Positions 1-64,000 of a DNA stretch of 64,000 nt are shown piece after piece (the stretch's first letter is position 1; every line of letters begins with the position of its first letter). A program made the position numbers and the translations under genes. The notes beneath the pieces are model-generated. The model saw nothing but the letters and a program-made list of their open reading frames with translations. It made no database searches and was not told where the DNA came from. The stretch is from a virus, in IMG/VR virus record IMGVR_UViG_3300032431_000008, positions 74 to 64,073 of that record; one strand, 5' to 3'.

Positions 1-67
1 TTGGCGGGCATCACTTTCTTGATCGCGGGCAGATTATCAGGGCGGACACGTTTCGAGAGTTGGTGCA
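1..67. repeat. Terminal overlap, copy 1 (circular junction)
   Basis: 1-67 matches 63934-64000 except position 55 (G) vs 63988 (C). Confidence 0.97.
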
Positions 68-533
68 GGCGATACAAGATTATCGCGTTTCCAACTCATG
101 GCCGCTGGGTGATCCAGAAGCCGATGTGCTTGAGCACTACGCCAAGGTTGCCCCATGGCTGGTTGTGGAAGATGGAGAGCCTGTTAAGGCGCGGGGTATT
201 CCTGAGCACGTTAAGCCTTTGTTTATTTGGTTAAACGACGTTAAGCAGAGTGGGGGCACAGGGCTTTGCACGAAGGCGGAGGCGAAAGAGCGTTGGGCGG
301 GGTGTGTTGGCTGTAAGTATTCGTCGGAAATAGATTGGGACTACTCGCCAGAAACCAGCAAGATGCAGGTGGATGCGGCTATTATACGCAGGATGCAGAA
401 GAGCCCGGTGGAGAACTCGTATTGTCGCCTGCACAAGTGGGCAACGGGTGTGGCGGTGTTCCTTGCCAAGCAAAAGGTGAGCCCTGCGAATAAGGAGCGT
501 TCACCGGATGGTTGCTTTGTGCTTAAACTTTAG
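1..533 (+). CDS. Hypothetical Cys-containing protein; 3' part of an ORF starting at 63897 across the junction
   Basis: ATG at 63897 overlaps the terminase stop and reads MMRYNENAQRRPIGGHHFLDRGQIIRADTF(P/R)ELVQAIQDY into ORF 60..533. Confidence 0.8.
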   Translation, partial: GGHHFLDRGQIIRADTFRELVQAIQDYRVSNSWPLGDPEADVLEHYAKVAPWLVVEDGEPVKARGIPEHVKPLFIWLNDVKQSGGTGLCTKAEAKERWAGCVGCKYSSEIDWDYSPETSKMQVDAAIIRRMQKSPVENSYCRLHKWATGVAVFLAKQKVSPANKERSPDGCFVLKL

Positions 534-768
534 TCGGCGTCGCCCAATGGTTTGCCATAAAATCAAGCAGATGCAGCTCGTCATCGCCCATCGTAGGACG
601 GCCCGCTTTTTTGGCATCGGCGCGACTCATGTTTACGCAGTCGTGGACTGTGGCGCGGCATTCTATGTGAGCGTCTAGGTCGTTGCCTTCTGGCCCGCAG
701 GCAAGACGGGGCTCTACCCATTCAAGTTTTAGGGTGTGTCGCTGTTCTAGCATTTGTTCAGTAGTCAT
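523..768 (-). CDS. Hypothetical protein
   Basis: ORF track; part of a tightly packed minus-strand operon. Confidence 0.6.
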   Translation of the reverse strand: MTTEQMLEQRHTLKLEWVEPRLACGPEGNDLDAHIECRATVHDCVNMSRADAKKAGRPTMGDDELHLLDFMANHWATPTKV

Positions 769-775
769 GTGGTGG

Positions 776-940
776 TTAAGCTTTAGGTAGCCGCCTAGTA
801 ATCTCGCGTCGAATCGCCGAAGCTGCGCGCACCGCCGCGTCGCTGTCCGAGGCTTTGGCCCTGCGGTATGCGGCTGCTAGTTCATCGGCTGATAGTGAGG
901 CCAAGAGTTCGGCGGTAAAGGTTTGGTCATTTGTGTTCAT
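776..940 (-). CDS. Small hypothetical protein (54 aa, MNTNDQTF...RRLPKA)
   Basis: Hand-translated; fills the gap between neighbouring ORFs. Confidence 0.55.
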   Translation of the reverse strand: MNTNDQTFTAELLASLSADELAAAYRRAKASDSDAAVRAASAIRREITRRLPKA

Positions 941-952
941 GGTGTGAGTAGG

Positions 953-1345
953 CTATGGCTTTATTTGGTCAGGATTGTAGCTGGCGAGGTGTTCTGCGAA
1001 TGCGTTTGGCGGTAGCCCGCAAAACTCGGTAATCGTCCTTGGCGGCGAGCACTTGGCCCGCAGCATGTCGCCTAGCTCGGTGATTGACCGGATGCCCCAT
1101 TTGTCGCCTTCGACGGCGTGCTCGTCGTAGCCGATCTGACGGCAAAGGTTCTGCAAGTGGGTGTGGTCGTGAGCCCAATCATCGCACTCGTTCTTGATAA
1201 TCTTTTTGAGGTCTGCGATTTGGGCGCGGAGGCGTGCCCTTTCGCTTTCCCATTGTGAAAGCATGTGGTTGTGCTCGGCGGCGGATACGACGAGGCCAGG
1301 GCCGTCTTGTTGGTGGATGAGGAGGCCGTCGGGGGTGGTGGTCAT
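953..1345 (-). CDS. Hypothetical protein
   Basis: ORF track, operon packing. Confidence 0.65.
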   Translation of the reverse strand: MTTTPDGLLIHQQDGPGLVVSAAEHNHMLSQWESERARLRAQIADLKKIIKNECDDWAHDHTHLQNLCRQIGYDEHAVEGDKWGIRSITELGDMLRAKCSPPRTITEFCGLPPNAFAEHLASYNPDQIKP

Positions 1346-1356
1346 GGCTGATTATG

Positions 1357-1545
1357 TTATTTAGTGTCTTTCCAAGGTTTGGAATACGCTTCGAGCATTC
1401 CTCCGCCGATAGAGCGAACTTTGATTTCGCGTAAAGATCCGTTCAGGAAGAAGGTGCGGTCGCGCTTGTCCAAAAACTGTTTCCATTCTTTGCGGGTTAG
1501 CGTAGTTGTAGCGGCTGGCATTGAATAAATATGATTAATGTTCAT
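1357..1545 (-). CDS. Hypothetical protein
   Basis: ORF track, operon packing. Confidence 0.55.
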   Translation of the reverse strand: MNINHIYSMPAATTTLTRKEWKQFLDKRDRTFFLNGSLREIKVRSIGGGMLEAYSKPWKDTK

Positions 1546-1555
1546 GCGCGGGTGC

Positions 1556-1924
1556 TCACTTTCTTACCCCCACTGAAAGTAACGCGGCTATGTCCCGCAA
1601 GGTTTGCAGCGGTAAATCGAGGGGGCCATGAGCAGCAAACTTAGCTCGTATGTCCACTGTTAGCCATGTTGTTTCTCGCTCAATGGCGTATTCCTCCTTT
1701 GTCTCGTAGAGCGCGCTAGACGCCAAGCAGTCGGTGACTTCGTTCCATGTATCTAGGTGATGCTTTACGGCAAAACGCCCGCTGCATCCGGGGTGCTCAC
1801 ACTCAAAGTATTTTCGCCCGACTAGCGAGACGCGAACGGGCGTTAGAATTTGAGGGGAGCGGCGAGCGGCATTGCCGACGTTAAGCGAAAATAGGGTTTC
1901 ACCCAAGATAGGTTTTCTTTTCAT
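1556..1924 (-). CDS. Hypothetical phage protein
   Basis: ORF track, operon packing. Confidence 0.65.
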   Translation of the reverse strand: MKRKPILGETLFSLNVGNAARRSPQILTPVRVSLVGRKYFECEHPGCSGRFAVKHHLDTWNEVTDCLASSALYETKEEYAIERETTWLTVDIRAKFAAHGPLDLPLQTLRDIAALLSVGVRK

Positions 1925-2064
1925 GTGCGTGTAGGTTTTAGTTCTTGCCGTGGTTCAACGGACAGTGGATAGATTTCAGTTGAGAGAAAGGGGAAGTGCG
2001 GGGTTTATAGGTTCTCCTCGAAAAGTTCAACCCTAGGGACGTAACACTTCTAAACGTCCTCTCA

Positions 2065-2271
2065 CTATTTTACGTTGGTGAACTGGCCATTGGGTAAGCG
2101 GCGAAGCTTAACCTTCATTCGTTTACCGTCGAAGATTTGCCGGTCAACCCAAGCGGTGTCGTAGCCTTTCTGGTATGCCTCTTGCAGTTTGATTTTGACG
2201 ATTACCCAAATTACCAAGGACGCGGTTGTTGGGAAGACGACTATCAGAAAGAATAGCATTTCTTTGGACAT
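2065..2271 (-). CDS. Small membrane protein
   Basis: N-terminal hydrophobic helix; conserved upstream motif at 2303-2316. Confidence 0.6.
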   Translation of the reverse strand: MSKEMLFFLIVVFPTTASLVIWVIVKIKLQEAYQKGYDTAWVDRQIFDGKRMKVKLRRLPNGQFTNVK

Positions 2272-2323
2272 GGCGTAGGGATAAGCTGGTGTGGTTGGTG
2301 GCGTAAAGGAAGTAAGCGAAAAA

Positions 2324-3676
2324 TCACCCGCAGTAATTGTCGAAGCGGGTTATCGTGTTGGAAAAAGCGAGGTTCACGTCGCCTACCTCCCCATTGCGGT
2401 TCTTGTTAATCATTAGCCCCATCAGGTTAGATGCGGTCTGGAACTCGTCGCCTTCTGCTTTGGGCCGGTAGAGCATCATCACCACGTCGGCATCCTGTTC
2501 AATTGCGCCGGACTCGCGCAGGTCGGACAGGCGGGGCTTGCGGTCGCCTTTCTCGGAATCGCGGTTAAGCTGGGCAAGGACCATAACGGGGATGTTCAGT
2601 TCCTTGGCCAATGCCTTGAGCCCCTTGGAAGCTTCGGCAACCTGTTGCTCACGGGGCGAGCGGGGATTGGCGGGGGCGATGAGCTGCATGTAGTCAACCA
2701 CGATAAGGGAGAGCGGTTTCTTGGCGTGGAGCCTGCGGGCCTTGGCGCGGATCTGCATCACGGTGGGACTGGAAGCCTCGTCAATGTAGAGCCGGGACGC
2801 CATAAACTCTTTCTCGGCTGCTTCCAGGCTGTTCAGGTCGGAGGCGGAAAGCATGCCAGCGCGAATCATTTTCTGGTTCACGCGCGCTCGGGATGAGGCC
2901 AAGCGTTTTCCAAGTTCTACGGCGGACATTTCCATGGAGAAGACGAGGCAGTTTCCTTGGGCTTTACGGCCATGGAGCGGTAAGGCTACGGCTTCGGCTA
3001 TGTTCATGGCGAGGGAGGTCTTTCCGCAGGAAGGACGGCCTGCCAGAACTATCATTTCAGACCCCTTCATACCCCAAAGGATTTGGTCAATGTCTTTAAG
3101 GCCGGTGGAAAGGCCGGTCATGGCTCCCTTGTCCTTGGCCATTTGCTTAAAGGTGGCAACGGCTGCGGACACGCAGGCACCTGCATGTTCAGCCCCGTCT
3201 TGAACGCGGGTCTGTGTGACGGCAAATATGTCGGACTCGATTTTATCCACGAACTCGGCAATGTTTCCGGTGTAGCTGTAACAGCCTTCTACGCCTGCGG
3301 TGCATACACGGATCATCTCGCGCAGTAGGGCAAGTTCCCGGACTTTCTCGATGAAGTAGGACACGCCTGCCGTGGTGGGGACGCGCCCGCTTATGCGGGT
3401 AAGGTAGGCGTAGCCGCCAATTTCATCTAGCTGCTTGGAAGTTTTGAGTTCTTCGGCTAGAACGGAAACGTCAATGAACTTGGCTGTGTTATAGATTTCA
3501 AGGAGTTTTTCGTAGCAGACGCGGTTGGCCGGGATTAGAAAGTCAGTGGGGGCAACCTTGCTTTCGATGCACTTGGAGATTACGTCCGCGCCGTCCAGTA
3601 AGCAGGCGGAAAGCAACTGCTCTTCGGCCTCAACGGAATGGGGGGGGACGCGGCCTAGGTTGGATTGTTGGGTCAT
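2324..3676 (-). CDS. dnaB: Replicative DNA helicase
   Basis: PPHSVEAEE N-terminus, Walker A GRPSCGKT, VDYMQL, LAQLNR, LSDLRESGAIEQDAD, KNRNG. Confidence 0.98.
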   Translation of the reverse strand: MTQQSNLGRVPPHSVEAEEQLLSACLLDGADVISKCIESKVAPTDFLIPANRVCYEKLLEIYNTAKFIDVSVLAEELKTSKQLDEIGGYAYLTRISGRVPTTAGVSYFIEKVRELALLREMIRVCTAGVEGCYSYTGNIAEFVDKIESDIFAVTQTRVQDGAEHAGACVSAAVATFKQMAKDKGAMTGLSTGLKDIDQILWGMKGSEMIVLAGRPSCGKTSLAMNIAEAVALPLHGRKAQGNCLVFSMEMSAVELGKRLASSRARVNQKMIRAGMLSASDLNSLEAAEKEFMASRLYIDEASSPTVMQIRAKARRLHAKKPLSLIVVDYMQLIAPANPRSPREQQVAEASKGLKALAKELNIPVMVLAQLNRDSEKGDRKPRLSDLRESGAIEQDADVVMMLYRPKAEGDEFQTASNLMGLMINKNRNGEVGDVNLAFSNTITRFDNYCG

Positions 3677-3921
3677 GGGCGGGTGGTGGTGGTTAAACGG
3701 GGCAAAACCTCACTTATAGTTGTTGTTTTGACTACGCGATAATTTGAGCATACTTTTGTATGATCGGAATCACGATACTGCTTTTCCTTTTCTCGGACAT
3801 AGCTCAGGCTTTCGCTGGAGCAGATTAGCCGCCATACGCCTTCGGAAATTTCTCCATGTAAGTCATAGATAACGTCAACGTCTGTTGACGCAGGTTGGGG
3901 GTTTTGAGCTGTGGTTGGCAT
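3673..3921 (-). CDS. Hypothetical protein
   Basis: Overlaps the DnaB start by 4 nt. Confidence 0.55.
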   Translation of the reverse strand: MPTTAQNPQPASTDVDVIYDLHGEISEGVWRLICSSESLSYVREKEKQYRDSDHTKVCSNYRVVKTTTISEVLPRLTTTTRP

Positions 3922-3926
3922 TTTGA

Positions 3927-5030
3927 TTAAGCGACGGAGGCAAAGTTAGTGGCCTTAGAGCGATTCATTGAGCTTATGAGGCTGTCCTGATGCTCTCGGG
4001 GAATAACAGGCCAAGGAAGGGCTGCGTTGGGCATTCCAGGGGCATAAGGGCAGGTCGGCATATCGGAGGCTACAAATTCACGCCAGTTTGCGGGTTCGGG
4101 CAAGCAAGTAAGCGGTTTTGGCGGGGATTGGTAGGATGACGGATTTTGCTTAAACCAAGAACGGGCCTTGTCGATCTCGCCATTCCAGTTATTTACGAGG
4201 GCGGCTAGGTGGTGGCGGGAAAAGGTCTGATCCTGCGGAAGCTTGTAAAAGCGTTCAAGCAATACCCAATCCTCTTCGGGCGTGGCTGAGATGGCAGCTT
4301 TGCTGTTTCGGAACGCGGTTAGCTCATTCTTGGTCGCTGGCGTGGCGGGGCGGCGATTCACCAAGGCTTCGGCGCGAAGTTGTAGCGGGCCTTTGGCGGG
4401 GTCGGGCTTGTCGGGCTTGTCGGGCTTTGGCGGCTTGGGTGCTTGGGGCTTGGCTTCAACGAGAGGGGGGGGAAGCGGGGAACCCGCGCTTGTCTTTCTC
4501 TCTGTCTTAGAAGCCTCTGAATCTGCATTATCTGCTTTTCTATCTGTGTCTGCTATATGCACTCCAACCATTACATCACCGTTACCAACCATTACATGAG
4601 CGTTACCAACCGTTACATCACCGTTACCAACCGTTACATCGGGTGACTGATCGGGCAACGCATTCCTTACCCTGTATCGCTTAACCCGTTCAGCGTTGGC
4701 GACTTTAGCATCCTCCCTGCTTGCCATGTTGCGATACTTGGCGTGATTGAGTAATTCCCATCCTCCTGCAATAACACCAATGCGGCGACCTTCTTGATCG
4801 GGAGTGCGGGAGTATTTGTCTGGTGCGAGAAATTTATTTACGGCTTCTTCGCAGCATTCAATGGGCACGTTTGCCACTCGGGCGAGTCCGGGAATTGAGG
4901 CGTGAACCTCACCGTGCTGATCTGCTAGGGCAAGCATGGTGATCCATACGATGCGCGTTTCATGGGCCTCACTCCAGATGGTTGAGGTAATAATTGAATC
5001 GAACAGTTTTGTGTAGTTGGGCATATTCAT
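3927..5030 (-). CDS. Phage replication initiator / replisome organiser
   Basis: N-terminal YTKLFDSIITSTIW...VWITMLALAD...SIPGLARVA winged-helix type; internal tandem repeats; upstream of DnaB. Confidence 0.75.
   Translation of the reverse strand: MNMPNYTKLFDSIITSTIWSEAHETRIVWITMLALADQHGEVHASIPGLARVANVPIECCEEAVNKFLAPDKYSRTPDQEGRRIGVIAGGWELLNHAKYRNMASREDAKVANAERVKRYRVRNALPDQSPDVTVGNGDVTVGNAHVMVGNGDVMVGVHIADTDRKADNADSEASKTERKTSAGSPLPPPLVEAKPQAPKPPKPDKPDKPDPAKGPLQLRAEALVNRRPATPATKNELTAFRNSKAAISATPEEDWVLLERFYKLPQDQTFSRHHLAALVNNWNGEIDKARSWFKQNPSSYQSPPKPLTCLPEPANWREFVASDMPTCPYAPGMPNAALPWPVIPREHQDSLISSMNRSKATNFASVA
4564..4640. repeat. Four 21-bp tandem repeats (iteron-like, candidate origin)
   Basis: CCAACC(A/G)TTACAT(CAC/GAG)CGTTA starting at 4564, 4585, 4606 and 4627 (last partial), inside the initiator gene. 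Confidence 0.7.
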
Positions 5031-5078
5031 TTCATGTAATGGTCAAGCATTACGGTCAAGCAAGGAAGTGAGCAAAAA

Positions 5079-5804
5079 TTAAAGTAAGGTTGTCTGCGCG
5101 GTTTCGCGGGCGATGCGCTCTTTAGCCGCTGCAAAATAGTCCGCGTCGATTTCGCAGGCGGTCAGGTGCATCCCGGCGCAGTGGGCTGCAATGGCGTGCG
5201 AGCCCGATCCAAGGTGCGTATCTAGGATGCGTTGGCCGGGGATGGCGTAGTTGGCGAGAAGCCAGCGGTAGAGAGCGACCGGCTTTTGGGTCGGGTGGAT
5301 TCTTTTCTCCTTGTTACTCATGTCTCCTTGGAGCATTCCATTCCAGCGATACCTAAAGCAATCAATTCTAAGCCCGAATGAATGGCTGGCCAGCTCGCAT
5401 TTACTGAAAGTGCTAGAATCGTTTTCTTTGTCCCAAACAATCCGACCAACACTAGCGATGTGTTTTGCGTAATAATTGCACCCCCATATAATTTGATTTT
5501 TAGAAACTCGGGCAACCTCATTAAAGTATTCTGCATCTGGAACATGCCAATTTTTTTGTTTGGTTGGGAAACGAGTTATTCCTTTTTTGGTGGTATCCGC
5601 GCCTGCATAATTTGGCTTTCCGTATTCTGCAAAATAAGGCGGGTCAGTTATAGCCAGGTCAAAATGGTTATCGGGATAGCGAGCCATAAGCTCCATGCAG
5701 TCCTCGCAGCTTAGGTTGAGTGAGCCAACGGCAACGGCGGCATGGCGGGGAGTGGCTTCCGCGCCGTTGCTTTCAAGGGAAAAGGTTTCAGTAGTGGTAT
5801 TCAT
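5079..5804 (-). CDS. N6A/N4C DNA methyltransferase, beta class
   Basis: ITDPPY (motif IV) precedes HPTQKP and ILDTHLGSGS (motif I). Confidence 0.93.
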   Translation of the reverse strand: MNTTTETFSLESNGAEATPRHAAVAVGSLNLSCEDCMELMARYPDNHFDLAITDPPYFAEYGKPNYAGADTTKKGITRFPTKQKNWHVPDAEYFNEVARVSKNQIIWGCNYYAKHIASVGRIVWDKENDSSTFSKCELASHSFGLRIDCFRYRWNGMLQGDMSNKEKRIHPTQKPVALYRWLLANYAIPGQRILDTHLGSGSHAIAAHCAGMHLTACEIDADYFAAAKERIARETAQTTLL

Positions 5805-5857
5805 GGTTTGTGCGTGGGAGGCAAAGTTCTTAACTTACTTTCGTAGAATAATGCTTT

Positions 5858-5872
5858 GTCAAACAAGTAAGC
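5858..5872 (-). promoter_or_regulatory. Recurrent upstream motif CTTACTT-NN-TTGAC (putative promoter)
   Basis: Minus strand GCTTACTTGTTTGAC; about 10 related copies upstream of genes. Confidence 0.55.
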
Positions 5873-6062
5873 CTTGCACGTTTCTTTAACGTAGGCACGC
5901 AAGTTTTCGCCCGTTTTGCCTACGGTAAACTCGGTTAAACAGCGATATTCCCCAATATTCCCCGCGATTACGGCAATGTCCGCGTGAAACTCACAAAAAG
6001 CTAGGGCGTGATTAAAAAAGATTTGACTACGTGTTTAGCCATTCCCAAGGTCTGCTTAACAA

Positions 6063-8120
6063 ATGAAAGACGATTTTCTCGATGATGGCGACGGCGGGGC
6101 AAGCGACGACATGGGCAATGGCCCGGACTTGGAGGCTGGCAAAAAGATTGAAGAGGGGCGCGTCGTTACAAGCGGCAAGCAAGCCTTCGACATTTGCGAA
6201 CGGCTAGTGCAGGATTGGGACAAGGGCGTGTCTCATGCTGCCGCGATTACGAGCAAGCTGAACGGGGACCGCCCTTACAACGCCCGCACCCTTAAGAACC
6301 AAGGCAAGGCTTGGAAGACCAATATCTCCACAGGCTTCCTCTCGACTGAGTGTAATAAGATTCCCCCGCGCTTCTACATGCCGGTGTGTCAGGCCAAGTA
6401 TCTGACAGCCGCGCAACTGCCAATTGGCTGGCCAAACGGAATTGAGAAGGATCAGTTCTTCCGCTCGGCAATCACTGAGGCCATTCGCTCTTGGAAGAAG
6501 TGGAATTTTTTCATTCGTGGGTTGTCCCGCGAGGTCGGCATTTTTGGCGTAGGCTATGCGGCCTACTTTGACAAGTATGAGTGGCGTCCGTCACTGGTCC
6601 GCATGGACAAGGGCTTTGTGCCCACTGGCACGGAAATCATGGACGAGGACATTGGGTTTTTCTGTGTGAAGTGGGACTACAAGCCTGGTGAGCTGATTGC
6701 GCTTCTTCGGAAGAACAAGGAGGCCGGGTTAAAGGAATGGGACGAGGACTCGGTAGTTGAGGCGGTCAATGAGGCTTCGCCTGTGGCAGCGGATCAGTCC
6801 CGTTCTGAGGAGCGTTCTTACGAGGAGCTTATTCGCCAGTCGGTTGAGAGCTATTCCTACGCAAAGGGGAGCAAGCTGGTGAAGACCTATCACCTATTCG
6901 CCCGTGAGTTTAGCGGCAAGGTAAGCCATTACATCATCTTGCGGGACAGTAAGGGTGATTCTATGAAAATCCTCTACCGCAAAGAGGATGCCTATGACTC
7001 CATGAATTACGTGTGTGTGCCCATGGTGTTTGACTATGGCGACGGCACGATTCTTGGTAGCTGGGGCGGCGGTCAGATTCTTTTCGACATGTCTATCCAA
7101 GTGGAGAAGATTCGTAACGATTCGATTGATAACTTACGCAACCAGAACAAGCTAAAGATTCAAGTAGCCGAGGCCAAGGACGCCAATGCGGTTAAGCTAC
7201 TGGTCAATGACACGATGATGATTGTGTCGGGCGGGACGTTCAATGGTGCGGCTGCGGCCCTACCGCAGAATGTGGAAGCCTACATGAGTCTGGACGTCCA
7301 GATGACGCGGTTGGCGCAGGAAAAGATTGGTGCTTACGTGCCTCCTATTCCCTTGGCCCCATCGGACATTAAGGCTGCACAGGTCAATGCGGCAGTTGCC
7401 AAAGAGCAGGAGATTCAACAGGCATTGTTGGATAACTGGTTAATGCAGGTTGCCGGGTTGATTAACACGATTACGCTTCGTTTAACCGATCCTGATTCGC
7501 CGGATGCGGACGCGAAGAAGCTGCGCGAGAAGTTGCTTACCAAGCTGACTGAGGAAGAGATTGTGATTTACGTCACGCAGCCGAGCATCCAGACGATTCT
7601 CGACTTCACCCCCTTTGCCGCGCAACAGCGTGCGCAGTTTGCCGCGAGCAAGGCCAATAACCCGCTTTACAACCAACGCGCATTGGAGCTGGTGCAAGCG
7701 GAGGCGGCTGGTGGCATGCACTTTGCCGCGAACGTGCTACTGCCGGAAGGCGATCAGTCCATGATTCTCGACGCACAGCGCCAGCAGACCTTGGAGAACG
7801 CCGCCATGATGCTTGGAATGGCCGTTCCAGTCCTTCCCGTGGACAATGATTGGGTTCACGCCCAGGTTGTTGAGTCGGGTATTCCAAACCTGATTCAAGG
7901 TGGCAAGTTGGACATAGCTCAGTTGGCCCTTCAACATTACGCCGCGCACTACATGCAAGGCGTGGCGAAGAAGCAATGGCCCAAAGAAGAGATTAACGGG
8001 AGCAAGAAGAAGATTGCGGACTTCGAGAAGGCTTTGAATGACGCGATGCAGGCGCAGGCACAGCAACAGCAGGCCGAACAGGGTCAGCAAGGGATGCCAC
8101 AGGGTCAGCCAATGGTGTAA
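6063..8120 (+). CDS. Probable portal protein
   Basis: 685 aa, first gene of the structural operon, Q-rich C-terminal tail, upstream of scaffold and MCP. Confidence 0.75.
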   Translation: MKDDFLDDGDGGASDDMGNGPDLEAGKKIEEGRVVTSGKQAFDICERLVQDWDKGVSHAAAITSKLNGDRPYNARTLKNQGKAWKTNISTGFLSTECNKIPPRFYMPVCQAKYLTAAQLPIGWPNGIEKDQFFRSAITEAIRSWKKWNFFIRGLSREVGIFGVGYAAYFDKYEWRPSLVRMDKGFVPTGTEIMDEDIGFFCVKWDYKPGELIALLRKNKEAGLKEWDEDSVVEAVNEASPVAADQSRSEERSYEELIRQSVESYSYAKGSKLVKTYHLFAREFSGKVSHYIILRDSKGDSMKILYRKEDAYDSMNYVCVPMVFDYGDGTILGSWGGGQILFDMSIQVEKIRNDSIDNLRNQNKLKIQVAEAKDANAVKLLVNDTMMIVSGGTFNGAAAALPQNVEAYMSLDVQMTRLAQEKIGAYVPPIPLAPSDIKAAQVNAAVAKEQEIQQALLDNWLMQVAGLINTITLRLTDPDSPDADAKKLREKLLTKLTEEEIVIYVTQPSIQTILDFTPFAAQQRAQFAASKANNPLYNQRALELVQAEAAGGMHFAANVLLPEGDQSMILDAQRQQTLENAAMMLGMAVPVLPVDNDWVHAQVVESGIPNLIQGGKLDIAQLALQHYAAHYMQGVAKKQWPKEEINGSKKKIADFEKALNDAMQAQAQQQQAEQGQQGMPQGQPMV

Positions 8121-8147
8121 GGAACAAACCAATAACAAAAATATACC

Positions 8148-8300
8148 ATGGGCGTCACAACTATCAGTTTTCTCCTGTCACATTCTCTCTTACTATCAGT
8201 AGCTTACGGCCCTGATATTGGGACGGGCGGTCATGCTCTCGTTTTTACTGTCATAAGTATTCTAACTGTCCTGTTTGTTATGTATGCGATTAAGGACTAA
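8148..8300 (+). CDS. Small hydrophobic protein (50 aa)
   Basis: Hand-translated MGVTTISFLLSHSLLLSV...VLFVMYAIKD. Confidence 0.4.
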   Translation: MGVTTISFLLSHSLLLSVAYGPDIGTGGHALVFTVISILTVLFVMYAIKD

Positions 8301-8302
8301 CT

Positions 8303-8743
8303 ATGACAACCACCAATAAAGTTAAGCGAGTGCCCGATAAGATCAGCGCAGAGTTTGAGTTTTACTTGAGTTACCCCACGCCGTTTGCTGAGTTACGCCC
8401 TACGCCTCCTGACCCCGATGGATTCTCGCCGCTTCAATGCTATTACTACCATGATAGCAGGGGGATAGACCTACCTTGTAATGAGCCGGTTGCGCTTAAT
8501 CGGGCGCTCAATGGCAAGAAGGGGATTAACCTGCAAATCCTTATGTGGGTTGAGGGTTGCCTAGAGGGGACATTTTTCCCTTCCGAGTTTTACGACCTTT
8601 GTAAGACTTATCCAGCATGGGTTTGGAAGAGCTTCTTGAACCAGCTACATAAAGAACGCCTTTCCAAGTTCGGATGGATACCAACATTTATGAAGGAAAA
8701 GGGTATTCTTTATCTTTTAGAACCTTACACTTTTAACCAATGA
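8303..8743 (+). CDS. Hypothetical protein
   Basis: ORF track. Confidence 0.6.
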   Translation: MTTTNKVKRVPDKISAEFEFYLSYPTPFAELRPTPPDPDGFSPLQCYYYHDSRGIDLPCNEPVALNRALNGKKGINLQILMWVEGCLEGTFFPSEFYDLCKTYPAWVWKSFLNQLHKERLSKFGWIPTFMKEKGILYLLEPYTFNQ

Positions 8744-9030
8744 CAAACATTATAAAAAACAGATTTCTTAGGTTGGTGCTATGGCTTCGATTCCGTGCTG
8801 CGAATTTACCCATAGTTCCCGCACATCTACGTGCGAAAATATTAGGGGATTCATATCGTATGTTTGATCGGGGATGGCCTGCTCTATCTAAGGATAAAAC
8901 TCCGTATTCGATTAGGTCGGGGGTTCGTGTGGTGTCTAAGATAGAGCTGGATGCTAAAATCCAATCTCTTCCAGATTCTCCCGCTAAATCGGCACTCATT
9001 TCAATGCGTAATACCTGCTATGACAACTGA
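8740..9030 (+). CDS. Hypothetical protein
   Basis: 4-nt overlap with the previous ORF; AT-richer. Confidence 0.5.
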   Translation: MTNIIKNRFLRLVLWLRFRAANLPIVPAHLRAKILGDSYRMFDRGWPALSKDKTPYSIRSGVRVVSKIELDAKIQSLPDSPAKSALISMRNTCYDN

Positions 9031-9271
9031 ACTAAGTAAGAAAGGGAGGATGGCTATTGCCAAATTCCTGACAACTGAGGCGGGTGAGGAGCTAAAAGGC
9101 TTCCTCGCCTACCTCGCGCCGTCCGTGTCGGTTAGCCCCGACGCGCACGTTATGCACTTCACAAGTGGGCAGACCCAAGGATGGGGCCAATGCGTGAAAG
9201 AGCTAGAGAAGCTTTCTACCCTAAAAGGTATGGAAGAGGGCAACGAGACAGATTATCAAATGGAACGCTAG
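9020..9271 (+). CDS. Small protein at the portal-scaffold position
   Basis: Start refined to MTTELSKK; typical position and size. Confidence 0.6.
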   Translation: MTTELSKKGRMAIAKFLTTEAGEELKGFLAYLAPSVSVSPDAHVMHFTSGQTQGWGQCVKELEKLSTLKGMEEGNETDYQMER

Positions 9272-9284
9272 AACCAACAAATTT

Positions 9285-10661
9285 ATGGCCGAAAATATAC
9301 TTGAACAAGTAATTCAGCAGGACACGCCGCCTGCTTCCGACAATAAGGTATCCCAAGAGATCATCCAAGACGGCAAGGGCTCGACCCCTTCCAGTGGAGA
9401 AAAAGCACTTGAGGGGATTTTCGATTCATTCGCAAATGGCGATGACCCCTTTGCCGGTGCCAAGGCGGATGATGCCGTCGTCGTGGACGACTTTGGCGAT
9501 GGCAAGCCTGCCGTTAAGGTAGATGAAGTGCCTGCGGTAGTTGTTGAGGACAAGCCCGTGGCGGTGGTTGGGGAAAAGCCTGCCGTGGTTGCAGATGACT
9601 TTACCGATTTGACCGATGAGGACTTGACCCCCTCGCCACTGGATAAGCCCAAGACTGCCCGCCGCATCAACGCTTTGCTGGACAAGGTAAAAAAGACGGC
9701 TAATATCGTGGCTACTACCAAGGCTGAATTGGCCGAGAAAGCTACCAAACTGGCAGAGCTGGAGAAGAAGCTGAATGAGTCGGGTAGTTCTAATCCCGAG
9801 GTCCAGAAGCAAGTGGATGAGCTGTCCATGTATCGCCGCCGCTATCAATTGGAGACCGACCCCGAGGTTAAGACCAAGTTCGATGACGTGATTGCTTCGC
9901 GGGAAGTGGACATTGTGAACCTGCTCAAAGACAACAGTGCGGGCGAAGGGCTGATTAACCTGATTACCTCTGAGGGCGGACTGGTCAAGTTTGCCCGCCT
10001 GAACAAAAGCTACAAGCTAGCCGATGGATCAAGCGTGAGTGCGAAGGCTTTGTTTAACCGAATCCGCGATTCTCTTACCGAGACTAACCCTGCCGATGCC
10101 TTGGCGTTGGATGCGGCTATTCAAGAGCAATCCCGGCTAAGTTCAGACAAGATCCGCTACATTGAGAGCGAGAAGGCCCGTGCCAAGGAGTATTTTGGCG
10201 AACAGGAAAAGGCCCAACAGGAACGCTCGGTAAATATCAAGACGAAGATCGACACGTTTCTTTCCAAGATGGCAACTGAGGATAACGACTTTAAGGAATT
10301 GGCTATTCCAGCGGACGCTACGCCCGCGAAGATTGCGGAACTCAAGGAAGAGAATGTTTACCGCAAGCAACTGCGCGACATTGCCAAGTCGTCTATTGGG
10401 ATTACCGATGACGAGTATCTGAACATGGTGCGCGACTCGACGCTCCTCTACCCGGTTAAACGCTCACTGGCCCGCAGCGAAGAGCGCATTAAGGCACAGG
10501 ACGCGGAGATTGCCAAGCTTAAGGAGGACTTGGACAAGGTGCGTGGTGCCTCCTCGACCGTGCCTAAGCGCGGGGTTATCTCCACGTCCAAGGCGGACGC
10601 GCCGAAAGCTACCAAGGCCAAGACACTTGAAGAAGAGTTCGACGCTATTGGCGGAGAATAA
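9285..10661 (+). CDS. Probable scaffolding protein
   Basis: Acidic, low-complexity N-terminus and long coiled-coil; between portal and MCP. Confidence 0.6.
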   Translation: MAENILEQVIQQDTPPASDNKVSQEIIQDGKGSTPSSGEKALEGIFDSFANGDDPFAGAKADDAVVVDDFGDGKPAVKVDEVPAVVVEDKPVAVVGEKPAVVADDFTDLTDEDLTPSPLDKPKTARRINALLDKVKKTANIVATTKAELAEKATKLAELEKKLNESGSSNPEVQKQVDELSMYRRRYQLETDPEVKTKFDDVIASREVDIVNLLKDNSAGEGLINLITSEGGLVKFARLNKSYKLADGSSVSAKALFNRIRDSLTETNPADALALDAAIQEQSRLSSDKIRYIESEKARAKEYFGEQEKAQQERSVNIKTKIDTFLSKMATEDNDFKELAIPADATPAKIAELKEENVYRKQLRDIAKSSIGITDDEYLNMVRDSTLLYPVKRSLARSEERIKAQDAEIAKLKEDLDKVRGASSTVPKRGVISTSKADAPKATKAKTLEEEFDAIGGE

Positions 10662-10665
10662 CACC

Positions 10666-11589
10666 ATGCCCACCCTAATCAATAAGGTGTTGGCCAAGTG
10701 CGAAGAGCTTGGGCCAGCGGAAGCGGCTAGATACTTTGGAGTAACCCCCCAAAGTATTTACAACTGGCGCAAAGGCAAAAGCTCGCCGTCCATTGAGGCG
10801 ATTGAGCATGTGCTTGAAGATGAGGCCAAGATGAAGCCGCATGACGTCATCCACTGGACCGGGCGCAATGTAATGGTGCTCCTGCCCGTTTACCGGAATG
10901 TCTCGATTGAGACCCACTACACCCTGTTTGCCAACTATGCCAAGTATGGGCCGGAAAAGATCGGCATTATGATTGAGAAGCGCACGCTTATCCATGAGAG
11001 CCGGAATATCTTGGTGGACAAGTTTCTCAAGACAGATGCGGAGTGGTGTATCTTTTTGGACGACGATATGATTATGCCGTTTGGCAACGAGGCTTTGTTT
11101 ACCCAAAGGTATCGCTGCAATATCCCGTCTAAGTTTACGTCGCAAACTGCGTTTAGCCGGATAATGTCGCATGATGTGGATAAGCCTATTGTCGGCGCTC
11201 TCTACTTTGGGCGGCATGAGTTTGGCCGTGGTCAATGCGCGGATGGGTTTGCGTCTGACGTGGAGAATGCCGTCCTGCATGACTACAATCAGATTGGCGG
11301 ACTACGGGAACAGCGTTGGGTGGGGACGGGCATGATGCGTATTCACCGCTCGGTTATGGAAAAGATGAAGGCTGCGGCTGAAACTGAATGGCCGCATATC
11401 CTGCCAATGAACAATGAAGGGCAACCCGAGAAGCCGGTTGGCTACTTCACGCCTGACGTTGTAGGCCAAGGTGAGGATGTGGCGTTCTGCCTTCGTGCCG
11501 GTAAGCTGGGCATCCCTATTTACTTGGACACTGGTTTGGTTTGTTTGCACACGGGCGAAACGCACTTTGGCCCGCATAACACTCGTTAA
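10666..11589 (+). CDS. XRE-type HTH fused to a GT-A glycosyltransferase domain
   Basis: GPAEAARYFGVTPQSIYNWRKGKSSPS, then VMVLLPVY, IHESRNILV, CIFLDDD, GTGMMRIHRSV, GEDVAFC. Confidence 0.8.
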   Translation: MPTLINKVLAKCEELGPAEAARYFGVTPQSIYNWRKGKSSPSIEAIEHVLEDEAKMKPHDVIHWTGRNVMVLLPVYRNVSIETHYTLFANYAKYGPEKIGIMIEKRTLIHESRNILVDKFLKTDAEWCIFLDDDMIMPFGNEALFTQRYRCNIPSKFTSQTAFSRIMSHDVDKPIVGALYFGRHEFGRGQCADGFASDVENAVLHDYNQIGGLREQRWVGTGMMRIHRSVMEKMKAAAETEWPHILPMNNEGQPEKPVGYFTPDVVGQGEDVAFCLRAGKLGIPIYLDTGLVCLHTGETHFGPHNTR

Positions 11590-11610
11590 GTTACTTCTAA
11601 TTAAAATCTT

Positions 11611-12267
11611 ATGTATATTGTAAATGATAGACTGGTCCGGTATAGCGTAGTTGTCGCCAAGATCATTCCGGCAAAGGGAAAGAAGCGGGAGTTGGTTGCG
11701 CAGATTCAGCAAAGCGCGCTCGACTCCTGGTTAAACGCGGCAAGTAAAGTCGTGCTCTTAAACAGGCCCGAGGAGATTCCGTATCTCAACGTAAAAGGTG
11801 CGATGTTTGAGGAAAAGTATGCGGATTCTCCTACGGTTATTTCAGCAATGGCCGTGCTGGGCGAGGAGTTGCCTGATAGTGGCTATGGTGTTCTGGTTGA
11901 GGACAGGGTTATCTTGGAACCAAAGGGCGCGCACGTTATGAACAACGTCAGGCTTGAGGCGCAACTGAGCAAGGCGTGGGTTGCCGTGGCGGACGTAGAT
12001 GTTGAGGACTTGGACGGCACTTTGCACGGGACAGGCGGGGCGGTGTTCTGGATCAGCAAGACAGTGGCCCGCTACCTCAAGGAGAGTTGCAAGAATCCGC
12101 CGCTACTGGAAAACTATCCGGTGTGGGCGTCGTGGTTGCAGGATGAGATTAAGGCCAAGGTGTTTGGGCATAGATACTTTGACGCCAGCCAGCATAACTT
12201 GGCCAAGGTAGTTGTGGTTAAGGGATTCGATGTGGTCGAGCTTACCATGCCATTTACCAAGCACTAA
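11611..12267 (+). CDS. Possible degenerate glycosyltransferase-like protein
   Basis: QQSALDSW...VVLLN pattern; within the GT cluster; no clear DxD. Confidence 0.35.
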   Translation: MYIVNDRLVRYSVVVAKIIPAKGKKRELVAQIQQSALDSWLNAASKVVLLNRPEEIPYLNVKGAMFEEKYADSPTVISAMAVLGEELPDSGYGVLVEDRVILEPKGAHVMNNVRLEAQLSKAWVAVADVDVEDLDGTLHGTGGAVFWISKTVARYLKESCKNPPLLENYPVWASWLQDEIKAKVFGHRYFDASQHNLAKVVVVKGFDVVELTMPFTKH

Positions 12268-12268
12268 A

Positions 12269-13015
12269 ATGAGAACCGATATTCTACTTGTAACCTACCG
12301 GAAAGACTATGATTGGGCGGTGCTTTGTTTGCGCTCCATTGAGAAGTTCGCGTTTGGATTTGGGGGCGTAACATTGGCGTGTCCGGTGGACGACGAAGCA
12401 ATCTTCGTGGCATTGGCAGCGAAGCATAGCCGGTCCGACCTGCCAATTCTGGTGAGGAGCTATATTCCAAAGAAGGGGTATGAGTTCAATCATCATCAGG
12501 TAATGAAGTGCTACTCCGATGTGCTGTGTCCAAAGGCTGACTACGTGCTGCATATTGATTCGGACTGCATCTTTACGGACTTGGTGGCCCCGAATGACTA
12601 CTTCAAGGACGAGAAGCCATACCTGTTAATGCGGATGTATCAGCATAGCGAGCCGTGGTATATCTGGCGGAAGCCAACTAGCCTGGCGCTGGGGGTGGCG
12701 TGTAACTATGAGACTATGGTAAGGCACCCTGCCGTTCATCCCGTGGCGACATATCGGGACTTGCGCGGATACATGGAGACGCTGCACGGCATACCCTTTA
12801 GTGAGTGGGTGCTTAAGCAGTCGGGGAATTACCCGGCCTGTCACTTTTCGGAGTTCAACACGCTTGGCAGTTACGTCCTGATTGCCTGTGCGGAGCGATA
12901 CGAAGTGATTGACACCGACAAGGTAGAGCAACCGCCAAGTAATTTGGTCCAAGGGTGGAGTTGGGGCGGGGCGGACAAAGCAAAGCAAGACTATGAAAAA
13001 ATCCTCTCGCGGTAA
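12269..13015 (+). CDS. Glycosyltransferase-like protein (DUF6492-like)
   Basis: ILLVTYRKD...LRSIEKF, QVMK, YVLHIDSDCIF, FSEFNTLG. Confidence 0.7.
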   Translation: MRTDILLVTYRKDYDWAVLCLRSIEKFAFGFGGVTLACPVDDEAIFVALAAKHSRSDLPILVRSYIPKKGYEFNHHQVMKCYSDVLCPKADYVLHIDSDCIFTDLVAPNDYFKDEKPYLLMRMYQHSEPWYIWRKPTSLALGVACNYETMVRHPAVHPVATYRDLRGYMETLHGIPFSEWVLKQSGNYPACHFSEFNTLGSYVLIACAERYEVIDTDKVEQPPSNLVQGWSWGGADKAKQDYEKILSR

Positions 13016-13778
13016 AATCTTGCTCAACATGCAAATGTCCCCCTTGGACTACAATCAGGGGGTGGCGTTGCTTAAGCTTATCTGTGATTTAGAGGACGGG
13101 AAACGCGAGGATGTGATTCTCATGCTCACCCATCGCTATGACATGAAGGTTGATCCCAACTTGGTGAGTGCGGTTAAGCAGAAGTTTCAGCATGTGCTGA
13201 CCCATGTTACCGAGCGGAAAGGCAACGGCTGGCCCGCTGGTCCCAATGCCATGATGGGGGATAGCTACTTGGCGGCGATAAACATGCAGCGCAGGGGCTT
13301 GGATATAGACGCGGTGATGTTCATGGAGTGTGACTGCGTGCCATTGGCCAAGGATTGGATAGACCAACTCAAGGCCGAGTGGGATAGTTGCCGTGAAGCG
13401 GGGAAGAGCGTCCTTGGCGCTTGGCTGGAAGTGGGGGATGCGGGAGGTAAGCATATTAACGGTAACTGCATTATTGCGGTGGACTACTGGCAGAAGAACC
13501 GGGGCATACTGAACTCGCCGGAAAACATTGGGTGGGATGCCTACCACGCGAATAGCATGTGTGCGGAAGGTTTGGCTAGCAGACTTATTTACTCGGACTA
13601 TCGGCTAGGGACTGCGGATAATCCGTGGAAGGGAGATGCGTATCTATGGGAAGCCAAGGGATATGGGACTGTAACTAATCCGTTTTTCGGGGAAAAACTA
13701 TTCCCGGTGTGGCTGCATGGGGTGAAAACTTTACAGGGGATAGAGGCAGTGTGTAAAAAACTATTGACTTCCGGTTAA
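12993..13778 (+). CDS. Glycosyltransferase-like protein
   Basis: GWPAGPN, MFMECDCVPL (DxD-like), HINGN. Confidence 0.55.
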   Translation: MKKSSRGKILLNMQMSPLDYNQGVALLKLICDLEDGKREDVILMLTHRYDMKVDPNLVSAVKQKFQHVLTHVTERKGNGWPAGPNAMMGDSYLAAINMQRRGLDIDAVMFMECDCVPLAKDWIDQLKAEWDSCREAGKSVLGAWLEVGDAGGKHINGNCIIAVDYWQKNRGILNSPENIGWDAYHANSMCAEGLASRLIYSDYRLGTADNPWKGDAYLWEAKGYGTVTNPFFGEKLFPVWLHGVKTLQGIEAVCKKLLTSG

Positions 13779-13987
13779 ATGTAAGTTCTAAGTGTGTGCG
13801 TGCCAGTTGGAGATTCGCGGTTGTAGGCACAATTCGCCGCAAGTCGCTAGAGTAAAACATGGCCCCTCATACGGAGGGTAAATGATTGTTCCAGTCGCCA
13901 AGGAGCAGGAGAATATGGACCCGGTAATTCGGTGCTTCGGTTCCTGTCCTGTAAGCGCACCAACAACAATTCATTCAAGTTTTCATC

Positions 13988-15217
13988 ATGGCTACTTCAT
14001 ACTGCGATCTGACCCCGGCACAATACTCCCAGGGCATCGCCAATCAGGTTTCAACTCTTCGGAACGATGTTATTCGCTTCCTCGCGCTCAACGACCCCTA
14101 CGCCAATCTTATCGAAGGTGGCACAACCGCAAATAACTCGGGCACGGAAATCCGCACCTTGGTTACTAACCGCATGGTTACTGGCCAGAGCCTTACCGCT
14201 CCCGCCTTTTCCGACACCATTGACAACTGTAATACTACTGGTCCTGCCGCCAAGAACGGCCAGACTGAGTTTACCACCAAGCTCCGCACCCTGCGTGGCG
14301 AAGGTCCGGTCATCTGCTTGAATCAGGCTCGCTACTCTGTTCTGGATTCTTACCGCGTTGCGGAGATGAATCTTAAGGATGCAGTGAAGTCCCTTAACTC
14401 GGCTGACATTCGTTCGCAGCTCCTCACCCTTTCCGGCGTGAAGGCAGTTGTGAAAACTGGCGATACCACCCTTGGCCAAGTGCTTACTGGTGGCTACAAT
14501 CAGGTTGCTGTCAACTTCCGTGGCGGTCTCCCCTCCCAGCCGGTCAGATACAAGTTCCTCGTAGCTCTCTCCAACTACATGCGCGATAATCTCTCGCCTG
14601 AGTTCTTTGGCGATGGTGCGGGCGGTCACTTCGTGTTCATCGCTGGCTCTGAGCAAATCGAGTCGCTGCGTAATGAGGCTGGTGTTAAGCAGGATCTTCT
14701 CGCTGCCGTTCAAGGTTCCTTCAAGGACACCAAAGACGCCCTCATGAAGTATGCCTTCATCGAGTATCCTTATCGCCAAATCAAAATGGCGATTGACCAA
14801 CAGCCCCTCCGTTTCAACACGGTGAATGGTTCTGGCTTCCCCAACTTCATTGAGCCTCTTGTCGAGACCGTCACTGACTTTGGTGTGGAAAATGCCACCA
14901 ATCCCGCTTGGATCAATGCCCGGCATGAAGTTGGCTTCCTTGTTTCCAAGGGCACCTTCAAGCGTCTGGTCCCTGAGCGTTTTATTGGCGAAGGTATGAG
15001 CAAGTTTGATGCACAGTTCATTATGGGCGAGCTTAGCTGGTTCTACTCCAAGGATAGCTGTAACAAGTTTGGCGACAACGGCCAATTCCTGTATCAGTTC
15101 GTGCGCGCCTTCCAGGCTCGTCGTCCCCACGGTGTAATTCCAATCCTGTATAAGCGTTGCGCGCAGGACTTGGGCCTTAGCGAGCTTTGCTCTAACATCG
15201 TAACTGACGTTATCTAA
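13988..15217 (+). CDS. Major capsid protein
   Basis: 409 aa; strong codon bias (C/T-ending codons); long leader; followed by a terminator. Confidence 0.8.
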   Translation: MATSYCDLTPAQYSQGIANQVSTLRNDVIRFLALNDPYANLIEGGTTANNSGTEIRTLVTNRMVTGQSLTAPAFSDTIDNCNTTGPAAKNGQTEFTTKLRTLRGEGPVICLNQARYSVLDSYRVAEMNLKDAVKSLNSADIRSQLLTLSGVKAVVKTGDTTLGQVLTGGYNQVAVNFRGGLPSQPVRYKFLVALSNYMRDNLSPEFFGDGAGGHFVFIAGSEQIESLRNEAGVKQDLLAAVQGSFKDTKDALMKYAFIEYPYRQIKMAIDQQPLRFNTVNGSGFPNFIEPLVETVTDFGVENATNPAWINARHEVGFLVSKGTFKRLVPERFIGEGMSKFDAQFIMGELSWFYSKDSCNKFGDNGQFLYQFVRAFQARRPHGVIPILYKRCAQDLGLSELCSNIVTDVI

Positions 15218-15241
15218 GCTAGATAGATAGTTAATTTAGGC

Positions 15242-15273
15242 AAAGCCCCGCTCTTAATTGAGTGGGGCTTTTT
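15242..15273 (+). terminator. Rho-independent terminator after MCP
   Basis: AAGCCCCGCTC-TTAATT-GAGTGGGGCTT followed by TTT. Confidence 0.9.
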
Positions 15274-15341
15274 CATGGCAGGACTGGTTAAACGACCTTG
15301 ACTGCTTAACCAAACAGGGCATACAGGCTAGCCATTAACTT

Positions 15342-16898
15342 ATGGCAACGCCCATTTATAACGAGCTTACTTCACCCAAAAGTAATTTACTTGAATTATT
15401 GGCAGAGCAAAAGTCCGATGGGCAGACGGCAGGTAACGTAAATGGGGTGCAGCCCTTTGAGGTTCTGGCAGTTAAGGCGATGCTCAATACAGAGCAAAAG
15501 GCAGGCGCGGACATGGCCGCAAACTCGGTCAAGGTCCGTGCGGCCAACACCTCCGGCGCTTCGTCGGATTTGGCCCTTGCAGCTTCGCAGCTTCTAGGAC
15601 GCGGTGCGACGGGAGATGTTGCCCCCATCGTCCTAGGCGGGGGGTTGAGCATTACTGGCACGACGTTGAGCGCGTCGGGGGCGACCTTCCCGAGCTTTAC
15701 TGGTCAGACAGGGAGGTTCCTGCGTGTGAACGTCGCGGAAACCGCCGTGGAGTGGGCGGTACCTGCTGGCGGCGGTGGTGGGTTAGAGGCGGGAGACTTG
15801 CTCACTACTGCGCGCGTCGCCCCGGCTGGATATGTTCTGGCCAACGGCGCTGTATATCTAATAGCTACCTACCCCGTCCTTGCCGCTGCAATACCAAGGC
15901 AAATCGACAATGCGGCTGTATTTACGGCCCGCACCTCGGCTGCGGATAATCAGTGGTTTGGCGTCTGCTGGGCTCCTGCGCTTACTTTGTTTGTGGCTGT
16001 TGCTAATACCGGCGTGGGCAACCGAGTCATGACGTCACCGAACGGAACGACATGGACCATCCGCACATCGGCGGCTGATAACAACTGGGTTGCTGTCTGC
16101 TGGTCTGCTGGGTTAAGTTTGTTTGTTGCTGTCGCCATAAGCGGCGTGGGCAACAGAGTCATGACGTCACCAAACGGCATCAGTTGGACGATCCGTACTT
16201 CGGCTGCGGATAACAACTGGCGCGCTGTCTGCTGGTCGCCGGAACTTAGTTTATTCGTGGCTGTTGCCACTACCGGGACCGGCAACCGAGTGATGACGTC
16301 GCCAGACGGAACCACGTGGACAATCCGCACGTCGGCTGCAAACAATGATTGGCACTCTGTCTGCTGGTCGTCTGAGTTAAGTCTGTTCGTGGCTGTTGCT
16401 AATACTGGCGTGGGCAACCGAGTCATGACGTCACCGAACGGAACGACATGGACCATCCGCACATCGGCGGCTGATAACAACTGGCTTTCTGTCTGTTGGT
16501 CGCCGGAATTGAGCCTATTCGTGGCGGTCGCTACTACTGGAACCGGAAACAGGGTGATGACATCGCCAAACGGGATTGCGTGGACCATCCGCACATCGCC
16601 AGTGGACAATCAGTGGGTTGCTGTCTGCTGGTCGCCGGAGTTAAGTTTATTTGTTGCTACCGCCATAGATGGCGTGGGCAACCGGGTCATGACGTCACCG
16701 AACGGAATGACGTGGACCATCCGCACCTCGGCTGCCGATAACAGTTGGTGGGGTGTCTGCTGGGCTCCTGCGCTTACTTTGTTTGCGGCGGTTGCTACTA
16801 CCGGCACCGGCAACCGAGTCATGACACTAGGCCCAAGCTATAACGTCGCCACAAGCTTTGCCGTGCCGGACAGGCCTGGTATGTTTATTAAAACCTAA
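15342..16898 (+). CDS. Tail fibre / receptor-binding protein: split collar domain enclosing 7 propeller repeats
   Basis: APAGYVLANG...YPVL and FAVPD..GMFIK flank 7 copies of a 44-aa repeat. Confidence 0.75.
   Translation: MATPIYNELTSPKSNLLELLAEQKSDGQTAGNVNGVQPFEVLAVKAMLNTEQKAGADMAANSVKVRAANTSGASSDLALAASQLLGRGATGDVAPIVLGGGLSITGTTLSASGATFPSFTGQTGRFLRVNVAETAVEWAVPAGGGGGLEAGDLLTTARVAPAGYVLANGAVYLIATYPVLAAAIPRQIDNAAVFTARTSAADNQWFGVCWAPALTLFVAVANTGVGNRVMTSPNGTTWTIRTSAADNNWVAVCWSAGLSLFVAVAISGVGNRVMTSPNGISWTIRTSAADNNWRAVCWSPELSLFVAVATTGTGNRVMTSPDGTTWTIRTSAANNDWHSVCWSSELSLFVAVANTGVGNRVMTSPNGTTWTIRTSAADNNWLSVCWSPELSLFVAVATTGTGNRVMTSPNGIAWTIRTSPVDNQWVAVCWSPELSLFVATAIDGVGNRVMTSPNGMTWTIRTSAADNSWWGVCWAPALTLFAAVATTGTGNRVMTLGPSYNVATSFAVPDRPGMFIKT
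15933..16829 (+). repeat. Seven 132-bp intragenic repeats
   Basis: TSAADNxWxxVCWSxELxLFVAVAxxGxGNRVMTSPNGxxWTIR. Confidence 0.95.
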
Positions 16899-16906
16899 AG
16901 CAGACA

Positions 16907-17491
16907 ATGGCCCTACCTATTTACAATCAGTTCACGTCGGCTGAACAGAATGTCCTTCAGCTGTTGGCGGCGCAATCTGGGCCAAACCCGCCGATTGGCC
17001 AAGAAGCGTTTGCGGTGCTCATAACCAAAGCAGTGCTGAACATATTTCAGCCAGCGGGCGGGTCGCTTACTGAGGCAACGGCAGATGAGAGGTATCTAGG
17101 GAAGGCGAACAGTCTTTCGGATATTCCTAATCCGCAGCAGGCACTAGCCAATATAGGCGGTATGCCACGCACCGATTTCTTGACTGGACTGGTGGGGCTG
17201 GGCGGCGGGTATGTGGTGAGGCGGGGAGATGGTTCCGCAGCATCACGGGTTCTGCAAGCCGGGGCGGGAATCACGGTGGTTAATGGCGATGGAGACAGCG
17301 GGAACACAATTATCGGCTTAGATAGTCCAGTTGTTCCGGTGGACCTGACTTCTGCCACCTATGGCGCGGTTCCATTGGAGGTGGATTTCGGGATTAGGTT
17401 TACAGTTTTGGAGAACACGCAGGCTCCATTTGCGTTCCCGATTGAGGTAGATGGTGAATTGGTTGTTGAAGGGGTGCTCTATTCTGTTTAA
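16907..17491 (+). CDS. Tail-associated protein sharing its N-terminus with 15342..16898
   Basis: MALPIYNQFTS..NVLQLLA vs MATPIYNELTS..NLLELLA. Confidence 0.65.
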   Translation: MALPIYNQFTSAEQNVLQLLAAQSGPNPPIGQEAFAVLITKAVLNIFQPAGGSLTEATADERYLGKANSLSDIPNPQQALANIGGMPRTDFLTGLVGLGGGYVVRRGDGSAASRVLQAGAGITVVNGDGDSGNTIIGLDSPVVPVDLTSATYGAVPLEVDFGIRFTVLENTQAPFAFPIEVDGELVVEGVLYSV

Positions 17492-17505
17492 CCGTTGGTC
17501 CCATT

Positions 17506-17946
17506 ATGGCCAACCTATCACTTTTACAGACGGTCCCGAGTTCTTGGCCGGTTAGAGTTAATGCCTTGGCCATTGGGGCGACGACCACGGGCGGGGTAAG
17601 CGTGGTGAATGAAGTTTCACTTGAGAGGCAAGTAAGCCTTCGCATGGACGTGGTTACGGTGGTGCCCTTAACTGCTGGGACAACGGTAATGGCCGACACG
17701 GACTTTAACCAACTGCGGAATATGGCGGCGGCGGGAACGATAGCTACGCATACGGTTACTTTGCCGACCGATGCGAATAGCCGACTCGGGCAGGAGGTAG
17801 TTATTTCTACGCTGTTTGAGGTGACGGCGCTTACGATTAATGGGGCAACCACGATTCGTGGGTATTCCGCGCCGTTCCTGTTGGGGGCGGGGCTTAGCCG
17901 CCGATTAGTCAAGATCGCGGCGAACACCTGGGCAATCATCGGTTAA
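17506..17946 (+). CDS. Probable tail-fibre-associated protein
   Basis: Beta-rich, Thr/Val/Ala-rich; position. Confidence 0.5.
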   Translation: MANLSLLQTVPSSWPVRVNALAIGATTTGGVSVVNEVSLERQVSLRMDVVTVVPLTAGTTVMADTDFNQLRNMAAAGTIATHTVTLPTDANSRLGQEVVISTLFEVTALTINGATTIRGYSAPFLLGAGLSRRLVKIAANTWAIIG

Positions 17947-17958
17947 ACGATTACTCCC

Positions 17959-18714
17959 ATGAAAAACAATAAAGGTGAGATAACGCTGGCGACATTGGGG
18001 CTTATCGTGCTAGGCACGGTGGTCATTGGGTTTTTCCTGCCAAAGCCAAAGTTCTTGGACTCGCGCTCGCGTGAAGCTGACAAGTCGAGTGAGGTATCAG
18101 CCGAGGTAGAGGAGGCGGTGAGGAAGGCCAAGAAGGCGGATAACGATAAGGGGGAGGTGGTGGCTGCTAGTTTGGTGCAAATTGGGGTGGCTGCTGGGCA
18201 GTTGCCGGAATCGCCGCAAGCTACGTTTATTGGGCGTGAGGCTGCGTTCATGTCGCCATTGCTACCTGCGCCTTCACCTACTGCCCTATTGGCCGCAGAA
18301 CGGCGTAGAGTGGCATTGCTTGAGGGTAAGCTGGAGCTTGCGGACAAGCTTTACTTGCAAGGGACAAAAGAGAACGGGAAGTTACTGGAACGTGCGGTGA
18401 AAGCGGAGGTCAAACTAGATGCGGCCCAAGTGGAGAGAAGGGGCGTGGATAGTCAGTTACAGGAGTCTGCGGCTTATGCCCGTGGGAAGGACGCTATTAT
18501 CGGGGTGCTGGCTGGTATTGTAGTGCTGGTCGTGGTCCTGTGGTTGTTCGCCAAACTGAATGGTTTTGGCCCAAAAACAATGGGAAATATGCTTGCCGAT
18601 TTACGTAGTGGCGACTCTCTTGAGACAGTCTTTGACCGCTACGTTCCAGTGCGCCTTCATAAAGCTGTCAGGCATGCTGCAAGCGACGCATCAATTAACA
18701 CCAAAACACCATGA
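17959..18714 (+). CDS. Membrane protein with two TM segments and a coiled coil (possible lysis function)
   Basis: Hydrophobic N- and C-proximal helices. Confidence 0.5.
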   Translation: MKNNKGEITLATLGLIVLGTVVIGFFLPKPKFLDSRSREADKSSEVSAEVEEAVRKAKKADNDKGEVVAASLVQIGVAAGQLPESPQATFIGREAAFMSPLLPAPSPTALLAAERRRVALLEGKLELADKLYLQGTKENGKLLERAVKAEVKLDAAQVERRGVDSQLQESAAYARGKDAIIGVLAGIVVLVVVLWLFAKLNGFGPKTMGNMLADLRSGDSLETVFDRYVPVRLHKAVRHAASDASINTKTP

Positions 18715-18977
18715 GCCTTGACCAAATCCGCAAAATAGAAATCGCCCTTTCGCGTATCCTTTTGGCCCTAGAAGGCGATGACGGGATGGGTCAAGTGGGG
18801 GTGGTGGATAGGGTAAAGAGCGTGGAAGTTATCGTGAATGAGATACAGCAGGAACGGCGCGATGAGGCGAATAAACGGCAAGGAGCAAAGTGGGTGATGG
18901 GGGTAATTGCTACGGTCGGTGGAGCAGTTGGCGGGGTTTTGACTTGGCTTAGCGGCATTTTTAATCATAACGCTTAA
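18711..18977 (+). CDS. Holin-like small membrane protein
   Basis: Coiled coil plus C-terminal TM helix. Confidence 0.45.
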   Translation: MSLDQIRKIEIALSRILLALEGDDGMGQVGVVDRVKSVEVIVNEIQQERRDEANKRQGAKWVMGVIATVGGAVGGVLTWLSGIFNHNA

Positions 18978-18982
18978 CGATT

Positions 18983-19252
18983 ATGGGATGCCCTTTTCGT
19001 AGCTTAGTGCCAATCACGCCAAGGGTGGCGGACCTGAGTTACGCATCTACGCTGAATGATGACAGCGTGGTGAGGTATGAAAACACGGTGCAGTCATACA
19101 CGGCTTCGTGTGTGCCCCCGCTGACTGGAACGCCGGTTACAGTGACGATACCTGCGGGAACTTATGCGTCCTACCAGAGTCAGGCAATAGCCAATGGGCA
19201 GGCTTTGGCAGTGGCGACGCAGCAGGCGGAGGCGGCGTTGGAATGCGTGTAA
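18983..19252 (+). CDS. Single-repeat DUF5977-like virion protein
   Basis: YEN.VQSYTA.C...GTPVTVTIPAGTY.S.QSQ..A...A.....AEAAL.C. Confidence 0.6.
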   Translation: MGCPFRSLVPITPRVADLSYASTLNDDSVVRYENTVQSYTASCVPPLTGTPVTVTIPAGTYASYQSQAIANGQALAVATQQAEAALECV

Positions 19253-19258
19253 AACAAA

Positions 19259-20284
19259 ATGAGCTGTCCATTTAGAAGCGAAGTTCCGGTTACGCCAAGG
19301 ATTGCGCGCCTTGGGTATGCGGCCATGCTTAATCTGGATGCGTCAATGGCGGTAAGGTATGAGAATGCGGTCCAGTCATACACGGCAACATGCGTGGTGC
19401 CGTTTACGGGAACGCCGGTTACAGTGACAATACCTGCCGGAACTTACGTGTCCTACCAGAGTCAGGAGATTGCAGACGCACGGGCCTTGGCGGTGGCGAG
19501 GGAGCAGGCGGAAGCGGCGTTGGTGTGTGTGTTTACGTATTTTAACACTGTTCAGCAATATACGGCAAACTGTTCACCCCCTCTTGTTGGCACGCCAGTT
19601 ACCGTGATAATTGCGGCAGGAACCTATACGTCATTTACGAGTCAGGCGATTGCGAATGCACTGGCTTTGGCCGCTGCGACGAGTCAGGCGGAAGCGGATT
19701 TGGTTTGTGCCTTTGGCAACACCGTTCAGCAATATACGGCTAGTTGCTCTTTCCCTCTTGTTGGTGCGCAAGTTACGACAGTAGTCCCGGCAGGAACCTA
19801 CACCTCATTTATAAGTCAGGCCATTGCCAACGCGGCGGCATTGGCGGCTGCGACGAGTCAGGCGGAGTCAGAGCTACTTTGTGGCCCTCCGTTTTTCCGT
19901 GATATACCTACGTTGACCGTGGCTTTGACAAGTGGCAGCTATAATGAGACAGTGGTGGATGGCGGCGCGTTTGGCCCTGACAGCGGCTCATTGACCGTGG
20001 CTTTGACAAGTGGGAGCTATGCTGAAGTGGTGGTGAATGGCGGTCAGGTCGGCCCTGACAACGGTTCGTTGACCGTGGCGTTGACCAATGGAAGTTATAA
20101 CTTGGTCGTAGTAGATGGCGGTCAGTTCGGCCCCGGTGGCGCGTTTGGCCCTGACAGCGGCTCGCTGACGGTGGCATTGACTGGTGGAAGCTACAATTTC
20201 GTCTTGGTGGATGGCGGCTCGTTTAACCTTGACTCCACTACGTTGTCCGTGTCTCTCACATCTGGCTCTTATGTCCTCGCTTAA
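19259..20284 (+). CDS. Virion protein with three DUF5977-like repeats and GPDSGSLTVALTSGSY repeats
   Basis: Repeats visible in the translation; paralogue of 18983..19252. Confidence 0.65.
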   Translation: MSCPFRSEVPVTPRIARLGYAAMLNLDASMAVRYENAVQSYTATCVVPFTGTPVTVTIPAGTYVSYQSQEIADARALAVAREQAEAALVCVFTYFNTVQQYTANCSPPLVGTPVTVIIAAGTYTSFTSQAIANALALAAATSQAEADLVCAFGNTVQQYTASCSFPLVGAQVTTVVPAGTYTSFISQAIANAAALAAATSQAESELLCGPPFFRDIPTLTVALTSGSYNETVVDGGAFGPDSGSLTVALTSGSYAEVVVNGGQVGPDNGSLTVALTNGSYNLVVVDGGQFGPGGAFGPDSGSLTVALTGGSYNFVLVDGGSFNLDSTTLSVSLTSGSYVLA

Positions 20285-21455
20285 TTCAACTATCTCACAG
20301 TCTGCTTGCGTAAACTACACTGTATCAGTTATTGACTCTGTAACTGGCGAGGAAGTGAAGCGATACCCACGGAAGAGAAACTTGATCCTAGACCAAGGGT
20401 TAAACCAGATTGCAGTAAACTCTTGGGTCCAGTGTTTTGCCGTAGCAGCTTTAGGCACGGGAACGACGCCCACAAATCGCAGGAACGCTTCAATAACCTT
20501 TACCCGTTCGGGCACTACGGTAACGGCATCTGCTGCATTTTTCGTCAACTCGGATGTTGGAACTTTGCTTAAGTTCGACACTGGCGCAGAGATGTATATT
20601 ACGGCGTTCACCTCGGATACCGTTGTCACGGTTGGCGTATCGGGAGCCTTGTCAGCATCACAAGGGACTGTCTGGTTCGTAAATCAGACAGCTCTAATTA
20701 CCGAGACTAAACGTAGCCAAACTTACAGCAATAACGGTGGGGCAAATGGTTCGACTTATGTAGGTGGCATCTACACCCACAAGAGAACATTTGTTTTCTC
20801 GGCGGAGTCCGGCAATATCACGTATAGGGAAATTGGCTGGTCATGGACGGCCACGGTGGGCGCAAACTTATTTGGGCGCGATCTATTTCCGGGTGCTGGG
20901 ATAAGCCTAACCGCTTCGCAGCAACTCCAAGTTATTGTAGAGTTGGCCGTAACCTATTCACCTGTCACCCCTATCTCCTACACAAATGTCATAACAGGTG
21001 GATTTGGGGGTAATGGGAATCAGTGTTTGGAATGGATTATAACGACATCTGTAAATACCAACGGAACAACTGGTAATGATAGTGTAAATAGCGCCAGAAT
21101 GGACCCATACGCCAACAGGCAAACATGCCTATCTACGACTGCTAGTGCTCTGAGAAATGGGTCTCTTGCGAGTAACGATATAGGCAGTCAGACTCAATCA
21201 ACTGACGTAAGTTTAGCAAAAGCTTCTTATACTGCCGGTTCTTTTAGATTCGTAGAAACCGGCGTCCTGGGGATTGCCAATGGAAACAGAAGCGATTGGC
21301 GGTCTATAATTATAGGGAACGTAAACGTAAACAATGGAAATTTAGTAAGCACTTACTTCAGAATCCTGCTAGATGCCTCCGCCACCAAGCTCTCAACCCA
21401 TACGCTTTCACTTACATTCACTATGAATTGGGGAAGGGTGCTGGTTAATGTTTGA
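20271..21455 (+). CDS. Tail fibre/spike-like protein
   Basis: Thr/Ser/Gly/Asn-rich; start refined to ATG 20271. Confidence 0.55.
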   Translation: MSSLNSTISQSACVNYTVSVIDSVTGEEVKRYPRKRNLILDQGLNQIAVNSWVQCFAVAALGTGTTPTNRRNASITFTRSGTTVTASAAFFVNSDVGTLLKFDTGAEMYITAFTSDTVVTVGVSGALSASQGTVWFVNQTALITETKRSQTYSNNGGANGSTYVGGIYTHKRTFVFSAESGNITYREIGWSWTATVGANLFGRDLFPGAGISLTASQQLQVIVELAVTYSPVTPISYTNVITGGFGGNGNQCLEWIITTSVNTNGTTGNDSVNSARMDPYANRQTCLSTTASALRNGSLASNDIGSQTQSTDVSLAKASYTAGSFRFVETGVLGIANGNRSDWRSIIIGNVNVNNGNLVSTYFRILLDASATKLSTHTLSLTFTMNWGRVLVNV

Positions 21456-21769
21456 TGAAAAACAGAATCTACAATCCATTGACCCGGCGAATGGAAGTCG
21501 AGGGGTCGGAGCACCACAAGCCTAGCTTCATCGCCATGGCTAGCAGCTTGCTCGATGCTGCCGTAAACACGGTTAAACGTGTGGCGGACGGGGAAAAGGT
21601 TCTGGCTACGGATGAGGTGCTGGCGGAGCGCAAAGCTACGTGCCTGGAGTGCCCCCAATGGAACCCCCGTGGGTGGGGTGGGCTGGGCAAGTGCGAGGCG
21701 TGTGGGTGCAGCGGGCTAAAGCTTACGCTGGCGGCAAGTCAGTGTCCCCTTGGCAAGTGGGAAAGGTAA
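21455..21769 (+). CDS. Small Cys-rich (CxxC...CxxCGC...CP) protein
   Basis: RKATCLEC...KCEACGC...SQCPLGKW. Confidence 0.75.
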   Translation: MKNRIYNPLTRRMEVEGSEHHKPSFIAMASSLLDAAVNTVKRVADGEKVLATDEVLAERKATCLECPQWNPRGWGGLGKCEACGCSGLKLTLAASQCPLGKWER

Positions 21770-21809
21770 GCCTTGACGTTTAGCTGGGGTTACGGTTTTA
21801 ACCTTACCA

Positions 21810-22154
21810 ATGAAAATGCACGATGTTTCGTATGAGTATGAGTCGCCTAGCTGCCAGATGGCTTCTGATTCCAAGGAAGGCAAGAAGCGCAAAGAGTATC
21901 CATGCCTTTACATTCGAGGGAAAGCTATCCCCAAGCTAGAAGTGGGCGAGGACGGTATGGGGATTGCCACGATCAAGTTTCGCATCCTTGGCTATCGTGA
22001 GCCAACGGACGGCGAGAAGACGCTTGAACTTGAAGTTTACGAAATTGGCGGCGAAGGTGCGACCATGGAAGAGACCGACACTGGCGATGATGAGGCGGAT
22101 GGGCTGGACGAAGCCTTCGACAAGGTTGCCAAGGAGTATGACTATAAGGAATAA
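21810..22154 (+). CDS. Acidic hypothetical protein
   Basis: ORF track; TTGACG upstream at 21773. Confidence 0.7.
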   Translation: MKMHDVSYEYESPSCQMASDSKEGKKRKEYPCLYIRGKAIPKLEVGEDGMGIATIKFRILGYREPTDGEKTLELEVYEIGGEGATMEETDTGDDEADGLDEAFDKVAKEYDYKE

Positions 22155-22160
22155 CAAGTT

Positions 22161-23126
22161 ATGCGCGTATCTCAAATCTATGTGGATGCAATAGAGGCGC
22201 TGGGTAAGTGCGACGAGGCTACGGTATTCCGTCGCTTGTCGGACGCTGTGCGCCTGCTTTCCAACAAGGGGGTGTTTGACCCGACCGTTGCGTTCATGGA
22301 CATATCCATGGGGGTTGACGGGATTCTGACCCTGCCATTTGAGGTAGGGACGGTGCTGGCGGTAAATGCCGGGTGCAGACCGACGCTACTGCGGGACCAA
22401 TGGTTTCAATATCATTTGAATGGGGTGGGGACTGAGATGCACACGGACTGTGGCTACTCGGATGTTCTCGCGCAGAATGTGCCTGTTATCCGGGAGCTTG
22501 AAGCCCCGGTTAAACTGGTGGCTAAGCCTGAGCGCGTCTCGGACAATAACAAGGTGGTGCGGGTGTTTGGCTGGGACAGTAACGGTGCGCGGATATACTC
22601 TGTCGAAGCGGGCGTTACGGTTGACGGGTTCCTTGTGCCGTTGGTGTTTGGGTTTCCTGCGGTCAACGTGAATGCCCCTGCCATTGGCAAGATTGACCGC
22701 GTGCAGAAGGACAAGACCAATGGCTACGTGGAGTTGGTTGGCGTCAACCCCTTGGTGCCCACCACGGAGCTGTATCGTTTAGGCTACTATCAGCCAGTGG
22801 AGACAGACCCCTCGTATCGCCGTTTGCGTGTGTCTGCCCCGAATGGGACTAGGAATGTCCGCATTGCCTACAAGAAGAACGACACCGAGATTCGCAGCCA
22901 AGACGACTGGATTCCTTTGGATAACCGCGAGGCTATCCTACTGGCGATTAAAGCGGTGAAGTTTCGTAATGCCAATAATTTCGAGTTGGCGCTGGCAGCG
23001 GAAACTGAGGCGCAGCGGCTCTTAAATGAAGAGGCTGCATCGCGTAAGCCCGCCACCTCACTTTCTGCGCCACAAGTTATCCGCACGGATGAATGGGATT
23101 CTGGTGCGGAAGGGATGTTTTACTAA
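22161..23126 (+). CDS. Probable head-tail adaptor / tail tube protein A
   Basis: Size and position before the large tail gene. Confidence 0.5.
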   Translation: MRVSQIYVDAIEALGKCDEATVFRRLSDAVRLLSNKGVFDPTVAFMDISMGVDGILTLPFEVGTVLAVNAGCRPTLLRDQWFQYHLNGVGTEMHTDCGYSDVLAQNVPVIRELEAPVKLVAKPERVSDNNKVVRVFGWDSNGARIYSVEAGVTVDGFLVPLVFGFPAVNVNAPAIGKIDRVQKDKTNGYVELVGVNPLVPTTELYRLGYYQPVETDPSYRRLRVSAPNGTRNVRIAYKKNDTEIRSQDDWIPLDNREAILLAIKAVKFRNANNFELALAAETEAQRLLNEEAASRKPATSLSAPQVIRTDEWDSGAEGMFY

Positions 23127-23137
23127 GCTCAATTACT

Positions 23138-25084
23138 ATGCCCGACTCCGGCCAACTAACAGATGGGTCTTCTTCGTTTGTGACGGGGATGGACAGTTAC
23201 TCTCAGCCATTGCAGCTAGAGCCCACGGCCTATGTGGCGGGGCAGAACATCACCTGCCGGGGCGGTATCGCCAAGACTCGTCCAGGCTCTAAGTCATTGC
23301 TGCGTTTACCCGATGGCAATTTGCAGGGGATGGAGCTGTTCAAGCCCACCACGGGCTATGCCTCGATAGTGGCGGTGGTGGATGGGCTGGTCTATGTTTC
23401 GCCGTCACCGTTTATCACTTACACGCAGTTGGATGGGATACAGTTTAGTCCGGTAAGCCGCTTTGTTACTTTCACAAACTGCCTGCAATCAACGTCCTAT
23501 AATAGCCAAGGCGAGATTGTGTTTCTGGATAACCCAAAGGCGATCCTGATAATGCAGGACGGTTTAACCAGAGCGGCGATGTGGGATGGGTCGGTCTCGC
23601 GCCATTTGGACCCTGAGCAATCAGGGGAGGAGATTACGCCGGACGGTAAGGACGAGACGCCCATCGGTCTTTGGTGTGTGTGGAGTAACAATCGCCTATG
23701 GGTGAGCAGGGATAATCAAGTGCTGGCTTCGGACATTGGCAACCCGCTCAAGTTTACCGAGACCCAATATATCAATGAGGCGCGGGCGTTCTATCTGCCG
23801 TCTAGTTGCACGGGTATTGTCGAGACAGTGGACCAAGACGGCATTATCGTGTTCACGCAGAACGAGGGGATTTTCATTCGTAGCTCCATCCAGAATAGGT
23901 TCCAGTGGTTATCTACGCCGGAGTTCCAAAAGACCGTGCTGCCAAATGTGGGGTGTGTGGCTCCCCGGTCTATCGTTATTCAGTATGGGCTAATCTGGTG
24001 GTTTAGTGCCAAAGGTTTAATGTCGTTGAACTCGGCGATTCGTGCCAATGTTTCCTCCAAGCTTTCCATTCAAGATAACGAGATGATGGCGAGCAAGTTT
24101 GCGGTGGGGTCGGACCTGAGCCGGATATGTGGCATAAGCCACGAGAACTACCTGTTGATGAGCGTGCCCTACGGGGACAGCTTCAACACCCATACTTGGG
24201 CATTGGATCAGAACCCATTTACGCAGGAGGGGGGAGACGCCAACTCTTGGGCGTCTTACTGGACTGGCTGGCGTCCCGTAGATTGGGCGAGCGGACAGGT
24301 GTTTTCCGAGGAACGCACCTTCTTTGTGTCCAAGGACTATGATGGGAAGAACCGGGTATGGGAGGCTTTTCTTCAAGAGCCTAGCGACAACGGGACGCCC
24401 ATTGAGTGCTACCTTCAGACCAAGGAATACTCGTTTGGCAATGGGGACCGCAAGCGATTCCAGTATGCTGAAATCTTCGCGTGTGAAATCTATGGGCCGG
24501 TGGAGTTTGGCGTGTTTGTGGCGGCACAGAAGGGTGGGTTCCAGAAGATCATGGAGAAGCGTATCGTGGCGAGTGCCGGGCAGGTCAACTACGGGGTGAG
24601 CTATGGCGGTAATCCCGGCCAGCTTAAGTTTGCGGGTAATAGGCCGCAGTTCCGCACGCTTAAGACGGGTGAGTTGGGTGGTCCCAATGACTGCAACGGG
24701 TGCGGGGTGGAGTCGGACATACCCACGAATATTGACAGGGCGTTTTCGCTTTTGATTGTCTGGCACGGGGCATTGGGGGTAAATGGGATTCGCTTGTTTG
24801 CTTTGCCGGATGCCGAGAATTACGGCGGGGCTTGTGAGGATGACGAGGAAGGGCCGCGCACGCTGTCATTCGACGGGTGCGGATCAAGTGAGTCACTGTT
24901 CGTCCAGACGGGGCCATTTACCGTGGCTAGCTCTACGCAGGCGCGGTGTGTGATACCGGAGGATAGCGTGGTCTCGATATGTGCGGAAGCTACGGTGACG
25001 ACGATTCTAAGCCAGGCTGCTGCGGACAGACTGGCAGGTATAGCCGCGACGCAAAAAGCATCGTGGCTGGTGGAGAACACTTGA
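23138..25084 (+). CDS. Probable tail tube protein B / nozzle (podovirus-type)
   Basis: About 650 aa, beta-rich, NNRLWV...ASDIG and GCVAPRSI patterns. Confidence 0.6.
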   Translation: MPDSGQLTDGSSSFVTGMDSYSQPLQLEPTAYVAGQNITCRGGIAKTRPGSKSLLRLPDGNLQGMELFKPTTGYASIVAVVDGLVYVSPSPFITYTQLDGIQFSPVSRFVTFTNCLQSTSYNSQGEIVFLDNPKAILIMQDGLTRAAMWDGSVSRHLDPEQSGEEITPDGKDETPIGLWCVWSNNRLWVSRDNQVLASDIGNPLKFTETQYINEARAFYLPSSCTGIVETVDQDGIIVFTQNEGIFIRSSIQNRFQWLSTPEFQKTVLPNVGCVAPRSIVIQYGLIWWFSAKGLMSLNSAIRANVSSKLSIQDNEMMASKFAVGSDLSRICGISHENYLLMSVPYGDSFNTHTWALDQNPFTQEGGDANSWASYWTGWRPVDWASGQVFSEERTFFVSKDYDGKNRVWEAFLQEPSDNGTPIECYLQTKEYSFGNGDRKRFQYAEIFACEIYGPVEFGVFVAAQKGGFQKIMEKRIVASAGQVNYGVSYGGNPGQLKFAGNRPQFRTLKTGELGGPNDCNGCGVESDIPTNIDRAFSLLIVWHGALGVNGIRLFALPDAENYGGACEDDEEGPRTLSFDGCGSSESLFVQTGPFTVASSTQARCVIPEDSVVSICAEATVTTILSQAAADRLAGIAATQKASWLVENT

Positions 25085-25117
25085 AATAACCTAGTTTAGC
25101 GTTAATAACCAATTTAC

Positions 25118-26023
25118 ATGAGCAACGTCCTTCCACTTACAATTCGCACAGGTGCACTCCCGCCCAATGCTACATATACTCCGCAGCAGTTCTTGGACGT
25201 GCTGGCGACGGCCTTGCAAATCGAGAGTCAGACACAGTTTGCTTTGTTCGTGTCGGGGGCGGTGGAGCCTGTCTTTAACGCGGGGCCATTCCTGCGTGAC
25301 GGGATTACTTGGCGGGTGTGGAAGGATTCGCTGGGGGCTTATGGCCCGCTGGTGCTGGAGCAGGAGTCGCTACGGTATGCGGTAAGCTTTACCGCACCTG
25401 ACGAGACCAAGTATGACTTCTGGATTAAGTTGGATGGAGCGGGTAAAGGGCAAGGTGTGTTCAAGTATTTTGGTGCGGCGTGGGTGGATGTTTACTCGGA
25501 TATATTCTACTCTAAGGCGCAGATTGACACGGCGATTGCCGGGGCTTTGCCGGTGGGAATGATGTTTCCTTTTGCCGGTGCGGCTGCGCCTACGGGTTAT
25601 TTGTTGTGTAATGGCGCTCCGGTAAGTCGGGTAACTTTCGTGCAATTGTTCAATGTGACGGGCACTACCTATGGAGCCGGTGATTTGCTGACTACTTTTA
25701 ACGTGCCTGACTTGCGCGGGCGCACGCTTGTTGGAGCTGGCGTAGGGGATGCTGTTGACGCTACTACGTGGAATCGCGGGCAGAAATACGGTGCGGAAAC
25801 GGTAGCTCTGACGACGGCGCAAATACCCGCTCATTCCCACGGGGTTAATCAATATGGTGCTAATAGCACGTCTAGCGGCGGTTTCAATAACACGCCTCCG
25901 CAGAACTCAAATAATCAGGTAACAACGCTTTACACTGGTTTCCAGACTACTGAAACTGGCGGCGGTCTAAGCCACGCAAACATACAGCCTTCATTGGGAA
26001 TCAACTACATCATCAAGACCTAA
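25118..26023 (+). CDS. Tail collar domain protein (short fibre)
   Basis: PVGMMFPFAGAAAPTGYLLCNG...YGAGD..TTFNVPDLRGR; C-terminal PSLGINYIIK. Confidence 0.9.
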   Translation: MSNVLPLTIRTGALPPNATYTPQQFLDVLATALQIESQTQFALFVSGAVEPVFNAGPFLRDGITWRVWKDSLGAYGPLVLEQESLRYAVSFTAPDETKYDFWIKLDGAGKGQGVFKYFGAAWVDVYSDIFYSKAQIDTAIAGALPVGMMFPFAGAAAPTGYLLCNGAPVSRVTFVQLFNVTGTTYGAGDLLTTFNVPDLRGRTLVGAGVGDAVDATTWNRGQKYGAETVALTTAQIPAHSHGVNQYGANSTSSGGFNNTPPQNSNNQVTTLYTGFQTTETGGGLSHANIQPSLGINYIIKT

Positions 26024-26868
26024 TGGAGCTGGCTGAAATAACATCCGGCTTAGGGGTAGTGACGGCTAAGCGGGTGGAAGAGGCCATTGATAAGCTCCTA
26101 TTACTGCCGCAAGCCAAGTGCGAGGTGTTGCACCATTTCCCTGAGCCGGGGGTGTATCTGCGCGAGGCGAGGTTTCCGGCTGGTGCGATGGTGATTGGTC
26201 ATCATCAGAACTTTGCGCAGACGAATATCTTTGCGAAGGGGAGGGTGACAATGCTTTTGGACGACGGGACTACCTTGGAGTTAAAGGCACCGATGAGTTA
26301 CCACGGGAAGCCTGGGCGGAAGATTGGGTATATCCATGAGGACGTTGTGTGGTATAACGTCTATCAGACCGATGAGCAGGACATTGAGAAGCTTGAGGCT
26401 TACTACCTGACCAAGCCCGAATCGTTTAACCGGCGTCCTGCGGATGAGCGTAAGTTATTGGCCGCGATCCATGCACAAGGTGATTACCGGGGGATGATAA
26501 TGGACAAGGGGATGGAGCAGGAGGCGATTGACTTGGTGGTGAAGGATGAGAGCGACATGGTGGACATGCCCCACGGGAGCTACAAGTGGCAGCTAGGCTC
26601 GTCGTTAATCCACGGTAAGGGGATAATGGCGACGGCGGACATTGCGGTGGATGAGGAGATAGGGGCGGCAAGGCTGGGTGGTGGCAGGACGCAGCTAGGA
26701 AGGTTCACCAACCACAGTTCTAGGCCCAATGCGAGGTTTCGCTACTTGGACAATGGGGATATTCACCTTTACGCGATAAGCCCCATAGAAGGGCAGCGGG
26801 GGGGTGTTGTCGGGGACGAGATTTTGATTGATTATCGGGAGCCTTTAGCTCAAATCCATAACATATAA
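26023..26868 (+). CDS. Cupin-like domain fused to a SET-domain methyltransferase
   Basis: HHFPEPGVYLRE..FPAG..VIGHH N-terminus; SLIHGKG..ATADI, RFTNHSSRPNA, GDEILIDY C-terminus. Confidence 0.8.
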   Translation: MELAEITSGLGVVTAKRVEEAIDKLLLLPQAKCEVLHHFPEPGVYLREARFPAGAMVIGHHQNFAQTNIFAKGRVTMLLDDGTTLELKAPMSYHGKPGRKIGYIHEDVVWYNVYQTDEQDIEKLEAYYLTKPESFNRRPADERKLLAAIHAQGDYRGMIMDKGMEQEAIDLVVKDESDMVDMPHGSYKWQLGSSLIHGKGIMATADIAVDEEIGAARLGGGRTQLGRFTNHSSRPNARFRYLDNGDIHLYAISPIEGQRGGVVGDEILIDYREPLAQIHNI

Positions 26869-26869
26869 T

Positions 26870-27820
26870 ATGAGCGCAGCAATCACAGCAGCCGTAGTTG
26901 GCGCGGGAATCTCAGCCGCAGGCGCGAGCCGAGCGGCTAGGGCTGGCCGCACAAGGGCGCAGAGCGTGGACATTGATAGGCTCAACACGCAGGCCACGGG
27001 TATAGCCGGGACTAATGCGCGGGCATCTATTGCACTGGAGAATGAGCTGACGCCCGAAGTGGCGCAGTTGCGTAGTGAATCCATCAGGCAGTTGCTTGGC
27101 GATATGGGCGGAGAGGACCAAACCACGGCCCTCCTGCGCGACCGATTTGCGGCTATGCTTAGTGGTGAGGGCGGCGGGGATATATCTCTGCTTAGAGCCG
27201 CGAATAACCGTGCTGCGGAAGACTTGGCGATGGGCAGTGAGATACCCTTGGATGTAAGGAATCAAATGGTAAGGGTGAGTGCGGCCAATGCGGCTAGTGT
27301 GGGCGGGGGTGGGCTAGGACTTGGGCGTGACATTGTTGCGCGAGACCTTGGGCTGAACTCGCTGCAACTGCGTGATAACCGTTTAACCAATGCCCTAGCA
27401 TCTGGTCAGGCTTTTTTTAATGCTGGGCAAGAAGGGCTGGGCAATCAGTTCAATGCGCTATCCGGTCTTGGCAACCTGAGCAATACGGCCTTTGGGCGTC
27501 GGCAGGCATTGGCGACCTTGGGGCAGGCGATTGAGCGGCCACAGGTGGGGCTGTCGCAAGGGAGCATTGCGGATATTTCCGTGGGTAATACCAATGCGAG
27601 CAATGCGTCCATGCAGCAGAACGCGGCGGTGAGGGCGCAGATGTGGAACTCCTTGGGGCAGCTAGGTGGTCAGATGGCTGGGGCTGGGCTGGGTATGTAT
27701 GCGAATCGAGCACCTACGCAGCCATTGTCCACGGTGCGCACGCAGCCAACGGCCTCGTCCTTTGGTGGCTCGTTTAACCAGCCATTGGGATTAAACTACA
27801 ACGCCGGGTTTGGCAGATAA
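26870..27820 (+). CDS. Probable ejection (internal virion) protein
   Basis: Gly/Ala/Gln-rich, GAGISAAGA-type N-terminus, position. Confidence 0.6.
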   Translation: MSAAITAAVVGAGISAAGASRAARAGRTRAQSVDIDRLNTQATGIAGTNARASIALENELTPEVAQLRSESIRQLLGDMGGEDQTTALLRDRFAAMLSGEGGGDISLLRAANNRAAEDLAMGSEIPLDVRNQMVRVSAANAASVGGGGLGLGRDIVARDLGLNSLQLRDNRLTNALASGQAFFNAGQEGLGNQFNALSGLGNLSNTAFGRRQALATLGQAIERPQVGLSQGSIADISVGNTNASNASMQQNAAVRAQMWNSLGQLGGQMAGAGLGMYANRAPTQPLSTVRTQPTASSFGGSFNQPLGLNYNAGFGR

Positions 27821-27834
27821 TTTACATACTTCCC

Positions 27835-29166
27835 ATGGCAACTTTACAAACAGGCTCCGGCCAACTATCGCAGCGCATTGACCCAGGGTTGGTTGACCCG
27901 CGCTTGCTTGCTGCGGACTTTTCGCGCATAGGCCAAGGGATTGAGCAAGGGATGGGGTTGGCGAACAACTTTGCCACGATGAGGGAGAACGCGCAGATGC
28001 GTCCTATCCGTGGTGCGTTGGCTAATTTCGAGTTGGCAAAGGCGGAGGAGTTTGCGGCGCAGGCGGCTAATCGCGGGGCGTTGGCGGATCTGAACATAGC
28101 TGCGTTGGAGGCTGCTCAAGCGCGTATGCCTTTGCAGGATGAGGCTTTTGCGTTTAGGTTGGCTCAAGAACAAGAAGACGCACGAATCAAAGCTATGATT
28201 CCAAGGGTAATTTCCGAAGGCACGAGCACTAGTGGTGGCTTTTTTTCCTCTCCCGATGGCCGTTTTCTTCCGCGTGAAACGATTAGGTCTGGTGAGGCTA
28301 TCGTTAATGGACAGGTAGTTCCTTTTAGCAATGTTGTGAACATGGAGTCGTCAGCGGACGTGCAGAACAGATTGAATTCGGAGGCATTGGACAGACGCGG
28401 TAAGGAGGCTGCTGTTATGTTCAATGAGTCGCGTGCAAGGGTGGGTGACTCTGATCCAAGGACTACCGCTGCTATTCCCGTGCAAGGTCAAGACGCACAA
28501 GGAAACACAACGGTAACATTTTTCAATAATCTTGGTGAAAAATTAGGGACACAGATTACTGGTGTTGTGCCGGTTAGGCCGCTTAGTGCTTTAGACCAGA
28601 GAATAGCTAATCTAATGGCGGGTGAAAACGCAGCAAGTAATCCTACTGGAGCTGGCGGACAGGTGGCAGAATCTCGGCCTAATCCATTCTTAGGTGGTGG
28701 GGGGCAACCTGCTGCTGCCGCGCCTGTCCAGGCTGCTACGGCTATGCCTGTTGTGGCGGAACAATTTGGTGATTTTCGGGATTTCCTACCTAGAACTACG
28801 GTTGGTGCTTCAACTCCTGCTGCGCCCGGTCGGAGTGCTGGCATGACTGCTATTGTGGGCGAAGCGGTTCCTGCTGGTAAGCCTGCTGCGGCTCCATCGC
28901 CATTGGATGCGATAACGAGGAAGCCGACTCAAGCCTCAACGGCTAAGCCTGCTTCACGCGCACAAACGCCTCGGGATAAAGCCGCACAGGCATTTCGTAA
29001 AAGACAGGCCACTGAAACATTGGCTGAAATAAGCAAGCTTGTCGCCGATGGTGGAGCAACGGTTATAAACAGGGACGGCAGCACACGCATTGTCCAGTTG
29101 AGTCCAGCAAGGGCCAAGGAATTGGAGAAGGAACGGTTGGCCGCGATTAAAACGCTGGGACTTTAG
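27835..29166 (+). CDS. Probable ejection protein
   Basis: Low complexity, position. Confidence 0.55.
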   Translation: MATLQTGSGQLSQRIDPGLVDPRLLAADFSRIGQGIEQGMGLANNFATMRENAQMRPIRGALANFELAKAEEFAAQAANRGALADLNIAALEAAQARMPLQDEAFAFRLAQEQEDARIKAMIPRVISEGTSTSGGFFSSPDGRFLPRETIRSGEAIVNGQVVPFSNVVNMESSADVQNRLNSEALDRRGKEAAVMFNESRARVGDSDPRTTAAIPVQGQDAQGNTTVTFFNNLGEKLGTQITGVVPVRPLSALDQRIANLMAGENAASNPTGAGGQVAESRPNPFLGGGGQPAAAAPVQAATAMPVVAEQFGDFRDFLPRTTVGASTPAAPGRSAGMTAIVGEAVPAGKPAAAPSPLDAITRKPTQASTAKPASRAQTPRDKAAQAFRKRQATETLAEISKLVADGGATVINRDGSTRIVQLSPARAKELEKERLAAIKTLGL

Positions 29167-29214
29167 GGTGGACGATGGGCGGGGAAGATGGTTTACTTTG
29201 GTAAAGTAAAAACT

Positions 29215-32200
29215 ATGGCATCCATCGTCCCCTTTTTTGATGTTGAGCAATCTCCCGAGTGGCAAGGTGGGGACATTGATCGTAAGCGCGAGATACTTAA
29301 ATCGTGGTATGCCTACAACAGTGATATTGTTAAGGGCGATAGCGAGCTAGAGGACATGCTACAAACTACGGCTAACAAGCTGGTTGTGGAACAGGACATT
29401 GGGGCAACTGGTTGGGAGAGTGTAGGGGATGCAGCAAGGACGATTGTGCCCGCTATTGGCGGCACGGTTCTAGGCGGTCTTGTGGCAGCGAGCACGCTAG
29501 GTATTGGCGCGGGTGCTGTTCCGGTCGGTGCGGTAGCCGGTGGCATCTTAGGCGAGACATTGCAACAGAGGGCGGCAATGGAACGAGGCACGCAATTTGG
29601 TGGTGCTCCGCTTGCTGCGCTGGCCTTTGGTGCGGCCAATGCTGTTCCCGGTGGCAGTTTTGCCGGACGTGCGTTAAGGCCGCTGGTTAAAGAGGCAGGG
29701 AAGACGGCGGCGAAGTTTGCCGTGCTTGGCGCTGGCGGTAATGCTATCGAGCAACAAGAGCTTAGGGGCGAGATTAACCCGACTGAGGTTGCTATGGCCG
29801 GTGCGCTTACAGGTGTGGGCGGCGGTCTGTTGGATGGCGGCGTGATGCTTGGTCAACGGGTGCTCCGAGGCCGTGCCCAAGGCGGAATGCCGGTTGTTGA
29901 TTTGGCGGCTATGTCTCCCGACGACTTGACTACGGATTCGCTGGCGCGGGTGACTGACTTTAAAGCGGAAGAAGCTTTATCACGGGACGCACAGATGGCG
30001 GCGGCAAGGGCTGGCAGGCGGGAAGAGGATGCGTTTGCCATGGCGGAGGCGCGGCTGTCCGATGACTTGGCCGCTGGGGACTTTGACGCACGGGTTGCGA
30101 TGGACGATGCGGTTCCGGTTGTTGAGGAGCCGCCTATTGAGGCAACGCTTTCGATCATGGATGAGACGCCTGTTGAGGCTTTGCCTGCTGCGGCCAATCC
30201 TGCGGCGGCACAAATGCCTGAGTTCACCCCGTCGCTGGTGGCACAGGCTGACGCTGCACAAGGCGGGTCAATGGAAGCGGTGAACGCAGCGGCCAATCAA
30301 ATGTCGGGTGCTACTCCGGTGGCTAGGGAAGGTGCGCGTGGCGATCAGTTCCTTGCTGGTGTAAGACAGGGACAGGCGGATGAGGCAATTACTCCGGTGG
30401 ATGATTTCACGTCAAGGAACGTAGGCGGGGCGGTGGATGGCGAGGTGGTTCCTGTCATGGACGAGGCTGCGGCGATGGGCAGGCCATTGGTTGAGCCGGT
30501 GGTGGAAGAGTTTGATTCGGCTGGTTCCATGCTACGTGGTGTTGCGCCAACGACCGAGCGCGTAAAGTGGCAGAATCTCAACAAGCTGGTTAAAGAAGGG
30601 GAAGAGCAATTCACCAAAGCGACCAAGGAGATTAAGGGCAATATCAGCAAGGCGGAGCGCAGGGTAAGGGAGGCCCAACAGGACGCGAACAAGGAGGCGT
30701 TACAGCTAGAGCTGGCCCAACGTCGCGCTGCGGTGGTGAATGAGCTGGGTGAGCCGGTGGACCGCAATGCGGCGCAGGCATTGGCAGACTATGAGAAGGC
30801 GCTGTCTATGTATGACCCTTCCACGAATGTTCGCGGGGATATTATCAACAGGTTCACGACTGGCCAATACGGCGGAAGGTTGTCCGGCGAGATGGACAAT
30901 GCGCTTGGAATAGAGGCGGAAGCCGTGAAGGTGCGCATTGAAAAGGCTGGCAAGATCGCCCTTAAGATGGCGGACAATGAGGCTGTCACGCCAGCGGAGC
31001 GGCAGTTCATGAATGACACGCTTACCGAGCGTGGGAAGGAGCGCCTTGTGGAGTATCAGCGTAAAGCAAAGGCTACCGTGGGCGGTAAGGTGTTAAATGA
31101 AAGCTCCGGGGTTGAGCCTGCTGACGAATTGCTTGAAGGGTTTAACGAAAGCTTTGAGATATTAGGCGACGAAGATACTAACGGGGCTTTGCAGGCAATC
31201 ACCGATGCGTTTAACCGGGGAGCCGAGAAGCCACCGGCCTTTGTCTATCCCGAGTATGACAAGGAGAGCGTGCGTGTGCGTATGAGTGCGGCTGAGCGTG
31301 CGCCGGACAAGGTGCGGCAGGCTAGGCGGGCTGAGCGACTGGCCAAGCAACTGAGCGATGCGGAGGTGGCCAAGGGCGGGGCGATGGGTATTCGTAGCGG
31401 AGCATTGCCGTCCGCTGGCGAGCCATTGCTGGGCGGTGTGGCAGGGTTCTTGTCCACGACGCAGGACGAGGGGGAGAGTGATGAGGAGTTCGCGGAACGC
31501 CGGTTAAACAACGCCTTGCTTGGCATGGGCGTGGCTACGCTGGGCGCGGCGGGGATTCGCCGCTTGGCTAAGGCTATGGGCGTGGAGCCTATGGGGATGG
31601 ACCTGGAGAAGCTGGGCGCGGCTGTCCAAAAACCCGCCAAGAAGCGGACTAGGGCTGAGCTGATGGCGGAGTATATTGCTCTTAACGAGGCGGCTGCGGC
31701 TGCGCAGAAGGGGACGATCTTTGAGAACATGAGCGCGGGCGTGGCGGCTGCTGCTGCGGCTGGGCCGGTGCCGGGGTTTGACGTTAAGGCGGCGGTGGCA
31801 GCGCGGGAGCAGGCAAGGAAAGTGGCGCGGCTAGGGGAAAGAGCTGGTGAAACATTCATGGACAAGGTGAGCCGTAAACCGTTGGAAGTGGGGACTGCGC
31901 TTGAGCGAACCTTCTCTTCATCTACGGACAAGATCATGCGCCGCCTGGAGAAGACCTTTAACAACACTAATTACGATTTCAATTACTTCCGCGCCAAGCT
32001 GAACAACTTCGGGAAGAACCATGCCAAGGGAGCGGAGTCGTTTATTGATAACGAGCTTCTTCCGCTTAGCTCGGTAGATGGAACTACTGTGGGCGAGTCA
32101 AGTATCATGAACTTCCTTCGCACGCCTTTCTTTGGTGAGTCTGAGCTTATGATTCGGGCTAAGGCGCAAGGTGTAACCCCCGCTCAATATGGCGCGAACT

Positions 32201-34740
32201 TGGACACGTTGCTTGAAGCAAAGCTGGCGAAGAATCTCTATGGCCGTGGCTATACTGCTGACGAGGTGGGCAACTTGATGACTGAGGCGGAAGCGGATGC
32301 GTTCATTGGTGCGTTCGGCAAGGATTACGAGGCGTCTGCCAGATTTATCAATGATGGCTATAAGCGATTACTGGATAAGAAGGTGGAGAATGGAATGCTG
32401 AGCAAAGAGGATGCCGATTTCTGGACCAAGCTTTCCCCTGATTACGTGCCCTACAACCGCATATTCAGTGAGGACGAGCTGACGGACATGGGCAGCGGGT
32501 TTGCCCGTGGCGGCAATGTCATTGGCTCGCTGAGCAAGGCTGGGTTATTTCCAAAGCGCGAGGGTAGTAGCCGTATGGTTGCGTCTCCGATTGATGGGCT
32601 GTTCACCCATGCTGCAACTACGTTCTCGCAAATGGGCAAGAACATCGCGGCTAAATCTATGGCCGATGCGCTTTACATGGCGAGCAAGATTGACAACAGC
32701 ATCGTCTCCAAGCCTTTGTTTCGTGTGAGCGCGCAGGACACTGCGCTCTACGCCAAGGGGACCGTCTTTGATTTAGGCGATGGCAAGTTTCAGTTAATGG
32801 GCGAGGGGAATGTCCCCGTGAAGGACATAGATGGGCTGTCGGTATTCCTCGATAAGAGTCAGGTAAGGGAAACGTCCGAGGGTAATTTCGTGGGCGACGG
32901 CAAGATCATTAACAGTGGTGATGCAACGGGTGAGCATGTGCTTACCTACATGGAAGACGGCAATCAGCTAAAGATGGTAGTGAGCAAAGAGGTGGAAGAT
33001 GCCATGAAGGGGCTGGGCGTGGCGGGAGTGGGGATATTGGGCAGGCTCATGCGGATTCCCACCTCGATTTCTCGGGCGGGCTTTGTTGGTTTGAGTGCCC
33101 CCTTTGCGGCCATGAACGTATTCGTGGATACCACGACCTCCATTATCAACACCAAGGGATACAGTGGGCTCAATGACTTGGCAGGTGGCTATGCGAAGTC
33201 CTTGACTACGGCCCTAAGCGGCTTTGGTGGGACGGATAATGAGCTGCGTGAGCTGTATCGCCGGACGCAAAGCAACTTCTTCCAGAAGGATATTCTGCGG
33301 GATGCCTCTAAGGACCGTCCTAATTTCAGCAAGCTCATCAAGCCGGTGACTACCATTGATTGGAATACCCCCATGGATATTTTCAAGAAGATGGAAGATT
33401 TCGTGGGCGTGTCAGAGGAGATTACCCGTCTCAAGATTTTCCAACTGGAGGCAAATCAGTTGGCGCAGGAAGCCTTGGCCAAGGGTGCCAAGATTCAGTT
33501 CGACCCCAAGACGCGGGTATGGACCGGCGAGGATGACGCGATTACCCGGATCTACACCATTGCCGGTGAGCAGTCCATGGAGAGAACGGCCAACTACATC
33601 AACCGTGGCAACTGGTCAACGGGCATGAATAGCGTGTTTTTGTTTTTCCATGCCAATGTGGCAGGCACACGCGCCAACGTCAGGGCGGCACGTAGAGATC
33701 CCATGGCGTGGGCGATTAAGGTATTGGGCGGTGTGGGCGGTGGGCTGGCAGCAGCGACCTACTACAACCTGTCCAGTCCTGAGCGGGCCGAGGTTTATAC
33801 CAACATCCCGGAGTCTGACCGGCAGAATAACTTGCTCTTAGTGGCTCCCAATGGCGAGCGTGACGACGAGGGGAATCCCTTGGTCCTCCGCATCAAGCTT
33901 CCCCCAGGTATTGGCCGCGTGGCGCAGACGGTGCGGCGGGCGGTTGAGGGGGCTTACGGGTTTGGTCAAGAGACTGGAACCATGGATTACTTCACGAAAG
34001 CCGGGGCGGATCTCTTGGCCTTCGGCGTGCCGCTTGGCGACAGTGGCGCATCTACACTGGTGCCGCAAGGACTCAAGCCTCTGGTCGAGGCGAGCGATAC
34101 GTTTAACCGGAACCTGTTCAGTGGCCAGCAAGTGGTGAGCCGCCAGCTACAAGACCTGCCAAGCGAGGATCAGTTTGACTCGCGCACGTCCTTGACGGCA
34201 AGGGCCGTGGGCAGGGCGCTTGGGGTAAGCCCGGTGAAGCTGGACTACATTGGCAAGGGCTATGCCGGTGGTTTATTTGAGCAGGCTATTCAGCTTTCAG
34301 ACAAGGCCGTGGCTGCGGTCACTGGACAGGATGCGGCAGACGGCAAGGGGCGTGGGGTTTTGACGCAGGTGGTTCAACGGTTCACCAAGGGACAGCAGGG
34401 TGAGCAGTTGAATCGGTTCTACGCCAAGATGGACGCGGCCACCGAGACCAAGAAAGGGCTGGACGTGGCGCTTGCCCGTGGAGACACGGCGCGGGCGGAT
34501 CAACTCTTAGAGGCGGGCATCCCCCAGCTAGTCAACTATGAGATTCTTACGGGAATCAGGACCAAGATCATGGATAACTACGGGCAAATCCGGCAGTTGG
34601 AGAATGTATCCATGGACCGTGCCGAGAAGGCTGAGCTGGTGCTGATGCTGCGTAACACGAATGCTGAGCTGGCGCGGATAGGCGTCACTATTACTGACAA
34701 GATGGAAGCGGACTTGGCTGCGCGGGAGGCGGGGCGGTAA
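29215..34740 (+). CDS. Large ejection protein with an LPD38-like C-terminal region
   Basis: About 1840 aa; YTNIPESDRQNNLLL...LRIKLP pattern; end of the structural operon. Confidence 0.65.
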   Translation: MASIVPFFDVEQSPEWQGGDIDRKREILKSWYAYNSDIVKGDSELEDMLQTTANKLVVEQDIGATGWESVGDAARTIVPAIGGTVLGGLVAASTLGIGAGAVPVGAVAGGILGETLQQRAAMERGTQFGGAPLAALAFGAANAVPGGSFAGRALRPLVKEAGKTAAKFAVLGAGGNAIEQQELRGEINPTEVAMAGALTGVGGGLLDGGVMLGQRVLRGRAQGGMPVVDLAAMSPDDLTTDSLARVTDFKAEEALSRDAQMAAARAGRREEDAFAMAEARLSDDLAAGDFDARVAMDDAVPVVEEPPIEATLSIMDETPVEALPAAANPAAAQMPEFTPSLVAQADAAQGGSMEAVNAAANQMSGATPVAREGARGDQFLAGVRQGQADEAITPVDDFTSRNVGGAVDGEVVPVMDEAAAMGRPLVEPVVEEFDSAGSMLRGVAPTTERVKWQNLNKLVKEGEEQFTKATKEIKGNISKAERRVREAQQDANKEALQLELAQRRAAVVNELGEPVDRNAAQALADYEKALSMYDPSTNVRGDIINRFTTGQYGGRLSGEMDNALGIEAEAVKVRIEKAGKIALKMADNEAVTPAERQFMNDTLTERGKERLVEYQRKAKATVGGKVLNESSGVEPADELLEGFNESFEILGDEDTNGALQAITDAFNRGAEKPPAFVYPEYDKESVRVRMSAAERAPDKVRQARRAERLAKQLSDAEVAKGGAMGIRSGALPSAGEPLLGGVAGFLSTTQDEGESDEEFAERRLNNALLGMGVATLGAAGIRRLAKAMGVEPMGMDLEKLGAAVQKPAKKRTRAELMAEYIALNEAAAAAQKGTIFENMSAGVAAAAAAGPVPGFDVKAAVAAREQARKVARLGERAGETFMDKVSRKPLEVGTALERTFSSSTDKIMRRLEKTFNNTNYDFNYFRAKLNNFGKNHAKGAESFIDNELLPLSSVDGTTVGESSIMNFLRTPFFGESELMIRAKAQGVTPAQYGANLDTLLEAKLAKNLYGRGYTADEVGNLMTEAEADAFIGAFGKDYEASARFINDGYKRLLDKKVENGMLSKEDADFWTKLSPDYVPYNRIFSEDELTDMGSGFARGGNVIGSLSKAGLFPKREGSSRMVASPIDGLFTHAATTFSQMGKNIAAKSMADALYMASKIDNSIVSKPLFRVSAQDTALYAKGTVFDLGDGKFQLMGEGNVPVKDIDGLSVFLDKSQVRETSEGNFVGDGKIINSGDATGEHVLTYMEDGNQLKMVVSKEVEDAMKGLGVAGVGILGRLMRIPTSISRAGFVGLSAPFAAMNVFVDTTTSIINTKGYSGLNDLAGGYAKSLTTALSGFGGTDNELRELYRRTQSNFFQKDILRDASKDRPNFSKLIKPVTTIDWNTPMDIFKKMEDFVGVSEEITRLKIFQLEANQLAQEALAKGAKIQFDPKTRVWTGEDDAITRIYTIAGEQSMERTANYINRGNWSTGMNSVFLFFHANVAGTRANVRAARRDPMAWAIKVLGGVGGGLAAATYYNLSSPERAEVYTNIPESDRQNNLLLVAPNGERDDEGNPLVLRIKLPPGIGRVAQTVRRAVEGAYGFGQETGTMDYFTKAGADLLAFGVPLGDSGASTLVPQGLKPLVEASDTFNRNLFSGQQVVSRQLQDLPSEDQFDSRTSLTARAVGRALGVSPVKLDYIGKGYAGGLFEQAIQLSDKAVAAVTGQDAADGKGRGVLTQVVQRFTKGQQGEQLNRFYAKMDAATETKKGLDVALARGDTARADQLLEAGIPQLVNYEILTGIRTKIMDNYGQIRQLENVSMDRAEKAELVLMLRNTNAELARIGVTITDKMEADLAAREAGR

Positions 34741-34888
34741 GGTGGGGATTAGGCTTGCCCCTTTTTAGCGAAGTGGTGAGTTTGGCCTTACCCCTTCGGC
34801 ATGGGAATAAAGCCGCCTTGTATCGGGTCGCACCGAGCCGTCTAGCAATGTCGATAAACTGCCTCGCCGTGGAGCGTCACGGATACTT

Positions 34889-35176
34889 TCACGGGGCAGT
34901 AATGGCAGGCGGTGGGATAAGAAGAGCACCGCGTAAGGCGTAGATGATCGCCTCGCGCAGCGTAGTTCGCTCCCGCATCTGCCCGCCTGTCGCATGAATC
35001 CCATCGGGTCTGATTACGAGAAATGTCCACGGGCACAATGGGTGGTCTCGCTCGATTGCGAATTGGTGGTCTCGGTAGCTGCCATAAAATCCGTGCTCCC
35101 ATTGTTCCGTGCATCTCAACCTGGGAGCCGAACTAGCGTGCGCAGCACAAGCAGGTTTAGTTTTGGTAGTTGTCAT
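34889..35176 (-). CDS. Hypothetical protein (MTTTKTKP...)
   Basis: Start refined within the track ORF. Confidence 0.5.
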   Translation of the reverse strand: MTTTKTKPACAAHASSAPRLRCTEQWEHGFYGSYRDHQFAIERDHPLCPWTFLVIRPDGIHATGGQMRERTTLREAIIYALRGALLIPPPAITAP

Positions 35177-35180
35177 GTGA

Positions 35181-35447
35181 TTACTCAAAGTGAATGCGGA
35201 TGTAATCCCCGTCCCAACCTGGGATTGGGCATGGGCCAAGGTCAATTAGGGTAATGGCGTATTCTGCGGTGGTCTTGGTGTAGCCCCGCGAAAACCGGAC
35301 CTGCTTAAGTTGCTCCCGGATGTTGTAGATTTGCCCCATCCAGCGGGGTGTAATGGCGCGGTATTCGATGCGCTTGCCACCTGTCAAGGTTTGGTCAAAC
35401 CAGTGGAAGGTGAGTGACAGGCAGAGTAGCGATGGGTCGATTTTCAC
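35181..35447 (-). CDS. ASCH/PUA-like domain protein
   Basis: LTFHWFDQTLTGGKRIEYR...W; VRFSRGY. Confidence 0.75.
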   Translation of the reverse strand: MKIDPSLLCLSLTFHWFDQTLTGGKRIEYRAITPRWMGQIYNIREQLKQVRFSRGYTKTTAEYAITLIDLGPCPIPGWDGDYIRIHFE

Positions 35448-35680
35448 TTGAGTATTGTAAGCAAAGCCTCGAAAGCGTCTTTGTCGCTGTTGATTCCGCT
35501 TTTTTTGCTGATGTATTTGCGAATGCGCCCGCTTTCGCGCGATCTGAGGAATCGGATTATCTGGGTGTTGTTGAAGATGGCGTGCATTGCGGCTGCTTGC
35601 TCTTTCGTTTCGATCAGGAGTGGCAGGGTGAAAGGCTTGAAAGCCTTTGGTGCGGTTGGATAGGATGAGTCAATTTTCAT
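35444..35680 (-). CDS. Hypothetical protein
   Basis: Start refined; overlaps both neighbours by 4 nt. Confidence 0.55.
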   Translation of the reverse strand: MKIDSSYPTAPKAFKPFTLPLLIETKEQAAAMHAIFNNTQIIRFLRSRESGRIRKYISKKSGINSDKDAFEALLTILK

Positions 35681-36132
35681 GGGTGTGTTGGTTGAGCTTG
35701 TTTCAGTTCCAAAATCTTCTGTTCGCAAAGAGCATCGGCAGTCTCGTTGTCCTTGTCGCCTGCGTGTCCTTTGACCCACACTGGTTTAACCGTGTGGGTT
35801 TTTAACTGTTCCCACAAGCGATGAACCAAGTCCATGTTCTTTCCTTTGCGCTCCCACTTCATCCGCTTCTTGGTAGAGTGGCCCATGTAGCCCGCGCAGA
35901 TGGCATGAATGGCGATTTGCGAGTCAGTCCTGAGCATTACCATGCACGGCTCCCGAAGTGCCTCTAAAGCCTCGCAAATGGCAGTTAGCTCCATGCGGTT
36001 ATTGGTGGTCGTTTCTGCTGACGCTCCCGCGATGGTCTTGCAGGCGTTGCCATAGCGCAAGATTGCGGCCCATGCCCCTTGTCCGGGGTTTGGTTCGCAC
36101 CCGCCGTCTGTGGTTATCGTTATGTTCTTCAT
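35677..36132 (-). CDS. rnhA: Ribonuclease HI
   Basis: TDGGCEPNPG, TTNNRMEL, TDSQ, WVKGHAG..DNETAD. Confidence 0.96.
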   Translation of the reverse strand: MKNITITTDGGCEPNPGQGAWAAILRYGNACKTIAGASAETTTNNRMELTAICEALEALREPCMVMLRTDSQIAIHAICAGYMGHSTKKRMKWERKGKNMDLVHRLWEQLKTHTVKPVWVKGHAGDKDNETADALCEQKILELKQAQPTHP

Positions 36133-36170
36133 TCGTTACCTGCAATGACTGCTGCGTTTAGCCTCCTCAT

Positions 36171-36226
36171 GGTCAACCAAGTAAGTAAATCAAACAAAGT
36201 AATTTTCCCCTGCTTACTTCCTTGCT
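36171..36226. promoter_or_regulatory. Divergent pair of upstream motifs
   Basis: Minus ACTTACTTGGTTGACC (36171-36186); plus CTTACTTCCTTGCT (36213-36226). Confidence 0.6.
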
Positions 36227-36275
36227 GGCATGGGGGAGGATGGCTTTGTTGGTGGGGTAAACCAAATTAAACCCA

Positions 36276-36911
36276 ATGACAAAAGAAACACTCGCAGCCC
36301 TGTTAAACGGGCGAGAATACGGTAGCGAAATAACCCAGGAGGAAGCTGCTGCTGCCAAAGCTGCGGGCCTCGTCGTGATCTTCGGATACTCCGATGACAA
36401 CATGGAGATTCGTGGCGCAATTTTCGACGAGTTATCTTGCTGTGACGGAATGGAATTTAAACTAAACCGCAATGGCCTTGCAATGGAATGGGTGCGGTGG
36501 GAAGATAAATGCGAAGGGGATGCTCGTGCGTATTTCGAGGATGAACGACTACCATCTGTGACGATATGTGCTATTTGGGGGTCAGATGGATACTCTTGGA
36601 CTTACGATGCTAAATTCCCCCACTCGACTTTTGACGTGATGGAAGACGGCGAGAAGTATTGTCGCGGCATCGTGTTTTCCTTGGCCGAGGTTTTGCCCTG
36701 CATTAGCGACTCCTGTGAACAAAACATGGCTATCGCCTACAAGGATGCTGTCAACGGTAAGCCAATGCCAGAAAAATACGTGGAAGAAAACGGACGTTTG
36801 CTTTTCGAGCTTGGCTACATTGCAGGCCAACAGGCCGCGCTCAAGGAAGTCCGCGCCACCCTGCGCTCCCCCGCTACCTCCCCTTTCTCGTCAAACACGA
36901 CGAGCAATTAA
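36276..36911 (+). CDS. Conserved phage hypothetical protein
   Basis: LAALLNGREY...GLVVIFGYSDD pattern. Confidence 0.75.
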   Translation: MTKETLAALLNGREYGSEITQEEAAAAKAAGLVVIFGYSDDNMEIRGAIFDELSCCDGMEFKLNRNGLAMEWVRWEDKCEGDARAYFEDERLPSVTICAIWGSDGYSWTYDAKFPHSTFDVMEDGEKYCRGIVFSLAEVLPCISDSCEQNMAIAYKDAVNGKPMPEKYVEENGRLLFELGYIAGQQAALKEVRATLRSPATSPFSSNTTSN

Positions 36912-36932
36912 CAAAATAGACACAATACAACA

Positions 36933-37580
36933 ATGAGCTTAATCGCAAAAGATAGTGGAGGCGGAACAGACTTCGCCCCAATTCCGGCAGGCATGCATCA
37001 CGCAGTCTGCTATTCCGTGGTAGATATTGGAACACAGCCGCAAGTGGGGACGTTCCCGGCGCGGCGCCAGATCGTCATTACGTGGGAGATTCCTGCGGAG
37101 ACTATCGAGATGGGAAAGGACGGCAAGAAGGTGATGCTGCCCCGCGCTGTAAGCTCACGCTTCACCCTGTCCTTGGCCAGCAAGGGCAATCTACGCCCCA
37201 TGTTGGAGTCGTGGCGCGGGCGGGCCTTCACGCCGGAGGAGCTGGCTGGGTTTGACCTTAAGAGCCTGGTAGGGGCCAACTGCCTTATCAACATTATCCA
37301 CGAAAAGGGTAAGGGCGAAAATGCGCACAAGGTTTACGGCAATGTGGCGAGTGTCAGCCCGTTAATGAAGGGGACGCCCAAGCTTACCCCACTTAACCTC
37401 AAGGTTCTGTTCTCCTTGGACGAGTTTAACGGGACGATCTCGGATGACATTCCAGATTGGGTGGTGAAGTTGATTAACAACAGCAAGGAATACCTTGCCT
37501 ACGGTCAGCCTGCGGCAGCTAAAGGCGGGACTGCGCCTGCTGGTGATGCACCGGCAGACGACGGCGATGTTCCTTTTTGA
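36933..37580 (+). CDS. Probable ssDNA-binding protein (NGO0469-like)
   Basis: DFAPIPAG.HHAVC..VVDIGTQ; acidic tail DDGDVPF. Confidence 0.75.
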   Translation: MSLIAKDSGGGTDFAPIPAGMHHAVCYSVVDIGTQPQVGTFPARRQIVITWEIPAETIEMGKDGKKVMLPRAVSSRFTLSLASKGNLRPMLESWRGRAFTPEELAGFDLKSLVGANCLINIIHEKGKGENAHKVYGNVASVSPLMKGTPKLTPLNLKVLFSLDEFNGTISDDIPDWVVKLINNSKEYLAYGQPAAAKGGTAPAGDAPADDGDVPF

Positions 37581-37710
37581 GCACTAACAATTACTCCGCC
37601 TAGTTTGGTCGCTGGGCGGAGTTGGGTCGGGCCGTGGTGGTCCAGGCGACACCTGCCTAATGTGGTGATGACTTTTCGGTGGAGAGTAACCGTTCAATTT
37701 TTACAAAACC

Positions 37711-37953
37711 ATGATACATTTATTACAATCATTTGCAGGCGGATTATGTTTCGCCTTTGGTGCCTTCGTAGGCATCGGTGTTGCTGGCCTGCTGGTTGGG
37801 CGTCGGGATAAAGCGCGTGATGCTTTTTACCAAAACGAGTTCATGAATCTTAACAAGAAGATTGAGCAACGTCTTGGTAAGCAGGTGGAAGCCTTAGAAG
37901 TAATTGCTAAAGCCGCTTCGGCGAAGAATACCAATGAAACGAAAACTGAATAA
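37711..37953 (+). CDS. Small membrane protein
   Basis: N-terminal TM helix. Confidence 0.55.
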   Translation: MIHLLQSFAGGLCFAFGAFVGIGVAGLLVGRRDKARDAFYQNEFMNLNKKIEQRLGKQVEALEVIAKAASAKNTNETKTE

Positions 37954-38236
37954 ACAATTGCATCAACTGACTGGTGATGTGACTGCACTAACCGGCAACG
38001 TGCGCGAATTGGTTGGCTACGTGGACGGCCTTTATGGAAACGCTACTGGACTCCAAGGCGATGTAACTGGATTGAGCGGAGACGCTAGCCAACTTTACGG
38101 CGACGTAACTAGACTGACTGGCGATGTAACGGGATTGAGGGGCAATGCGACCGGCTTCTTTGGCAACGTAGACGACTGCAAGTTATCGAGAAAAGACCGT
38201 TCCAACTGCATTAACATACAGGATCTAATCGCATGA
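37934..38236 (+). CDS. 7-residue-repeat (L.GDVTG) protein
   Basis: About 8 tandem heptads in the translation. Confidence 0.65.
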   Translation: MKRKLNKQLHQLTGDVTALTGNVRELVGYVDGLYGNATGLQGDVTGLSGDASQLYGDVTRLTGDVTGLRGNATGFFGNVDDCKLSRKDRSNCINIQDLIA

Positions 38237-39066
38237 GCAAAACTGATGTAAGCCATTTCTACCGGCTGTTACCCACGGGTAAAGTCGAGTCCGCCTACGG
38301 TGCTTCGATCAAGGAAGCACGGGCAGGCGGATTATTCGCCTCGGCAACCATGGCCCTTAAGATGGTGGCCAATGTCGGGTTGGACATTTGGATCAGAGCA
38401 AACCTGTTGGACGCGATGGTGAACAACCCGCGCAATCCTGCGATGGAAAGTATCGAGGACTACAAGCAACGCATAGATGAGCTAAGCGAGGTTAAACGCA
38501 CCAACGCTGCTGAGTTCGGCACGGCCCTACACAACGCCCTAGAGCACTACCCGCTGCCCTGCCAGGACGACAAGGTGGCCCTTCACTACGCAGCCTGCGT
38601 CCCTTGGTTAAAAGCCAACGTGGCAAGCGTGATTGGCAGTGAGCTTATGCTGGCAGATGAACAGATAGGCTTTGCGGGCAAGACGGACTTGGTGTTTTTC
38701 GACAATGCAGGGGTGCCCTTCATCGTGGACTTTAAGACTACCGGCTTTAAGAAAACCAAGACTGGCAAGTGGGCTAAGCCTGCGTTTTACCAGTCATGGG
38801 TAAGACAGTTGGCGTTCTACGCCCGGTCCTACCAGAAGAAGTACGGCGGGCCATTGCCAAGGGTTATCTCGCTAGCCATTAACTCGGGTGAGCCATGCGA
38901 GCCGGTTGCGCGGTTCTGGACCGTGGAAGAGCAGGAGCAGGGCATGAACGAGTTCCTTTGCGCGGCCTACCTGTATTCCTGCGACCGGGACCATTGGCCT
39001 GCGGGTCTGTGGGAGTTGAAGGAGCAACGAGGTGGGTCCGTGTCAGTGGACGTGACAATCGTTTAA
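38233..39066 (+). CDS. PD-(D/E)XK exonuclease
   Basis: GTALHNALE, FAGKTDL, IVDFKT, QLAFY. Confidence 0.9.
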   Translation: MSKTDVSHFYRLLPTGKVESAYGASIKEARAGGLFASATMALKMVANVGLDIWIRANLLDAMVNNPRNPAMESIEDYKQRIDELSEVKRTNAAEFGTALHNALEHYPLPCQDDKVALHYAACVPWLKANVASVIGSELMLADEQIGFAGKTDLVFFDNAGVPFIVDFKTTGFKKTKTGKWAKPAFYQSWVRQLAFYARSYQKKYGGPLPRVISLAINSGEPCEPVARFWTVEEQEQGMNEFLCAAYLYSCDRDHWPAGLWELKEQRGGSVSVDVTIV

Positions 39067-39071
39067 CCGCC

Positions 39072-39371
39072 GTGCCTGCCCCATCCCTTATCCCTGCGCT
39101 CAAGATTGAGCAACCCTATGACTCCGCTACGCGCTGGCTGATACCTAGCAAGAGCGAGGGCGGGGCTGCTTACTTGGTTGACCTAGCTGAAAATGAGGGG
39201 TGGGGTTCATGTCAATGTATGTGGTGCCAAACTTCCTACGCCCCGCTCTTAAAGAAGGGGGTGGTGCCTATCAGGACGTGCTCGCATATCACCGATGCGC
39301 GGAAGAAGTTCGCGCTGTGGGCAGTGAACGCCTTCGACAAGCAGGATAAGAATAATCGTGAGCAGGACTAG
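39072..39371 (+). CDS. SWIM-like zinc finger protein
   Basis: YLVDL...SCQCMWC...CSHI. Confidence 0.65.
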   Translation: MPAPSLIPALKIEQPYDSATRWLIPSKSEGGAAYLVDLAENEGWGSCQCMWCQTSYAPLLKKGVVPIRTCSHITDARKKFALWAVNAFDKQDKNNREQD

Positions 39372-39409
39372 ACAAGAATTTCTGTCAGTAACCTAAAACA
39401 AAACCAACA

Positions 39410-39616
39410 ATGAAAACCATTATCGACGGCTCTACGCTCCTCGTTCTCGTATTATTCCAAGTCACGCTTGCAATCTGCATGGTGACTGCATGGTGTGTTA
39501 ACTTCTTCAAGCTCACGCAATGTGACTTCCAAGCCCCGTATAAGGGCGAGGCTATCCACGCAGTGGGGATTATCCCGCCGTTCGCGTTGGTGACGGTATG
39601 GTTCAACGCAAAGTAA
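39410..39616 (+). CDS. Small membrane protein
   Basis: Two hydrophobic segments; CDFQAPYKGEAIH. Confidence 0.7.
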   Translation: MKTIIDGSTLLVLVLFQVTLAICMVTAWCVNFFKLTQCDFQAPYKGEAIHAVGIIPPFALVTVWFNAK

Positions 39617-39619
39617 GCC

Positions 39620-39677
39620 ATGAACCCAAACGAAAAACCTGCCGCTGAAATGGCTTCTCTGCATCGCCTGGTTAGCG
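39620..39677 (-). mobile_element. attC left half (R''-L''), truncated
   Basis: Minus strand CGCTAAC-CAGGC-GATGCAGA-GAAGCC; 54/56 identical to 39982-40037. Confidence 0.75.
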
Positions 39678-39940
39678 GGCGTGCTTTTATTTATTGGCTT
39701 TTTATCTACCAGAAATGGCCGATAAAGCCCCTAGCCAAGAATCTGTGGGCGCTTTGGTATGCGATTAAAGATTTGGCGTGCGCTCTCTGGAAACTGGCGG
39801 TGATACCGTTCGCACCCGTAGCTTGCGCGCTCGCCATGCTCGCCGACGCAAAGATTCGCGCACAGGTAATAGAGATGCACGCCAGCCGCGCAACGCCGCG
39901 TAAGACCGCCGACATTATCGGCACAATTTCATATCGCTAA
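39620..39940 (+). CDS. Cassette 1 ORF (hydrophobic), antisense to attC
   Basis: Stop TAA lies within CGCTAAC; N-terminus shared with 39982. Confidence 0.65.
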   Translation: MNPNEKPAAEMASLHRLVSGRAFIYWLFIYQKWPIKPLAKNLWALWYAIKDLACALWKLAVIPFAPVACALAMLADAKIRAQVIEMHASRATPRKTADIIGTISYR

Positions 39941-40039
39941 CAAAACAGATCAGAGAGCCAACCCCCAACCCTAGAATAACTATGAACCCAAACGAAAAAC
40001 CTGCCGCTCAAATGGCTTCTCTGCATCGCATGGTTAGGC
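39935..40039 (-). mobile_element. Integron attC site (105 bp)
   Basis: R'' GCCTAAC +5 + L'' GATGCAGA ... L' TCTGATC +6 + R' GTTAGCG; two extrahelical bases. Confidence 0.88.
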
Positions 40040-40326
40040 ACGGTGTATTTTCGGAATTGAAGTGTGATTGCCCGCATCGAAAGGACTGGCGAAATAATGC
40101 GGGCGGCGACATGTCCGACTGCACTCTGCACGACTCGGGAAATCTGCCGCCTTGCATACCGGAAATCTGCCCACTGTTTAACAGCGACGACCCCAAAGGC
40201 GATCACGACAATATGCGGACGGAAGAGGAAGTGGAGGGAACATGGCTTCCGCCTAACAATCGCAGTCAGCGAGCCGTGAACCCCGCTTCGACAAGCAAAA
40301 GCGACGAGCATACGGCTTCGCTGTAG
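39982..40326 (+). CDS. Cassette 2 ORF (Cys-rich), antisense to attC
   Basis: Starts in the loop of one attC and ends in the L box of the next. Confidence 0.6.
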   Translation: MNPNEKPAAQMASLHRMVRHGVFSELKCDCPHRKDWRNNAGGDMSDCTLHDSGNLPPCIPEICPLFNSDDPKGDHDNMRTEEEVEGTWLPPNNRSQRAVNPASTSKSDEHTASL

Positions 40327-40339
40327 TGCTTGGTTGGGC
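40251..40339 (-). mobile_element. Integron attC site (89 bp)
   Basis: R'' GCCCAAC +5 + L'' ACTACAGC-GAAGCCGT ... ACGGCTC-L' GCTGACT +6 + R' GTTAGGC. Confidence 0.85.
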
Positions 40340-40363
40340 TCCGTAATTCCGAAATAAAAAACC

Positions 40364-40678
40364 ATGACTACATACCAAATACGCAACGCCCAGCTCGACG
40401 GCATCTACATTGACTTCGTAGATGAACAAGTAGCCGCCCACTATTGGCGCGGAAATATCGAAAATTGCAGCGACACCGACTCCCGCAAGGGTGCCGTTAT
40501 GGGCCGCTACACCCGTGAAAGCGAAGCCGAGGCAGACCGCGCGCGCCTCGACTGGCTCGATGGAAACAGGAGTGCGGCGCTCTCAGCGAGACGATTCATC
40601 CGCGACGTTATCGACGACCACCGCAAGCTCAGGCTTAGCGAGTTCGTGCAGCTTTTGCCTCTGCCCAACAAGGAGTAG
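40364..40678 (+). CDS. Cassette 3 ORF
   Basis: Bounded by GTTGGGC (40333) and GCCCAAC (40663). Confidence 0.65.
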   Translation: MTTYQIRNAQLDGIYIDFVDEQVAAHYWRGNIENCSDTDSRKGAVMGRYTRESEAEADRARLDWLDGNRSAALSARRFIRDVIDDHRKLRLSEFVQLLPLPNKE

Positions 40679-40734
40679 CCGTAAATCTTTCCACCTATCC
40701 CGCGAAAAAGTCCACCGTCACCTGTTCTCACCCC

Positions 40735-41070
40735 ATGAAACGCACCCCCATTAAGAAAGTAAAAAGCAAGAGGGCCAAGGAATTGCGCGAGTATTCCAAG
40801 CTACGCGAAGCCTACCTTGCTGCCCACCCCCATTGCCAAGCGACGATACGGCTGAATGGGCTGAACGAGGCGGAGGTGATTGAGCGTCACGGGCATTATG
40901 GCACTGGCTTTATGGTGCCACTGGCCACGGAGATTCACCACGTAGGCAAGCGATACGGTTCCCGGTTAAACGATACGGCAAAGTGGCTGGCCGTGTGCCG
41001 GACCATGCACATAGCTATCGAGCAGGATAAGACCTGGGCTCGGACGAATGGCCTGCTTGACAACTACTGA
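40735..41070 (+). CDS. Small HNH-fold protein
   Basis: HPHCQ...ATEIHH...WLAVCRTMH. Confidence 0.7.
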   Translation: MKRTPIKKVKSKRAKELREYSKLREAYLAAHPHCQATIRLNGLNEAEVIERHGHYGTGFMVPLATEIHHVGKRYGSRLNDTAKWLAVCRTMHIAIEQDKTWARTNGLLDNY

Positions 41071-41096
41071 GCAGGGTAGCAGGTTCGAGGTGAACC

Positions 41097-41357
41097 ATGA
41101 AACAACAGCCTAGACCGACCCGGAAACAGTTTATGAAGCGCGTCCAAGTGGACATTGCAAAGCTTGAGCAGGACGCGGCGGTGCCCCGCATGATGGCAGA
41201 AGCTTTGTGCTGGCACTTTGAGCTTAGCTCCGACCGCATTGGCGAGATTGTAAATGCGTATCTTGGATGGATAGAAGCTGGCGGTAAGCCGGTGGAGCGG
41301 GTGAATGAACAAGACCTTCCAGTAATCCATGGAGTCGTATGCCCGCCGCTCGTTTAA
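41097..41357 (+). CDS. Hypothetical protein
   Basis: ORF track. Confidence 0.6.
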   Translation: MKQQPRPTRKQFMKRVQVDIAKLEQDAAVPRMMAEALCWHFELSSDRIGEIVNAYLGWIEAGGKPVERVNEQDLPVIHGVVCPPLV

Positions 41358-41777
41358 CCAGTGGCCAACTCGAAAAAGTCTTGTCCCGTAGTGGCTACGC
41401 TATTACAGGCGGCACTGTTGCCAAGCCATGCCTACCCCGTGAAGGTAGTAATACCGATCCGTTGCCCGAGTTGGAATGCTATCTTGACGGCGGGGCATTG
41501 GCAAAGGGCGAAGATAAAAAAGCAAGTGCAGGCCGCTTTCTTGTCAGGGTTAAAGTCTTTCGGAAGCGATTCATTGACCCCGATAACGTCAGCCTTAAAT
41601 ACGCAATTGACTGCCTACGTTACGGAAGCATTTTGCCGGATGATAGAGCAGAAGACATTAAGCTCGAAATCGAGGAGCAAATCAAAGTCAAAACCGACGC
41701 AGAAGAAAGAATTGAAATCGAAATCTACGGGCCTGATTCCGTGGAAGCCAAGCAAGCGAACCAAAGGTAAACCATGA
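41339..41777 (+). CDS. RusA-like Holliday junction resolvase spread over two overlapping frames
   Basis: Frame 41339: RKRFIDPDNVSLKYAIDCL...PDD; frame 41361: IPIRCPSWN...HWQRAKIKK. Confidence 0.7.
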
Positions 41778-41977
41778 GCATCCATATTGTCCCACGATGC
41801 GACAGGATTGAGCACACCCCTTGCGGCAGTTGCTGCAATGCCTTTACGGATGAGGAAGGGATAGTAAACCACCATAGCGCAGATAAGCGGGAACAATTTG
41901 AGCGCGTTGGAATACGCAGCAAAGGGTGGGAGATACGCATGTGCTTTGATGACGAAGTAAAATACGATTGGGAGTAA
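41774..41977 (+). CDS. Small His/Cys-rich phage protein
   Basis: HIVP..D.IEH...C.C...VNHHSADKRE. Confidence 0.65.
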   Translation: MSIHIVPRCDRIEHTPCGSCCNAFTDEEGIVNHHSADKREQFERVGIRSKGWEIRMCFDDEVKYDWE

Positions 41978-41983
41978 CAATTT

Positions 41984-42436
41984 ATGAGCGCAATATATGC
42001 AGTCCAAAGGACAACGGATCTTGGTTCAGTGGAGTGCCAGGAGTTCCTAAGAACTAACCGCTATTCCAAGCGCGGGTTTAGGACGCGCAAGTATTCCATT
42101 CTGCAACTTGACCAATCGGTTAAACACGCCGCTACCCACGGGTATGCTGCCGCGCAAGAGGTGACAGGCGTAAGCATACACAGTATCAAGAAGCACGCGC
42201 TGTCGATAAATCGCCGTGGCAAGGACTCGGCGCAGGTTGCGCGTGAGTTTGTGGGCCGCAAGTATGAGGCGCGCCAACTTACCTATGCCATTGAGCGGGC
42301 CATAAAGCTGCAACGGGCTGGGGCTGGCTCCATGAACAAGTGCCTAGAGAAGGCGGCGGGGCTTTGCGGTGTGAGCTACGCTTACCTGCGGGTGATCTAC
42401 TCGAAGGAGTTGGTGCCGTTTAACACCAACCCGTAA
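41984..42436 (+). CDS. Putative HTH protein
   Basis: YAAAQEVTGVSIHSIKKH. Confidence 0.55.
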   Translation: MSAIYAVQRTTDLGSVECQEFLRTNRYSKRGFRTRKYSILQLDQSVKHAATHGYAAAQEVTGVSIHSIKKHALSINRRGKDSAQVAREFVGRKYEARQLTYAIERAIKLQRAGAGSMNKCLEKAAGLCGVSYAYLRVIYSKELVPFNTNP

Positions 42437-42704
42437 GCTACCGGCCTCGTTCGTGGGCAAAGCTGTCGGTGGCGCGGAGGTAGGCGCGGAGTTTCTTTAA
42501 GGGCTTAACTGACTTCACGACCTTTGTGTTCTTGAGCAGGTGGGCGTTGTCCTGTGGGGACAGGTAAAACCCCGCGAAGCCTTCCAAGGGGTAGAGTATG
42601 CTGGGAGGAGGGCGTTTGTTCATGGTGGCGGGTGCGTATGGGGACGGGAGCGGTAATGTCCTCGCCGTCGGCTGCAAGGTCTGCGAGGTATTCACCGAAG
42701 TCTT

Positions 42705-43577
42705 TCATGATATTTTCATGTCGATACACTTGTCCACGAAAGCAGAGCAGGCTTTCTTGAAGTTAACGATGGGTTCTTGTTCTCCGGTGATGGCACTCTT
42801 TGTGGTCCAACCGTTCTTTTTGCTGACGTCAAACCAAGACGTGGCGTGGATGCGCTCTTCGTCGTCGGGATAGGTGGCTTCGGCCCACTCTAGGAAATCG
42901 GTCTCACTGACAGGGCGAATGACGGGCGCGGCGGTGGCGTCGGCTTTGAGGAACGCGGCTAGGGCGATCTTCCAGTTACGAATCGGACGGTCTTTGATGC
43001 GCCAACCGTTGCGCTCGTTGATGGCGAAAAACCGGGCGGCGGCGGCGGGCGCGGCAAAAAGGCGGGCAGATTCTTTTATGACGTCGGAGATCGGAGGCTT
43101 TGATTGCTCTGATTCAAGAGAGAGAGGGGGGCCGACTCGAAGAGTTGGCGTCAGTTCTTTCGGTGCGGACCGGGAAGTTCTCGTCAGTTCCTTCAGTTCT
43201 TCTTTCTTTGTTTCAATCTTTCTTTGTATATCAGTGTCGTGAGTTCCGACCGTTCGGAAACCGCACTCTCTCCTCTCAAGAGGATCAGAATAGACGTTCC
43301 AGCGTTTCCCTTGAAAAAATGAGCCTTTGTCGGAAGGAAGCGTCACAAGTTTCATGTGTCCTGCCTCCGCGAGTTCTTTGAAGATGCGACGGATGACGAC
43401 ATTCCCGATGCCAATCGTCTTCTTTAGTGGCTCAACGCGAATCACCCAATCGTCAGGGAGGCTGAGGAGGTAGGCGAGCATCCCACGTGCTTCAAGGGTA
43501 AGCCCGTTGTTCTGCGCAATGCTGTTGGGGAGAATCGAGAAATCCTTAAGTGGTTTCGATTTGTGGATGGTTTTCAT
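42705..43577 (-). CDS. HTH replication-initiator-like protein
   Basis: DFSILPNSIAQNNGLTLEARGMLAYLLSLPDDW. Confidence 0.75.
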   Translation of the reverse strand: MKTIHKSKPLKDFSILPNSIAQNNGLTLEARGMLAYLLSLPDDWVIRVEPLKKTIGIGNVVIRRIFKELAEAGHMKLVTLPSDKGSFFQGKRWNVYSDPLERRECGFRTVGTHDTDIQRKIETKKEELKELTRTSRSAPKELTPTLRVGPPLSLESEQSKPPISDVIKESARLFAAPAAAARFFAINERNGWRIKDRPIRNWKIALAAFLKADATAAPVIRPVSETDFLEWAEATYPDDEERIHATSWFDVSKKNGWTTKSAITGEQEPIVNFKKACSAFVDKCIDMKIS

Positions 43578-43864
43578 TTGGCTAGGCGGTAAGACTTGAT
43601 TTTGGAAATGCCCGTGTTGGGCTGCTCGGAAAGGAGCAACCCTGATTTCTCAAGACGGGAAATTGCCCGCTGAATCGTGGAGATGGACCAGAAGGGAAAG
43701 AACTCGGACTGGAGTTCCTTGTAACTGGCGATGACCCATGGTTCGCGGTGGTGGGTCATGTTCTGTATGTGCTGTAAGACAATCGCCTCGTTCAGCCCGA
43801 TGGCTAAGGCAAGGGACGCGGTTACTTGCAGGGGTGGTTCCTGGATTAGAAGTGATGTTGTCAT
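43574..43864 (-). CDS. Winged-helix replication-protein-like domain
   Basis: LLIQEPPLQV..SLA..IGLNEAIVLQ...FPFWS.STI.R.I..LEKSGLL. Confidence 0.75.
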   Translation of the reverse strand: MTTSLLIQEPPLQVTASLALAIGLNEAIVLQHIQNMTHHREPWVIASYKELQSEFFPFWSISTIQRAISRLEKSGLLLSEQPNTGISKIKSYRLAK

Positions 43865-43913
43865 AGTGGGCGTGTGTGTTTAACCGCTAAGCTAGCTGGC
43901 TTCTTGGTAGCGG

Positions 43914-43957
43914 AAAACAAAAAGCCCACCGTAGGGCGTCGAAGGCTACGGTGGGCT
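43914..43957 (-). terminator. Intrinsic terminator / attenuator upstream of 43864
   Basis: 12-bp stem AGCCCACCGTAG/CTACGGTGGGCT followed by a U-tract on the minus strand. Confidence 0.75.
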
Positions 43958-44062
43958 CAGAGTGAACGGCGCGGCTGTAAGTCTCCTTACAGTTTCGACG
44001 CCGTTCGGAAGAACCTGATAGAACTGTTCTTTTTGGAACAGGTCAACCAAGTAAGTTAAGAA

Positions 44063-44449
44063 TTACGAAGCGCGTGGTGTTGCTGGTAAAGTGGTCCTTC
44101 GCGCCGACTCAAGGCCGACAGCTTGGCCGCGATAGACTTCCGCTTGATTCTCCAGCTTGTCTTGCAAGTGACGGATCGCTAGCGGAACTGTTGTGCCGGA
44201 TGCCGTCTGCAACCATGGGGCACGAAGGCCATACCCGGCTATGCGGCACTCATAAACCGTGCGCGCCAGCCTTTCCTTCATATCGACCGAAATAGTGGAG
44301 CAGCGATTAAAGCCGCTGGTCCGTATGCCGGTGGCCTTTAAGTCGTAGCCGGGGCCGTCCCACTTGTGGACAGTCCACTGGTAGCCGGGTAGCGCCTTGG
44401 TGAGCGCGGCCCTGAAAGCTTTAATATCTGGTTTAGGTTTAGGATTCAT
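44063..44449 (-). CDS. Hypothetical protein
   Basis: Start refined; upstream motif at 44480. Confidence 0.65.
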   Translation of the reverse strand: MNPKPKPDIKAFRAALTKALPGYQWTVHKWDGPGYDLKATGIRTSGFNRCSTISVDMKERLARTVYECRIAGYGLRAPWLQTASGTTVPLAIRHLQDKLENQAEVYRGQAVGLESARRTTLPATPRAS

Positions 44450-44494
44450 AGTGGTGGAAATTCTTCTGTGGTGATTACAGGTCAATCAAGTAAG

Positions 44495-44902
44495 TTACTT
44501 TTCGGTGGGCATGTTTATGGCGCTATATGCTATTTCAGCCGCTAGCCGGACTTCGCAGGCTTTCTCGTATTTGCGTTGTGCTTCCTCGTATTCTGTCCCG
44601 CTCATTGCCACCACCGAGCATCCTTCAATGACGGCATAGCACAGTTTGCATTCGAGATTGGCGGCATCAACGGCGTCCCGTAGTGCGAGAGTGTCCGGGG
44701 CGGGCACGTTGCTACCGAGGCGTTCCATCTTGGCGATGTATGCCTTAAGCGCGGGGATTCCGCTGGGCTCAATGAGGACGGTATCGGTTGCGTGGACTGG
44801 CAGGTGGTGGTTGGCCGTGATAATCAGGCCGTAGGTGTGGGGGCAGACGGATGCGTAGGCACCGTCGCCAAGGTGGATGGGTTCGGGGAGTGGCGCGTTC
44901 AT
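44495..44902 (-). CDS. Hypothetical protein
   Basis: HLGDGAYAS pattern. Confidence 0.65.
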   Translation of the reverse strand: MNAPLPEPIHLGDGAYASVCPHTYGLIITANHHLPVHATDTVLIEPSGIPALKAYIAKMERLGSNVPAPDTLALRDAVDAANLECKLCYAVIEGCSVVAMSGTEYEEAQRKYEKACEVRLAAEIAYSAINMPTEK

Positions 44903-45312
44903 TTTGCACCTTTCTTTAGGGATTTGTTAAGGGCGTTGCGGGCGGCGTGGGCGTTGAGTGCGGCCTTGTGCTGGGTTTTAATCAGCTTATAGTAGGTAGC
45001 CATTGCTGCCTTAAGCGCTACATCAGCGGAGCCCTTGGAACTGATGGATTGGAAGTGTGCACATCCAGCGGCTTCATGGTATGCCTCGTCTCGAATAGTG
45101 AATGCGTCCTTTGAGTCTTCAAATGCGTCGTTGGCTGCGTTATAGGCGATGATTGCAGAAACTTGTGAGTAAAGCGCGGAGGTAAAATTAAGGAAAGCCG
45201 CGTTTCGCATGGCAGTTACGGTAAGGTAAAGAGCGATTGCGTCGCTAGATTTCTGAGCAAGGCTAGGCTTAGTAGGGGCTGGGCAGGTGGTGGTGGTAGG
45301 CTTTGTTTTCAT
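44899..45312 (-). CDS. Ala-rich helical protein
   Basis: Start refined; upstream motif at 45354. Confidence 0.6.
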   Translation of the reverse strand: MKTKPTTTTCPAPTKPSLAQKSSDAIALYLTVTAMRNAAFLNFTSALYSQVSAIIAYNAANDAFEDSKDAFTIRDEAYHEAAGCAHFQSISSKGSADVALKAAMATYYKLIKTQHKAALNAHAARNALNKSLKKGAK

Positions 45313-45519
45313 GTTGGTTATTGCGTGGTGAAAGTTCGTCTGTGGTAATTGCGGGTCAACCAAGTAAGTTCTTTTTGGGAGTCTCAAGGAACGATTCTTG
45401 GCGGGATGCTTCCTTGGCCACGGCCTCGCTGCGCTCGGCAATCTCGGCCATGGTGGGTAGGCTTTGCTGTTCGGTGGAAGCGAGGTTGAAGTCGGCTGCA
45501 AATAGGTCGGGTTGGTTGT

Positions 45520-45801
45520 TCATGTGGTTAAGCGCTGGCGGTTGCCTGTGCGGTGGAGCAGTCCGGTGATTGCGGCGCAGGAAAATCCAAGCTGGTCGGC
45601 GATGTGTTGGGGGGAGGTGCCTTGATGGAACAGGATTATGGCGTCGGCTTGTTCGGCTTTTGTCATGCGGCGTAGGTCGGTGGGTTTGTCGAGCACTACG
45701 GTATTGAGCGGGGCGGTGAGCATGTGGCGGTATTTGGCAACTAGGTGCTCAAGTGCGCGGACGGTGGAGCTGGCTGGGTGGTCTAGTGTTTCGTGGTTCA
45801 T
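45520..45801 (-). CDS. HTH-containing protein
   Basis: GTSPQHIADQLGFSCAAITGLLHR. Confidence 0.65.
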   Translation of the reverse strand: MNHETLDHPASSTVRALEHLVAKYRHMLTAPLNTVVLDKPTDLRRMTKAEQADAIILFHQGTSPQHIADQLGFSCAAITGLLHRTGNRQRLTT

Positions 45802-45828
45802 TGGTGGGAGGAGGTGGTGGAGTTGGCG

Positions 45829-46023
45829 TTATTTTTGGGAGGTGGTGTAGCGGAGAATTCCGTGGCGGCGGGAGACGAGGGAGACGAGGGACTGAGAGAC
45901 GGCAAGGGCTGCGGCAATCTCAACCTGGGTTGCGGAGGTGCGGGCCATTGCTAGGATGCGTTTGATGGTATCGGCTGGCGTTGGCTGGTGGGCTGGGCGG
46001 GTGGGCGTTGGTTGTGTGTTCAT
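45829..46023 (-). CDS. Small HTH protein
   Basis: ATQVEIAAALAVSQSLVS. Confidence 0.65.
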   Translation of the reverse strand: MNTQPTPTRPAHQPTPADTIKRILAMARTSATQVEIAAALAVSQSLVSLVSRRHGILRYTTSQK

Positions 46024-46087
46024 GGTAGGGCACCGGGAAGCCCCGCCGCTTGTGAAAGCAGGCAGGGCTTAGGGCGGGAGGGTCGGC

Positions 46088-47011
46088 TTACTTTTTGAGC
46101 AGACGGAATGCCTCGGTTTTGTCGATGGTCCGCATGGTGCCGTCTGGCTCCATTACAAGCATGGTGTGGTCAGAGTTGGCCGGGCGGCGTAGGTCTTTTT
46201 GTCCCCACGCGATGACTTCGCCGGGGGTGCAATCAATGCGGAGGAGTCCGTCCTTGCCCCATTTGCCGGTGGAGTCGCCGAAAGTGTAGTCCGGTTTTGC
46301 ACCGGAAGGAAAGGACACCTTGGCAATCCATGGCGCGGAGTAGCGGCGCTCGTTGTAGCTGCCGGTTTCGCGCTCGTAGTAACCGGAGGCGAGACGGGCG
46401 GCGGCGCGTTCGGCCTTGGCGATAACCTTAAGGCGGTCGCTCTCGACCTTGGCGGCGGCGGCGCGGGTTGTGTGCTCGGTGGTGAGGCGGGCGATTTCGG
46501 CGAGGTGCGGGGCGTTGTGAGCCTCAATCAAGGGCGTGATGCGAGCGATGGTTTCGGCCTTGGCGGTGTCGTGCGCGGCGCGGTCAACTCCATCGGGTAG
46601 GTAGTAGTCTGCCAGGTGCCGCACTTCCTGCTTATCCCACGAGTAGGACGGCCCTGCGCCGGTGTGCGTGTTGTGCGTGCAGCTAATGATCGGATCGGCC
46701 TGCCAAGCGGCAAACCGACTTACGTGCTCGGCGAGGGCAGCGGCTTCGCGGTCTGCTTTGGCGGTGATGACTTGCGCCAAGGCGGCGGCAAGGGCGGCGG
46801 GCGTTGCCTCGCTGACTTCGATGGCTGCGCCGTTCATGTTGTTTACGGTGGCAGGTGTGGTTCGCAAATCTAGGATAGAGACTAAGGTCGCCCAATGAAC
46901 GGGCGAGAAGTCGGATGGGCTGACATTAATCTCGACACGAGGGCCAAGGACTAAGCCTTTGAGGAGGGCGGCTTTTTGATCGGTGCTTACGCTGATACTT
47001 AGGGAGTTCAT
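46088..47011 (-). CDS. Hypothetical early protein
   Basis: Long ORF; SYNERRYSAPWIAKV C-terminal domain. Confidence 0.7.
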   Translation of the reverse strand: MNSLSISVSTDQKAALLKGLVLGPRVEINVSPSDFSPVHWATLVSILDLRTTPATVNNMNGAAIEVSEATPAALAAALAQVITAKADREAAALAEHVSRFAAWQADPIISCTHNTHTGAGPSYSWDKQEVRHLADYYLPDGVDRAAHDTAKAETIARITPLIEAHNAPHLAEIARLTTEHTTRAAAAKVESDRLKVIAKAERAAARLASGYYERETGSYNERRYSAPWIAKVSFPSGAKPDYTFGDSTGKWGKDGLLRIDCTPGEVIAWGQKDLRRPANSDHTMLVMEPDGTMRTIDKTEAFRLLKK

Positions 47012-47111
47012 TTTAGTTTTGTTATGCCATAGCGTGATTGCTAGGCACCGGGAAGCCCCGCCGCGCCGTTTTACGGGCAAGGGCGGGGCTGGGGGCTGTG
47101 TTGGTATGGGG

Positions 47112-47381
47112 CTATGCCATGGAGGCGGGGATTGGTTCGTTGGCTGTGGTTAGTTGAGTTTCGGCATATTTTGCACGTCCTCTGCGGTCTTGCTCGGAGC
47201 GGAAAGCCATAAGTTTTGCGCGTAGGTCTTTACGAAGTGCCGCACGATCAGCGGCGGGAGTCGGTGATTTGCTGTATTTGTCGCCTCTTGCGCCGATGGA
47301 CTCAATGTTACGTAGCCTGTCATAAATGGATGTTTCGCTGCGGTATAGTTCAAGGTCGGTTAAATTTAAAAGTGTGTTCAT
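47112..47381 (-). CDS. Hypothetical early protein
   Basis: ORF track; repeated leader. Confidence 0.55.
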   Translation of the reverse strand: MNTLLNLTDLELYRSETSIYDRLRNIESIGARGDKYSKSPTPAADRAALRKDLRAKLMAFRSEQDRRGRAKYAETQLTTANEPIPASMA

Positions 47382-47731
47382 GGGCGTTCTTGTTGTGTGG
47401 GTTATTGGTCAAGTATCTGGAAAGCGTCGGCAAGGGCGCGGGCAATCTCGTCCTCGTCGGCGTTGCGGGGAAGCGGGGGGAGGTCGGCAAGGCGCAAATA
47501 TTGGTTGGCCTCGGTGGTGGTGGTGGTTGGCATGGGATTAGCGGCGATATGGGGTGGCGTTCCACTGTGCGCCGGTCATGCGGATGACTTTGCCGGGGTC
47601 GCTGCGAGCAAGGGCGTGGGCGTCGCGTTTGGCGTTCGCACCACAAAAGGCGTAGTCAGAGCGGCGAGCGTTAAAGCGGACTATGTAATAGATTCGGGCG
47701 TCGTTGTTCATGGCGTTCTTGTTGTGTAGGA

Positions 47732-48073
47732 TTAGGCTGCGGGAAAGCGGGATTTAAAAGCGGCAAGTAAAAGGTCTGCGGCGGTGATGGGGTCGCTGTT
47801 CTTGGCGGCAAGGGCTGCGAGGGCGTAGGCGTGCCAGCGTTCGGCGTCGGCTGGTGTGGGGGGTGGGGCGGGGGCTTTAGTGGACTCAATATGTGCTTCC
47901 ATGGCGGCGTTTAGTGCTGTTAGGGCATCGCGGCGAAGTGCAAAGGTGGCTGTCACGGCGTCGTATTGAGGGGAGCTGAGCGGCGTTCCATCGGCTGCGT
48001 TGAGGGCGTTGTCATAGGCATTGGCTGCGAGTTCGTAGGCGATGACGGCTTGCTGGTAGGCGGTGGTGGTCAT
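47732..48073 (-). CDS. Ala-rich helical early protein
   Basis: ORF track. Confidence 0.6.
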   Translation of the reverse strand: MTTTAYQQAVIAYELAANAYDNALNAADGTPLSSPQYDAVTATFALRRDALTALNAAMEAHIESTKAPAPPPTPADAERWHAYALAALAAKNSDPITAADLLLAAFKSRFPAA

Positions 48074-48253
48074 GGCGTGATGGTGGCAAGGGTGAGGAAG
48101 GCGAGGGCGAGGGCTGCGAGGGCGTAGGGCAGGCGGCGGGCGAGCCGGTGGGACTGGCGGACCTGGGCGCGGTTCGCGCGGCGTTGCTGGGCGGTGGTGG
48201 TGTGGGCGTGGTGCATGGGTGGGTGGGAGAGATTTGACTAAAGGGCTTTAGCG

Positions 48254-48739
48254 TTATGCGATGCGGAATGAACCTTGCGATGCGTCGGTTAAAACACGGC
48301 ATCCATATTTTGCTTTTATCGTGTCTAAGTCTTGGCCTTTCGAGAATCTTGCGGCGTCTTGTTCTCTGCGGAAAAACCAGGCACGCTTCTTAGCGGCGAA
48401 TTTAAAGGCTGCGGCTTTCAGGGCGTCTTTAACTGTGAAGGTGTCGCCGGTAACCCATAGCCATTTCCCAACGATTTCGATAATGATCCCTTGTAAAGCA
48501 ATGATCTCTGAAACCTTGGCTGCAATTTCCTCGTCCATCTCAACGGCGGTTTCGGCGTCGTTGTCGGTCATGGTTTTGCGGTATTCACCGCGCAGGGCGG
48601 CGGAGTAGGCGGCGTTTATGCGCTGCATTTCCTCAAGGCTTCCGCCAAGGTCGGGGTGGTTGGCCTTGGCGAGTTCACGAAAGCGGGTTTTGATTGCAGC
48701 CTCGTCAAAGCAGGCGGCGAAGTAGTTTTGTGTGTTCAT
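48254..48739 (-). CDS. J-domain (DnaJ-like) protein
   Basis: IKTRFRELAKANHPDLGGSLEEMQRINAAY with the HPD motif. Confidence 0.88.
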   Translation of the reverse strand: MNTQNYFAACFDEAAIKTRFRELAKANHPDLGGSLEEMQRINAAYSAALRGEYRKTMTDNDAETAVEMDEEIAAKVSEIIALQGIIIEIVGKWLWVTGDTFTVKDALKAAAFKFAAKKRAWFFRREQDAARFSKGQDLDTIKAKYGCRVLTDASQGSFRIA

Positions 48740-48820
48740 TTGGTCGGGTTGGTGGTGGTGGGTGGGCGCCTTAAAACCCCGCCACTCCTGGGAGCTGGCG
48801 GGGCTGGGTGCGGGTTGGGC

Positions 48821-49072
48821 CTAGTCGGTGCAAACGGCAAATCCTCGGGAGTAATACCCGGCGATGTGTTCGCCTGCGGGCACGTCTGCGCGGGTTACAA
48901 TGTAAAGCGCGCACCCTCTCGGGTCGGTCTGGTGGTGGGCGATAAGGTGGGGATGGGCGGCCATTACTGCGGCGATGCGGGCAAGTGCGCCTTTTTCTCT
49001 GTCGGGCGTACGGGCTAGGCGTTTTCCGGTGTGGGTGTTGTAGGTGTGCGGGGCGTCGGTGGTGGTGGTGAT
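48821..49072 (-). CDS. Phage-like early protein lacking an ATG (ATC start?)
   Basis: Hand translation ITTTTDAPHTY...DREKGALARI...QTDPRGCALYI...YYSRGFAVCTD. Confidence 0.55.
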   Translation of the reverse strand: MTTTTDAPHTYNTHTGKRLARTPDREKGALARIAAVMAAHPHLIAHHQTDPRGCALYIVTRADVPAGEHIAGYYSRGFAVCTD

Positions 49073-49093
49073 GTGCTGAGAGAGTGGGGCGGG

Positions 49094-49282
49094 TTAAAGG
49101 GTCACGCGGTCGGCTAGGGCTTCCGTGATGCGTCCAGACCGGGCGAGGCTGTCAACGTAGTTGCAAAAGGTCTCGCGCACGTGGGCGGGGTAGTCGTTTT
49201 GCCTGCGGGTGCGTCGGTAAAGCGGGGCGAATTGGGGGAAGTTATTCCAAAAGGCGGCGCGTAGTTGGGCGGTGGTGGTCAT
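49094..49282 (-). CDS. Small early protein
   Basis: Paralogous to the C-terminal half of 49585..50010. Confidence 0.65.
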   Translation of the reverse strand: MTTTAQLRAAFWNNFPQFAPLYRRTRRQNDYPAHVRETFCNYVDSLARSGRITEALADRVTL

Positions 49283-49302
49283 GGGAAAAGGTGGGTTTCG
49301 GG

Positions 49303-49563
49303 TTAAAGGGTGGCGGCTGATTCGCGCGCTTGAACGCGCTCGGCTAGAAATTTAAATGAAGGGGCGTCGAATCGTTGTGAGTCGAAAATCAACCAAATCG
49401 CTTCGGCTGTTTTGCCCGCTTTACTAAGTGAAAGGACAAGCTCGGCTGTTCTGTCGATCTCGGCTAGTCGTCCTCCAATGGGAAAGCGGGCGGCTTGGTC
49501 TAGGGTGGTGTAGTAGATACTTAATCGCTCGTCGGTGGTGGTGGCTGGTGTTGGTGTATTCAT
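49303..49563 (-). CDS. Small early protein
   Basis: Shared junction repeats. Confidence 0.6.
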   Translation of the reverse strand: MNTPTPATTTDERLSIYYTTLDQAARFPIGGRLAEIDRTAELVLSLSKAGKTAEAIWLIFDSQRFDAPSFKFLAERVQARESAATL

Positions 49564-49584
49564 GGGAAAAGGTGGGTGGGTGGG

Positions 49585-50010
49585 TTAAAGGGTGGTGCGG
49601 GCTGCGAGGGCTGGGGTGATGCGTTGCGCTGTTATTAGGGTTACGAGGTATGCACTGAATGAACAAGTGACGGTCGCGCAGTGGTGGCGCTTGCCCTTGG
49701 ATATAATGCCAGCGGCGCGGGCCTGCTCGGCTAGGTGTGGGTGTGCTTGCCAAAAACTGGCGCGGATTTGCTGCTGTGTGGTCATGGTGGGGGGGTGTGG
49801 GTTAGTGGCTGCAAGTCGGTCCTCGGCTTTCCATAGTGCACGCTGCGCACGTCCTCGGGATTCTAGGGCGGGTGTCATGGCGTGGTCATAGTTAAAACCG
49901 GAAGTGGGGAGGGCTGCGGCGTGGCTGTCTGCGTCGGCGAAGGCTTTTTTCGCGCAGGCTAAAGCGCGGCGGGCGGCGGTGGGTGTGGTCGTGGTGGTCG
50001 TGGTGGTCAT
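49585..50010 (-). CDS. Early protein (possible internal start at 49785)
   Basis: MTTQQQIRASFW resembles MTTTAQLRAAFW. Confidence 0.6.
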   Translation of the reverse strand: MTTTTTTTTPTAARRALACAKKAFADADSHAAALPTSGFNYDHAMTPALESRGRAQRALWKAEDRLAATNPHPPTMTTQQQIRASFWQAHPHLAEQARAAGIISKGKRHHCATVTCSFSAYLVTLITAQRITPALAARTTL

Positions 50011-50027
50011 GGTGGGGCGTGGGTGGG

Positions 50028-50327
50028 TTAAAGGGAGGCGATGGGCGCGGCGATGCCTGCCCGGTCAAGCGCGGCTTGTAGCTGCTCGCCCAGGCGTTCG
50101 GCCTTGGCGCGGGCGGCGAAGTATTGGGCGCGGGCGGTGCCGTAGTCCTGGGCGAGCTGGGCCGCTACTTGGTCGGCAGTAGCGGGGGGGATGGGCGGGG
50201 GCAAGCTGGCTGCGGCGTCGGTGGCCTCAAGGGCGAGGGCGGCGGTCATGGAGGCGTAAGCGGCGCGGGCGCGGTTGCGTTCGGCTTCGGTGGTGGTGCG
50301 GGTGGTGGTGGTGGTGCGGGTGGTCAT
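50028..50327 (-). CDS. Ala-rich early protein
   Basis: ORF track; shared junction. Confidence 0.6.
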   Translation of the reverse strand: MTTRTTTTTRTTTEAERNRARAAYASMTAALALEATDAAASLPPPIPPATADQVAAQLAQDYGTARAQYFAARAKAERLGEQLQAALDRAGIAAPIASL

Positions 50328-50354
50328 GGTGGGAGGTGGGTCGGGTGTGGTGGA

Positions 50355-50576
50355 TTAATGCTTGGAGGCGGAAAGTTCGGCTTTATAGGCGGCTCGGTAA
50401 GTGGCCCGGTATTTTTCGGCGCGGTAAATGGATTTTAGATATGAGAGCCCCGGCCCCCATTCGGGGTTTATGGTGGATGTGGTTGCGGCGGCGGCGGCGT
50501 GGGCGGTGGTTCGTAGTTTGGCGCGGGCTAGCTTGCGCGTTAACCGGGCTTTTTCGGGCGTGTTTTGGGTGGTCAT
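50355..50576 (-). CDS. Basic early protein
   Basis: Start refined. Confidence 0.55.
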   Translation of the reverse strand: MTTQNTPEKARLTRKLARAKLRTTAHAAAAATTSTINPEWGPGLSYLKSIYRAEKYRATYRAAYKAELSASKH

Positions 50577-50586
50577 GGGCGGGAGG

Positions 50587-50820
50587 TCAAAGGGTTGTGG
50601 GCGTTGCGAGGGCGGCGGCGATCTCGTCGGGAGTCCATTGAGATTTGACCGTATTCCAGCAAGTGAGGGCAAAGTTTTCGTTAAGGTTGGCAAGGGCCGC
50701 AGCGTGGCGGGCTTTCTCTTGGGCAATCTTCTGGAGAGTGATCTTCGCCTCGCTCATCAGGTTGTATGATACGTGGGGAAGGTGCCTGACTGCGCGGGCG
50801 TTTTCTTCGGTGGTGGTCAT
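50587..50820 (-). CDS. Early protein
   Basis: Start refined. Confidence 0.55.
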   Translation of the reverse strand: MTTTEENARAVRHLPHVSYNLMSEAKITLQKIAQEKARHAAALANLNENFALTCWNTVKSQWTPDEIAAALATPTTL

Positions 50821-50846
50821 GGGTGGGAGTGTTCTACGTGGAACAA

Positions 50847-51017
50847 TTAAAGGGCGGCGAAGGCGCGGGCAAACGTGGCGCGCGCGGCGTGGCATTCGGC
50901 ATTATACGCGGCACTGGCTGCGGCGTAGGCTACGGGATCAACGGCAACGGCAAGGGCTCTATCCAGATTGGTTTCGGCTGTGGCAAGGCAGGCGAGCAGG
51001 GCGGGATAGGTTTTCAT
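50847..51017 (-). CDS. First early protein (56 aa, Ala-rich)
   Basis: Hand-translated MKTYPALLAC...ARAFAAL. Confidence 0.55.
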   Translation of the reverse strand: MKTYPALLACLATAETNLDRALAVAVDPVAYAAASAAYNAECHAARATFARAFAAL

Positions 51018-51053
51018 GGTCGGTTTAGGTGGTGGTTATCTGTCGAGGCTTTC

Positions 51054-51125
51054 AACGTGTAATAACAGAGAGTATCAGTCAATACCTGAATTAAAAAAGA
51101 TTTTAGATATTGTAGAAAACTTTAT
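51054..51125 (-). promoter_or_regulatory. Putative early sigma70-type promoter
   Basis: Minus strand TTGACT-N17-CACGTT with a long AT-rich UP-like tract. Confidence 0.55.
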
Positions 51126-51794
51126 GCCGCAAACTGTTAAACTAGGATTTAATTTGGTAGTTATTATTTGGATACAAATTGAGGGCAAGGGCGGGCAAGG
51201 GGTGGGAATATGGGGAAAACCTGGGGAAAGGGCGGGAAAGCGTGGGGCGTGCTGGTGGCCCTAGGTGGTGGGCAAGGGCTGGCGGGGCGTGCTGCGTGTC
51301 GTCCAGGGCGTGCGGGAACGGTCAAACAGTGGGCGAAAAGCGCGGGGAAGGGGCGGGGACGCGGTTAAACAGGGCGAGCAAGGGCGGGAAGGGGCGGGAA
51401 TGTGGGGCGATGATCGGGCCGATTCGCGGAACACTAAGAACGCAATGGTCAGCTAGTGTCCTAAGCAGGGAGTAAGGGAACAACATAAGGGGGGAAGGTA
51501 AGCAAGGGGACCGGCTGAGAGGGCCGGGGGTCGGTCAATTGGGAGCAATTGGAAGGGCGTGGGCGAGGCTGGGCGAGGACGAGCAAGGGGACCGGCAGGC
51601 AAGGACGGGCAAGGAAGGCGGGGAGGAAACGAGGAATTTCAGGGGGACTTTTAGCATTTTTACATGCCTTGCCTAACAGTCTTAGTCGTGCCTAAGAAGA
51701 TTAGCCTTGCCTAATATATGTAAAAAGCGGGTGAGATTGACCTGTTTCGGCCCTTGTCCTGCCCTTGCTAAGTGTGTGGGGGCGAGGCGAAAGC

Positions 51795-51822
51795 GTGACG
51801 CACAATCGTTATTATGTCTAAT
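51795..51822. other. dif-like XerC/XerD recombination site
   Basis: GTGACGCACAA-TCGTTA-TTATGTCTAAT (11-6-11); 7/11 and 9/11 to the E. coli dif arms. Confidence 0.7.
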
Positions 51823-52249
51823 CGCCCTGTAATTCCACGGGGGGCAGGGAAGTGGCGCGCCAGGCCCGGACCCACCACCCCTGCCACCACGACCGGCGTT
51901 TGCAGGCCGTCTTATTAAACAGCCCCTTCACCCAGTAATAGCTCCCACAAACCGCCCGCCAATTGCCCGCCCTTGCCAGCCTTTACGCTCCTTCCTGCCA
52001 GCCTTTACCCGCCAATTGCCCGTCCGTGCGCCTTTATTCTTGGCCATAGCCGTCCTATTGGAGCAACCGGGGGGTAGGCTAAACAGGGGGGGGGTAGGTA
52101 AAAAATGGGGTAGTATTGGTAAAAATTAGGGTAAATATTCGACTTACGTAATTTAGCAAGTGTCTGGCGATACTGGCTATGCTGGGTAAAAGTGAGGTGG
52201 TGCCACGGGCCGGGAGGAGAGTGTGAATTGCGTAAGTGGTTTGGGCATG

Positions 52250-52281
52250 AAAAAGCCCTTGGCCGGGAGGGGCCGAGGGCT
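52250..52281 (-). terminator. Intrinsic terminator ending the 52.3-60.4 kb operon
   Basis: 11-bp stem AGCCCTTGGCC/GGCCGAGGGCT plus U5 on the minus strand. Confidence 0.75.
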
Positions 52282-52308
52282 GGGGTAAGTGGGGGGGGGG
52301 TATGGCGG

Positions 52309-52566
52309 TTACTTGTCAGGCTGAACGGCCAGAGCGGCGCGGGCGATCTTGCCCATTTTATTAGCGTCTTCGTAAGGGTCGCAGGCGTTTACGTTAATTT
52401 CTCGAATCTGCATGAGAGCCTTTCGCATTTTAGCGTTTTCTCGTTCCAGCTTGCGGCGTTCCTCTTCAGTGGATAAGAGCAGGGCTGTTATCTCATCGGG
52501 AGATGCCCGAGCTATTATCTGATCGCGGGAAGCCTGGGTTATTTCCATTAGTCTAGGTATGTTCAC
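52309..52566 (-). CDS. Hypothetical protein
   Basis: Overlap chain. Confidence 0.6.
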   Translation of the reverse strand: MNIPRLMEITQASRDQIIARASPDEITALLLSTEEERRKLERENAKMRKALMQIREINVNACDPYEDANKMGKIARAALAVQPDK

Positions 52567-53015
52567 TTCCCGCCTCCTTTGGCCAGCGCCGCGATAACTG
52601 CTTTAAACAGCTTCACGTCGCGGCGGTATCTTGCGGCGATGGATTTTTCCCTGTCCGCGATGAGGAGCCGCTGTGCTTTGGTGCGCTTGGACCCGGCCTC
52701 GCGCCACAAAGCGTCTGTGCCTTCGCGCCAGCATTTGTTCGCTTGCTCGCGTGAGCGCAAAGTCTGTTGAGCCTCCGCGAGTTTTTTCTTTAGAAAGTCT
52801 AGGGCGTCAGGGGAGACCGGGACTTTGGCAGTGGCGGCACTTGCCACAACATGCCTGCGATAGTTTGCGACGAGCTGGGCGTCGTTCTGTGCCCACTTTG
52901 GCCATGCTTCGTATGGGGCGGGAAGCCCCCTGCGCACACGCGGGTTGAGCTGTCGCACAAGTTCGATGTCTGCCGGTGTGATTTCTTCGGGTAGGTTCAT
53001 TTCGTATGGTTTCAT
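52563..53015 (-). CDS. Hypothetical protein
   Basis: Overlap chain. Confidence 0.6.
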   Translation of the reverse strand: MKPYEMNLPEEITPADIELVRQLNPRVRRGLPAPYEAWPKWAQNDAQLVANYRRHVVASAATAKVPVSPDALDFLKKKLAEAQQTLRSREQANKCWREGTDALWREAGSKRTKAQRLLIADREKSIAARYRRDVKLFKAVIAALAKGGGK

Positions 53016-53033
53016 GGGAAGGTGTGTGCGTGT

Positions 53034-53201
53034 TTAACCAGTCTTACCCCGTGCTTGGCTATCCTCGTAGCATTTCTTGGCGACGGCTTCAGCGGATTTG
53101 CGACCGGCGTAGAAGCCCATGGAGAAGCTGGTGGAGAAAAAGCCGATTAGGTATGAGAAGGGGAGTATCAGGAATATGGAGATGATTTTAAGTGGGTTCA
53201 T
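53034..53201 (-). CDS. Small membrane protein
   Basis: Start refined; hydrophobic. Confidence 0.5.
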   Translation of the reverse strand: MNPLKIISIFLILPFSYLIGFFSTSFSMGFYAGRKSAEAVAKKCYEDSQARGKTG

Positions 53202-53419
53202 GGTAGAGTTGGGTAGCCTGCGAGGATTTGCTGGATTCTTAATTCGTTGGCGAGGTGAATTGACGCGTCCCATTGGCGACCATTGAGGCCGTCGTGTTGG
53301 CGTTTCATGAGGAGGAGGAACAAGAGTTTTGTGAAGTCTTGGTTATTTTCGAGGATGGTATCGGCAAGTGTGGCGACTTGGACGAGGGTTTCTTGTTTTT
53401 CTTGTTCGTATGTTTTCAT
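53198..53419 (-). CDS. Hypothetical protein
   Basis: Start refined; 4-nt overlaps. Confidence 0.55.
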   Translation of the reverse strand: MKTYEQEKQETLVQVATLADTILENNQDFTKLLFLLLMKRQHDGLNGRQWDASIHLANELRIQQILAGYPTLP

Positions 53420-53721
53420 GGGGAGGGAGTGGCAGGCACAATAGCCGCGATGAAGTCGATAAGCTGCTTGGCGAGTTTTTCTCCTGAGTCGGGGCTTTGG
53501 AAGTCCAGGTAGATGTGTTCGGAGAATTTTGCCGGGGTGTGTTCGTCCCATCCGTGGGTATGTGCGGCAACGCTGAGCATGTGGCAGTGAGGGGAGAAGC
53601 TTACGAATATGTCGGCGATGTGTGAAGGGGTGGAGGTGGCGAGGGCGAGGATTTCTTGGATGGAGCGGATTTGGTCTGAGTGGTATCCGCGAGTGGGGGG
53701 AGTGGGAGGTGTGTTGTTCAT
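53416..53721 (-). CDS. Hypothetical protein
   Basis: 4-nt overlaps. Confidence 0.6.
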   Translation of the reverse strand: MNNTPPTPPTRGYHSDQIRSIQEILALATSTPSHIADIFVSFSPHCHMLSVAAHTHGWDEHTPAKFSEHIYLDFQSPDSGEKLAKQLIDFIAAIVPATPSP

Positions 53722-54233
53722 GGGAGAGTGGGCGTGGTTAAACAGGATTTGAGCAGGTCAGAAATCTTAGGGCTGGCGGGTGGCATAGGGGGAATGGGGA
53801 CGACCATGCCTTCGCCTTCAAAGTTGATTGCGTCGATTTCCCAGTGTCCGGTTTGCCACTCAGTTGAGCCTTCTTCCGACCAAATGCCGATAAACTCACA
53901 GCGGTATTGTGAACCGCTGCTAGATGCGCGCGCACGTGATTGTTCAACTATTTTGCAGATAGCAGGCGCGGCCCTTCTTAGGTCTTCATAATCCGTTGCT
54001 GACATGTGCTCCTCAATCCAATGGTCGGAATGCGGTGCGATTTCTTGCAGCGAATAGATAACGAGAACGTCGGATGTGAGCAGGCAGGTTGCCGGATCGG
54101 TTTCCCATTCTTCGTCTTCCTGATAGCTGCATTTATTGAGGGATGGGATGTAAACTAAAATGGAGTCCGGCGTTTCGCTTGGCGGCGGAGAGCCTGCGAA
54201 GTAGAGGGCAGTGTGAATGATAGTGGAGTTCAT
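53718..54233 (-). CDS. Acidic hypothetical protein
   Basis: Start refined. Confidence 0.6.
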   Translation of the reverse strand: MNSTIIHTALYFAGSPPPSETPDSILVYIPSLNKCSYQEDEEWETDPATCLLTSDVLVIYSLQEIAPHSDHWIEEHMSATDYEDLRRAAPAICKIVEQSRARASSSGSQYRCEFIGIWSEEGSTEWQTGHWEIDAINFEGEGMVVPIPPMPPASPKISDLLKSCLTTPTLP

Positions 54234-54472
54234 GGATAGTGGTTTCCAACGGTTTCCAGCAAGTCCGGGCAAGGCTGGTCCGGCGCGTGGTAGTGGGTCA
54301 TGTAGGAGATGTGGGAAGGCTCGTCGGGCTGGAAGGCGTGGATGAATCGCAGGCAAGTTTCGCGGTGTGGGCAGTCGAGGGACCAAAGTGTGCCGTCCAT
54401 GCCGTTGGGCATGCGGGTAAGTTTCGGGAGTAGTCCGTCGCAGCGGGCAACGTCGTAAGGGAGGGCGGGCAT
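54230..54472 (-). CDS. Small Cys-rich protein
   Basis: LPYDVARC...CPHRETCLRF...C. Confidence 0.65.
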   Translation of the reverse strand: MPALPYDVARCDGLLPKLTRMPNGMDGTLWSLDCPHRETCLRFIHAFQPDEPSHISYMTHYHAPDQPCPDLLETVGNHYP

Positions 54473-54484
54473 GGGGAGGGATAA

Positions 54485-54754
54485 TTAGGACTTAGGTAAA
54501 TGAAACTGAAAAACATGGGCTCCTCTTTGGTGGCTATAATGGTATTCCCATGAGTTTGCGCGAAGGTGCAGGCGGGCATGATGGAGCGCATTGACAAGAC
54601 CGGAGCGTTCGGGTCTGCATCCCACCATTCGTGCCAGCATGGCGGCGCATGAAGACTCGGCATCTATTGGTAGGCGGGCTTCGCCCATGTCACGGATGAT
54701 CTGCTTGTCCGTGATTGTGTATAGGGTGGACGGGGATTCTTTGGGGCTTTTCAT
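54485..54754 (-). CDS. Hypothetical protein
   Basis: Start refined. Confidence 0.5.
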   Translation of the reverse strand: MKSPKESPSTLYTITDKQIIRDMGEARLPIDAESSCAAMLARMVGCRPERSGLVNALHHARLHLRANSWEYHYSHQRGAHVFQFHLPKS

Positions 54755-54773
54755 GAATTTCGCTATTATGGGC

Positions 54774-55031
54774 TTAATCGAGGGAAGCGCCAAAGGCCAG
54801 GACTGAGGCTGAGCGGGATTTGGCGTCCTCGGTGATGGCAAGTTGGAGTAGTTCGTAAGTGTGGGTGCGGGTTTTACGGGCTTGAAATTCTTTATTGTTG
54901 GCGATGTAGTGGGCGTTTGATGCTTCGGCAAGGGCGGCACCGGCGTTTAACATGTCCGCGCAAGCGGCGTCGTATGTGTTTTGTGCGGCGGCGACAACTT
55001 GGCCGGTGGTGAGAGGAGTTGGGGGATTCAT
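54774..55031 (-). CDS. Ala-rich helical protein
   Basis: ORF track. Confidence 0.55.
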   Translation of the reverse strand: MNPPTPLTTGQVVAAAQNTYDAACADMLNAGAALAEASNAHYIANNKEFQARKTRTHTYELLQLAITEDAKSRSASVLAFGASLD

Positions 55032-55633
55032 TGGGTGGGATTCATGGGGTGGGCGTGGAGTTTTTCTATGTTGAGTTTTTCAAGGGCGGCTCGTGCGGTA
55101 ACTTCGCAGAAGGTAAGGACTGTAAGGGACTGATTGTAGTCGTATGAGGCTTGGTTAAACGCGGCGCGGTCAATGAATCGGTTGGCGTAAGCGTCGGAGA
55201 CCTTGATTTTACGTTCTGCGCATTTCCTTTTAGCTTCAGTGAGGTCGGCTAGTGCAACATTGTGGGCGGCAACATTGATTGCTTTGGCCTCGGCTTCCTT
55301 TACGGCTACACCGGATTCATTGTAGGCTTGCATGGCGGCATCTAAAGCTTCGTCGGTTTTGCCGGGGTTGCATAAAGTTTCTGCAAAGACCTCGCCAAGT
55401 TCTTCGCGTTTGCGGTTAAGCTCGTCCAGCGATACCGGGCCTTCGCCGTCCATGAAGACCGTGGACGCGGGGCCGGAAACACGGGTAGTGGCTACGGCTT
55501 TAAGGATCTCAAATGTCTCGCCCGTGTGCTGGTTGGCAAGGCGTTCAGTCTCGGCTTGAGCAAGGGCGAGCGTTGCGTGGCGAACGGTGGGGGGATGGCT
55601 ATTTTTGCGGAGGACGTAGTAGTAAGGTTTCAT
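55028..55633 (-). CDS. Hypothetical protein
   Basis: PTVRHATLALAQAETERLA..H.GETFEIL N-terminal domain plus helical tail. Confidence 0.65.
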   Translation of the reverse strand: MKPYYYVLRKNSHPPTVRHATLALAQAETERLANQHTGETFEILKAVATTRVSGPASTVFMDGEGPVSLDELNRKREELGEVFAETLCNPGKTDEALDAAMQAYNESGVAVKEAEAKAINVAAHNVALADLTEAKRKCAERKIKVSDAYANRFIDRAAFNQASYDYNQSLTVLTFCEVTARAALEKLNIEKLHAHPMNPTQ

Positions 55634-56238
55634 AGGCGAATAGATTTGGGTGAACCGTCATTTTCGAGGGTTTTCTTAAAGCCTAGATTGCCCGCAATGT
55701 GCCAGCAAACTATGCCCTCGGGTAACTTAAACCCTGGCGCGGCCTTGCTGCCGCCCGTTCTCAATGCCCATAATGCGGCATCGCAAGCGTCGGTGGTGAA
55801 CGGTCCTTGGTAAAGGATGGGCACGACGCCAACGCAGGGAGGTAGCACGTCTTGCCACTTATTAACCCGTGGATCAGCCGTGGGCATTGCGCGGGGCGTT
55901 TCGCCGTGCAGGCACCAGCGGTCGGCATTGAACAGGCTTAGTCGCTTTTCGCCTTTTGGCAGGTTATAGCCGCGCTGGATGCCAGACCCCCACCATTCGC
56001 CGAAGTGACGGCCTGTGCCAAGGGTAAGCAATTCTTCGCGGTGTTGGGAGCACCACGTAGCAAAGCCGTGGTTGTCGTCGCCGGGGGTGATCCAGCGGTT
56101 GCGCGAGCCGGTCATTATTTGGCCGTCCTCGGTGATGAGGATTTGGGCGTTCGTGCCGTCGATTTTCTCACTGATAATGCAGTCGCGGGAGAGGCGAGCT
56201 AGTTTAGGGAATCCGGTAAATTCGGTGTTGGTGTTCAT
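55630..56238 (-). CDS. ATP-dependent RNA ligase (Rnl2-like adenylation domain)
   Basis: SEKIDGTN (motif I), GSRNR, FGEWWG, PEGIV. Confidence 0.85.
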   Translation of the reverse strand: MNTNTEFTGFPKLARLSRDCIISEKIDGTNAQILITEDGQIMTGSRNRWITPGDDNHGFATWCSQHREELLTLGTGRHFGEWWGSGIQRGYNLPKGEKRLSLFNADRWCLHGETPRAMPTADPRVNKWQDVLPPCVGVVPILYQGPFTTDACDAALWALRTGGSKAAPGFKLPEGIVCWHIAGNLGFKKTLENDGSPKSIRL

Positions 56239-56246
56239 GGCTAGGT

Positions 56247-56732
56247 TTATTTGGTATCGTTAAAGCGTGCATCCATTGCTGCGTGAGCAACGGCAAAGTA
56301 GCTGTTACACAATAGTTTAATGTTTTCTCGTTTTACCGTTCTCTCGTTAGAAGACTTCCAAAGATATTTTACAAACACTTCTACTGGAATGTTCTCAAAA
56401 ACTGTTTTGTAAAACTCAGCATCCTTGCGGAAGATAACTTGAACATTGTGAAGGTAAAGGACGTATAGTGCTTCTGTGTCGAGGGGGTATAACTCGGAGT
56501 CTTTTAGCTGTTCCTCAAAACCATTTAGCAAAAGAAGTTCCTTAAGTGCTGGGTTGGCCGTGGCGTAATAGTCATAGTCGGTTTCTTCATTGATCGTAAT
56601 TTTCGGAGTGGCTAAGCCCCACATATTAGCCGTAGCAGCTATTGCTGCCATTTTACGGGAGCCGCCGAGATAGAGAGTGAAGCAAGCAGCAGCATTTTCT
56701 ATTACCTTTAGCGCTGGGAGTTGGGTGTTCAT
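56247..56732 (-). CDS. Putative Pol-beta-superfamily nucleotidyltransferase
   Basis: LYLGGSR ... ETDYDYY (GS plus DxD). Confidence 0.55.
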   Translation of the reverse strand: MNTQLPALKVIENAAACFTLYLGGSRKMAAIAATANMWGLATPKITINEETDYDYYATANPALKELLLLNGFEEQLKDSELYPLDTEALYVLYLHNVQVIFRKDAEFYKTVFENIPVEVFVKYLWKSSNERTVKRENIKLLCNSYFAVAHAAMDARFNDTK

Positions 56733-56751
56733 TATTTTGGTAAGTTATCGG

Positions 56752-57168
56752 TTAAACGCCGGTAGAGCCAAAGCCATTGGCGGCGCGGGTGGTTTGGTCT
56801 AGGGAGGAGGCTGGAGTGAGTTGTGGGTAGCAGACATTGGCAAAGACGAGCTGGGCAATGCGCGACCCCTTTTTTACCATGAAGTGCATATCCGTGGTGT
56901 TGTGCAGGATCGCGCTTACCTCGCCGCGATAGTCGCTGTCGATGGTGCCGAGAATGGCGACGATGCCGGACTTTGCGGCTAGGCCGGAGCGCGGGCGAAC
57001 CTGGGCTTCAAGGCCGTAAGGGATTTCAAGGGCGATGCCGGTGGGGATAACGGCAATGGCGCAGGCTTCGATGATGTGGTCACGACAGGCGTAGAGGTCG
57101 TAGCCGGAAGCGCCGGGAGTTCCCTGTGAGGGAATCATGGCGTCGGGGTGGAGAAATTTGATATTCAT
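56752..57168 (-). CDS. dut: Trimeric dUTPase
   Basis: SGYDL, PRSGLA, GTIDSDYRGE, RIAQLV, R..NGFGSTG. Confidence 0.97.
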   Translation of the reverse strand: MNIKFLHPDAMIPSQGTPGASGYDLYACRDHIIEACAIAVIPTGIALEIPYGLEAQVRPRSGLAAKSGIVAILGTIDSDYRGEVSAILHNTTDMHFMVKKGSRIAQLVFANVCYPQLTPASSLDQTTRAANGFGSTGV

Positions 57169-57363
57169 AGTTGGGTGAATTGAAGGGTGGTTCTGGTCCT
57201 TCGCAATCACGTCCTGTTTACATATCCCCTATGATTGCCATGGGGGAAGTGTAGCGATTCTAGTTAGGGGATAATGATTGATGGGTTTTCTGTGGTTCAT
57301 GGACTAGATGTGAACGGGTGGGTCTATTTGAGCCAAGGAAGTAAGTGAAATAATTGGAGTAGT

Positions 57364-57726
57364 TCACTTCACGCTTATGGCGTCACCGCCAGAGGTGTGA
57401 ACGATTTTTGAGCCCAAAGGAGCCCCGCCTGTGCGGGCTTTTACGTCTGGATTGAGGGCGCGGTAGTCTTTCCATGCGCGTTCAATGATGTGAGTGGTAA
57501 CGGAAAGGTGTTCGGCAATTTCTATGGTCCTCACCCCGGACAGCTTAAGTTTGACAATGGCGGCGTCGAGGGCGGAAGCGGGGGTGGTTGATTTACCGGC
57601 CTCTCTGTGTCGTATGTCGGGGATGCGGGAAGTGGTGCGTAATGTGTCGCGGTGATTGGTTTTAATGGCCGGGGAAAGGCCGGAAATCTTGGGCTTTGAG
57701 AATAGGTTATCGTCGGTGTTTTTCAT
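57364..57726 (-). CDS. HTH-containing protein
   Basis: GVRTIEIAEHLSVTTHIIER. Confidence 0.55.
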   Translation of the reverse strand: MKNTDDNLFSKPKISGLSPAIKTNHRDTLRTTSRIPDIRHREAGKSTTPASALDAAIVKLKLSGVRTIEIAEHLSVTTHIIERAWKDYRALNPDVKARTGGAPLGSKIVHTSGGDAISVK

Positions 57727-57895
57727 GGTAAAAATTCGTCAATGGCGTAGGAGAAAGCCAGTTCGTAAGTGGTGAATGTTCCTATGATGCCAAAGGCTTC
57801 GCCGGTTAAGAGAAAGCAGGACGGCCCATGCTGGTGAATGGACAAGCCTTCGGGGGATGACCAAAGGCAGATCGGGTATTTGAGGGCCATGGTTA

Positions 57896-58252
57896 TCATA
57901 GTCTTGGTATGGAGAGTTTAGGCGAGGATTTTAGGTCTTGCTGTTCGGCGGTGTGTTTACGGGAGCTGCTTTTCATTGCGGCAAAGTAGTTGGAATGGGC
58001 GAGGGACAGGTGTTCAAGGGACTGCCATGCGCGGAATATGAGCAGGCGTTGGGCGGGGGTGGTTGTTTTGTGGTTGTAGCTTTTATCGAGAACATCACGG
58101 AGGAGGCGCAAGCGGAGCGGTTTTTCGGGGGTGACTGGCGGGAGTTCCGGCAGGGGGGTAATGTGGGTGATATTTGCGAGTTGCTGAACGGCTTCGTGCT
58201 TTCTTTGGAATAACAGTTGAAGCAAGGGGTCAGTCGGCGGGCTGGTTGTCAT
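57896..58252 (-). CDS. Hypothetical protein
   Basis: ORF track. Confidence 0.5.
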   Translation of the reverse strand: MTTSPPTDPLLQLLFQRKHEAVQQLANITHITPLPELPPVTPEKPLRLRLLRDVLDKSYNHKTTTPAQRLLIFRAWQSLEHLSLAHSNYFAAMKSSSRKHTAEQQDLKSSPKLSIPRL

Positions 58253-58707
58253 CCGGTAGGCTTGTTTTTATCTATCAGGCCAAGGCAGGGTTTTCCTTCT
58301 TCGGACAGAATTACGTGAAACTCGGGGGAGATATTGCAAGAAATCCCCTTTTTTTCATATTCCTTTGCCAGTTCCTCAATGCACGTAGTGGCACACTGCA
58401 ATAGGTGTTCCATTTGGGCACTTGGAATGGGGCCGTATTTGGTAAATGCAAAGAGCATGGCTTGCGTGATTATTGTTTGCGCCTCGGTATTAGTAAAGGG
58501 GGAGTCTTCCATAAGATTGCCCTCGTTTTTGCCAATAATGTTTGGGGTTTCTAGGCAATGTAAAAGGCATGCGTGGATTGCATCTGCGCGTTCTTGGCCG
58601 GTTTTGCCGTTAGTGGCAAAAAACAAATCTCTTATTGTTTCACAGCATGTGTTAATGAATAATGAATAGGAGTTGAGGGACTTGGCCTCTGTTTGTTCTT
58701 GGTTCAT
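58249..58707 (-). CDS. Hypothetical protein
   Basis: 4-nt overlaps. Confidence 0.6.
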   Translation of the reverse strand: MNQEQTEAKSLNSYSLFINTCCETIRDLFFATNGKTGQERADAIHACLLHCLETPNIIGKNEGNLMEDSPFTNTEAQTIITQAMLFAFTKYGPIPSAQMEHLLQCATTCIEELAKEYEKKGISCNISPEFHVILSEEGKPCLGLIDKNKPTG

Positions 58708-59420
58708 TTCTGATAGGTGGCGAAAATATCGAATTGTGGCGAGTCGCTGGTCAGGGACTTGTCGGTTATTTCCCAGGTGTAGCCATGGCGGTGTAGAATG
58801 TCGGTAACGTCGGCCATTACATTACCTTGGCGGGCTAGTGCGCCGTGGTTAATCTCGATGAGGAGGTCGGGCTTGTGGTTGGTGAGTGTGTTTTCGGCGG
58901 AGAGGAGTGCTTTTACTTCCCATCCTTCCACGTCTATTTTAATGAACGAGAGCGGTTCGTCATTGTTTAAGATGAACCAGCAAATCCAGTCGATGGACCT
59001 GACCTTGATTTCGCTTCCGGTATTTTCAGTGCGGGCGAGATACGATGCGCCTGCGTTGGTATCGGCGATGAGTTCAACGGTGGCTAGCGAGTCCGCGTCC
59101 GTGCCCACTGCGTAATTCATCGCTATGGCACTTAGGTTAAGTTCAAGATTGTGTTGAATGTTGTATTCCAAGCAAGCAAAGGCGTGGGGGTTGGGCTCAA
59201 CGGCAAGGACTACGCCCATTGGCCCGACATGCTTGGACATGGTAAGGGCGGTATCGCCAATGAATGCGCCAATATCAATGCACACGCCACCGACTTTGAC
59301 GTTCTTAAGCCAAGGAAGGATCTGCCCTTCTTGAATGTCGAGACGACCTTGGGATTCTACCCATTGGGAGATATGGCTGTCAGTTTCGATTACGGCTATT
59401 CCGTGGGAGGTGAGTTTCAT
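58704..59420 (-). CDS. FkbM-family SAM methyltransferase
   Basis: CIDIGAFIG, VLAVEPNP, FIKIDVEGWE..AL. Confidence 0.9.
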   Translation of the reverse strand: MKLTSHGIAVIETDSHISQWVESQGRLDIQEGQILPWLKNVKVGGVCIDIGAFIGDTALTMSKHVGPMGVVLAVEPNPHAFACLEYNIQHNLELNLSAIAMNYAVGTDADSLATVELIADTNAGASYLARTENTGSEIKVRSIDWICWFILNNDEPLSFIKIDVEGWEVKALLSAENTLTNHKPDLLIEINHGALARQGNVMADVTDILHRHGYTWEITDKSLTSDSPQFDIFATYQK

Positions 59421-59442
59421 AGGAAGGGATTTGGGAAAAGGG

Positions 59443-59826
59443 TTAGCATGGGCTATTCGGAGTGGTTGGCGGTAGGTGACGCTTTAGGCGTATGAGGAAG
59501 CGGCGCGGGCGGTGTAGGTAAAACCGTATAAGTAGGCGCAGAAGGAGGTTTCGGAGAAGGGGGGTTAAGCGGTTGTTTCCTTCTTGGGAGAGCAGGTAAT
59601 AATAGGCGTCGCGTTTATTAGCGTGGTCTGTGTCGGCATCAAAAAAGCCAGCTTGGGCGAGGGCAAAGTCGTGTTGGTCTAATGCAGTGTAGCCGGGTCT
59701 AGCGACAACAGATGCTATTTTCATGAGGCGTGTGAGGGCGTCAGCGCGATGAATACGGGCGGCTGTTACGCTGTTCCGGGCTGCGGTAATTAGTTCGTCA
59801 GCAATGGGTGTTTTGGGCGGTTTCAT
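59443..59826 (-). CDS. Hypothetical protein
   Basis: ORF track. Confidence 0.45.
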   Translation of the reverse strand: MKPPKTPIADELITAARNSVTAARIHRADALTRLMKIASVVARPGYTALDQHDFALAQAGFFDADTDHANKRDAYYYLLSQEGNNRLTPLLRNLLLRLLIRFYLHRPRRFLIRLKRHLPPTTPNSPC

Positions 59827-59834
59827 AGTAGTGG

Positions 59835-60098
59835 TTATTCTTTATCTTTCATTTTGGCCATGACGGCATCTATGGCCTCGCGCCAAGTTGCGCCGCGTGC
59901 GCTGACTACCGCATAGCCCATTATATCGCGGATATAGATATCAACCTCGTCGTTTACGTGTGCGTCGGTGCCTGCACGGTCCCTCCGTAGTCCTTCGGGA
60001 TTGTCCTTTCCCTTCCAGCACGGCGTCATTTCGTGGCGTCCTACAAGGCTGTCGAGGAAGTCTATGCGTTGCGTATCGGTGATGGGTTCGGGTGTCAT
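59835..60098 (-). CDS. Hypothetical protein
   Basis: DTQRIDFL...TWREAIDAVM. Confidence 0.65.
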   Translation of the reverse strand: MTPEPITDTQRIDFLDSLVGRHEMTPCWKGKDNPEGLRRDRAGTDAHVNDEVDIYIRDIMGYAVVSARGATWREAIDAVMAKMKDKE

Positions 60099-60099
60099 G

Positions 60100-60369
60100 T
60101 TATTTTGGATTTCGTGTTTGTTGCTTTTGGGGCTTTGGGTGGTCCAATATAGTTAAGGCTTCGGCAAAAACCTTTGCCGCGTCTTCGTGTTTTTTTACTA
60201 GCTTGTAATAATCGCTACCGACATACTGATAGTCAATTTTAGCTAGCTCCATTTCCTTTTTCTTACGCTCTAACACGTCGCGCGCTACATGCATGGCGAT
60301 TTTCGTAGAGTAAAAGGCACGTTCGATTTGCGGAAAGGTGTCGGGTTCGGCGATGGGTTCAGGTGTCAT
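60100..60369 (-). CDS. Hypothetical helical protein
   Basis: Upstream motif at 60409. Confidence 0.6.
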   Translation of the reverse strand: MTPEPIAEPDTFPQIERAFYSTKIAMHVARDVLERKKKEMELAKIDYQYVGSDYYKLVKKHEDAAKVFAEALTILDHPKPQKQQTRNPK

Positions 60370-60474
60370 AGTTGCTAGGTGGAAAGTTGAGGCTGGGCCA
60401 ATTTCGCATCAAGGAAGTAAGTGGAAAAAGATTGACGAGGCGGCGGTGGGTGGGGCTTGCTTGGCGGCGAACCT

Positions 60475-60636
60475 ATGAAAACTAAATGGAAGAGCTATCT
60501 GGACAAGCCCGTTCGCAAAGCGGGCCGACTATCGCAAGGAAACAAGGCCAACAAACGGCTTTTTCGCCTCCACGGTGATTCCGAGCTTATTCGCATGGCA
60601 AAGTCTGCGGATGCGCGAGTGGCGTTTATTGATTGA
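60475..60636 (+). CDS. Small basic protein (53 aa)
   Basis: Hand-translated MKTKWKSY...RVAFID. Confidence 0.4.
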   Translation: MKTKWKSYLDKPVRKAGRLSQGNKANKRLFRLHGDSELIRMAKSADARVAFID

Positions 60637-60654
60637 TTTTGACAATGCCGGGGA

Positions 60655-61254
60655 GTGGGGCCAATGGAAGTGCTTATGAATGACCTTGAACCAACGATTG
60701 ACGCGATTGATATTTCCACGGAAGCCGAGGGGCGAGGTGAAGGGGCGCTAGAATTACGCCCACCGCCTAAAGTTCGGGTAAAGAAGCAAATGAGGGAGAA
60801 GCATTTCTCCAATGCGCTGATTATCCGGCGTGAGACGGGGGACAAGGTGTTGGTCCCGCTTGAAGCCAAGGACAATCGCCATGCGAACATGGTTGTGGCC
60901 GCGATGGTCCGTGAACTGGTGAAGAGCAACATTGACCTTTACAAGAAGAGCAACGAACCATTGAAGCCAAAGGAATTGGTGGATGTGGTTACGGCTGCGA
61001 AGCTGGCGGCTGAGCTGAGCTATGGGGCTTACGATTTTAATCCGTCTGAGCTAGGGCCGGACGGAAAGGCGCGGCCACCCACCGGGTCGGTATCCGGGCT
61101 CATTACGGGCATGCAGGCAATTGGGAAGGGGATGGCAGATGGATTCGCGGAGAAGCCGCAAGGATTTGCTGCAATCATGCAGTCCTTGGACGCGCTCGCC
61201 AAGAAGACGCCCATGCCCAAGAATGTTTCGCCTAGCAAAGATCAGGACGTTTAA
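60655..61254 (+). CDS. Possible terminase small subunit
   Basis: Immediately upstream of the large terminase; position only. Confidence 0.45.
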   Translation: MGPMEVLMNDLEPTIDAIDISTEAEGRGEGALELRPPPKVRVKKQMREKHFSNALIIRRETGDKVLVPLEAKDNRHANMVVAAMVRELVKSNIDLYKKSNEPLKPKELVDVVTAAKLAAELSYGAYDFNPSELGPDGKARPPTGSVSGLITGMQAIGKGMADGFAEKPQGFAAIMQSLDALAKKTPMPKNVSPSKDQDV

Positions 61255-61257
61255 CCG

Positions 61258-63900
61258 ATGACCAATGACCAAGTAAAGTTTATCCACTCGCTCTTGGAGC
61301 AAGGCAAGGAGAGCTGGGTAGATGCGGCCAACGCCATTCTCTACATATCCCAAATACCGGGGCAAGTGGCGCACTACGCGGAGGCCAAGATTATTGTGCG
61401 GGCGTTCCTGCAAAGGTTGCTGGACCATGACGACTACTTGCTGGCAGCTACGTTGCTGTGGGGGAATGTCCGGTTAAACACGCTTACCCAATATACGCAG
61501 GACGTGTTTCGGGCCATGCACGAGAACAACATGCTTTTGATCCAGGGTGGGGCATCGACGAGTAAGTGTCTAGGGCCGGACATTCCGGTGATGATGCACG
61601 ACGGATCAACCAAGAAGGCTAGGGACGTGGTGGTTGGCGACGTGCTCATGGGGGACGACTCCAATCCTCGGAATGTCCTGAGCACCACAAAAGGCAGGAG
61701 CAAGATGTATCGAATCACCCCTGAGCGTGGTGAATCGTGGATTTGCAATGACGAGCATATCCTGACAATGCGCGTGAATCAGGGCGACAAGTGGGCTGTG
61801 TTGGATATTCCCATTAAGGAATACATTGGATACCCGGAGTCGCGTAAGGCTGCGCTCAAGCAGTTTTCCGTTGGGGTGGAGTTTCCAGAGCAGCCGGTTC
61901 CCGAAGATCCATACATTTACGGTGTTCGGGTCGGCAACAATGAGCCTGGCGGGCAACTGATTCCTGAGTCCTACATGAAGAACAGCCGTGAGAATAGGTT
62001 TAGGCTTTTGGAGGGACTACTGGATTCTGATGGATACGTCGGCAAAACGAAAGCTACGGTCGCTATTAAAACCAAGTGGAAGTCACTTGCTGAGCAGATT
62101 GTTTGGCTGGCAAAGAGTCTAGGCTTTTACGCTAGATTCTCTGGTGACTATTCCTTGGTTTATATCAATTTTGACGAATGTAAATCAACTGCCAATGTTG
62201 GCATTGAAGTTGAGGGCATTGGGGAAGGTGAATACTGCGGGTTTAGCGTGGACGGGAATAGCCGATTCCTTTTGGGGGACTTCACCGTTACGCATAACAG
62301 CTACTCGATGGGAGCTTGGTTACTCCTTGACTGGATAAGAGATCCATATTTTACATCGGTCAAAATAGTCTCCAAGGACGAGAAGCATTTGAAGGGTAAT
62401 TTGTTTGGCCATATCTACTCCCTGTTCCAAGGCATGGCTATCCCGCTTACGGATAATGACGCGGAAGAAGTGGTATGGCGGGAGCACGATATGTTCCTTG
62501 GACTGAAAGCCGTGGGTAACATTGCCGGTTTGCAGGGGGAGGCACTTAAGCATTCGTCAAGTTCCTCGGGCGACTTGAAAGGGTATAAGCCTCAACCGCG
62601 CCGCAAAACGCCTCACCCAAAGTTCGGGAACATGTCTCGACTGCGGGTAGCGGTGGATGAGGCGCAATCGGCACCTGTGGGTATATTCCAAGATTTCATG
62701 TCCGTGCGAGGTTCCTTGGACGGGCTGGACTTGGTGAAGATCATTTGTGCCTACAATCCTACCAGCCTGAGCGATAGGGTGGTGAATGAGGCTGAACCTC
62801 TCCATGGCTGGATTGAGACCGACCTGGACACGCTGTATGAGTGGAAGAGCAAGAAGGGGTGGCGCGTGCTCCGGTTGGATGGCTCGCGGTCGGAAAACGT
62901 GGTAGCCAAGAGCAAGATATTCAGTGGCATCCAGACCTACGAAGGCTTTATAAGTTTCCTGCAAGGTGACGGTGCTGACAGTTCTCCCGACTACTTTACG
63001 TTCGGGCGTGGCTGGCCACCTCTCAAGGGTAGTGCCAACACGATTATCCCTGCTACTTGGTGCGTTGAGGCGCGGGGAGAAGCTGTGTGGTTGGAGAAGC
63101 CGATTATGGGGGCAAGCGTGGACCTTGCGTTCCAAGGAAGCGACACGGCGCAGATGACTATTTTTAAGTGGGGGCTGGCAAAGGGCTGGCGACGTGCCGA
63201 TGGGAAGTATGTCGAGTATGTTGACCGGACGAGCGCGGGGCGGAAGAAGCCAAGGCACGTACTGGAAGTTTACCAGATTATCCAGATGGAGAAGTCCTAC
63301 GATTCCATCCAGATGAGTGAGGAGATTACGGGTCGCTGTCAGATGTTGGGGATTTCACCGGATTGGACCGTCGTGGACAAGTCGGGTAGCGGCCTTGGCA
63401 CGTTCTCCCACCTTACGAAGTATTGGGGGAATATCATGGGGATTATGTGGGGCGATGGTGCTACGGATATGCTTGTCTTGGCGGAGGACCAAGAGGCCGC
63501 GTCGTCCCGGTTCCAAGGGATAATGTCGGAGATGTGGTTTGCTTTCCGTGAGTGGTTAAACCCCACGGTGGGGGCGATAATTATTAACCCCATGGTCCCA
63601 ACGTCGCCACTAAACGTGCAGTTGAGTTCACGCCGGTTTAGGTATGCGAAGAACGGGACGATGAAAGTTGAGAGCAAGGACGAGTATAAGCAACGGAACC
63701 AACGTAGCTGCGATGAAGCGGACAGCGTGATTCAGATTGTGCAGCTTATCCGCGCACGGGGGCATATTTTGCCTGGTATGATGGAACAGTCGGACTCCCG
63801 TTTCAGTAATCAGGAAACTGAGAAAGCTGGGCTGGAGACGGCTGACGTTGACGAATCACTTGCAATTGGCGGAGGGGGAGTCGAATACTTGGACCTATGA
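61258..63900 (+). CDS. terL: Terminase large subunit containing an intein
   Basis: Walker A GGASTSK|S, Walker B VAVDEAQ, nuclease region SVDLAF, VVDKSG, DEADS. Confidence 0.88.
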   Translation: MTNDQVKFIHSLLEQGKESWVDAANAILYISQIPGQVAHYAEAKIIVRAFLQRLLDHDDYLLAATLLWGNVRLNTLTQYTQDVFRAMHENNMLLIQGGASTSKCLGPDIPVMMHDGSTKKARDVVVGDVLMGDDSNPRNVLSTTKGRSKMYRITPERGESWICNDEHILTMRVNQGDKWAVLDIPIKEYIGYPESRKAALKQFSVGVEFPEQPVPEDPYIYGVRVGNNEPGGQLIPESYMKNSRENRFRLLEGLLDSDGYVGKTKATVAIKTKWKSLAEQIVWLAKSLGFYARFSGDYSLVYINFDECKSTANVGIEVEGIGEGEYCGFSVDGNSRFLLGDFTVTHNSYSMGAWLLLDWIRDPYFTSVKIVSKDEKHLKGNLFGHIYSLFQGMAIPLTDNDAEEVVWREHDMFLGLKAVGNIAGLQGEALKHSSSSSGDLKGYKPQPRRKTPHPKFGNMSRLRVAVDEAQSAPVGIFQDFMSVRGSLDGLDLVKIICAYNPTSLSDRVVNEAEPLHGWIETDLDTLYEWKSKKGWRVLRLDGSRSENVVAKSKIFSGIQTYEGFISFLQGDGADSSPDYFTFGRGWPPLKGSANTIIPATWCVEARGEAVWLEKPIMGASVDLAFQGSDTAQMTIFKWGLAKGWRRADGKYVEYVDRTSAGRKKPRHVLEVYQIIQMEKSYDSIQMSEEITGRCQMLGISPDWTVVDKSGSGLGTFSHLTKYWGNIMGIMWGDGATDMLVLAEDQEAASSRFQGIMSEMWFAFREWLNPTVGAIIINPMVPTSPLNVQLSSRRFRYAKNGTMKVESKDEYKQRNQRSCDEADSVIQIVQLIRARGHILPGMMEQSDSRFSNQETEKAGLETADVDESLAIGGGGVEYLDL
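61567..62298 (+). mobile_element. Intein (244 aa) with a degenerate LAGLIDADG domain
   Basis: Starts CLGPDIPV, block B WICNDEHIL, LLEGLLDSDG, ends VTHN followed by Ser. Confidence 0.95.
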
Positions 63901-63933
63901 TGCGATACAACGAAAACGCGCAACGTAGGCCAA

Positions 63934-64000
63934 TTGGCGGGCATCACTTTCTTGATCGCGGGCAGATTATCAGGGCGGACACGTTTCCAGAGTTGGTGCA
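63934..64000. repeat. Terminal overlap, copy 2
   Basis: 66/67 identical to 1-67. Confidence 0.97.

Follow-up and report, generated by a model that had tools for sequence, protein, structure and literature searches.

A dif-like site with the arms of Opitutales dif and a centre of its own in the genome of a tailed phage lacking an integrase gene

The locus and the phage that carries it

The window, a stretch of 64,000 nt, comes from a 64,108-bp IMG/VR record (IMGVR_UViG_3300032431_000008) of a freshwater phage. Tail genes were recognised by a Pfam tail-collar domain (E 4e-19), a weak match to a Gp10 baseplate domain (E 7e-4) and a match to a PHROG tail-fibre family. An earlier note, made from the sequence alone, had described a phage with its own initiator and DnaB but no integrase, and the gene searches agreed with this. 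A DnaB-type replicative helicase is encoded at 2324..3676 on the minus strand (DnaB_C, E 5e-86), and an initiator-like HTH protein at 42705..43577 on the same strand (phrog_428, phrog_4707 and phrog_270, E 1e-4 to 3e-8). Tyrosine (PF00589) and serine (PF00239) recombinases were absent in a six-frame search, the record being an estimated 93% complete. No ParB was found in a six-frame search of the window, and Pfam scans of 98 ORFs gave no repressor, ParA, toxin-antitoxin or XafT-like family. Further genes encode methylases, a dUTPase and RNase H, while most early genes had no known family. At 61258-63900 on the plus strand, a conserved core protein of 880 aa is interrupted by a Hint/LAGLIDADG intein; this protein is possibly the large terminase. 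Positions 43000 to 58000 of the window form a hypervariable block of small minus-strand genes in which only a handful of ORFs had Pfam or PHROG matches, namely the dUTPase, an RNA-ligase-like protein and three small ORFs belonging to PHROGs of unknown function.

The dif-like element lies within this block at 51795-51822 on the plus strand and reads GTGACGCACAA-TCGTTA-TTATGTCTAAT. When the DNA was re-read, both its sequence and its position were as previously reported. It consists of a XerC-type arm (GTG followed by ACGCACAA; 51795..51805, +), a 6-bp central or crossover region, TCGTTA (51806..51811, +), and a XerD-type arm, TTATGTCTAAT (51812..51822, +). The layout is thus 11-6-11 with partly inverted arms, the inner arm sequences CACAA and TTATG being near-inverted about the 6-bp spacer. 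The location is non-coding, as had been claimed: a stretch of about 1.4 kb, roughly 50.9-52.3 kb, has no convincing ORFs and sits between two minus-strand gene blocks.

The element had originally been recognised by its likeness to E. coli dif, and this likeness did not hold up. The two arms agree with E. coli at 7/11 and 9/11 positions (16 of 22 bases), which is within chance, since a binomial estimate gives about 0.3-0.5 such matches per 64-kb window. A search of the 64-kb window with E. coli dif at up to three mismatches returned zero matches. Thus, the comparison with E. coli alone proved nothing. The proposed comparison with dif sites of Verrucomicrobia gave a different result, as the phage arms were identical to Opitutales dif at 19/19 specified bases. 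These are the inner eight bases of the XerC-type arm, whose outer three are variable in the hosts too, and all 11 bases of the XerD-type arm. On a weight matrix built from host sites, the phage site scored 33.9 bits and was the sole match in the window, compared to 12.2 bits for the best of 30 shuffles. An arithmetic estimate puts the chance of an exact 19-base match in 64 kb at about 5e-7. The weight matrix showed no second site in the window, and no cassette is bounded by two sites.

Several other features surround the site. At 51673..51714, 80-120 nt from the XerC-type arm, there is an alternating array of CTAA/TTAG half-sites (TTAG-N6-CTAA and CTAA-N5-TTAG, with a 19-bp period), which we read as a candidate operator or binding array for an accessory protein. 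On the side of the XerD-type arm, a C-rich block occupies 51870..51935. G-rich repeats of the GGGCAAGG/GGGCGGG family lie at 50840..51620 on the plus strand, with inverted copies at 51955-52029. These repeats had been called iterons, a label that is unproven as the same 7-mers are common on the plus strand genome-wide (36:7). A KOPS-like polarity of the G-rich 8-mers was considered; all of them are on the plus strand, but so is every other G-rich word, which makes their polarity uninformative. Neither an Rfam search of the non-coding region nor a promoter scan gave a match.

The nearest relative of the phage, G006, is 79% identical in a 685-aa core protein and collinear with the window, but circularly permuted. 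Almost none of the 43-58 kb region in which the site lies is shared by the two genomes. The site is among the few blocks of the non-coding region conserved between the two, the others being the TTAG/CTAA array and the C-rich block. When the conserved candidate operator block was sought in viral contigs, it was present in G006 only. The homologous region of G006 contains TCGCACAA-TAGGGA-TTAGGTCTACT, which has three arm changes (16/19 arm bases). Its left arm is a common host variant, and its right arm is one base off the host variant ending CTACT. Because the changed base in the right arm is an inner one, the G006 copy is probably weakened. No dif-like site was found in the more distant relatives G007, G413 and G415, two of which are complete genomes. 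Conservation among relatives, by which the site was to be judged, therefore extended to the closest relative in weakened form and no further, which indicates that the site is dispensable for the family. No integrase was found in G006 or G007. The GC skew is one-signed genome-wide regardless of gene strand in the window (0.165) and in G006 (0.124), and it is near zero in G007, G413 and G415. This suggests a derived, one-directional mode of replication in the lineage that also bears the dif-like site.

The chromosomal dif of Opitutales and dispersed dif-like sites

Sites of the dif type were predicted in 2011 for three Verrucomicrobia (PMC3025954). We searched representative bacterial genomes with a free centre and found the exact ACGCACAA-N6-TTATGTCTAAT in at least 120 bacterial contigs. 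Nearly all were labelled Opitutae, Opitutales, Opitutaceae, Puniceicoccaceae, Coraliomargarita, Lacunisphaera or Verrucomicrobiota; the exceptions among the 80 matches listed were two Akkermansia-labelled MAGs, one gammaproteobacterial MAG and one unnamed bacterium. At one mismatch or less, the site was present in 280 of 401 genomes sampled from the order, in about 270 of them exactly once, and the reversed control pattern gave 2 matches in the same genomes. In the wider class, 86 of 401 sampled genomes had the site, which was single in 85 (control, 3 matches). Four large assemblies each had one copy of the site only, even when two mismatches were allowed.

In a complete 3.06-Mb chromosome (G002), the site is located at 1,083,284, where the GC skew switches from plus to minus. 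In the samples, positive skew extended to about 1.06 Mb and negative skew was seen from 1.22 Mb onwards, with values near zero in between, up to 1.16 Mb. In the motif-bearing genomes we found FtsK with a gamma domain and two Xer paralogues, one of them XerD, whose score passed the curated cut-off in three of four. The single copy per genome and the location at the GC-skew switch show that the arm-matching chromosomal site is the dif of Opitutales. Its centre is TATATA, TAAACA or TAAATA in 83 of the 120 chromosomal sites. The resulting consensus, nnn[A/T]CGCACAA-N6-TTATGTCTAAT, is usable for the order and aids both the mapping of termini and searches for mobile elements.

Two further observations were made on G002, a Coraliomargarita chromosome assembled as a long-read MAG. 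In 400 kb of sampled sequence (L141-L160), the 8-mer GAGTAGGG was found 20:0 on the leading strand, and it is a candidate FtsK-orienting (KOPS/SRS-like) motif of the clade. One GC-skew switch is near 1.08 Mb and the other lies between 1.70 and 1.99 Mb, so that the replichores would be very unequal, about 2.3 and 0.8 Mb.

The phage centre, TCGTTA, was found in 0 of the 120 chromosomal sites and shares with the common chromosomal centres only base 1 and either bases 5-6 or base 6. It is one base from TAGTTA, a rare chromosomal centre (2/120). TCGTTA recurs in an otherwise unrelated viral contig, L004, which shares an identical 25-mer with the phage, and in dispersed secondary sites of the genomes G482 and G464.

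Dispersed sites of this kind were observed in three 4.5-Mb Opitutales genomes (G482, G464 and G443; L202-L208), each with one canonical dif and 5-12 dispersed dif-like sites of the form CGCACAA-[TC]C[GAT]TTA-TTATGTC[TC]AGT, for which the consensus centre is TCGTTA. One dispersed site equals the phage 24-mer save for a single outer base. Every dispersed site lies within a repeat of about 0.75 kb, in mosaic multi-copy regions beside MacB/OEP efflux genes and Cache-domain genes, and Rfam gave no match to these repeats. The chromosomal repeat is unrelated to the sequences that flank the phage site, and the DNA of the window from 44 to 64 kb had no meaningful similarity to G482, G464, G443, G449 or G442. 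On a 3.7-kb contig of G449 (C8; L201), three dif-like sites in the same orientation are spaced about 1.45 kb apart and each bound one gene (Fic; AAA_14-DUF4143), forming a cassette-like array on Xer-type sites. Closely spaced pairs of sites were also seen in G443 and G482. The flanks of the extra sites in eight genomes (G442, G449, G479, G505, G681, G744, G440 and G448) were unlike any viral locus compared.

Sites with host arms in other viral contigs

At least 129 other viral contigs contained perfect-arm sites; these contigs were selected on perfect arms, so that arm perfection among them is by construction. Most are tailed phages, T7-like ones included. The same exact arms as in the window occurred in 19 viral contigs with unrelated flanks, and the centre was a common chromosomal one in 0/19. 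With TCGCACAA-N6-TTATGTCTAAT, which is also a common chromosomal variant, 110 more viral contigs were found, falling into about 71 flank classes. The reversed control pattern gave 0 viral contigs. A common chromosomal centre was present in 3/129 viral sites and in 83/120 chromosomal ones (Fisher P 2e-32, indicative only because the lineages are not independent). Sampled site-bearing contigs encoded large terminase (E 3e-112), portal, tail fibres, T7-type RNA polymerase (E 5e-164) and a tape-measure protein; in G408, the large-terminase match was weak and sub-threshold (E 5e-4). No integrase or ParA was found in five other site-bearing viral records, two of which are complete. Judged by their sequences, phage-borne sites with dif arms and private centres are a general feature of the phages of this host group.

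The sites lay near contig ends more often than expected. In 15 of 71 contigs, the site was within 150 nt of an end, compared to 3.2 expected, and in three of five near-complete records it was within 1.5 kb of an end. The distance to the large-terminase gene in other phages was 0.8-2.6 kb. Two lineages with the same flanks, L294 and L242, had different centres, one of them the chromosomal TATATA.

Among the 110 contigs (L209-L318), the commonest centre was GATCCA (19/110), which we take to be the centre of the psi site of pSC101. A palindrome, GTTGAT(A/T)ATCAAC, was often seen 5-15 nt from one or both arms, at phage-borne sites (L209-L318 and L002-L020) as well as at dispersed chromosomal ones, and may be a site for an accessory protein. 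It is absent from the window.

Possible uses of the site and known Xer systems

The core idea of the earlier note, that an integrase-less phage carries a site for the host Xer recombinases, was upheld by the identity of the arms to Opitutales dif. Of the two uses offered there, integration and dimer resolution, either may apply; no integrated copy was recovered from the genomes, contigs and one public run searched. From the fit of the arms, host XerC and XerD can probably cut and rejoin the phage DNA, and the element is likely a functional Xer substrate of some kind.

How such a site would be used is less certain, and we tentatively favour a role within the phage DNA, in which the host XerCD may recombine two copies of the phage's own site into monomer circles, much as P1 does with lox. 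Host XerC would act on the left arm and host XerD on the right arm. Because the centre differs from that of the chromosome, the phage site should pair productively with its own copy and not with chromosomal dif. It would then be a plasmid-type site like cer or psi, acting within phage DNA. Recombination would take place between two copies on a dimer, on a concatemer or on a linear genome with terminal redundancy, and the monomer circles so formed would replicate in theta mode under the phage initiator and DnaB. The site would thus do the job of Cre/loxP of P1 with host enzymes. Both XerCD binding and recombination between phage copies are inferred here.

The comparison with characterised sites favours this use. 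The attP sites of integrative mobile elements exploiting Xer (IMEX) keep the dif centre at least beside the XerC arm, and their XerD arm is often degenerate, while plasmid-type Xer sites keep the arms and differ in the centre (PMC5357621; PMC12715192). Perfect arms with a foreign centre are therefore the plasmid pattern of cer and psi and not the known IMEX pattern. The proximity of sites to terminase genes and contig ends in the other phages recalls loxP near pac in P1, which again favours use within phage DNA. The initiator-like protein together with DnaB, the permuted map relative to G006 and the one-sided GC skew were also counted in its favour. On the other side, canonical XerCD recombination requires FtsK at the septum or accessory proteins, and we know of no cer/psi-type accessory region in Verrucomicrobia. 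Monomer circles are of little obvious use to a lytic phage packaging from concatemers, and the enrichment of sites at contig ends could equally stem from alternative junctions made by integration. In the window, the putative packaging genes are some 9 kb away from the site, and the relatives show the site to be dispensable for the family. Genes for partition or plasmid maintenance were not recovered, so a stable prophage of the plasmid type has no support.

Integration was searched for in several ways. No dif prophage and no attL or attR, as the earlier note had envisaged, was found in the genomes, the contigs or one public run. Among 401 genomes sampled from the class, not one had a close match to the 685-aa core protein, and none of the best 120 of its 282 homologues was on a contig longer than 75 kb; thus, among those listed, the family was not seen embedded in chromosomal contigs. 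Most of the genomes compared are MAGs, which often lose prophages. One public run holding this DNA, probably the source sample, had a 17.4-kb contig that spans the site with no joint or loose end; this run was available as contigs only, which drop rare forms, so that a missing junction says little. The exact 25-mer gave no match in metagenome contigs. No contig searched had two perfect-arm sites at prophage spacing, and the weight matrix found no second site near 120 genomic loci (stretches of up to 8 kb) or in viral loci.

Two contigs of the genome G005, C18 and C267, were examined as a possible dif-integrated prophage. On C267, the site was canonical with a TATATA centre and both flanks held large ORFs of host-like G+C. 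A weak second match on C18 was inside a glycerol-metabolism gene cluster and is due to chance. C18 (L173, 1-14600) is a chromosomal contig with a short island of tail genes, including a tape measure at 6575-9223. A perfect-arm site with the centre CGTGGA is present at 3299, after which comes a low-GC stretch encoding a small serine resolvase; an integrase-like gene lies at 12822-14045 at the host border, 9.5 kb from this extra site. The presence of an integrase-like gene in the island shows that such a site does not in every case stand in for an integrase.

The main alternative to use within the phage DNA, possible but somewhat doubtful, is that the element is an IMEX-type attP. Host XerCD would then insert the circularised phage at dif in the terminus or at the dispersed secondary sites with TCGTTA centres, and the phage would persist as a prophage, its mismatched centre shielding it against FtsK-driven excision. 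Integrase, resolvase and partition genes are absent from the record, the five other site-bearing records, G006 and G007; both arms are perfect, so that XerC and XerD should both bind; the dispersed sites of G482, G464 and G443 share TCGTTA as consensus centre; and the lineages L294 and L242 differ in centre on the same flanks, one showing a switch to the chromosomal TATATA. Contig ends cluster at the sites, as coexisting alternative junctions would give, and marine T7-like phages with a lysogeny module near the genome end are known. Against this, neither an integrated copy nor a junction was found in the genomes, the contigs and one public run, and no genome contig had two perfect-arm sites at prophage spacing. 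TCGTTA is little like the common chromosomal centres, whereas in the attP sites described so far the dif centre is retained, at least on the side of the first exchange (PMC5357621). No repressor or lysogeny gene was recognised, though most ORFs are without known family; the wider family looks non-integrating; and the one prophage-like island with such a site, that of C18, has its own integrase-like gene. A passive origin, in which the site is a relic or passenger recently acquired from the host or another element, intact by its recency and useless to the phage, seems quite unlikely. It would fit the confinement of the site to the lineage of the window and G006, where the G006 copy is already degraded (16/19, including an inner base of the XerD arm), the absence from G007, G413 and G415, and the fast-changing region around the site. 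However, the centre and flanks differ from the chromosome, so that the site is not a piece of host chromosome, and it is among the best-kept non-coding blocks shared with G006. The 129 viral contigs, compared to 0 with the reversed pattern, together with the systematic avoidance of chromosomal centres, also argue for selection on phage-borne sites in general.

We consider it very unlikely that the element is a docking or exchange site at which XerCD fuses the phage with DNA of the same centre, such as other phages or excised chromosomal modules, and thereby drives turnover of the hypervariable accessory region. This would explain why the site is inside the 43-58 kb region almost unshared with the closest relative and why an unrelated contig, L004, contains the identical 25-mer, and it would be in line with the three-site, cassette-like array on C8 of G449, the close site pairs in G443 and G482 and the mosaic, multi-copy regions around dispersed sites. 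Yet the window has a single site and no two-site cassette, and a cointegrate of two phages could not be packaged. Moreover, the data contain no sign that the chromosomal arrays are mobile, and the phage-site flanks are unrelated to the chromosomal repeat. A broader scheme, which we regard as unlikely, combines several of these elements into an Xer exchange network. The tailed phages of Verrucomicrobiota, T7-like ones among them, would have replaced a phage recombinase by host XerCD, with a private-centre site circularising or monomerising their DNA and shared-centre recombination linking them to chromosomal dif-like sites and arrays.

Exploitation of the host Xer system is known from small phages, filamentous or tailless, which insert at dif. 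In the literature searched, we found no description of a Xer site on a tailed phage or a phage-plasmid. Here, exact host arms combined with a centre of their own were seen in a 64-kb tailed phage and in no fewer than 129 other viral contigs from this host group. If these sites work, a whole guild of phages in a little-studied phylum would be borrowing an essential enzyme from its hosts, either for the management of its own DNA or for lysogeny without an integrase, and this would change how 'virulent-looking' genomes are read.

[quoted passage not shown] The carrier is likewise a predicted self-replicating element without a recombinase. The site is likewise non-coding, and the sequence conserved on the side of its XerC arm may serve as accessory DNA. 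The phage site differs in that no accessory region of the PepA, ArgR or ArcA type was identified, in having a 6-bp centre as compared to 8 bp in cer, and in its carrier, a 64-kb tailed phage of Verrucomicrobiota without plasmid-maintenance genes. The IMEX (CTXphi, VGJphi, TLCphi, the gonococcal genetic island and the dif-type double jelly-roll vibriophages) are also integrase-less elements with a dif-like site for host XerCD. The present site has two perfect arms, a foreign centre and no integrated copy that could be found. In addition, the phage IMEX in the literature searched are filamentous or tailless, whereas this phage has tail genes.

In P1, a loxP site near pac allows Cre to circularise terminally redundant DNA and to resolve dimers. 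Under the reading favoured here, the phage site would similarly be a recombination site of the phage genome for circularisation and dimer resolution. P1 encodes its own recombinase along with the site, while here the enzyme would be that of the host, so the phage system is not a member of that family. The pdif sites of Acinetobacter plasmids provide a further parallel, as many Xer-type sites outside the terminus are found on mobile DNA there and, in some Opitutales genomes, on the chromosome. Modules of the pdif type have an inverted pair of sites at their borders, in contrast to the single site of the phage and to the direct orientation of the arrays seen in Opitutales.
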